A stretch of 63,785 bases of DNA, counting the filler, from Sluysia triapertura (lineage: Eukaryota), in the NCBI GenBank assembly GCA_046118255.1. It is 5 parts of 5 records of this genome, joined end to end, with 100 filler letters (N's around TTAATTAATTAA, not from the genome) between each part and the next. Parts side by side here need not be neighbours in the genome. Positions count along the whole stretch, not along the records: positions 39,822 to 53,033 come from JBJNIA010052776.1; 4 more parts are not named here. The stretch is one strand, 5' to 3'. The position numbers and the translations under genes were made by a program. Under the pieces are notes generated by a model. The model saw only the letters and a program-made list of their open reading frames with translations, did no database searches and had not been told where the DNA came from. This document shows, in pieces, positions 1 through 63,785 of this stretch; the stretch's first letter is position 1; each line of letters begins with the position of its first letter.

Positions 1-2266
1 ATTACTTAAGCACTTTAAGTGCCAGCGTTTAGTCATAGTAGTTATGAGTAAACCTAATATTTCTTTAACTATAATAATAATGATTAATTGCAAATCAATA
101 AAATTTGGATTATTCGTGGTAAGAAAAATAGATGTTATGTTTTATATTTTTATAACAAAAAGTACTAATAATTGTTTCAATTCGTACTATATTCTCATTT
201 TTAAAATAAAAATACAATCACAAAGACATGGAAAAATACCAAGTTTTAAATAAAGACTTCAAATAATGGTAGTTTAAAGAAATCACTTTAGAATTTAATT
301 TTAAAATAAATAATTAAATTTGCACTCAAGGATCTTAACAAATTCAAGAAAAACTTAGAAATTTGAAAATGGAAAAGAAATTCTTAATTAAACCCAAAAG
401 ATAAAAGAAAAATAAGGAAGTATGGCGCATATCATACTTAAATATACAAGAAAAGACGTGCAGAATGAGCAGTAGTATCATAGAAATGAAAAGATGAATT
501 AATATTGTTAAAATCACAATAATTTCTAAATTAAAAGAACCTTACTTTTTTGAAATAAGTCGTTTTAAAAAATGCCAATTTAATATTTCTCTTATATTAT
601 GATATTTTTATCAAATAATAAACCGTAAAAAGTGCATTGCATCTTTAAATTCATGTTAAATTTTCTCTTACTGATTAAGCTAGAAAGATGTACACATGAA
701 ATATTGGTTATGTATAAAACACAATTATTTAGCATCTCATATTTCATACCAATTATTAATTAATCAAATAACATAATATTCATTGGGATTATTTTAAGAA
801 ATACTTAAGGGAGTTGATTAAGTACTATTTTAGTCGTTCAACCTTCTAAAATCAAAGCATAAATATAATTATGAAAATATGAATAAAAATAATATCTGGC
901 ATATACACTTATTTTAATATGATGCCTAGATATTACGAGGGCGTTCATTTGATTTTTCAAACGATGCGTTTTTATTGTCAATGTTCAATGGTAAATTTTT
1001 CATAATTGGTAATTTGGTCACTATACTTAATCGACAAATTTTCTAATAAAATCACATAATAAATTTTAATATCGACATTTCGCCAAATTATTTTGCATTT
1101 AACGGAGTACTTTTCACATACCGTCAGAATCACAAAATCGCCCAAAACACGCTTATTTTAGTTTGCAATTTTTAATTATTAAATAAATATATGCTTTTTA
1201 ATTTTGATGAATGTTTTGATTTATTTAAGATCTGATAAAAACTTATGCAGAACCACGATTCGTGAAAAATTATAAAATGTGAAAACATCCAATACATTAA
1301 AAAAATTCATTTTCAGATGTAATAAAAGAATCACTTATAACCATAAATGAATGCTCAATTTTTGTATCCTCGATAAGGGAAATTTTGACTTGTGTTATTT
1401 ACGTGTACAGCTCTTTAAATAAAGTAAAATAACCTATATAAGTCGTTGACGACATCGGAGTTTCAGGGAATTTCTGAAAATATATCTCTACAATAAAATC
1501 TTCTTTGAACAATACACTAATTTTATCTGCATATCGTAAATTTCTAAAGCTTACTTTGTAATGGAGTGATGATAATTTTTACGGATTATTTCATCTCTGT
1601 TCATTCGCATTACACGCTCTCTGAATTTAATATTAGAAATAAATGAACATAAACTTATATAGAACTTCTTCGTGAGATGCTCAATATAACTTAATTTTTG
1701 GAAAACATGTTCTGTCTGATTATCAAAAATATTCATTTTAAGGTTTAGTTTAAAATATATTTTCAACTATAAAATTTGAAATTTGAAAAAATCTAATTAT
1801 GCTGTAGGAAAAAAAGAAAGAAAATAACGATTTTAATTTTTTATTTTGTTGATATTATTTATATTTAATTTATTTCATTTTTTAATATTAATTTTAAATC
1901 TCTGACGGAAGTCGGTTTGAATGTTTTAGAGACTTTAAGATTTAGATTTATGTAGAGATTGAAAAAATATTTGTAAATTAAGTTTAGTCGCTAAGTAAAA
2001 AATGTACCTGATTTAAAGGTAATTGTTTATTTGAATAAAAAGTTTTTAGTTTTTGGCATAGGGATGAGTTTAGAACTAATCTCCACGCATTATAAAGTGA
2101 GTCATAAAATAAAGTAATAAAATAAATATTATATTAAGTAATAATAATTATTATTAAAGTTATTTTTATTTGACTGTTCTATGTTACTGTTTTAAATTTT
2201 GGTAAATACCGTGAATGTTGATTTACTGTATTGTTAATTTTTGGAATAACAATAAATTATTTTCAG

Positions 2267-2415
2267 TGATACACAATTTAGTAGCAATGATTCATGATCC
2301 GGATCCAGATCATTTTTTAAGAGCAGATGTTGCAGAAGAATATTCACGTAACAAGCAGCAGTTTATCAAAAATGCTGAAGATTATACAAAGAAGTATGCT
2401 GAGAAGCGTCCTTAA
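2267..2415 (+). CDS. UBE2L3: Terminal coding exon of ubiquitin-conjugating enzyme E2 L3 (UbcH7); upstream exons not found in the window
   Basis: Acceptor tttcAG at 2265-2266. Reads VIHNLVAMIHDPDPDHFLRADVAEEYSRNKQQFIKNAEDYTKKYAEKRP*, matching the UBE2L3 C-terminus pattern ([45 protein letters not shown]). Confidence 0.92.
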
Positions 2416-3351
2416 TCCAAAGGAACTTTAATTGTACTAGTTTATTTATATTATCTTTCTTAAATTGTTAATGAAAAATTAACTAAATTGTTGTATAGTG
2501 TGCTAGTGTGTATTATTTTGTTTTGAGTTTTTTAAAATGCAACTTGTATGTTATTGAATAACAGGCTAGAATAACATATTTCATTATTTTTGGTTATATA
2601 AAAACTACGTTCCGTATTTTTATGATTGTGGATTAGATTTTTGTGTAAAATTTATTTAGAATTAAAATGTGACTAATATTAAATCAATGGATAAAGAGAC
2701 TGATTTCATGTTTAATTCTTCTGTATATTCATTTTTGTGATATTAAATGAATATTTTGGCTATTATTTTTGAATTATCAATTAATATATGCTAAAAATAT
2801 CTTGCCATGTAAAATCTCTACATAAATTTAAATTTTAAGTTTTTCGTATTCACAACTAAAAGTGATGTTATTTTTCTATTTTTTCATCCTTGCATATTAA
2901 TATTTTATATAAACGTTAATTAATGATTTTTAAAGCTTGCTATAATTGATTTAGTTATGCTAAAGCAAGGTTTTACAGTAGTGACGAAATTTTAGTGATA
3001 TATCACATAATATTAAAATATGTAGAAAGCTGTAGCAGCATGATATTTAATTAAAGAATAAATGTAAGAGCAAGGTTTCAACTTACTTAAAAATTATCAA
3101 TAACACAAGATTGTTTTAGATGCTTTGTAATAGCAAAGCTGCATATGACACTTAGATATAAATATCTACTATTTCGTAGATTGACTTTAAGGACATTATT
3201 TCTAGGTTAAAGCTTTAGACAAAAATCGTAAAATTTAATTCGAAAAAAATAAGTAAATTTAAAATGCAAGATTTTAAATTAACTAATAAAATATTCTGAA
3301 GAACACAATTATAAAAAAATTAAAATAACTAATTTTTACGTTGTCTATATC

Positions 3352-3478
3352 TGTTGGAATACAGGCCTAAAGTGACGTAGCACAATTGACTAAAATCTAA
3401 AAAAATTGTTAGACAAGACTGATAACTCAGTGGGTCCCTGGTTGCATCCTGGTCAGTCCATTATTATGAAGTCAAATA
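3352..3478 (+). mobile_element. tRNA-containing solo-LTR-like element, copy 1 (internal deletion of D-loop to anticodon arm)
   Basis: TGTTGGAATACAGGCCTAAAGTG...TTGTTAGACAAGACTGATAACTCAGTGG...GGTCAGTCCATTATTATGAAGTCAAATA. Colinear with the copies at 7088 and 32591. Flanks tatc/catc (3 of 4 match). Confidence 0.75.
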
Positions 3479-3589
3479 CATCAACGTGCTTCGTAAAAAT
3501 ACTAATAAAACCAATGTATTATACACTAATTCAAATTTTATTTTATCATGAGTAAACATTTTTCATTAAGCTATCAAATTAGACAAATT

Positions 3590-3809
3590 TTAATTAATAA
3601 ATGTGCTTTAATCTTTTAACAAATAAAACCTTACAAAGAGTTATTTCTTCGCATCTTTCATTTTTTTTCTTTGAAATATTTTTATACACTTATTTTGTTA
3701 TTACAATTCATCACAATGTTTCATCTTGATTCCTCAATGCGCTTATTTTATTTTTATTATTATGAGTTATAACCCTTATGATCTTCCTTATTTTTAACTA
3801 AACTCAACA
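3590..3809. repeat. LTR-end family B (ends ...CAACA), diverged copy
   Basis: Aligns along its length with 25513-25740 (attaataaatgtgctttaatcttttaacaaat ... tcttccttatttttaactaaactcaaca). Confidence 0.65.
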
Positions 3810-5879
3810 TTAGTAACACGCTGCACAAAATTCATGTAGTAAAAATTAAAAAATTTTCTTTTATAATTATTCAAATAAGTCATAAACTTTGTATAATGAT
3901 TTTGGCATTAAAAATTCAATTTTAATGTATTTTATGCTTATACTAAAGATAAGAGCACAGTAGTTATAAAACAAACATCACCTTCTGAGAATTAAACATT
4001 TTGTCAAATAAGTCGTCTAGAAACGAAAATATTGACACATTTTTAACATGAAAACGATGTCGACACTAGACTTTCTTAATACTGATAAAAAAGGGAGATG
4101 ATAATCCTTTATATTGTGCAAACGTTTATGGAAGCATATATGTATAAATTATGTAAAAGTCAGAAACTAAACGCGCATGCGATTTTCTAAATAAGATTTT
4201 GCGAAGTAATGATAATGATGAAATTTCAAATTATAGTGAATTAAATAAAGAAAACTTCTTTACCAGAATGACATATGCTGATGGGAGATCCACAATACTC
4301 ACTGCTGATCAAGTTGAGTTATGAAATAAAAGTTATAAACATATTAGTGAGCATTTTAATTTTAATTTACTTTAAAATTAAATTTTTATAAATAAATTGT
4401 TTTATTTGGTATGTTTTATGTACCAATAGGTCATATCATCTCCCAATTAGACAAAAATTTATATTAAAGTGTAAATATTAAAATGTTTTAGAATTTTTGA
4501 TTACTACGATAAACAAAATTTTGTAATAAATATATTAAATTTTAATTTTGTAAATAAAATAATTTTATTTAATTCTAGAAAAAACTTAATTAGAAAATGT
4601 AAAAGTAATTAATTAACATTTTTGATAAAAATAATTAAAAAGTACAAAAATAGTCTTTTAGATAAAACTTTTATTATCCTAATCATGAATTCTATCAAAA
4701 AGTTATATTTTTATCATTTTTTCTTTTAAAATAATATCTACCGAAAGCAAATAGCCGGTATATAATAAAGCTTACCGGTAAACATCAAAAATCTTACTTG
4801 GTATAAATAGCTTATCGTTTCTGATAGAAATCACAATTTGTTACACGATTTTTAGAAATTCGTAAGAGCACAAGTGCGTAAGTACACAAGACTTTAACGT
4901 CGCGTAAATACACAAGTATAATTTATTTACAACTCGTAGTCTATAATATTGAATTTGTTTTGGACTACTATTTGGTTGGTGATACATTAGGCTATTATCC
5001 GCATCCTTTTTGAGTGGTATTCGAACATTTTCATTCGGAGTTTATATTTTGAATTCATATTCGGATCGAGATTATCTTTGTGTTAAAGAAAAAATCCATA
5101 AGCTATTTATATTAAGTATTTACACAATAATAAATTTGTGTCAAAATCCAGGCAGAATATTTTTAACTTTCAACGCCCAAGTATTCACCTGCTTTAAAAT
5201 CACATTTAAATTTTTATTATAGTAAACTTAGGAGAAAATCCTATTAGATATATATTGTTATATATTATTTAAATTTATTTTTGTTCCTATTATACATATT
5301 GTTTGAATCTATTTGTTGAACTAAAATTTTAACTATTAGTTTTTTGAATATATATTAAAATTACTTGAGTTTTGTCGTTAAAAGTTGCATTAGTAAATTG
5401 ATTCGTTAACAAGTTTGATATACGAGAAAGTTAAATTCTTTAGAATAAATTACAGAACCTCCATTATAATAAAGAAATTTATTGCACTAAGATTAGGGTT
5501 TCTTTCGTAGCATCAACTAATTAATTCCTATAACTAAGTCTTCCGAGAGATATAAATCTTAGATTATAGACGAACCCAGTAAGATATTCATAATTGTCCA
5601 GTTAAAATTTTAATAAAATCTGAACAAAAGCCATTTTTCATAAACATTGTTAAATTTAAAATTAATGTTATTAAAACAATCAGTTTTGGTTTTAAAACCA
5701 GAAGTATAATTTTAAAAGTAACTTAATGCAATACAGGAATTCCTGTCTGATAAAAATAATTGGTCTTAAAGTTGAAATAAAACTTAGGCATTATTTCAAA
5801 CAGTGTAATGTTATAAGTTGAGCCTCACTTATATAAACATAAAAAGGTAAGCAATAGGTGCAATTTAAAATCTAACTTC

Positions 5880-6120
5880 AACATTGTAAAATTAAAGTTT
5901 TGATTAGAATTGCCCTCTATAAGGAAGTAGCATATTGCGAAGATTTTAATCTTATAAGCTTGCAAAATATAACTTTGGAGGCGAGTCCACCTAACAGAAA
6001 CGTCTTATATCTGGTCGAAGGCGGTCTATTAGGCTTTTAAGAAGTAATGCAATGCTACTTTAGAAGAGTCACGTATTACGAAAATAATTTAATTATGCTA
6101 GCCTTTTTATAGTTTAACTT
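5880..6120 (+). mobile_element. Highly decayed CR1/L2-like LINE ORF2 C-terminal remnant
   Basis: Nucleotide similarity to 51060-51210; residual reading NATLEESRIT resembles the CR1 LPTLExRR motif. Confidence 0.3.
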
Positions 6121-7087
6121 TCAATAAACAATATTTTAAATTAGCCTTTTGCGGTCTAATTATGAAATTTTCTTTTATATTTTATATTTAGTTAGACTTA
6201 TTATGGTCTAGCGAGGATAAATGATATTTTATTATTTAATAAACAATTACAAACTCTCAGAATATATATTATCAAAGAAATTCAACACCAAGAAGAAATT
6301 TTGCACAAAATGTAAATATAATAATAATAATAAGTTTGGCACTTAAATCTATTTATTTAGTGCTTTGAAGTTTATAAAGAAATTAAATTAGCCAGTTACG
6401 TCTAAGTGAAAATAAATTAAATATTTTAAGTAGATTTTGATTCTCCTAGTGAGAATATAAAACTTATTAAACAAGATCTTACTTTAGCATGGAACATCGA
6501 AAAAAATGAATTGATTTGATATTTTTTCGATATATGGTTTGTTGAAAATTTTGTCAGAATTTCTAATTCTTATATACAAAATTTTCAGTCGCCATATTGC
6601 TATGTTTATATTTTTCAAAAATTACTTAGTTTAAATAAAAATAAAACTTTAATTTTATTTAACTTAAATAATTTAATTTTATTAAATGTAATAATGATGT
6701 ATTTAATTTGTTAAAATTAATTTTATTTCTTCAATATAATAATAATAAATAATTTAATAAAAATGAATAAATACAATTTATGTTAATAATACAATAAATA
6801 AAAAATAAATGTAATAATAAAAATGAATAAATGTAATTATGTTAATATAATGTTATTGTTATTTCAAATAACAAAATAAATGTAATTTATATTTTCGAAG
6901 TTGGGTCGTTCAAAGTTCTTCCACAGTTCTCACAATATATTTACAGTTATATCGCATACATAAACCTTAAAATATATGAAAAATTGATGCACTTAATGAT
7001 TACAGAATATTATTCAAATACAAGTAATACTTGAATGATTTCGATAATTTGTAATGCCATATTTCACGATACCGGTTTATATCAATG

Positions 7088-7248
7088 TGATGGGGCAAAA
7101 AGGCCTAAAATGTGCCAAGTAGTATAATTGAATATATTGAAAATGAAAAAGTTAGACGGGGCTGAGAGCTCAGTGGTAGAGCAGTCGGACTGCGCAGACG
7201 ATGGTCCCGGGTTCGATCCCCGGTCAGTCCATTTTACGAAGTCAAACA
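7088..7248 (+). mobile_element. tRNA-containing solo-LTR-like element, copy 2 (most complete, 161 bp)
   Basis: TGATGGGG...AGGCCTAAAATGTG...GTTAGACGGGGCTGA[tRNA-like]TCAGTCCATTTTACGAAGTCAAACA. Same 5' and 3' modules as the copies at 3352 and 32591. No TSD preserved. Confidence 0.78.
7159..7231 (+). ncRNA. tRNA-derived Pol III unit inside the element; not a canonical tRNA
   Basis: Acceptor stem GGGCTGA/TCAGTCC plus A. D arm GCTC-AGTGGTA-GAGC (A box). T arm CCGGG-TTCGATC-CCCGG (B box). TTTT terminator at 7232-7235. The anticodon stem GTCGG/CAGAC is mismatched with a 6-nt loop, and position 8 is G rather than T. Confidence 0.8.
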
Positions 7249-8456
7249 ATAATATAATATTAATAAAAATTAAATAATAAGTTTTACATAAATGGATTAA
7301 AATTTAAAATTATGTCATTCAAATCACAAGACAGCTGCTCCAAATCTACCTATATCAATGTGAACATTACACATATTTTTAAAATGAGCCTGCATAATAA
7401 TTCACGATTGATGAATTGTTTGTATACGACACATAGATATGCAAACAATTAAGTTTAGCGTTTTGTTTTATAAACCAAAACATTTCATTGGAGGAAACAA
7501 ATATAATTACGTAAGATATTTTAAAAAATTAAGAATTTAACATAGATTAAGATGTAAAAAAGAGAATATTTTGTGGCATTGTATAACATAATTTTAATTT
7601 TAACGAGTAAGATATCTATATATTGTCATTCTTGTTAAAGAAGGAATCGGAAAAATTTCATTGGAAATTCAATACGGGTCCACCGGTGCATTTATGAATG
7701 ATTTTAATAATTTTGTATAATAAATATGTATGACTAAATAAGATAAGTTTAATTAGCTATAAAAAAAGTTTATCAAAAATTACTATAAATAGGAGTTCAT
7801 TTTCACTGAAAAAAAATAACTTTAGTATTCGTAACTTTAGTTTTATTTCTTTATGGAAGTTGAAAATATTCGTAACCTTAGTGTTTTAGCTAAGAAGACA
7901 ATATTCGACATTCATATTTTAGTTGTTGAAAATACTGTGCACGACTTTGACGTTTTTATCATTGAAACAAAAACCATTAATCGGAAACCTTATAAAGTGA
8001 ACCATTGACGGTAGGTAATATTATTTAACTTGAGCAACGTTAATTGTAAATACTCAGTTTAAATAAAATACATTATTAATAGTAATTTTATTTTAAAAAA
8101 TTAAGAATTATTCGTCAAAAAGAAAAATTACGAGTGAATAGGATATTTGTTGCGCTGTTACAAATAAAGCTTCTTTAGACTTTAGAATTTATTGATTTGG
8201 GGATTGAAAAGCAAGATTTAAAGTTTATAGATTAAGAAATTGGCACTTCTTACATCAGAGACGAGTAATGACTAAGCCTCCAGAATAAGTTTGCATTTAA
8301 GTAATAAAAGAGTATTAAAGTTTAGTCTTAAGTTAATAAAAGAATTATAATGGAATCGATTATAAGTTTTGAATCGATTAATAAAATCTACAAGTATAAG
8401 ATAAATCAAAATAACATATAATTTAAATTTATTAACAACCAAAATATTTTTGCAAA

Positions 8457-8457
<1 letters not shown>

Positions 8458-8497
<40 letters not shown>
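8458..8497. repeat. (TTA)n microsatellite
   Basis: Perfect TTA run. Confidence 0.95.
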
Positions 8498-8498
<1 letters not shown>

Positions 8499-8571
8499 TT
8501 ATTATTGTTAATTCATTATTTTAGAATTTTAAGGAGTAACGTTATAACAATTTCAAAATTAACCAACTTAC

Positions 8572-8880
8572 CGTTGTTCCAGTATATTCGTAAGTTGCTC
8601 TAGGTGTATTCATAAGAACAGTTGGACATACATCTTGTTCAGGTGCTTTATATTCAGTACGATAAATGGTTTGGCCATCAAATGGTGCATTTGTTGTGTG
8701 TGTTTCTGCATTTTTTTTATACGAAATTACCTTATCAATTGGTTGCCTAACATAATGCAAAGAATTAATTGTTTGTGTTTCGAAAGGTACACCTGGAGGT
8801 ATGTATTCACGTTGAGGACCATATTGCTGACGGGCGCAAACATTCCATTTTTTAAATTCATCTTTATAACTTGATGTGGC
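8572..8880 (-). CDS. Internal exon of a SAXO/FAM154-family axonemal microtubule-stabilising protein
   Basis: Minus-strand acceptor tgtAG (8882-8881) and donor GTAAGT (8571-8566); 309 bp, phase 0-0, open. Reads ATSSYKDEFKKW...REYIPPGVPFETQTINSLHY...APFDGQTIYRTEYK...CP...YEY, i.e. repeated PFxGxTxYxxEY/F (Mn-type) motifs. Other exons not located. Confidence 0.8.
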
Positions 8881-9146
8881 CTACATAATTAAATATTCTT
8901 AAATAATGCTTTTATAATTTAAGGATAATATAAACATTCATTAAAATAAATATTGTTAATTATTGATTTATTATTGAAGGTCTTAAGCTCAATCAAAGTA
9001 CGGAAGCCAGGTAAAATAAATTTTCTTTATCTAAATACATGGAAAATCAACATAAAAATAAAATAGTAGTAAATAAACTTTCATTGTAAAATATATTGTT
9101 TCTTTATACCTTTGGAATCACAATTAACTGAAAAGGTATCCGCTTC

Positions 9147-10883
9147 TGTAGTGGCCAACCCCTAACTTAATAATAAAATAAAAATTCACCACATAAAATA
9201 ACACCACCCATCACACCCTTCAGACATAAAGCACCACTCAACTCAGTTCATAAACAATAAAATACAATCTTAACACTTCACCAAACTACATCTCACAATA
9301 ATTAATTCACATCTGAACATTTCCAACTCAATAAACTCTCACATTCATTTCAACAACTCAAAACACTCACTCACTAAACACCTTATCAAAATTCACAACA
9401 TCAACTCATCAAACACTTCACCAACCAACTCACAACCATCACATAAACCTCATAAATCATAAACACAAGAACATTCAAATCATACTTATAACCATGTTAG
9501 AAACAATACCATTCTACTCAAAATTTCAAGTTACGATAACATTCAAACCTTTCATCTGCAACAATGTCTACAACAGCATAAGATATACAAAATTATTTCG
9601 CAATAACCTTTATAAAATCAAATCAACTTCAATCTTTTTAACAGGCATGTCAAAAACTAAAACCTTTCAACAAACTATCTTCAACACTTTCCATTTCACT
9701 TACACACGAGCAAAACATAACCTTCAATTATCTCCTTCTATTTCACCAATCTAAATATGTCAAGAAGAATGAACACAAAGATACAGAAAGATCATGTAGA
9801 GCACAAAAGTTCATGCATTTTGAATTTATCTACTATTATCAATTTTATTATTACTTAAATTATTATTATCCTCATTATTATCATTATTATCCTACACCTT
9901 TGTTGTCATTCTTCCAATTATTATTACTACTTATCATTTTAAATATTAATTATTACTATTATTATCAATTATATCATTACTATTTATTATTGTTATTATT
10001 TTTACCATTTTTACATTATTATCAACATTATTATTCTGGTTATTACAACTATTATTATTAAATGCACTTACGACCCGCCATTTTCATTACTAATTCTACA
10101 GAAAAATTACCAACTTTGTTACGTAATATTTTACTATTACGTCACACCTGCAATGTCAACTGGTGACACATCACTATATTGGTACAAACTAAATTCTCAG
10201 CAATTGTCACACTACCCAATCAGAGCCGAGAATACCGTTAGATTAATGAAATACACTCTGATTGGTTAGAGCACACAAGCAGACATCGTAAATTAACACA
10301 CATCGACAAGATAAAGGAGGACACAAAGAGATTCAATTGGCAGAAAAGAAAAAATGAAAAAGTAACCAGACAGACAAATTATTAAAACACACAGAGTAAT
10401 TGAACAAAAATTTAATAAAGAGATAGCGGCATCAGACATTAATAATAGAATTCATTAGCTACAGCCATATTTGAAAAGTTAATAGAAAGTTGATTTCAAA
10501 AAAATTCAATAACTGTCGTTATAATAGGCAAACAAAAAAACCAGCAATAATTAATTAATAAATTGCAGTGACTAAAAAATATTACCAGCAAGAGGAGTAA
10601 AGCAAATAAAGCAGACAGACTTTTATTTAGAAAATTGTGTTAAACAAAGACAGTCAAAAAGACGAAGTTTTATGATTTCATCATCTAAACCATTATCTAT
10701 TATGAATTCTCAATCAGAAAAGCTATCTAAGATTGAACCCGAAAGACAAAACGAACTAATTAATCAAGTTGTTGATACCGCAGAAGTTGATGCTAATATT
10801 TATTATGAACAGTGCAAGCAGTTTGATAGAGTTATCCCTGCAGCTGTAGAGTCTTGCGAAATGTGTAATTATGGTGATAAAGC
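9147..10883 (+). mobile_element. Long LTR-like family A copy running into a gap; includes the start of an unknown ORF (10672-)
   Basis: Starts TGTAGTGGCCAACC. Then a C/A-rich tract, CTAAATATGTCAAGAA...AAAAGTTCATGCATTT motif, (TAT)-rich tract 9830-10060, GGTACAAACTAAATT, and inverted CCAATCAGAG (10216-10225)/CTCTGATTGG (10256-10265). Confidence 0.65.
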
Positions 10884-10983
10884 NNNNNNNNNNNNNNNNN
10901 NNNNNNNNNNNNNNNNNNNNNNNNNNNTTAATTAATTAANNNNNNNNNNNNNNNNNNNNNNNNNNNNNNNNNNNNNNNNNNNN
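10884..10983. other. Artificial assembly spacer N44-TTAATTAATTAA-N44
   Basis: Exactly 100 bp; the central 12-mer gives stops in all six frames; identical at four places. Confidence 0.97.
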
Positions 10984-11055
10984 TCTATGTGCTGGCCCTT
11001 AAGTGAATAAGTCCACTATCATAGAGGACTCACAATAAAATAAATTAAATTAAAT
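10984..11055 (+). mobile_element. 3' end of a CR1/L2-like LINE: stem-loop plus (TAAAT)n tail
   Basis: GCTGGCCCTTAAGTGAATAAGTCC-actatcataga-GGACTCAC followed by AATAAAATAAATTAAATTAAAT. Related copies at 27451 (+) and 52321-52388 (-). Confidence 0.55.
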
Positions 11056-14000
11056 CTTTTTAACACAAATAAACCTCACAAAATTATAATTTGGTATAAT
11101 AGTTATTGACATAGTTATAAAAGAAGATTACGGTAAAATTATACTTGATATACTACCTATTGAAATTATTAAGGTTTAAACTGATCAAGATAATAGTATT
11201 AAGTTTTAATAATTAATAATTTTTAAAGACGCAAGAGAATGCTGTTAAAGTTGAAACTGTAAGTATTTGCTTTCGATGCAGGTATGGTTTGATCGAGTTT
11301 ATATAAGGAAACTCTTAATTTTAAGCAAAGTTAAGTTTTAATTATGGAATGTTGAATTTTGATACTTAGAATGGTGAAGATATAATGAATTCTTGTATAC
11401 ATTTTATGTACACGTAACTACCAGTTCTCAATAATTTCCAGAAATGTTAAAAATATACCAAATAAATAAAAATTATTTTTTAAGAATTATTTTAGCGTTT
11501 AACACAATTATATATGTATGACAACATTTTGGAATTTTTCAAGTAATTAACGATTTATTTTCGATAATTATTATTATCACGAACATCAACAGGTCATTCT
11601 CGTTTTTATAAAAAATTAATTTATTTTCAAATCAGCACCAGTTTATTCATTTTTTATTATTGTTTATTATTATTAACACTCATCGTTTTAATTTCAGAGA
11701 TGTTGCTGCATACTAACACATACCATTGCAAAAAGCATCCCCATTTATTTATTTAATATTACTTTTAGGGAATTCCCATTTAAAATTATTTCTGAAAATC
11801 ATTTTTTGAAAATAGAAAGTGCATATTTATTTGTGCATGTTGCATCACCTCTGATTTTTTGGATAGATTCTTAACATTATAAAATTACTGTTAATTTTTA
11901 GATTTAGGCATAAGCGCTAAATCTACCATAAGCGCTTTTGAGTACTTTCGTGGTAGATATGAGCGCCATATAAATTAATATATTATTATTTGTATTATTG
12001 TTAAAATAAAAACTAGTTGTAACAATTGGTATTTGCTTATGTAATTATTAAATTAGTGAGTTATTGTTATTAATGTAAATAGAAAAACATAATATTTTGG
12101 TTTTAATAAATATTATTTTTTACAATTAGAATTTGTAGGAAATTCATTTATTCGATAAGTCCAATATTGATTGTTCCACAATTTAGACTAAGAGTGAACC
12201 ATATTAAGTGATAAATTTGCTTTCATAATAAAAATCATTATTCTGATAGACTTTATGACAGTTATAAAATATTAAAATTTTTGCAGTTTAAAATTATTCA
12301 TATGTACTGATCAATTATAAAAGAGGCTCTCAATATTGCTAAGTGACTATTTAGCACATTTGACTTTTTCTTTGTTTCATTTGATATTATAGTTATTAAT
12401 CGAAATACTATTGTTGTATATTTCATCTAAATTATCAAAATTGAAATCAAAGAAAAATAGTTAACACAAACTGACTTCATGTCGTAATCATAAATTACTT
12501 TCAATAAACAATTACAACTAGTAAAATTAGAATTAATAAAACAAAGAATCCAAGTTTAATTTTTTTTAATTTAAGGAGTTTAGAAACTGATTAAAACCAG
12601 CGATTTAAATATTACAAAATTATTTTACGTTTGACTGCGTGACAATTTTATCTCGAATTTTATGATCATTTCAATGAAAGCGATTGAGATAAATAAAAAC
12701 AAAGATGTGTAAATGAAATTATAAGTAATATAATAATTTTGATAAATTTATACTAGACCAAAATAGAAACAAAGTAAAATATATTAAATTAAAGCTGAGA
12801 TTTAGTCCAAAATTATCCGGACACCATAGCATGTATTATAAACTAACTACTTCATTTATAAGTTAATTTTATATTTAATCACATTGATTCTCAATTTTGT
12901 AAATATTTATAACATATTAAGGTGCTTCAAAAATAACTTTTAAGCAGCGAATTAAAATAATGTAATTTAATGTAAACTATATTATTTTTATGTACTAACA
13001 AGACCGATTATTTATTCAGTGATTTAAAAATACTTGAATTTAACATTAATTTAAATTAGATAAAATTTTTAAACTTCAAACATAAATACGGTTTTCACTA
13101 ATTTTGCTTTTTAACTCACACGGAAATAATTTTAAAGGATAAAATAAATATTCATTATTAATCGAAAATTAATGTTTTAAATTTCACTAATTCAAATTTG
13201 AAATAAATATAAACATAAACCTGTTAACACATTGTATGTCACTTAAGTAAATTTATTTAAATTTTGTAAGAAATTTTTAAAAAAGTAAACAATCCTAAAA
13301 ACAAAAACTATTTTATGTTTAGTAAAATATTCGTGCGTGACATCCAACATATTAATACAAAATGATAATTTCAATATTTTTAAATAAATAAGTACACATT
13401 TTAATTATAATAATTAAAAAATAATTTAAGATCATAACTGTGTCATTATATTAATACAGTGACAGACATACCATTAATTTTAGAAATGTAAAAAATAATA
13501 ATTCGATTTTAAGGTAAATAAAGATTGTTTTATTATGAATGAAACAAACGAAACAAACATAGATCTGCCACTGATTAACATATCACATACATTAATTTAA
13601 TAATAGAAATAAGTTTCAATATATATATGAAGATAATTCTCCGTTTATAAATAAAGAATTTTAAATAACGGAAAATATTTAATAAAATATAAACTGGTCA
13701 AACAGGTAATCCAATGTTCAGGAAGTACTCAAATAATAAGCATAAAAATAATAAACATAATCAAAATACAACGCTAACATAAAAACATTTTAATGATCGA
13801 TTAAATACATTTACAATATAGTAAAATAAATAATTGCAAATTATTTTTTTTGTAACTTTAAGGTTTATTCCACTCATAAAAATGATCAAATTAAGTTTAG
13901 TTGAAAATGAATTCACATCTTACATGATGCAACTCTTCAATATTAAGTTAAATTGATTCCCACATAATAAGTGATTGATTATCCTATTGTTTTTCATCAC

Positions 14001-17000
14001 AAATTTAGCCTGATACATTTTAATTTACATTTTAGAAGTTGCACTTTACTATACAATGTGGTAATTCTTAATTTCCACAATTGTCTGATCTTTTAATTAT
14101 AAAATATTGTATCAGAAAATGAATGTTTCACATACTCGAAATTGAAATTAGTTTTTTAAAACTTCAAAATTATATACATTAGTAATACCACAGTGATAGG
14201 AAATGTCGTAATGTATTTGTTAAATAAATAATAAATCTAATTTATTTTAATAATGAGAATATAATAATAAATTTTATTAAAAATAGCAATGATTAAATAT
14301 AATAAACTTGTAATAAAAGCATAATTTTTGTATAAAGGATAAAAAACTTTTGTAGTAAAATAATAAATTTTCGAATATTTCATGAAACATCAATAGATTA
14401 TTTGGATTTATGTGACGCTGAATATAAAGTGTGAAAGGTAGCGTAGGGCTTAAGAAGAGAAACAGTCAGACTAAGTATATTAATCACCTAATTTGTAGAC
14501 TAACACCACGTGACAAAAAAGGATTTCAAATAAAAGATCAAAGATAAACGGAATTGACAAATTAAAACTGATGTGGCAGATTATTTCAATTAATTAACAC
14601 TTGGTCAGTAGCAGTAGTTAAATTTTATCGATAATCGTTGAAATGAAATTTTATCAATATTATATATAATTCATAAGTTTCCTTTGTTATCACCTAAGTG
14701 AAAAAATCAAAAATGGGAATTTACTACAATTAAAAGTCATTGAATAAAGATTAAGGATTAAAGATTAATTAAGATTACCAATTAACTTAAAGGGTAATTA
14801 CTACTTGTAAATAAAACAAGTTAAATCGAAATGAGATTATAACTTCAGTTAATTTGAAGACTGCAAACTGAAAAAGAAACAAAACTCTCAGCAGTATAAT
14901 AAAAGGAATAAAAATGCCTTGCCCGAATAGTACTTCGAACACATAATTACCTAGAAATCTTAAAGATATGATATTCTAAGGAGCTTAAATCGTATACTAG
15001 AGACGAACCCTAATTAGATTTTCATTTGTAAGTTAGTTTTCGAATAAAACAGCTTGCAGAAACCTGTATTTGATTAATATGTAAATAATTTACTTATACT
15101 AAGTCATAATGAAGCTAAAAATCCAAGAATTATATTAATGCATTATCTTCTTAATCTATTAACAAAAACCAAGGATGGTCGAATTACCTTTATCAAAATT
15201 ATTTTTCTATATATAATCAAAAAATAATAACTGCTAATTAGCTAATTAAACAAAAAATTTTTCATACTGAAACTTCGTTAAAAATAAATATCTTACCAAA
15301 ATAAAATTCAAGAACCTGACAACGATCGAAAATATTACTTATATTCAGAAACTGATACAAATAAATTAAGCGTACTTTCTAAAATTAGAACAATTTATGA
15401 CTTTCAACAGCTAAAAAATCAACATTTACAAAATATTCATAATAAAAAAAATATTTTTATGTAATCGCATTATAAATGTACTAATAGTTAAAACACTAAC
15501 GAAAAAAATGAAATATATTTATCATAATGAGCTATAATTATTTTAGTTAAACTGACTTATTTCAATTTTACGTTTCTAAAACCTTCATTAATATCATCAT
15601 CATAACCAATATAACTAAATTTCAATATTAACAATATAGGTGTATAACATTGAAAACGAATTTTTACTTATTCAGTAATAAAAAGATTATTCAATCAAAG
15701 GCATTATTGCTTATAAGTGTAAAATACCATGCATTTAATAAGCATTATTTTGCAAGAAATTTTAATTTAATTTTAAATAGAATGAAAACAAACTTCAATT
15801 TAAATGAATTACTTTGAGATTTAAAATGAGCACATACACTATATTCTTAAAACTTGTGTGAAATAACTGAGAAAAGATTGTTTATTATCTTAACTGATAA
15901 CTTTATTAACATATTGCGATATATCAAAAACATTGTTAAGTCTGTTGTTAATGACGAGAATACATTGTTCTTCATTTTAATGTTAAAAATTAATTACAAG
16001 TAATTACTAGTAATTAAGGAAAGCCAAAAACAAAATTACTCATTTGCAATGTTTATAGTTAAAATTAACATAGTTAAAATTTTGTAAATAATTTTCCAAT
16101 ATTTTGAAATTACAAAAAATTTCATATAATATTTACTAAATATATCAGTGTAAAAATGCGCTTTATTTTTATTAAAATTTGAGGTCAATTTCACGCAATT
16201 TTTACTGTTTAATTTGACACTTATTATGGAGTAACAAAATAATAATATTAACATTAAGATCAGGTAGTAAATTATTTTATAAAAATGTAAATTTATTTTT
16301 AATCCTATTTATACATTTTATCTTATTTAAATAATTTCAATCATTAAAATGTTAATAAAATAACCAAATTTAAATTTCAATCCAATTAAAATTACATTAT
16401 TTGATTTACAGATAAAATTATGTAATTTTAAAAAATAACACCAATACATTTAGTCAAAATAGTTAATTTTAAATGCAAAATAAAATATATTGCACGATTT
16501 ATATTGTATCCCATATTTTACTGTCGTAAAATGAGAATTAAAAATTTTTCAAATAGAGAACAAATCTTAAATATTTCATGACAATCACTAACTCTGTTAG
16601 AAACGTTAACATTGGCATCTACACAAATCAAATATATAATTTTCTGATTTGCAAGAGATATGTGTAAATTTTATTATCGTCAAATAAGTAAGTTCAATTT
16701 CAAGATCATACAATTAAGTGAAACTTCACAATCTTTAATTAACCAAATATTTTAAAAATATAGAACATTATTTGTAACATTTTATTTCAATAAAAAGACA
16801 CTCCTGTTATTTCACAAATAAGTGTAAAGCCCAATCAGAAGAACGAGAAATATTTTGTTTAAATTACTTTATAAATTATTTTCACGATATTCATTTATTC
16901 GCTGCTTTAATTCATTCTTAATTCCGATTATTAGTAAAAAGTTGAATCCAATAAAAAATTTTTCGTTGATTCATTAAAACATCAAAATATTTGTTTATTT

Positions 17001-19629
17001 TAAAAATTAATTTTTTCCAGTTTTTTGAAAAATCATTAGCTAGTGCTGATTCTTAATTTGTATATAATTTGGATTCCGTGTCAAAAGTTTGAATTCACAG
17101 AAATAACACGCACCACATCTGCTCTATATTATATAGATGTATTCTTCAATTACCGTTTACCAAGTAAGAACAGTTTATTCCTTCACTTAGAAGATATCCA
17201 TTTTTTATTTTAAATAACATTATAAATTCTTAGTGAACATTAAAAATGCTCATTATTTTTGGCAAGAATTTGGAAACATTCGAAATTCATCGATTATACT
17301 ATAAAATCTAGCAGAGAATTATTCTCGCCATTTTTGGTCAGAACCTATTTAGGTGGTTTGAGTAGTTATAAAATATTTAATTTTCTTGTTACGACAATAG
17401 TATTGGAGTCTATTAAGAGAGTTATATATAACATTCATAAATATTATTCTTAAATTTGATAACATTTGATTTATAACATGATAGATAAATTCTGAAACTG
17501 TTTTCATACATTCTAGAATCATAACCAATTTTTACTGAGATCGTAAGCACTGTGATCAAACAAGGTTAAATAATCAGTCAAGAGGTTAATATAATAATTA
17601 ATAATAAAAATTGCTAAATAAAAAACACTGTAAAATTTTTCCATTTAAGTTATAATAATCATTAGTCAATAATTCACTTGTCTAGTTTTTATAATTCTAA
17701 TAAAAAGTAACAAAATATAGTGTACAAATAAAACTATTAACATCATTAAATTTAATCAGCTCCATCTTTTTTGTCTTTCTTTAGTAAAATATAATTTTTA
17801 AAACAAATGCATTTTTGATATAGATCATGACTAGTAAATTCAACAATTTCGTGTCATAAAAGTTCCAAAAATTATCGTAAATAAAATTAAAATACTAATT
17901 TTGTTATGGAATGAATTATTTAATGATACCGTACGAATTAATTTTATAAAAACATCAAAATAAAATTATTTGTAAAAGAATCTTAGTAATTTTAAATTAT
18001 TGTTAAATTAAAAAGTAAGCAAAAGAAAACAAAACCGAATATGGGATGATATATTTGAATTCACTAAATGAATTGTTAAACTTGAAAGAAACATACCAAA
18101 CAAGTGCAAAGCAATGCAAACCAAAACCGCGAAATGAATGCATATGAATTATGTTGCCATATTATCACTACAATGTATATTTTAGAATTATTAACTATAT
18201 AAAAATTGAGCATATAATGAAGTTTAACTAAAGAAAATATATAAAATGGAATTAAAGAATTAAATGGCTATTATATAAAAAAGGGAAAATGTACGAGTTA
18301 AACTAGCAAATATTATTTGAAAATTGATTATTATTTGAGTAAACATTTATGCAATACCAGACAACAAAAATTATTGAATTTTTTGGTGAATTAATCTTTT
18401 GATTGGTGTATTAAAACTAAATCTGCTAAAATTATACGTCCTTAAACGTGCATAATATAAAATATTACGATCACATTGAAAAATAAATATCGAACAATTA
18501 TCAAACATTAAAGTAATAAAACCAAATAACATGTTTATTAAAATATCAAAATAATTTCAACATTTTAGTGACAAAAATATGCGGATAAATAATATTATTT
18601 ACAACACAAAAAAGTCGTCAAATTAAGAAATAATTTCTGAATTGATATCAGTTAAAATTAAATCAGTCAGAAGAATTTCGAGTTTTGACTCAAATAAATA
18701 ACCAAAAACGGAATTATAATTAATTCAATTTATTATCATAGTTGATATTGTATTAACAAAATTAAGAAAGTGATACATCTTGAAAACTAAAATAATAGAA
18801 AGTAGCTTTTAAAAGTTAACTAATTTTAATTTTATTTACGATAAATAATCAGAAATATAACATATATAATGCATTTATGACATAATCGCCCACTTTAACT
18901 CTGAGGCAGATAATTTTTGAAAATAAGAAATTCTATTTCTTTTTAAATTGAACAAAGTTGGTTTATTTCTTAATAAAGGAACGAAAAAGTATAATGCAAG
19001 TAAAGTTTTTATTATAGGGTGGGACATGTATATTTACTCATCAAAAAGCTAAGAATTTTAATATCACCGTGCCTCAGAAAGTTAATATTATCTATCATCT
19101 ACATAAATTGAATTTTTAATGCTTTTCGTGCATTTTTATTGTCATTCATAAAAATATTGCTACGTTATTTTTATTTAATAAATATTTTTGTTTTTGATAA
19201 TAATCAAACAAATAAAGCGACACAAAAAACCAGTAAAATAGCCTCAAAAAAATTGAAAAAGCAGAAAATATTGCAACATAATATTTTAAATATTTTATTC
19301 AATTCATTATACTAATTTCAATATCATAAAGAGAATTTTAAAATTTTAGTTTATAAATTGGTTCTAATATGGCCTAAAATTAGCTTTTATTGTATTTCAT
19401 GTAATGTCATTAAACTTAATATTTTCTGTTTTTCTTTAATGAAATATAATTTTTAAAATTAATTAAAACATATTTCAACTCATTAATAATATAACACTAC
19501 GGAAAAAGGTGATAAAGAACAACGTTGTAGATAATTTACATGTAATTTCATATAAAAATAAGACACTAAATAATATCTTTGTGGTGTGTTATGTACTTAT
19601 ATATATCATACATTCTCACAAATGAGATT

Positions 19630-20090
19630 TTATTCAACCATAGACAAACAATCACTGTGTAATATAACCCAATCGAATTTATTAAATAAACCAGAATATC
19701 CTTTTCCTAACGAACTTATCACCTGAGGAGGTAAACCACAATTAACTAAAATAAATGGACCTGATGGCACTTGAAAATATTTCTCAATTTCAAGGCCTGG
19801 TACGCCATCTTGTCGTGGCTTTAAAAGTCCGTTTTTAGAATCGAATTGCTTGATTCTAACTTCCATTTTATTCGAAATGCAACATGGTAGACCCACAAAT
19901 ATAGGAATTTGATAGAAAAACTGACTCACTAAAGGAGGATCAATGGCAATAACTGTTGCCAGATTGTTTGTGGACTGGTTTTTAATCCATTTGAACAAAT
20001 CTGGATGGAATGAACGAGAAATGTTTGACTTTGGATATGTAACATCTTGAAGGCTTGTAATGATATAATCGAAATTGTGAATGTATAAAT
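19630..20090 (-). CDS. EDC3: Terminal exon of enhancer of mRNA-decapping protein 3 (YjeF-N domain)
   Basis: Acceptor tttAG (20092-20091). Reads (D)LYIHNFDYIITSLQD...WIKNQ...VIAIDPP...FVGLP...ILVNCGLPPQVISSLGKGYSGLFNKFDWVILHSD..., following the EDC3 pattern VDLVINCLD...W...VLSIDPP...LGLP...LCDIGIPQQVF..VGINYHSPFGCKFVIPLHS. Confidence 0.8.
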
Positions 20091-20163
20091 CTAAATTAAA
20101 ACAATTTCGTTAACGTTTTATCAAAATAATATGATTCATTAAAATATTCAAAGTGAGTAAAAC

Positions 20164-20234
20164 CTTTGAGTTCAATACTTTTTTGATCAATAAAGTATAG
20201 AATATCCCAAAAGTAAAGCACATTTTGATTAAGC
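20164..20234 (-). CDS. EDC3: Probable penultimate EDC3 exon
   Basis: AG/GT-bounded 71-bp open exon with a 73-bp intron. Splicing gives ...KSIELK-DL..., matching EDC3 SSLKDL. Donor is weak (GTTTTA). Confidence 0.45.
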
Positions 20235-21129
20235 CTAATAATAAAATTAATTAGTAAATTTTATTTCAGAAATACAATGGACATAATTTTTTCAAATTCA
20301 AAGAAAATTATGCCCAAACGAAGATAAAATTATTGTGGATAAAGATGAATCCCTTAGATCTATTCATTTTCTACTTATGCACGATATATTACAAAAAAAT
20401 CATTAAAATTTAGTTTAAAAGTGTCTAAATAATAGTAAATATCTTAATTATATACCTATGGGAAATACAATATTAACGATGTAAAAATGTTCTTCATAGT
20501 TTCATAAATAATTTCATAATAAATAGCATGATGACCTTGATAAGGTGGAATAATTAAAAAAATATAAACATAAAATATAAAAATATAAACATAAGCAAAC
20601 ATAATTTAGGAAACATTTATCAAAGTAATACAAAATACAAGTACATCATTATTAACTGCTATTTTTATTTTAAACTTCATGATTATCTAGTATTTTTCAT
20701 GCTATTTTTAGACTATATCAATAATGTCAATGATATATTAGATTATGTTGTGAAAGTTCATTGCAGAGATACAAAAATTAATAAAATGAAACTCTAAATT
20801 GATCTATTGGTGCTTGTCTCAAAACTCTTGATGAGGAAAATTCTAGTACATTTTTTTTGTCACATTATGATAAAGCAAGTTAAAAGTTCGATATATGGTA
20901 ATAAAATTGATGCTTACAGAATTTATTTGGTGTATGGTTATAAAAATGATGTTTATTAAATTTATTTAGTGTAATGATATTAGAAAAATATTGAAATTTA
21001 TTTAATTTATGTTTATTAAAAATTATTAAAATTGGTTATTAAATTGCATTTATTAAATCTAAGAAGAATCTATTCGAATTATAAATTACATAAATATTAG
21101 ATATCAAAATTTTATATATAAGATATTGT

Positions 21130-22569
21130 AATGTCCGTGAACATGTTGGAGACTGAGGACTTTAGAAATAATAATAATATGATCATCGTTTGAAATGATA
21201 CACACAATATTTCTTCATCAATGAAGTTGAATCAAACTTCACAAAATGTTTCAATGTCGATTTATGTATTGGGTTGTACCAAGATAATAATAAAACTGCC
21301 ACTAGTGTCGATTATATCATCTTGGTGTTGGCAGGATGCGCTTGAAAAGATGGTCAGCATATGGTGAAAAACATTCATACTTTTTGTTAATAAACGTATT
21401 GTTATAAAAGTATCATGATTTAAAGGTTGTTGAAAAACTGATGATACAAATGTATTAAAAACTAAAATGATATTATTCTTATTAAAACTTTTGTTAATTT
21501 TAACAACTTCTTTAATGTCAGATCTTTTCATTGATGTATTAGGAGTTTTAATCTTTATCATTTTATTAAATCAATCACTTTATATTTTATTTCAAATTTC
21601 GTAGCTACTTTCATAAAATAAAGTCTGGTTCTAGGATTAAATAAATAATTATAGAAATTAATGAAACTAATGTTGAAGCAAGAATAGTACAATATTGACC
21701 AATCTTCATTGCTGCTGTGATTGCTTTTAATATTTCTTTAATATAATTATCACCGTGTGAATGATCGTCTTTTATAGTTTCGTTTGTTGATTTTCGTTTT
21801 ATTGGTCGTACTGTCGGTAATTTTGAATTCATTTTCACGTCTTTAAAAGAACAATTTATTCTCTTTATTCTAAGAGAAGCATTGTACATTTTGGATTAAA
21901 TTGAATGCAACAAATTTATTACTATCAGTTTGACTAGAATTTGAAGGTAAATTGGATGATGCATCATTTAGAGTGATACTCTTTTCATCACAGGAATTAA
22001 TTGGACTTTTTGAAATAGTCTTCAATTGCGAATTAGAAGCTGTGTCAATTGTATTAGGTTCTTTGGTATCCAAATTCATCGTAACTTCATTTTCATGCAA
22101 TGAATATTCTGCTTCTGTTTCAATTTTAGGAGATTTAAGTGTTGAAATTACATTTTCTGTTCAATGATTTTCTAAATTCTTATCATTCATATTCTTTATT
22201 ACACTTTCTGTATTTTCTACTATCTGACTTGGTTCATGATTTACATCTGTTTTAATATTATGTTCTGTATAATTAATAACTGATCCTTTTTTGATAAAGT
22301 AGCATTTCTGTGTGAGATCATAGTGGAAGAATTATTAGGTGAAGAATAAAAAAAGTAAAGATATAATATAATAAAAAGTATGAAAGTTATGATAGAAAAT
22401 TAATGAAGTTAAAGGTGTTAAAAGAAATTCCATTTAGTTTATCGTTATTTTTAAATTTTCAATACAAATTTAATGATTTTTGATGTAATAAGTACTTTGG
22501 GTGTTGTAAAATTGATTTTTAGTGCAGTGCGATGTATTAAAATTTTGTGTAAAGATGTTGGCCACCACC
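21130..22569 (-). mobile_element. Diverged family A-like copy carrying a frameshifted ORF of unknown function (fragments 22100-21870, 21889-21611, 21561-21262)
   Basis: Minus strand begins (T)GGTGGTGGCCAACATC then a C/A-rich tract. Three successive same-strand ORF fragments, S/T/N-rich at the start. The left boundary is approximate. Confidence 0.45.
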
Positions 22570-22689
22570 AAAAGTTTCATAAATTAACCTTTTCGCATAT
22601 ATTTGTAAAAATGTTTCATACGCTCCAAGCGAGTATTTTCGCATCATATTTTAAAATGGTTTCCTAATTACTTAAAATTTTAATTTAAT

Positions 22690-23450
22690 TCATTATAATA
22701 AAAATCACATTTCAATAGTATTCCACCTTTCACTTCTTCAAAAAACATTTAAAATATAATCATATCAAAACATTTTAAGTTCACAATCTGATAACATGTA
22801 AAATCATTCATAACATCAAAAATCATTAAATTTACGTTTCAAAATTAATTTTAAAATAATAATCTAAATGGAATTCCTTTTAACATCTCCATATTCTTCC
22901 TTTAACAACCTCAAGTTTTCATTATTCATTGCCTTAAAGAATCTATTAATTTGTTTTATAGTTTAAGATAAGAAATAATATTTTATAAAGAATATTTTAT
23001 TAAGAAATTTGTAAAGAAATTTAGAATAAAGGAAATATGTACAGAAAAGACAGAAGTTTATGCATGTTTCTTTATTTTTATTTTGTATTATTTATTATTA
23101 CTATTATTATTTTTATTATTACTAACTTTATTATTATTAATTTTGTTTTACTATTATTATCATTATTATTTACTTCATTACATTATTATTATCATTACTA
23201 TTATTTGCATTATAATTACCATTTCTAATTACTATCGTTATTATTTCTAATACTATTAAAATACTGTCAAACTTGACAGTTGCTGGGTACAAACTAATTT
23301 CAATATGTTCATCATTTCACAGTTTTTCGTTTCTATCTTCATTAAAATACCAATACTGCCATGTTTGACAGTTCAATAATCAATACAAATTTTAACCAAT
23401 TTCGTCATCTCAATGGCTGACCAATCGCATTATTGATAGCAAAACCAAGG
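22690..23450 (+). mobile_element. Family A internal segment (5' end missing)
   Basis: C/A-rich tract, AAATATGT...GAAGTTTATGCATG motif, (TAT) tract, palindrome ACTGTCAA-ac-TTGACAGT (23263-23280), GGTACAAACTAATT shared with the 9147 copy. Confidence 0.55.
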
Positions 23451-23589
23451 AATTGTTAATTAACAAATTTCACAATTAAATTTCATGAATAAAAAACGCT
23501 TTTAATAATATTCAGAAAGTTATTCTGTAATAAAGTATTGAAAATTTCATACTGTTTATTGTGATTTCAAGATTAAAAAATGAATTCTA

Positions 23590-23830
23590 TTTCTCGAGAT
23601 ATAGATGTTCTACCAGGCGTAACATTGGGTAGTCAGTTGAAATGCTATTTTCAGGGAAGCCACAACAGAGCTGCGCTATCTGTTTTGTACAGATGAATTT
23701 GGTGTGTGCCTCAGATATGGGCGCTCACGTCAATACTGTCACAATGTACTGGAATTAAGTATCCATTCTCTCAGCGACGCTAGTTTCAATGATGACTTGT
23801 ATCGGATAAACAAGTTATTAATTTCATTAC
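23590..23830 (+). mobile_element. Decayed non-LTR reverse transcriptase fragment
   Basis: DVLPGVTLGSQL resembles GVPQGSIL; downstream SLSDASFNDDLYRINK resembles the post-YADD D..LQ.DL segment. Confidence 0.4.
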
Positions 23831-23921
23831 AAATTCATCCAATTAATTTGTTTCCCATAATCAATAATGACGAGATGTGTGACAAACATAACAAAATTAA
23901 ATGCATGATTATATTTCTTAT

Positions 23922-25060
23922 TATGGTGGGCAACCTTCACCTTAATAAATTTTATTAAAAATATATCTGAAATATCTTATACATTTCATCAAAACCTTCT
24001 TTTTACATAAGTCTTCTTCAATATAACACTCACCCCCAAAATATACAACTCACATTTCTAAATTCACAAATAATACAAAAAATAATTAAAATCCCTCACA
24101 ACCGTTCTTATACCTCAATTCTTTTCACATCCACGAAAATAAAACCCCATTTTCAAAACATTTCAAATCTACCATTTACATTCAAAAATTAACATAAAAC
24201 AGTATTAAACTAAATCAACACATTGTACATAAAACCATACTCTAACATTTTAACATTCTCATATTTACCTCCTCTACATTCTCTAAAACAATTCAACCGC
24301 TAAAGTCAATTTAAATCTACAACCTTATAACATATAAACCACGGTGACATTCAATACCATCAAATTACATTAAAATTCATCCAAAATATTTCATCTTTCA
24401 TCTCTGAACAATTCAATTTCAACCACATTCGAAATTAATTATCATAAACTTTCAAATCTTTTCAAACACTCTAAACTAACGATCTTTTATCATTAAAACC
24501 TAACAACCAAACATGACTTTCTTTCAAAACATCAATGCACATTTATCACTTATTTTAACATTATAATATTCTAAAGTACTTAAGTGTTAACCTTTTACAC
24601 TTTAATACACCTTCAGTAAGAAACACTAAATAGTATTAAATGTGTAAGAAATTAAACATATAAAAATAAGGTCATGATAAACTAAGAAACAAGGATTTTA
24701 AGCATTTTAATATTAATATCCATCATTTTAAGTCTAACTTCTAAATATGTCGAGAAATCCAAGAGTATAAAAGAAAGATCGTGTTTATGTGATTTTAATA
24801 ATAATAATTATTATTATTATTATCATTTTATTATTAATGTTGTCAAACAATTTTAACCGATTTTATTCATTATTCAGTAACTACCACTATCAGTGGCCAT
24901 TTCATTAAACTACATTTCCAATCGCTGTCAACACTGATAATGGTTTGTCATAATTTTCAATGTAGATTGTGTATGTTTTTATTGGCATCCAACCAGAGCT
25001 AACATCATCTCAACACCTCTAGTTGGATGAGCAATCAGGTATTACTAATCAACATTAGAA
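23922..25060 (+). mobile_element. Family A copy
   Basis: TATGGTGGGCAACC start, C/A tract, CTAAATATGTCGAGAA motif, (TAT) tract. Inverted repeats ACCACTATCAGTG (24883-24895)/CACTGATAATGGT (24932-24944) and CATCCAACCAGAG (24986-24998)/CTCTAGTTGGATG (25017-25029). Confidence 0.65.
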
Positions 25061-25412
25061 AATTGTAAAACATTTTATAAATGTATCGTGCTATATAATT
25101 GAAAATCAATGCGAAAATTAAAAAAACCGGTTTATACATTCCTTTTATGTGTAGTGGCCAACACTCATAATCAAAATCTATCAAAATATTACATCTAACA
25201 TTTACAAATTAAATTTCACTAAAATTCAAATTTTAAAACAATCACATTTTTTTACTTTCGAACTACACCAATACAAACATCATAAAATAACATTCGATAT
25301 TTCCAACACTTCATCAACTCACATATATCAACAATTCAACTAACATTTCAACCATCCATAGCATAACAAACTTCGACATTTAATCTCGAATAATTCACAA
25401 CATTCATTCATA

Positions 25413-25512
25413 NNNNNNNNNNNNNNNNNNNNNNNNNNNNNNNNNNNNNNNNNNNNTTAATTAATTAANNNNNNNNNNNNNNNNNNNNNNNNNNNNNNNN
25501 NNNNNNNNNNNN
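25413..25512. other. Artificial assembly spacer N44-TTAATTAATTAA-N44
   Basis: Identical 100-bp linker. Confidence 0.97.
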
Positions 25513-25740
25513 TTAAATTAATTAACAAATGTACTTTAATGTTTTAACAAATTAAACCTTTTACAGGGTTATTTTTTCGTATCTCTCATCATTTTACTTT
25601 GATTAAAATATTCTCTATAGTTATCTTACTATTTCAGTTCATCATAATGCCTCATTTTAGTTCTTTAATATCGTTCCACTTATTCTTTTATCCTAAGTTT
25701 TGACCCTTCTATCAACCCTTATTCTTCACTAATCCCAACA
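25513..25740. repeat. LTR-end family B (ends AATCCCAACA)
   Basis: Last 50 bp match 39845-39894 at 49/50; whole length is similar to 3590-3809; abuts a gap. Confidence 0.75.
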
Positions 25741-26259
25741 GAACTACAATTTACATCTTAAACTATCAAATATACATTTTAAAAATTTTACTAAAAACAT
25801 TCTTACACATAGTTCAGTATTAAATTAATCAAAATCATATTTTTCAACATTTCAACCACCTTTTTAGAAGTAACAAAACATAGGCTATAATTTATCTTTT
25901 CCACATCCACTAAACCACTCTCTGTTCAATATATTTGCAAATCACAACCTTCTAACATCCAAGCTTTATCTTATTCAAAAACATCAAATTTTATTTAGAA
26001 AATTCATATAGAACACTTCCAGCTCATACCTTACAACATTAAAATTATATTTAAGTTCACAATTCTTTAATATTTATCTATCCTAATACAAGTCAAATAT
26101 CTTGAAAATATAAAAGAAATTTAAATATTAGGAAGATTATATTCTTTACATTAAAAGGTTCATGCATTTTTAAAAGATAATAATAATAATATTGTTATTA
26201 TTATTATTATCATTTTAATTTGATAATGGCAATTTGATAATTTCAATTTGAATTATGAC

Positions 26260-26600
26260 AATCGTTAATAAGACCAGAAATAATTGGGGGACTGAGAATG
26301 TCGACTCCTGAGAGATTCCGTTCAGCAGCAATATAACCACTAAAAAACTGCCCTTGAACGAGAGAGTCGTTCAATTTGATACGTTTGCTAATGGGGTTCA
26401 AAGGACAAGATCAGGTCTAGATGACAAGTCAAGATACTTCAAAACTGGTTAACTCCAGACGGACAATGCGCAAAGTATGGTCGTAATTGAATTTACGTGA
26501 ACTATACAAGCGAACTCAAGGACAATCCATCTTGGACGTCATGTTTGACAAATCATGATAATCGAATTCGGCAACTTCTTTCATCGTTGATAGTGTTGTG
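26260..26600 (-). mobile_element. Decayed non-LTR (LINE) reverse transcriptase fragment
   Basis: Across frameshifts it reads RIKLNDSL...GISQES/ILSP(Q)LFLV..IND, matching the QxVxxxxxxS...GVPQGSILSPLLFxxYIND motif. Confidence 0.55.
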
Positions 26601-27329
26601 ATCAATGAATCATTTGATTATTTTTAATGATGACTATTAACAATTTATTATCAATGAATCATTTGACTATTTTTACGTATTTTGATTATAAATGATTAAT
26701 AATTTATATTTATCAATTGAATTTTGTAAAATTTTTGGATTTTTATAAATTTTATTAAATTTATTTTGGAAAATTAATTAATAGTAAGTATTTTAATATT
26801 TTAAAATTATTATTTTAATTTTAATTCTAATTTTTAATTTTAATTTTAATGTTTTAATTTGCAATATTTTTCAAGGTTAACTTTCAAACTATACAAGCAG
26901 CCACAATTTTGATTATTGGCACACAAAATTTTTACAAACAATAAAATTTTGCAAATCTTTAAATTGAAATTCTAACAGTGGTGGAATAATTGTAGTGATT
27001 TATATTCGACAATTACTTGGCAGAAGATAAAAAAATTTTGGCTGATATACAGACAATTTTCTTTTAATAGATTATTTTTTGTAAGATCGATATTATACAA
27101 TATCATTGAAAAATATACGTAAAATCGTATCATAGATCGATGTAACATTGCTTTTAAAATTATCATTATATAAAAATAAAATTACATAAGTAATTTTTGT
27201 AAAATCTGTATATTTTATTATTTTATATTATTTGATATAATAAAACTTTGTAGTGAAAACACAATTTGTCTTCTGATATAATCAAAAAGAAAAATAATTT
27301 TTAACTAATTAATAAAGAATTCTTATCAT

Positions 27330-27495
27330 AGAATTCCTGTAATATTATTTTAAGTAAATTAGATTAGTTACCTCCAGAATTTTAGTTAGGGAGTTAAGTA
27401 AAGTTTTGCAGCTTTAGTTAAACATCTTTTCTTTACGTTAAAATCCAACTGCTGGCCCTCGCTGGTAAGTCCAGTACGTTGGTGAACTCACGAAT
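27330..27495 (+). mobile_element. CR1/L2-like LINE 3' end
   Basis: LPPE..V-like coding remnant (cf. WNSLP..VV), then GCTGGCCCTCGCTGGTAAGTCC...GAACTCAC, shared with 10991. Confidence 0.45.
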
Positions 27496-28832
27496 CTTTA
27501 TTTTCCTCGCATTACATTTAATTTATTAATAGTTTAAATAAATTCAATTCAATTTGTATCATATTTTGAACTAAAAGTAAAAAAATTATAATTTCAAAAT
27601 GAATTGTAGTATGAAATATTCTTAAAGGTTCCCGGATAAGCTTAGAAGAATAATGATTATTATTAGAATGATTATTAATAATAAGAATTTTTAATTTTAG
27701 TACCAACTATTATCTTAATTAAAGTCTAATAATTTCTGAGGTAAAAGTAATTAATCATCAGTGGCCGAGTTTATGTTTAATTGTATCTAGAAATTGGAAG
27801 CTTGCTTACCTTCTAACTTTCTAAAATGGAAATAATTTCCTTGAATTCATAAAGCCATCTTTGGCAAGTCTTAAAATCTTCTAAAGCTTGTATCGTAAAA
27901 GTTGCAGATGTTGTAATCTATTAAAGATGGCATTAATCCATTTCCTTTTCTAAACGTGAGATATTATTTCTAATAATATTTTGGGTTTAATATATTCATT
28001 GTCTTCCTTTTTAAAATTTCCCTTTTATTATTAAATTTCATCATTTATTGCATAAAATATCTTTACTCAATAATCACAATTTTTATATTTAATAAACTTA
28101 TTGTAAATGGTCATATTTATGGAAGTGAACACCATTTTAAGGCAGCATATCTTTTAGGCCTACAAATCGACCTTGTTACTAGTCCTGCGATTTCGTTAAT
28201 GCATTTAGTCCTTGGTAATAGTTGAATTTAGTGCCATATAAAATCACAACAGAAGTACCTTTATGATTTCTATAATCAAAATTTCCCAAATACATATATT
28301 AAAAATAAATAAGATTAATAAGTGGAATTCAGTAAAAAAAATCCACAAAACCAAACGTGTGTTAAACATTAAATGCTACTATGACTCACTATTACTAGTG
28401 TTTTTGCATATACAAAGTCAAGTTCAAAACTGCAAATTATTTTTTTAATTATTTATTACAGGTATTTATCTAAGTATAAAATTATAATTTTATCTAAAAT
28501 AATTCTTGTATACATTTTTTATTTATAATATTTAACGTACATTTACACCATTATTCATAAAGCATGACTATGTCAACATGAAAATGATTGCAGTGCTTAA
28601 TCTCCTTTACAAATACCGGAAACCAAAATAGAAAAACAAAACGCTTTAAATAATAGTGTATCAAATTACATCTTGATATAAAATTACTTACTAAAACATG
28701 TAATTGCATATTTTGAAATAAGTGTGCAGTATCCACTTAAAATAATTTACAAATACATACAATTTTAAAATAGATAAGACTGACTCTGTACACGCTATAA
28801 AAAATTTAAACACACGGAAACAAAATTTACAT

Positions 28833-29238
28833 TCATAATTCGTCCTTTTCGTAATCCACTTTTATAGACCAATTTTGTCCCATAACAACTTGTGGATTAC
28901 GAATAACAAGTAATAATCGTTCAGACATATAAAAGAATTCGAGTTCAGTTAATTGGTTACCAAGTTGGTGTATGATTTTTGACGGCTTTTCTTTAAGACC
29001 ACAAATAACAACTCGTTCTAATTTTATAGGTAATGTATTACTACTGATATGAACAGGTTGAGCTGATAATGTAAAATCAGAAAATATTAATTTGAAATGG
29101 TTATATTCAAAATTTGGTGCTTTGTAATTAAAAGTATGATAATCGTCGTAATACAATTCACCAACTGATCGTGGATTAGAATCAGAATTTAAGAAAATAA
29201 CAAAAGTCAATGGATCATAACGCATTAAGAACGATGAT
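28833..29238 (-). CDS. GANAB: Glucosidase II alpha subunit (GH31), exon 3 (terminal), ending in KDEL
   Basis: Acceptor tttAG (29240-29239); phase-2 join gives RMRR-SSFLMRYDPLTFVIFL...GELYYDDYHTFNY...LERVVICG...LVIRNP...WSIKVDYEKDEL*. Confidence 0.9.
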
Positions 29239-29769
29239 CTAAATAAAATACAATTAATAACATTAGTAAAATATATAATTCAAATATAAAAATTCTTTTG
29301 AATAATTATGCAATAATGTTAACTACAATCAATTTAACTCTCTATTGCATACCTTTTCGATTGGAAATTTAACTTAAAATATTCCATAATTTAAAGAATT
29401 AAGTTGGGCTGGTTCCATATGGGATCGTTATACTTAATTTTCTTTATGTGACCTGCTAAGTGTATTTTTTAATGTTTCAAAAATTCATGCAATAAAATTA
29501 ATTAATTTTAATACTTTCAAATTCCGTTTTTTTAAAGTTATTTATTTAATTTTTATCTTTGAACCATTTTAATGGTAAGTTAACAAAAATTTTAAAAAAA
29601 TCTCATAAAATTCATGAAAATCATAAAATTAATAGTTAATAGTGTAATTGTTGATAATAATATCGATAAGATGTTAATCCAATAAATCATATACAAGGAG
29701 ATGATTGTCGCTTATTTTGTTGCCAAATTTCTTACCATGAGTTATTGCAAGTCAATAATAAAAACTTAT

Positions 29770-30240
29770 AAAAACAATTGTTGTATATTATCTAAAGAAA
29801 TAAAACAGTTGGAATAAAAAATGACGTGGAGGAAAATGCAAGAAAGACAAAACTTAATAAACATTTTTGGAATGAGATTGATTAAGGAAGTTTCTATGGT
29901 TATTTTAAGCACTAAAAGATACCTTAGAAATTTAAAAGGCCCATCAGGAAACTTGAGATTGGCTTGGAAACGTTTTGAACTTGTGAACCTGGAAACAATT
30001 TAAGATCTCATAAATTTATTTAAAAATTATTTAAACCTTGACAAGTGTTTAAGGCTTTTAAGTAACCTTGAAATTTTTTTGAAGTATTTTAGAAATGAAA
30101 TCATATTTAACACTAAATACAAATTTGATATGTTAGCATAAAGAATTAGAAAAGAACCTGGAACCCCTGAGTTCCTTAATAAAGTACCAAACAATTTTAA
30201 AAACTTAACAGAAGCTTTAAGTATAAAGTAGGATGGTCTA
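29770..30240. repeat. Dispersed repeat family C, inverted relative to 39895-40426
   Basis: The reverse complement of acttgagattggcttggaaacgttttgaac and of aaaccttgacaagtgtttaaggcttttaagtaa matches 40186-40215 and 40097-40130. Confidence 0.6.
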
Positions 30241-32590
30241 AAAATATAATTAATTAAGAAAAAATACGCCTTTATAACGTTGAATGAGGAACACTGACAA
30301 AGTTGTGCCTGTTTGTTTTAATAAAATCTTTCGATAAAGACATGGTTTGACCAAGTTCACGCATAGAAAACCTTAATATTGAGCAAAGTAAAATTTCAAT
30401 TAATTTTTTTCATATTTAGGATGAAAAAATAATGAATTAAATGAAATAATTGCTGTGAAAGAGGATAAACTAGAAATCTAAAATGTTTATAGTATATGTT
30501 TGATAATGAGAACCTTAACCACTGTTTATTAGAAAATTGAGTGTGCATAACTAAAAATGATGGTCGATCATTTAATCACATTTTTTGTTTTGTATTTAAA
30601 ATCTGAAAAATAGTACCATGAAATTACAGGAGTTGTCATTGTCGACTAGACTCTCAAAGGATATTAACATGATTTGTGTAAGGTTTGATTGTAAAACTCA
30701 AGAGTGATTGGACAATGAAGGCATAAAAGGAAGTATTTTTAAAATTTTTCACATAATAACAAAAGGCAACGATGATGACAAAACAATGCTATAAATCAAT
30801 CCATACGTAGAATACATTTATTATTGTTACTTTATTTTAAAATATTTTTATTAATTTGGGAACGTTTACTTTTAATTTAAATTTTTGAATATTGTTACTT
30901 TAACATTTTACTAATAAAATAATTATTAAGTTTTGTTATATTATTTAATTTCATTACATTATTATATTGTTATATATACATTGTTATATTTTCATTAACT
31001 TGTATTTGAAGCACACTCTCTTTTAAATTAAATTTAATATTGTTTTAATTATATTTAAATTTAAACTTTTCAGGAGCTTCATATAGCTTGTGCTGATTTC
31101 CTGTCTTTCTCACTTTTGTATATTTTTAATTTGTTGTATTCGATTTTACTAAAAAATAATTATAGCAATTTTCTATCATCATAGTTAGATCTAGACAACC
31201 ATTTTTATTGGTAATCTCAATGTTCGATACGTACTTTTACTTATCATGTTAATGGTAAAATTAGAATCCGATTTTTGAGCAGTGAAATGTGACTTCATCG
31301 GTGCTACAAGTGTTGTAAACTCTATCATTTTGCCACAAAATTCATTGATTCCACGTATTGGTTCTATAAAATTGACAATACACCAGTTTTATCATTATGC
31401 ATTTTAAAATCATTGAAAGGTAACATCGAAACCATTCAGAATACAGATACGTGATTATAGTTAACGATAAACAATATCTTTATGATTCCTAATTTTATAT
31501 TAAAACGCTTTTTAAATTTTTTAGAGAAATGTGATTTCAATACAAAAGTGCAACGACCTATCGTTAATAGACGTATACAATTTTAAATTTGCCAATTCTG
31601 TTACTGATTCAAATTCTTCTAAAGTACATTTTTCGGCTTTTATAATAATAATTTGAACACGTTTTATTTATAAGTAAAGACTTCAACGCATCGTAATCAT
31701 TAGTAAATTTAATAAAATCATAAGCGGTTAATCTTTTATCATTATCACATTCTATTTTCATAACAGTTTTAGAAATGATCGTCACCCCACAAAGCATTTC
31801 AATTATCTTTTTAAGATGAGTTAACAAATCTGGTGCAGCAAACAGTAGTAATTTTGAATTAGTGATCATCAATTCGCAGGACTGATACTCATCAGGTGAC
31901 ATATACCTGATGAACACCTTCCTGACTTGGTTTTTTATAGTTGCTCATATGATCTACGAAAATTGTGATCAATTTATCGTAAGGATTGCACTCATAACGA
32001 TTTATATAATTAAATAGATTTTCTTCAGAATTATAAAAATTCCTCTCATAAAATTCAAAATCTTTCTAAACCTAAATACAATTAAATATCTGTAATTCGT
32101 CAAATTACTATAAATTCTATAAAGGTGAGTAACATGGTCACGATCTTCGGTATTCAATTTCTTCAAAATCACATTCACGATTTTTTTGATTTTTCAATGA
32201 GCATATCATCTTCTTGCTTAACTAATAAAGATACATTCAAAATGTTCTTTATAAAATTTAAAATGATGTTAAAACTTTCTGCCGAACACGTCAAAATTTT
32301 TCTTTCAATATCAATATATTTAAAGTGCGTAATTGAAAAAAATAAAATTTAAAAATGATTTTAAATTCCCTTTAAATATTTGCATTGTCAAAAGAACGAA
32401 TGCATAATATTAATTTTCTTTTCAGGTTTACGTTTCTTCATTAAGACAAACTTGTAAATATTTATTAAATATTTACGTAATCGTTCATTAATGACAACAA
32501 ATGTATACAGTTGGAACGTGTAACAAAAACCTAAACATTTTGTAACATTAGAATATGGTTCAAAATTTTAAAATCTTTTGCTATTGCTTT

Positions 32591-32724
32591 TGTTGGGGTA
32601 CAGGCCTAAAGTGCTGTAGAATAATGATAATATAATTGATTATAAAATGAAATTGTTAGGCGGGGCTGATAGCTCAGTATGTAGAGCATCGATTCCCAGT
32701 CAGTTCATTTTATGAAGTCTAACA
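32591..32724 (+). mobile_element. tRNA-containing solo-LTR-like element, copy 3, in GANAB intron 2, with a perfect 4-bp TSD
   Basis: cttt|TGTTGGGGTACAGGCCTAAAGTG...GGGGCTGATAGCTCAGTATGTAGAGCATCGATTCCCAGTCAGTTCATTTTATGAAGTCTAACA|cttt. The anticodon arm is deleted. Confidence 0.8.
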
Positions 32725-34623
32725 CTTTTATCAATTATGTTTTAAGTGTTTTAAATCCAAACAAACTACAGGAATTTGATGTTAATAGCGTAAAATTAGT
32801 TATAATAGTGTTAAACAAGTGGTTATTAAAATAATCCGAAATATCATTTTAGGTTGAAATATGACTAAGTCAAAATAATATTTAAGCTATCAACATTTAT
32901 ACTTTCAATAAAACTAACTTAGCGCATTTTAAGTGTACAAAATTGTTAATTTTAACAATGTAATAAAAAATGGATCTCGTTCTCAATTTTTTTATAAACC
33001 ATAAATAATAAGTGTGTAGAATTTTATAAACATTTAATAAATAAAAATTTTAAATTATACTATTTGGAAAATAATAACACCGAATCGCCAACAACTCCTG
33101 AACATGGTAGATGTATTGATATAACTGATATTATTCAAAAGAGAGATGTCGATTTGTGAGTAAGTCATGTAACAATACACGAAAGAACTAATGCAAATAA
33201 AATCTCATTCAATCTAATTACATTTCTAACATAAATGAAACTCTTCTTAAAATTGTAGCAACAAAGATAGGTATTACCAATTTCTAAACCATCTTATTCA
33301 AATTATTGCAGTATCTATGACTACCGATAAAACTGAAACTGCTAAAGTTGTTCTTTACACAATGACTACTTTTGTTTATATTATGTGGCCTTCCGATAAA
33401 ACGATATCCTTAGTTTCTCGAAAATGCAATACTAAAACTTTGAAATCATCTTTTGATGCTGATAAACTTCATATTCCTATTTATGATGAAGGTAAAATAG
33501 CTGCAAAATTGCCTAATAGTAAATTGTAAATCGCCTAATCACAAATAGTAAAACTGTAGTTCATTATAAATCTTTTAAACAAAAATCGTGAATTTATATC
33601 AATCAAAAAATAAATTACTATAAAAATATATGCAGAATGTTTTGATATATGTTTAAGATTAAGTTTTGTGTATATTTGTAAAGATGATATGATATAATCA
33701 TAAGTGAAGGATTGAACCTTTAACTTTACTTAACTTTGTTTGATAAAATTATTATTATTGCTGTTATTATAATTATAATTATCAAAATTATAATAATTAT
33801 CAAAATCAAATATTCTTAATAACCAAATCTGAAAAATCTTCAAATTCTAATAATTGCATAAATGGAAAATCTTTTATTAAGCTATTTCCTGCGATTTCTT
33901 ATTGGTATTTCATAAGAGTTTTAGAATGTTACAATTTAGTATAATATAAAAGGCTTACAAAAGAATGTCAAAAGGATTATTTGTTGGTGTGAATATAAAT
34001 TAATTTTATGAATAAGATTGCAGTTTAAGACGATTAAAATTAGAGGATTTATTTTGTAATTTTAAATTATGTTATGTTTATATCTTGTGCGGATGTTTTT
34101 TTATTCTAATAAAGGTAAACTAATAACGACACTTAATATTCTTCAAATAAAATTTCCTTGTTCCTAAAAAATATTCATTACAGCTGCATTCTAAATCCAA
34201 TAAACATGCGAACTTTAAGCACATTTAAAATCAATCAACAATCAGTTTAAGAAGGAACTTTCTCAAAATTATTTAAAAGTATTATTTATAAAAAAAAGGT
34301 GTTCATTGTAAAAGAGTTTAATAAGAACGTTATAAATAAATGGTTAGGACCAAAATGATTTAATATATAACTTTGAGAATTGGTTAATTGTAAAAATGTG
34401 AATACTATTTGATGATCTAAGATTGTGATTAAGATTAAAGTTTTTGTTGATGTACAGTGATTTTGTTCCATTAGTGAATCATTTTATGTATCTGTTTACG
34501 AATTTGGTGAATGCATTAAATTATGTGACGTATGTCTTATTTTGCGAGGCGCAATTAAATACGTATTAAAAAAGTATGCAAAAAAGGTATTAGAAAAATT
34601 TTTTCGATTAAAGATATCATTCT

Positions 34624-34765
34624 TAAGTTGGACGGAAATGAAATTTGCTGCAACGTTGCATAGTTGTTAATAACTTAAAAGACATTTTGAAACACATGTG
34701 GAACGATAATTTTTTAAAATATAACAAAAATAAAAAGGGAACTCGGGTACATTTATCGGGTACAA
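34624..34765. repeat. Dispersed repeat family D, inverted relative to 60262-60403
   Basis: ttggacggaaatgaaattt...caacgttgca...gacattttgaaa...actcgggtacatttatcg matches the reverse complement of 60262-60403. Confidence 0.75.
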
Positions 34766-35586
34766 ATAATCCTTCAAAGAGCCGCAATTATATACTATAA
34801 CTTATGCGTTATGAGTTGAGCAACCACTATTGTATCTTATTAATTTTAATTGATAATGGTACTGATTGTGATTAAGAAATATAAGTGAAGTTAAATTTTG
34901 TTTTGGATTTTCTTGTAGAGTTGATTTAAGAAAAGTAATAAATAAATGCCAAATTTCTCAAGTATCTTGCGTGTTTATAAGAAATGATTATATTGTAATT
35001 CTTTAAACCAAGAATTTGTTCAAACTGTCGCACGATTTGTTCCTTGTAGTCAATTTCTTGAATATTGATGTTTAAACATTAATATTCATTGCATGGGTTA
35101 AAAAGTTATTTCGAAAAGTGCAAATGAGAAAATTTAAAATGTTCAACTTGCATTAATCAATAGAAAAACTTTATTTCCTGATGATGCCTTTGTTCATCTA
35201 TTAAAGTTGCGTCGTAGTTTAATGGGAAAATTTATTACACTACCATATTCTTATACGTATCTTCGAGATTTATTTTAAATGAAAGATATACTAAAAACAT
35301 TATTATACTTTTGGCATACAGTAATCATTTTTCCATATAAGTATAAAGTTTTGACAACTAAACGATAGAAAGTTATTGAATTACGTAAGATTAAATTTAA
35401 ATATTAAAGTATTTTTAAAAGACAAAGTGTTAAATTATGATTATAAATTGTTGTAATTCATATTGAATTCATAAAATTCATACATTGGAATTTTAAATGA
35501 GAAATTGATATGGTAATTATTGACAATCAGATTTTGGTCAAATAAATTACGATCAAAAGTAGTTATTTATTAATTATAAATAAAAC

Positions 35587-36362
35587 CTGCGCATTCTTTC
35601 TCTTCTTGGAATAATAGAACCTGCTCTGAAAAATACAGGAATTGATTTAGTATTAACCGACAATTTTACAGTAGTACCACCATAATATGGTTCCCATGAA
35701 CCTTGTAAAAACCATAGTCCATTTGGTAAATATATAGTTGTTGATTGTATTCCAGCTTCAACTATTGGTTTAACTACTAATGAACGACCTACCATAAATT
35801 GATCATCTAAAGCAAAAGTATTAGTATCACTAGGAAAATGGAACCATAATGGAGCCATGGGAGGTTCTCCACTTTGTTCAGCAATTCTGAATAATGAATA
35901 CCAATACGGTAAAAGACGATAACGTTCCATTATTGCTGATCTTACTATTCCACGATATTCTTTTGATTCAATTAAATACGGTTCTCGGCGTTTTGTGTCC
36001 AGATGAGCATGAGCTCGAAAAAAAGGATGATACGCACCAGCCTGATACCAACGTACTAATAATTCTGGCTCTGGATTGCCAAAAAACCCACCAACATCAG
36101 CACCACAAAAATGTATTCCAGCAACAGAAAGTGATAAAAGCATAGGCGTAGTTGCTTTTAAATGATTCCAATTAGCAGCATTATCACCTGTCCACACAGC
36201 ACTAGAACGTTGTGAACCTGCAAAAAAAGCTCTGGTTAATACAAATGGACGCTCTTTATGATTTGATCGCAATAATTGCCCTTCCCAGCTCGCTTTATGT
36301 ATTTGCAAACCGTACAAGTTGTGTACATCACGATGTTCCCAACCACCATTGTGACGTGCATC
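35587..36362 (-). CDS. GANAB: Glucosidase II alpha subunit, exon 2
   Basis: Acceptor 36364-36363 and donor 35586-35585. Reads DARHNGGWEHRDVHNLYG...RPFVLTRAFFAGSQR..AVWTGDN (acid/base Asp)...GADVGGFFGNP..ELLVRWYQAGAYHPFFRAHAHLDTKRREP. Confidence 0.95.
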
Positions 36363-36484
36363 CTAAATTATATTTTTTATTTAAATAAAGTTATTACGTT
36401 TTTCTAATTTAAATTTAAATGAGAATTCTTATTTGTAATATGTGAAGCATAATTATAAAATTCACATTATAGTAAAATTATAAC

Positions 36485-38018
36485 CTTAATCATAGTTACT
36501 TCTGGACCACTAAAAACAGATGGCTCTCCCATGTCATTCCAAGAAAACGTATTATTTGGTCTACTTCCTTCATAAGATAGAAATAAATTAGCCCACCAAT
36601 TTTGAACTTCAGAATCAATAAAATCCGGCCAGTTACTTGATCCTGGCCAACACCACCCTTCATATGCAGAAGAACCATCTGAACTTTTAACAAAATAATT
36701 ATTATTCAAGGCTTTGTCATATATTTCCCATCCTGGAACTCTTTTTATATGAGGATCAACAACAGTAACTAATTTTCTAGCTTTAGAGTCTAAAATATCT
36801 ATCATAGAATTTGGATTTGGAAATTTGACTTTATCCCACGTAAAATATTTTTTTTCTTCCGTATGCTCAATGTCTAACCATATAACATCATAAGGAATAT
36901 CATGATTATCAAATTGTTTGTCTACTTCCAATACATCTTGCTGATCATTATAGTTCCATCGACACTGATGATAACCTATTGCAAATAAAGGAGGTAATGG
37001 AGTAAATCCTGTTAAATCACCATATAATTTGAAAAGTTTTAATGGTGAAGTACCCATAAACAAAAACATATCTATAATTCCTGTTTCAGACATCCAATGA
37101 GTTTCAACTTTTGCTTTAACCTCAGAACTTTTTACAAAATTTATAATTTTATCAAATGTACTTAAACTTTCTAAACTTGACTGAATGTCAATCCAGGTTT
37201 CTGTTGGATTATTCCAAAACATTCCAGCTGAATTATTCGAATTATGAGCCCACATAACTGGGACAGAACCATATAATGCCATAGGACTATCTAATTCATA
37301 TTCAAATACATCTAAATTATATAATCGGTATGGTTCATTATTTACTGTGTTTCTTAAAGCAAATCTATCTGCATGTTCGGGAATTCCGTACACATATTGA
37401 AAACCAGGAAATGCAATATCAATACCCACAGAATTGTCTCCAAAAGGTCGTGTATCAGTATGCCCCTTAAACACTTCTTGAGATGTATTAGACTCAGTTT
37501 CGTTTTCATGTTTAGTTTCAACTTTAGTAGTTTCAAAATTAAATAAATTTCTAGAATTAACACTAATTAAAGGTACGTCACTTAAATATAAATCCAATTT
37601 AAACGGATTTAAATGCAAAATTCCTTTTTCATCACTTAAACCTTTAACTAATATTACCTTGTTATCATTATCGAAATTTATTTCCACGTTTTCTTTTTCA
37701 GGCTCTGATTGCAAAGAATTCAAAACGTATTCTAATAGGATATTTTTCAAAATGTTTTAGTCGAAATAATTCACCTTTCAATTTCGTAAGGTGTAATACA
37801 TATGAGACATTAATACGTGAACAAGATATAACGCAAGATAGTTCAGTTTTTAAAATTTCTATTGAATCATGCTCGATTTTGCAATTATCTTCTATTGGAA
37901 CGTAGGATCTTTGTCTCAAACAAAAACTGCTTTGACTACATGTTTTAAAATTAGATCTGTCAACTGATAAAGAAAAACCACATAAATAAAATACAATTCC
38001 AATGAGCAGTTTAATCAT
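36485..38018 (-). CDS. GANAB: Glucosidase II alpha subunit, exon 1, with one frameshift at ~37718
   Basis: ATG 38018, signal peptide, VDRSNFKTCSQSSFCLRQR, YGIPEHAD, PYRLYNLDVFEYE, GYHQCRWNY, YDVIWLDIEHT, nucleophile motif WNDMGEPSVF. Donor GT at 36484-36483 (122-bp intron). The frame changes between RFE and SLQSEP. Confidence 0.93.
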
Positions 38019-38194
38019 TGTCAGTGCGGATATCAAATTGCGCGGTTAAACTTAAGACAATTACAAACAAACTTCGAATTTTTCCATTGTAAAATCATCG
38101 GACATTATAAATTTTTGATTTTTACTATCTCGTATTGTGATATAAACTTTAGAATCTTCTGGAGAATCCACACCAAACTCTGACAATTCATGTC

Positions 38195-38832
38195 CTAGTT
38201 CTTTGTAATTTGAAATTGAAAAAAATAATGATTTTCCCTCGTCAACAACTTTTTACCGACTTTCATTATACGATTACGCCAATAATTAGTTCCTAAGCAT
38301 TCTGGTATTACTATACGGCTCCAGTATTTGACTGTCTTTTTTTGACGCCATGTGACCACAAGGGTTAAAGCAATAATTGAATATTTCATTATCCAATAAA
38401 ATGCAGATTCTTGAGCCATTCGAAGTTCAACAAATTTTCCTTGTCTGCGGCAAGTAGGACAAGTTCGAATTGTACGGTATCGTTATTCAGTTTCCAGTGA
38501 TGCTGGCCGAATACATGACCACAAGCCAGATATACATGAGGCTTCAAATCACCATCATTTCTTTCGATTTTCCGTAAGAATTCTTGGCTTCTTTTATTCT
38601 TTGACGATTCACTGGAAGTAAGTAATTTCGAATTAGTACTAGCGGATAAACTTTCCAAATTAAATTTTAAAGTCAGACATTGAACTGGACACTGTACATG
38701 AATATTGTTGATCATACTAGAAATAAAGTCGATGTCCACATTATTGTGAGGGTTATAATTAGTTCTCCAAAGTAATGTTAATCCACAAAGATCAATCAAT
38801 GTACCGTCAACTAAAACATTTGATCCATATTC
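38195..38832 (-). pseudogene. PELI: Pellino E3 ligase terminal exon with three frameshifts and no final CxxC
   Basis: Acceptor 38834-38833. Reads EYGSNVLVDGTLIDLCGLTLLWRT...QCPV...KPHVYLACGHVFGQHHW /shift/ RTCPTCR..GKFVELRMAQESAFY /shift/ DNEIFNYCFNPCGHMASKK /shift/ TVKYWSRIVIP. Could be indel errors rather than a true pseudogene. Confidence 0.85.
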
Positions 38833-39647
38833 CTAGAATAAAATTAATATAATATCTAATCGATCAATTAATTTCTGAAATAATAAGTAACGCTTTTTGT
38901 GACAAAATAAAATTCTTCCTAAAAATTAAAAATACGAAGTAAGTTAGTTTAACATAATATTGTATAATTTTATGAAGGCAAAACATAGTCCTATTTTGTA
39001 TTTAATATTGTTAAGAATAACGGTGGTGCATAACCCTACATGATTTTAAATGTCATATACAATCTATTTTTGGAAAGTTAATTACTTAGAAACTTATGAC
39101 TCTGTTGCTCGAAATTCGAAATTTAATATCAATTCCAAGAGGTGATAATAAATTAGCTGATTCATCAATATTTAAGCAATCTTTATAAATGTTGGTTATA
39201 AAAGTTAATTTTTTTAGTGTTACATTTACGTAATAATTGTATTTCGTAAATAATATAACTAAATTATTATAGCTATTTACATTAATAAAATAAATATGCT
39301 GAATCTAGTTTTTTATTAGTACTACCAATTTCAATAGAAAGAACCTTGCCTTTTTTAAGTGCTTAATCTTTCAGTTATTGGGCAATCACAGGTTTTAAAA
39401 ACAATCTTTACCGCCTGTGAATTGACACTGTCTATTTCAGATAGTTATTTTGTAATTTATTTATCGTTTACTATTTCAGTCGCATTTAGAATTAGCTCAT
39501 TATCCGCTGTCTCATTTTTGGGACACATTTTCAAATATTTTTCTAGATAAAATGTAGTCGTTAAAATAATAAGATCATTTCATGTGCTCAGTGACAGTAT
39601 TAAATACAATAACAATTATGACAAAAATAGTTCCATCTGGTTAGTGT

Positions 39648-39675
39648 GATTATTGTGATTATGATTATGATTATG

Positions 39676-39721
<46 letters not shown>
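39648..39721. repeat. (TGATTA)n/(TAT)n microsatellite at a contig end
   Basis: Seen directly. Confidence 0.9.
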
Positions 39722-39821
39722 NNNNNNNNNNNNNNNNNNNNNNNNNNNNNNNNNNNNNNNNNNNNTTAATTAATTAANNNNNNNNNNNNNNNNNNNNNNN
39801 NNNNNNNNNNNNNNNNNNNNN
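39722..39821. other. Artificial assembly spacer N44-TTAATTAATTAA-N44
   Basis: Identical 100-bp linker. Confidence 0.97.
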
Positions 39822-39844
39822 ATAATGTTCCACTGACACTGCAG

Positions 39845-39894
39845 TCCTAAGTTTTGACCCTTCTATCAACCCTTATTCTTTACTAATCCCAACA
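39845..39894. repeat. LTR-end family B terminal 50 bp
   Basis: 49/50 identical to 25691-25740; ends CCCAACA. Confidence 0.8.
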
Positions 39895-40426
39895 ACTTAA
39901 TCTTATTTTATGTTTAAAGGTTTTATTGAGGTTCTAAAGTTTTTTAGTAGTTTACAAGGCACTCAGGAGGCTCTAGATGTTTTCACCTTCAACTCTCTGA
40001 TTCCTTTTTCTTCTTCTTCATGTTAATTACTACTATGTTAAACTTATCTTTTTTATTTGGGATAATGATTTTATTTATCAAATATTTTAAAAATATTACT
40101 CGAAGATCTTAGATACTTATCAAGGTTTCAAGAATAAGGTCTTAAATGATCTAAAGGTTCCAAGTTTCAAAAGGTACCTTAATGCTTCTAAAGGTTTTTC
40201 AAGTCCATCTCAAGCTTCTACAAGATCTCAACCCTTATATAGGTCTTTGGAACTCCAAGGTATTCTCTAATTGTTAACATTATTATAGATGTTTTTACTT
40301 TTATGATTCTTATTCCAACAATGTTTACCATGTTCAATCCATCATTTTGTATCAGTTCTTTCTTCATTTTTTATAATTCCATATGTTTCTCAGGCATTTT
40401 CTAATCACAGTAGATCAATCCCAACA
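39895..40426. repeat. Dispersed repeat family C, LTR-like end AATCCCAACA at 40426
   Basis: Inverted similarity to 29770-30240; the terminus has the same form as family B. Confidence 0.55.
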
Positions 40427-41849
40427 TATCTCATTCGCGAGGAAAATGTCTGTCCTCAGACATCCTAATTTGTTCATATAATAAACCACAGTAGCTAAGA
40501 ATGCAGATGATGCCAAACCAACAATATCATATCATACATTTAATGCTTCGTCCAGCAAATATTGAAATTAAAATCATTTTTTATAATTCAATGAAATTGT
40601 ACAATTGAAGTATCTTTATGAAACTATAAAACTAATTATTCATGAATTGGTCTGGACAAAATACCTTATATACAATTATTAAAATATTGATTAAAAGTTT
40701 ACCATCACCAATATAAATGGAATAATATACGAATTGAAGTTTCAAGAAAACAATTAAAAAAAGTGTAATCCGTCAAAATCATCAAATTAATTCAAAATAA
40801 TAATGTAAAACCAAAATTTAGTGTACTTCTACAACGACCACAAAAAATGTGTTCTCAGATCCAGCATAGGCCGAAGAAAAATTATACAGACCACAATTCA
40901 ACAATTATTATACAGAAATCGTCCCAAAACAAAACTCCAAATCAAAATGCTAAAAGGTGTCCCTTGACGCCAATTTAAAAAAATAGAAAATTAAATTAGC
41001 TAATAAAATAAATAAAACATTGATTTTAACAAGGGATTATCGTACTCAGTTTCATAAAAAAGTTTAAAAAATTATAATTAATAATTAATCAATAAGCAAG
41101 ATCAATTCTCCAAATGTATATACGATTTCATTTAACACCTTATCTTAAGAAATAACATTGGTTGCCAATAACAGCAATAACAAAATTCACAATCATGACA
41201 ATAATTCGTAAATATTTACACTACGGAAGCCCTGGAGATCCTCAAGAATCAACAAAAAAACTTGAAAACCAAGATGAATATTTCATTGAGACATAATAAT
41301 AATCTACACAAAATCTAAAGTGATAATAAGCTAAGTGATAGGTTATATAGCGTTTCTGTTTCAAAAATGCCACAATAAATGTTTTATCTTAGGCATGTTT
41401 AATTATATAATTGAATAATTTAAGCCTAATTTAAAAAGTGTTAATTTTTAACATAAATATTAATTTTTAATTGTTTTTAAAAAAAATATTAATTTTTAAT
41501 TTCAAATTATCTAAAAAGTTATAAACATTTTAAATCAAAAATTTATAAATTTCGTAATTTTTAAAATAAATTTGTTGGAATAAATTAATTTAAATTTTAA
41601 TAATCTGAATAATTTTTAAAAATAAATTACTGTGTGCCTTAGGAAAAAGGTCATACAGAAAAATCGGTGCCCAACACAGAAAAATTTTCTGTGCATCAGT
41701 TCATGCACACATTTATCGATTTGGTTTGACTTTTATTTTTTAGCTCAAGGAAAATTTTTATTTAAATAAAGTAATTTTATTTTTTAATATTTTTATTTAG
41801 AAATTTAAATATTAGATTATTGAAATGAAAACTTCAAATCAATGAAAGA

Positions 41850-42330
41850 TTATAATATCGTCATCCAAAACAAAATTTGCATCTTGTTCTTCAATGGATA
41901 ATGAAATTATTATGTGGAATTGATACTTTTGAAGTACTTCATAGTCAAGTTACATCAGTTGAATTTGATAATTTATCTGATATTATCTTTACGTAGGTAT
42001 TATATTTATAATTAATATTAAAATAGAACAAGAACAGATGAAACTTTCATTATTTGGGATGTGCAGACTTTTGCTGCTTCTATACTTATTCCAATGGATG
42101 AAACAATCAAAAGTTGCTGCTCAATCTCCCCATTTATGATGAATCTTTTATATTTAGAAGATAAATATTTAATTATGTGTGGTGGTAAAAGTGGGATTAC
42201 TAAAATTTTGAATCCATCCAAGAAAGGTCCCGTCAAAGAAGTCACCAAAGTAACCTTCAATCTATCAAAAAATGCAACCCTTGTTGTTCTCAGCAAACAA
42301 GACTCATCTATCACCTCAAAGGAATTAAGG
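41850..42330 (+). pseudogene. Decayed WD40-repeat gene fragment, TBL3/UTP13-like
   Basis: KFASCSSMDNEIIMWN*...HSQVTSVEFD...[GT-AG intron 41997-42026]...TDETFIIWDVQTFAASILIPMDETI...YLIMCGGKSGITKI resembles TBL3 HYSAVTSLAF...GRDKICIIWDL...TVPVFESVE...TAGDQGTLRVW. The first part has stops and frameshifts. Confidence 0.55.
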
Positions 42331-43289
42331 TTTCTAGAAGTACAGTTATGTTATTGATTAATGTTTTGATTTTATTTTAGACAATTCTCATCGATGGCGA
42401 ATTCTTCCATCAAATGAACAAGTTGTTTCATTTTATTTTATTATTTTTTGAATTTTAATAATTATAATAAAATTAACTAATAATAATCTTTGTTTACGAA
42501 ATATGAAATATATTCGATGACAGTCAAAAAATACAGAAAAGTAAGAAAATTAAAGTTATTTTATATGGAAAATGTTTCTTTAATCCCAAAATATTTTATG
42601 AAAATAAATCCAATTTTTTTCTAACGATTACGTACTGACTAAAATAAGTGTTATATTAGCGATAAACTATTAATATATTATTTAAAGAATGAATTATTTA
42701 CAAACTATTGTCAATAAAATTTTGTAATAATAATTTGTTTTGATTTAATATTTTTTCTTTATTACTTCACCGAAAATTTCTTTACATAACGGATCAAAAG
42801 TAATTTCTATTTTTCTATTATCTTCATGTAAAACAAAGTCAAGTATTTTGTTCCGAAAATTGAACATCATTCGTAACAACGATACATTTTAATTGCTTTT
42901 ATCAAACGATTCAAGCGAAGCTATATTTAAATAAAAATGACTTACCAGAACTAATAAAGAAAAACAATAGTGTCCATGAATGAAAGTTAACTGACGTAAA
43001 TATATAATGAGACCTAAGTCTAATCGTAAAACATTATTGTTTTAAGGTTTTATCTTTGTAAAATAATTTTGCTTTTTGTTCATATATTATCCAATGTATA
43101 TTTTTGTATTATGTATTTCTGAAATTCTTTTTTTAATTATTTCTTCATTTATTGAAATAAAACAAAACTCATTTTTAATACATATTTTATAACGTCATTT
43201 TTTATTTTAAATCATTATTTTAAATTTTCTAAATAAATAAAAGATTTAAACAATCTAATTAATGTTCTCTATTGTATTCGAATAATATA

Positions 43290-43555
43290 AAAATAATGAT
43301 AATAGTAATGATAATAATGATATTAATAATAATGATAGTAATAATTATGATAGTAATAATGATAATTTTAATGTTAATGATAATAATAATTATAATTATA
43401 ATTAATAATAATAGTAATAATAATTTAAAGATAATGATAATAATAATCATTATAATTATAACTAATAATAATATTAATAATAATAATTTTAATGTTAATG
43501 ATAATAATAATCATAATCATTATAATTATAACCAATAATAATATTAATAATGATT
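43290..43555. repeat. Degenerate (ATA)n low-complexity tract
   Basis: Seen directly; it generates the poly-Ile ORFs in the track. Confidence 0.9.
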
Positions 43556-43565
43556 ATGGAGGTAA

Positions 43566-43578
43566 GTTCCTGACACCA
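43566..43578 (-). promoter_or_regulatory. Candidate primer-binding site (tRNA-Leu-like)
   Basis: Minus strand ...CTCCA-aat-TGGTGTCAGGAAC. TGGTGTCAGGA is complementary to the typical tRNA-Leu 3' end (...TCCTGACACCA). Confidence 0.4.
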
Positions 43579-43581
43579 ATT

Positions 43582-45207
43582 TGGAGGTTTTATAATTTTA
43601 AATTGAAATGTTGATTTGAAGATTTTAGAATTTTTAACTAATAACGTTTTTAATAAATTATTATTGAAGAAATGAAAACGATTTGTGTTTGATAAGAAGT
43701 TTATGTTTGGTTCAAGATTTTGAGGTTTCGATGTAATACTTAAGTCAATGATGGTCATAATAATATTTAGTAGAAGATTCTGATGGATGATAGATTTAGA
43801 CACTATTAACACATGATTCGTATCTACTATTATGTTTATAAATTTATATCTACGTTTAATTTTATCCTTTAAGTTATTGGATGTTAATGACTTATGTTTT
43901 GAATCCATTTTTTTATAAATTATATAACAGCATGAATTTTTCTCCTTTCTAATCAATAAATTTAAATCTTGCATTTCGTTTTTTAAAATAAATATAAAAA
44001 TTTTAAATGCAGTAAATTTATTACATGAAATAACATTTTGAAATTTTATAAAAAAAAGTCTTCTTTTGCTTGGTATTTATACGTCACCACGTCTTGTTGT
44101 TCTCCACTGATCCATTTTTTGAATTTATCATCTAAACTATAAATCAATAAAGATATAGAATCAGAGCTTACACATGATATCTTACCGCAAAAGGTCTTGT
44201 TCATGAATTCGCATGGATTCATTGTGCTTAGGATTGAATTGTTCTCTTCATTCACTGTTAATGACATCGTTAATTGTTGGTGTAGTAGTAATAAATTGAT
44301 CCCATTGATTTGCAATATAGTAAAATATTTTGGCATGACTATTTTCCTCAGAGATTTGAAACATGTTTCTGAATGACGATTAATTCTATACCAAATTTCG
44401 TTTATAATAAACTTATAGAGATAAATCCTAACACCATTTACAGCATAATTTTTTAATACTAATCTAAAGCAAGGCATTACTCTGTTTAGAGACAAGTCGA
44501 TTGCGTTCCTTTGTATCATGGTGCTGGCCTTCGGTCGTCTTGGTAGACAGTGTTGAAATAGTTTAATTTTATAGTTCTTTAACATATCATGTAGATTATG
44601 CATAATCCGTGTACTTCTGCTTAAATCTTTGTTGTTATAGCTATCTAATTCGTCTTCGATAACTTTTTCAAGAATTGGGACATTCAATCAGCTTTTTGTT
44701 GAACTAGTTCAATCATGAATTTTTTTCGTTGTGGTTTAATTAATGGTATAGAATTTTTAGAAGATAATATCATAGATGTGGCAATCAGACGAGTTAATTT
44801 TGTTAGATGTTGACTATTAACTGAATCGGTACAATCTTTTAGACTTGATATATGGGATCCACTATTTCCACTATTATTCATTACCGGTGTTTGACTATAA
44901 CTTCCAGTTTTATCTTCTTCGTCAGCATTCATCCTAGTGTTTCACAGTAAAAACTATCTTCATCTGGAATACGTGAATCTTCATTACAACTCTTCTGACT
45001 CTGTAGAGTACTGCAAAAATTATATTGATTATGTTTGAAAACATCAAAAGGAGTAGCTGTTTGAATGTGAGCTTTCTTGTGATTACAAAAAGATATTATA
45101 ACGTAAACATTTGAAACTTGTTCAGCTTTTCGCTTTTTATCTTGATATTTTTCATCAAACTCATTCGGTCTAAATAATATTATATTCTTTATCGACTTCA
45201 TGACCAC
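43582..45207 (-). pseudogene. ~550-codon ORF of unknown function split by three single-base frameshifts
   Basis: ORF-track pieces 45207-44929, 44932-44684, 44687-44046 and the 43974 frame (open from ~44055) join with 1-nt shifts, one of them in a T8 run. No gag or pol motifs recognised. Confidence 0.55.
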
Positions 45208-46445
45208 GATTTATTGTTAATTAAGTGAGAATAATATGATTTGGGTGAAAATTTTCAATTTTTACAAGTAATAAATCATAACAATTTTGTGGTAATAATT
45301 ATTGTGTAATATTATTCTACTAACAAAGTTGCTATTCTGTTTTTTAATAATTGTATTCTTTAGTGGTCTGATATCATTAATCATCCAATCAGGCCTCCGA
45401 GAAAAATCGATGAGGAAAATAGGTCCTGATTGGATGATAAGTAAATTAATTTTGTTAGATAAATGTGGTTACTGAACTAACCACTATCAGTAGTATATTA
45501 ATTCGATTATTTTGACAGACATTAACTACCGATAGTGGTAGATGCTAGGTTAATAATAAAATTAATGACATTAATAACAAAATAATGTTATTATTATAAA
45601 TGTCATTTTATTTAAAATAAATACATAAATGTCTTTTGATCTTGCTCTTTCTATTTTCTTTTATTTTTTACATATATAATAAAATGAAAAGTAAAAACGA
45701 TTGGTATTAAGTGAAGGAGCAACGGTAACATGGTATACTATTCTTCAATTATCGTTGTTGCTTCATCATAAGGCAATGAATTCTTTAAAGCTGTTTTAAA
45801 TTTATTTTTGAAGATAAAAGGAATGATTTAATTTGTAAGTGAAATGAAGGATGTTGGAATAAATTCTTGAGATTTATTTAAGTTTTATAATTAAAAATAC
45901 GATTTATGCATTGAATGTAATGGTTTAAAAGGCTTGTTAAAAGTTTATAGTTTATTTAATTTAAAAGACAATTACAAAATACGTCTTGCCGTAATGATTA
46001 TAAGTAGATGAAATGAGTTTGGATTAGTGTAATTGATTCGAGGTTGTAACGTAAATATTTTCTATGTTTCCAGTACTTGTTAATGTTGTTAAATGGTGTT
46101 GATGTATTTGTGATTTACATATTATGTGTTGTGGTTGTGATTTGGTTTGAGAGAATGGCTATTGATTGAATGTTATGGATTATTCGGTATTAATTATCAA
46201 AGTATAGTGTGAGGTGAATAATTGAGAGTAATAGGCGAATTGTTTGAGAAGTATATTTTGTTGAAATATTATAAAATTCGAATATTGTTTACGATTAATC
46301 AGTTAATGTAATTCGATAGTATGGGATGTGATTGATTTAGATGTTATGTTTTTATGAACTAGTTGTTGTAATTTGATAATGTTAAGTGTGATTTGAGTGT
46401 TGTAATGTTTTAGTGAATTTTAAATTATGGGTGTTGGCCGCTACA
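43582..46445 (-). mobile_element. Family A full-length candidate LTR (2864 bp, TGTAG...CTCCA) containing a broken ORF
   Basis: Starts TGTAGCGGCCAACACCCATAAT. C/A tract; inverted repeats at 45480-45493/45526-45539 (13/14) and 45380-45393/45425-45438 (14/14); then ORF pieces; ends 3 nt before the PBS-like motif. Confidence 0.55.
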
Positions 46446-47299
46446 CATATATAACTATAAAAAAATTCTGTGTTTTGTGTAAAATTTTTCGGTTATTTAC
46501 ATAATTTTTTCAGGAATTTAATTTTGTATAATAACCTTTATTTAATACAACAGTGATTTAATTTCCAGTATCTAGTTATCAGTAAATAATTTATTAATAG
46601 TAGTATTATACAATAAGAGTTATGATATATACAGCAAAATAATAATGCTGAATAACAAATATTGCCTTCTGCTTGAATGGTATGTTATTTTATTAAATTT
46701 TGATTACATATAATTCATATTCAATCTTATTTTTAAGAATGAGATTTAAAAATATTCATTCTTATTTTTGTCGATTAAATGCTTTTAATTTTGATATAAC
46801 ATTATTCTCTCTATTCTGTCCAAACTTTAATTTAAGTTAATTTTGATAGAGAATAATTTTTAATTACTTACGAGTTTTATTCAATCTCAATTTAACATTA
46901 TTTTAACTTACGTATTAAAGTGATTTTTATTGGATCTTATTGGTTCTTAAAGTTTGATTTTACATTATCTTTATGGAATCTCATTTTAAGATGGTTTTTC
47001 ATTTAATTTCAATTTGAAATTGAAATTTGTTATTAAATTTTGAATTTATAATAATTCTGTTAAGTCCCATTTTAAATTGATATAAAGCATTATAATCTTA
47101 CTGATAATGATATTACTTTTAAAATAATTTTAAGTAAATTCAGATTAAATGAATTTTAGATTTAATTAAAAATTTCTGAAAAAAATTGAAATTTAAGATG
47201 TATTGAAAAATTAAATGAATAATATGTTACATTATTATTATTATTAAAACATTAGTTTTAATCTTTAACAGTAGAGTTCGAAGTGAAAATTAAGCAGTT

Positions 47300-47810
47300 A
47301 CAATAAGTCAATCTAAATTCCCTCTATTCAAAAAGAAGTTAAGCTCTTAACACATTAAGGTATATTTATTAACAAATTTGTAGATTTAGTTAAATTTAAA
47401 TTGTGGTTGCTCAACTGGCGCCATCTGATTTTATTATAGAATCAGTACATAATACATTTTTAACTCATAACATATTTAACAAAATTTCCAAGTTCAATCA
47501 CATATCCCTTGATCATTTAATAGCTCATCGTATCTTACAACCGTTACAATTAATAAATGTACATCGTTATTTAATAAAACATTTTAAACCATTCAACAAT
47601 AATGTTACATTAGACAGATTCAAGCAGTTTATATTTCCTATAACATAATTTATGTGAATTCACATCTTATCACACGTTTAGAAATTTTAAATGATACTTT
47701 GTACGTCGTGTACCATGCAATTCATAACATCCCTTTAAATATTACCACATCAGAACGTCCTTAACCTTTATCATTTCATAACTCCAGGTATGTATGTCTG
47801 ATAATCAAAT
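47300..47810 (-). mobile_element. Decayed Gypsy-type integrase fragment
   Basis: RTF*CGNI*RDVMNC (cf. FWWP.M.RDV..YV..C), LLNDQG (cf. I.SDQG) and KSDGAS(E) (cf. HPQSDG..ER) occur in the right order. Confidence 0.45.
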
Positions 47811-50800
47811 ATCAAATAATGTTTATACGAAAAATCTTGTATTAAGAAATTAAAGAACAGATACAAAGAGTATGCACGAGATTCAACAGAGAAATATAAA
47901 CATTTTTTAATTCATAAAAGGCACAACAAAACGCACATTCTTAATCTCTGTAAAGATCACCAAAAAGTTATTTATACATAAACCGAACTACTGCAACATT
48001 AATGTGTTTATGTCAGATTGCGTAGAATTAAAATAATAGTTATTGAAAAATATTGCGTAACAATTTACGAGGGTGCACAAACAATTACGCAACTTCTTAA
48101 ATCATCAAAGCAGTCATTAATGCTTTTCATTGGAGCAGATGCTGAAAAATAAAAATTTAAATTTATTACCGGCTAAAATAAAAATAGAATTAGCAATAAA
48201 GTAAATAATATGGAAATTTCTTTAAAATGTTTAAAAAAATTAGACCAAAAAAGATTTGAATAAATCTTTTCAGCTAATAGTTAATGATTATGTCGTTCGA
48301 AACATGAAGTGGTTAAATAATTGTCCTTATTAATATTTTATTATGTGTTTATACACTATCTTTTGTTTTATCTGCAATCTATTTAGAAAATGGATTTCAG
48401 TCGCTGTCATATTTCTCACAGTATCTTGTATATAAATTTCATTTCAACTGCATATTAGAACGTCTTAATTTCACACCCACTGAAAACCTTAAGTCCACTT
48501 TGTATAACTACTATAATAAAAATGAGAATTTTTTATAAATTCAAACACACGTTTCAAACAATTTTAGTAAAAGATAATATAAGATACTATAATACAAATA
48601 CACAAGAAATCGAAATATTTCGGCAATCTTATAAAGGTAAACAAACATTTAATAAGACTTATAATAGACATCCAAACAGCGGTACATTATGCTAGACCTA
48701 CGTGTTAACAAATGCACAATCGTTGCAGGAGACAATTAAAATATATAAAAAGGCAGGATTATACAAAATATCTATTAGAAAATACATAAAAGAATAAAAA
48801 GTATATTTAGAATATAAAAAATAAATAATTAAATAGAAATAATTAAAATTAAATGAAAAACAAATGATAATTAACCATATAATTCTTGACTTAAAATCGT
48901 ATTTTCATTTTTTCTCAACTACACAAAATCATACATAACATATCTCAATTTTACAATGAAAAGACACCATTTGTATTTTTAAAACCAAACCTCACATGTA
49001 ATGCATTTAAGTTTAAGTTGCATCAAAACTTTATTACATAGCTGTTTTATTTTACGCAGAATAGTCCTTCACTTGTGGTCAACAACCTTCAAAATTTTCC
49101 AAAGGATCAGAGTTCTACCATAATTGACGTAGCTCGAGGAGTACTCAAAATCTCAATTTTATGGATTACGTAACATTGTATGCAGGATATAGGTATCCTC
49201 CGCACTAGTAATTGCATAGTGTGAATTGATGCGAATGTATTCTCAACTTCATTTTCCATCACATTTCAATTAGAAGAGAAACTTAATGCAAAACACCATC
49301 CTCTGATTTATATTACGAATGAGAAAAATTTTAATAGGTAGGAGCCTATAACTTTCACATACTTGCCATATATTTTTATGGACTAGGTTAATCTAGTCTT
49401 TGTAGCTGTAAACCTTGCTTTTGACTCCATCAAAAATTTCATTTCATAGAAACTTTAATACCGAGAATTGGTATAAAAATTCCTTACAAGAGTCTTCGGT
49501 TTGAAGCGAGAGGAATTTAAAGACGTAAAGAATATTTTGGACATACGTCTTTATAATGCAAGACCCTCGCAGTACTATACCCATGACAATACATTCGAGA
49601 TGTCATATGGCTGGCTTGCTTGCACTAATTTGATATTTTTTGATTCATTCGATCCTATCCTCAGAGCAAAAAAGCTACTAAACAATTATTTTCTCCAATA
49701 ATTTGTTTGGAAATACACGACCTAATTTTCTTATTCGACCGTATCAGAACGAAGGACAAATCATTCTTGTTATAACTCCTATTAATGGAAAGGCCGTCAA
49801 TATCCGACATTTTTTTGCAAATTTTCTTTAAAATTTCATGTACCTTTCTCTTTAAAAAAAGGTATTTAAAAAAGAATTATAACATTTAACTTTGTAACAC
49901 CTTTTGCAACTAAATACAAAATAATACTTCACACAAAAACCAATACAGACGCATAAAAAATTAAAATATAGTCATGAATGAACAATCTCCGATCTAACAC
50001 CATTAAAAAAGAAAAGAATTCCTTCGGAGTCCCAATGTGGACTTGAATGATTACGTTGAGGATGACGAATATGGTACAATCTCATCTCCAGGAAGAATAT
50101 TCTGGTTAAATATTACCTAACTTTTTTGATCCTGCTGCATTTATATCTTATAAATAAAATAATAAAAATAAAGTATATAAGGAATTCTGAAATAGATTTT
50201 AATTGGATATTTAAAATTCCCACTAAAAATGTCTATAAATTCACTTAGTCTAGTTTACCCCGTTTAGATTGTTGATAACTTATCATTTAAAAATCTGTAA
50301 TTGTAATAGTAATAATCCTTACTTTTCAAAATTTTGGAATGAAATATGTGTATATTTTTTAATGTTTATATAATTTCTTATCATAATGCTTAGTTAACTG
50401 CTGAAGAATATATTGTATATAATAAATAGTGGCGAATTATTAATCACAATTGTAACTTCAGTCGTAAAATTAAAAGCACAAATATTTGTAACTTTTGGAG
50501 AAAATTTTCTAATCGTAATTAAAACTGAATAAAATTTTATCTAATCTAAATAAAATTCTAATAAAATATTTTATGCTAACAAATTCTGTCTGAAAGTTTT
50601 ATTTATTATTATACATTTTTTGTTTACTGTTTTTAACCTAAAATAAAATTAAAATATTTACCATTAGTTTGGACATATTACTTGACATTTGAATGATACA
50701 CTCACACGTATACAGAAAACATTACCTATTTTTGTTGTGAGTGTACCATTTATGACCTTTATTTTATTTATGACACTGTATTTGAATTGTTAAAATATTT

Positions 50801-51039
50801 AAACAAAATTAAAATCTGGATAAACTTTTAAACAAAAAAATGATAAATTCTAAATATTATTAAGTAATTAAAACTTTAATTAATTTAATTTTGGAAAAAT
50901 CTGCTTTTCCAATGCTATTATAAAATTATGAATGCCATTAAGTTTGTTTAATTAAACTTTTTGGAAATGATATGATTTGACTGAGTTCATACAATTGCAT
51001 ATACGAGTAAAAATTCTTCAAGTAAATACACGGAGGAAA

Positions 51040-51230
51040 ATTTATACAGCACATAAAAAGCTTTTGTTCGACTTCACTTTGCAAGTGTTTTTATTGAAAA
51101 CTTAAACTTATTTGCAAATTATCTGAGGAGTCGGTTCGCCATTATATTGGAGACGTATTATTAGGATTTTTATAACTTAACTCTAGACTTAAGGGACTTA
51201 CTATGTCTAGTCACTTGAAGCACTTTAATT
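51040..51230 (+). mobile_element. Decayed CR1-like LINE ORF2 C-terminal fragment
   Basis: KAFVRLHFASV (cf. YKAFVRPHLEYAS) and RLKG(D)LT (cf. RLRGDLI). Confidence 0.5.

Positions 51231-63785: not shown

Follow-up and report, generated by a model that had tools for sequence, protein, structure and literature searches.

A multi-copy 2.9-kb unit of Sluysia triapertura with a broken open reading frame and a tRNA-Leu primer-site match: a candidate truncated 5' LTR

The window analyzed here is a stretch of 63,785 nucleotides (filler included) of the Sluysia triapertura assembly GCA_046118255.1, joined from five parts, of which positions 39,822 to 53,033 come from JBJNIA010052776.1. It has a GC content of 24% and short assembly gaps, and two animal genes were recognized in it, a family-31 glucosidase (35574-38045) and Pellino exons (38195-38832). 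There is also a tRNA-Arg(GCG)-like unit with an odd anticodon at 7159-7231 (+), which matches 32628-32688. Evidence on copies comes from the window itself and from the short contigs of one public run (X1), probably the source sample, whose contigs show no differences from the unique flank over 1658 bases; this was the single run matching in a search of public runs, and among the matches listed there was no RNA run. Contig joints with only 20 to 33 letters on one side were disregarded as unreliable.

The unit lies on the minus strand (Table 1) and begins at 46445 with TGTAGCGGCCAAC, as described in the initial annotation, which proposed a giant LTR with a gene inside it. The TGTAGYGGCCAAC motif occurs three times in the window against 0.01 expected, the other exact copies being at 9147(+) and 25150(+), with degenerate copies at 23922(+), 22569(-), and about 63080(-). 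A sharp 5' end at the TG (46445) agrees with the depth, in that the bin at 46306-46572 has a summed contig depth of 12821, and 15279 is expected if the neighboring depth stops at 46445. No polypurine tract precedes this TG, as a 5' LTR would have it. Searching metagenomes with a 22-nt pattern of the unit start gave 0 matches. TATG precedes both the 46445 copy (46446-46449) and the 25150 copy (25146-25149), and not the 9147 copy, suggesting either a preferred target or an end that extends slightly further.

Table 1. Features of the unit and its flank, in the 5' to 3' order of the minus strand
Feature	Position	Strand	Basis or remark
5' terminal motif TGTAGCGGCCAAC, likely LTR 5' end	46433..46445	-	Motif count and depth drop
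Leader tract, C/A-rich and G-poor, very high-copy	45780..46432	-	Composition and depth
Purine-rich stretch and ATT-rich tract	45545..45700	-	Densest ATT at offset 840
Hairpin 1	45477..45541	-	Folding
Hairpin 2, CCAAT box in each arm; likely promoter	45377..45440	-	Folding and CCAAT offsets
Low-copy spacer, presumed 5' untranslated region	45202..45376	-	Depth 64 at 45252-45316
ORF piece 1, 90 codons from first ATG (45201)	44932..45201	-	Depth 1350-2290
ORF piece 2, Ser/Asn-rich	44687..44941	-	Codon use most host-like of the four pieces
ORF piece 3, 213 codons	44049..44687	-	Length versus shuffles
ORF piece 4, AT-rich (21% GC)	43498..44076	-	Crosses the proposed LTR end and the tRNA match
CTCCA, candidate LTR 3' end	43582..43586	-	4-of-5 mirror of TGTAG
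Primer-binding-site-like 11-mer TGGTGTCAGGA, complement of tRNA-Leu(CAG) 3' end	43568..43578	-	
Flank, ATT/AAT low-complexity tract, masked as repeat	43283..43567		

Two further elements of the earlier description, a C/A-skewed tract of ~700 bp and two inverted-repeat pairs, are borne out. C exceeds G from 46445 to about 45780 (C, 0.16 to 0.25; G, 0.04 to 0.09), and the hairpins at 45541-45477 and 45440-45377 have a joint folding z of -6.7; Rfam gave no match over 41500-48000. The module order (tract, ATT, CCAAT hairpin) is common to three leader copies in the window at similar offsets: the densest ATT tract lies at 840 here, 795 in the 9147 copy, and 890 in the 23922 copy, and CCAAT/ATTGG boxes are found at offsets 1012 and 1056 here and near 1000-1110 in two other leader copies. 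The 23922 copy also has sequence similar to an arm of hairpin 1 at 24880-24945. The 9147 copy retains the module order and hits an assembly gap at 10884, and the 22569(-) copy is without the ATT and hairpin modules. These last two had been grouped with the present copy; they do have the motif in common with it, but little alignable sequence, with local scores of 46 (shuffle maximum, 40) for 9147 and 40 (shuffle maximum, 36) for 22569. The best leader similarity is between this copy and 25150 (score 75; shuffle maximum, 39).

Different sequences follow the leaders, and the proposal that the cargo varies is sound to that extent. ORFs downstream of the other leaders have no tblastn likeness to the ORF pieces of this unit, and the 22569 leader fronts a cystathionine gamma-lyase-family fragment at 21265-21570 (-; Pfam E 8e-7). 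This fragment comes after a Ser/Thr/Asn-rich piece, then a hydrophobic piece. Just upstream of the 9147 leader, and divergent from it, is a SAXO1/2-like exon at 8545-8880 (-; Pfam E 7e-4). Around the 22569 motif, leaders stand back to back in inverted orientation (22413-22888; 80% over 82 nt), and this arrangement, with the hairpins and ATT tracts, would fit a DNA transposon with long arms (of the Pack-type, foldback, Ginger, or Helentron-like kind) and captured genes, the tRNA match at its far end being incidental. However, no inverted copy of the leader is present at that end, a tRNA complement that bears the CCA is of no use to a DNA transposon, and no transposase family was found in 66 scanned frames (37 of the 46 frames of 80 or more codons in the window and all 29 frames of 50 to 79 codons in this contig). 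We consider a DNA transposon improbable.

Depth differs greatly along the unit. Summed contig depth, which is not a copy number, is 16 to 20 in the unique flank, 29140 to 40246 in the leader tract, and 150 to 2290 (median, 881) in the ORF part; taken roughly, this puts the leader at over a thousand copies and the ORF at some tens. The earlier claim of a repeat family is upheld in the contigs of this one run, both for the unit and for the ORF itself. Nonetheless, the leader is ~39 times deeper than the ORF and the depth does not climb back at the 3' end, and the 2.9 kb is therefore a mosaic and not one uniform family. This difference in depth is among the arguments for a mobile repeat consisting of the 1.1-kb leader alone, as a shorter LTR or one arm. 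The ORF would then lie beyond the repeat as captured cargo, in the manner of LTR-mediated retrocopies, and the tRNA match would be a scar of tRNA-primed copying or part of a second, fused element. The spacer between hairpin 2 and the ATG is near-unique (depth 64), the other leaders in the window front unrelated sequences including the cystathionine gamma-lyase-family fragment, and template-switch chimeras are documented in animals (PMC5131818), all of which fit such an arrangement. It accounts less well for the lack of a CA-plus-primer site after the leader, none of 20 primer-type 9-mers being present between 46445 and 43579, and for the failure to find a host parent of the ORF. Position 45775, where 12 contigs exit the alignment, was considered as a terminus and dropped; the exiting contigs continue with a by-eye resemblance to this copy, which points to divergence there and not to an end. 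We regard a leader-only mobile repeat as rather unlikely, though the most serious of the alternatives to an LTR extending to the primer site.

Four open pieces (93, 85, 213, and 193 codons) follow the spacer, each next one in the -1 frame. The four pieces and three shifts of the initial annotation are thus present, but the start that it gave, 45207, is a GTG, and the first ATG is at 45201; from there to 43582 there are about 540 codons, against the proposed ~550 residues. The proposed ORF end at ~43582 does not hold, as piece 4 has no stop there and its frame crosses the tRNA match into the AT-rich flank, with a stop at 43497-43495. The lengths over which pieces 3 and 4 stay open are far above chance expectation: 0 of 2000 block shuffles matched them, and the length of piece 4 was also reached in 0 of 3000 Markov runs. 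Coding differences from other contigs number 39 among the difference rows listed, a best-supported minority (40 of 239 rows). Piece 3 has 6 silent differences out of 13, piece 4 has 2 out of 14, piece 2 has 1 out of 7, and piece 1 has 1 out of 5. Codon use in piece 4 is unlike that of the host, 12 of its 14 listed differences are non-synonymous, and none of the 14 creates a stop. Because the listed differences mostly mirror decay of this copy, selection is neither shown nor excluded by them. With 9 of these 14 differences at codon position 2, we considered another frame for piece 4; the other frames are ruled out by 8 to 21 stops in each of the five.

The breaks between the pieces are not alike in other contigs. 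At break 1, six contigs, which make up 256 of the 462 depth, have a length difference relative to this copy, and the break is therefore not family-wide; a by-eye check for short introns behind it gave no convincing donor. At break 2, five contigs exit the alignment at 44667 into one common sequence (agreement 0.92). Neither break 2 nor break 3 has a length-difference row at a 15% share, and break 3 has no row of any kind among the rows listed. With one of the three breaks shown to be copy-specific, a single 540-residue product is something that we infer and do not observe.

No relative of this product was found. Pfam, NCBIfam, and PHROGs gave no family for any of the four pieces (best E values, 0.05 to 0.08), and the earlier statement that the ORF has no recognizable gag or pol motif agrees with the lack of Pfam matches. 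Word-index protein searches returned 0 matches among 629 and 76 candidates for piece 3 (longer proteins and those of near length, respectively) and among 539 candidates for piece 4 (longer proteins). PDB sequences contained no relative of pieces 1, 3, and 4, metagenome and viral contigs had no match to piece 3, and an atlas search was uninformative (best score, 0.78). HMMER against 1.84 billion proteins gave two matches (E 6e-5 and 9e-5) that we rejected as tandem-repeat proteins with summed weak stretches. Single-sequence AlphaFold models were unusable, with pLDDT values of 37 (piece 3) and 39 (piece 4).

At the far end the order is CTCCA (43586-43582), AAT, and then TGGTGTCAGGA (43578-43568). 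CTCCA had been put forward as a near-mirror of TGTAG; it does match at four of five positions and is the only 4-of-5 terminal mirror among ends 43600-43561, but such matches are common by chance, with 38 5-mer-plus-TGG sites of this kind in the window, and CTCCA is uninformative alone. The tRNA-Leu-like primer-binding site is an exact 11-nt complement of tRNA-Leu(CAG) that starts 3 nt after the CA, and primer sites characteristically begin 0 to 4 nt after the 5' LTR. Comparison of TGGTGTCAGGA with tRNA-Leu(CAG) gave one exact match and 0 in 100 shuffles, the reference being human tRNA-LeuCAG; the only tRNA in the window is a tRNA-Arg. The 11-mer includes the complement of the CCA, which eukaryotic tRNA genes are not known to encode. 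A published antisense probe for human tRNA-LeuCAG (PMC3413118) opens its tRNA-complementary part with these 11 bases. Other 11-mers with one mismatch, at 12816, 44426, and 59179, are not at a recognizable element end and were set aside.

Sequence shared with other copies spans the tRNA match, with no visible stop at CTCCA. The last two bins before the primer site are still multi-copy (depths 881 and 582), and six contigs exit the alignment exactly where the 11-mer ends, at 43568; these are the best 6 of 211 rows, and ends at 43582 could be among the others. Past 43568 the six loose parts have an agreement of 0.62, which unrelated flanks reached in 0 of 3000 simulations, which five or six related sequences exceed, and which three related sequences of six fit, as they do the G+C content of the loose parts; the agreement value may depend on how it is weighted, and indels would also lower it. 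About half of the six (~3) thus seem to have one downstream sequence in common, and by eye its first two letters lengthen the tRNA complement to 13 nt. A 5' LTR followed by an internal region typical of its family would give both the depth kept up to the 11-mer and the part-shared continuation; this copy, and perhaps others, may have been cut at the primer site. In reverse transcription, the plus-strand strong-stop product ends in primer-site sequence (PMC7175516); aberrant insertion of such a product is one possible cause of the cut, and an ordinary deletion is another. Directly past the tRNA match, a perfect splice-donor consensus AGGTAAGT (43560-43567, +; two in the window) closes an Asn-rich low-complexity stretch, and repeat homology stops 6 nt inside the putative intron.

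The open frame across the 11-mer and the continuation that about half of the exiting contigs seem to have in common could also be accommodated if the ORF were the opening part of a longer polyprotein or accessory gene of the internal region, one that runs on in intact copies. The 11-mer would then be mere coding DNA, at which a deletion has broken this copy. Huge ORFs, with an accessory ORF upstream, are described for Burro-like elements (PMC6431247). However, an exact 11-nt tRNA complement placed 3 nt after a CA and at the homology break has a rough joint chance of ~1 in 1000, and no primer site is found upstream instead. This explanation strikes us as quite unlikely.

Several other marks of LTR elements were looked for. 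Blastn found no second LTR in the window, and the contig meets a gap 3.7 kb downstream. Pairing the start at 46445 with each end between 43600 and 43541 gave no 4- to 6-bp target duplication, nor would one be expected if this is a truncated 5' LTR. No gag, protease, reverse transcriptase, or integrase family of Pfam is present in the 37 frames scanned out of the 46 of 80 or more codons in the window, nor any gag or pol family in the 29 frames of 50 to 79 codons in this contig. Parts of Burro elements (Gag, MATH, BIR, ankyrin, BCL2-like, and env-like) are likewise absent as families from pieces 1 to 4 and their neighbors. With no second LTR, target duplication, or gag-pol, we do not file the unit as a Gypsy or Burro member, and the kinship proposed in the initial annotation finds no backing in the scanned frames. 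Nonetheless, the unit works like a Gypsy-type 5' LTR. On balance, the repeat status, motif start, hairpins, open frames, tRNA match, and homology break observed at this locus are probably best explained by a 5' LTR (2,864 bp) with a tRNA-Leu primer site, truncated just past that site, from a Gypsy-type element or a non-autonomous derivative. A broken passenger ORF would be carried in it ahead of the primer site. The giant LTR with cargo first proposed therefore stands as regards the repeat, its 5' end, and the sequence shared up to the primer site, but neither a second LTR nor a solo copy with a duplication was seen, and 43582 is accordingly a candidate LTR end.

Parallels exist for each part of this arrangement. 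The sag gene of mouse mammary tumor virus (MMTV) is a protein-coding gene within an LTR, and 490 of 527 sag-bearing contigs are solo LTRs (PMC4667437), the dispersal route suggested at the outset for the present unit. However, sag, whose function is known, lies mostly in the U3 of a vertebrate betaretrovirus, whereas the ORF here follows the likely promoter, has no relative that we found, and seems exchangeable between subfamilies; sag ends inside its LTR, and in this copy there is no stop before 43582. The Echinococcus elements ta-TRIM and lennie have TG...CA ends and an 8- to 9-nt tRNA-Leu site 4 nt from the LTR, and their solo LTRs act as promoters of chimeric transcripts (PMC4558846). That taeniid flatworms have such a site makes this tRNA and spacing plausible here, although the LTRs of ta-TRIM and lennie are about 198 bp and non-coding, and the present unit is 14 times longer with an ORF. 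Giant Gypsy elements such as Burro (GYPSM1) of planarians and Ogre of plants have multi-kb LTRs (1.9 to 6.5 kb in Ogre), accessory ORFs, tandem-repeat tracts, and decayed copies, but their extra ORFs are described in the internal region (PMC6431247). Burro domains (Gag, BIR, MATH, ankyrin, and BCL2) were not found here, and the available portions of PMC8532177, PMC11410931, and PMC13238120 mention Burro without LTR anatomy.

Read-through of a primer site is known from Ty1, where GAG has a 53-nt leader and its ORF begins upstream of the primer site (nt 95-104) and continues through it (PMC5454406). Ty1 is a Copia-type element of yeast in which ~40 nt of a true gag overlap, compared with 1.6 kb here of an ORF for which no relative was found. 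LTR-mediated retrocopies (PMC5131818) and ORF3 capture in bdelloids (PMC5408684) illustrate that LTR elements gain varied host or foreign ORFs; in these cases the cargo sits past the primer site, in place of internal genes or after them, whereas here it is upstream. Genes in LTRs, primer-site read-through, multi-kb LTRs with extra ORFs, and cargo capture are thus each known singly. The literature that we covered on LTR-internal ORFs (including the available part of PMC8672886) and on planarian gene capture held no account of this family, with Repbase, subscription papers, and the original Burro description outside its scope.

A plausible mechanism is that the 1.1-kb leader (C/A tract, ATT tract, and CCAAT hairpins) serves as a promoter module common to many subfamilies, with transcription beginning just after hairpin 2. 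The element RNA would then carry the ORF at its 5' end, before the primer site, and reverse transcription, by enzymes from an unseen gag-pol acting in cis or in trans, would copy the ORF into both LTRs. As the frame runs across the primer site, the full protein would come only from a 5' LTR joined to the internal region, and a solo LTR would hold the front of the gene with no stop; the notion that solo LTRs spread a complete gene is not supported, as the frame has no stop inside the unit. By analogy with the extra ORFs of Burro, we would guess that the ORF product is an accessory, host-modulating protein. More tentatively, and with some doubt on our part, the LTR family may consist of the fixed 1.1-kb promoter module plus an exchangeable captured gene, placed inside the LTR upstream of the primer site, such that each retrotransposition copies the cargo twice and LTR-LTR recombination leaves promoter-plus-gene cassettes reading into flanking DNA.

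A truncated 5' LTR, if that is what the unit is, would give a named class and a candidate far end to a repeat that is very common in this genome but unexplained. It would also take genes inside LTRs beyond a single lineage of retroviruses, to an invertebrate retrotransposon whose cargo varies, and would offer a testable route to orphan and chimeric genes. The fixed-module, exchangeable-gene arrangement, if true, would be a gene-shuffling system and would account for the many one-ended leader-plus-cargo units in the genome. Should the leader alone prove to be the mobile repeat, the locus would be a further case of known LTR-mediated gene capture.

Other repeats lie near the unit and elsewhere in the window. 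Just upstream of it, at 46660-47100, is a second repeat of very high depth (8800 to 26000), which has hairpins and fold-back joints. At 47423 (-), close to where a multi-copy block (46600-47700) has its upstream edge, TGGCGCCAG follows a CA by two bases and may be another primer site. On the plus strand, 42022-42357 holds a multi-copy frame of 111 codons that is WD40-like by eye, with no Pfam or PDB support. Finally, another repeat family opens its C-rich tract with a different motif and is represented at 3590-3809, 25518-25740, 39827-39894, and 57483-57513.
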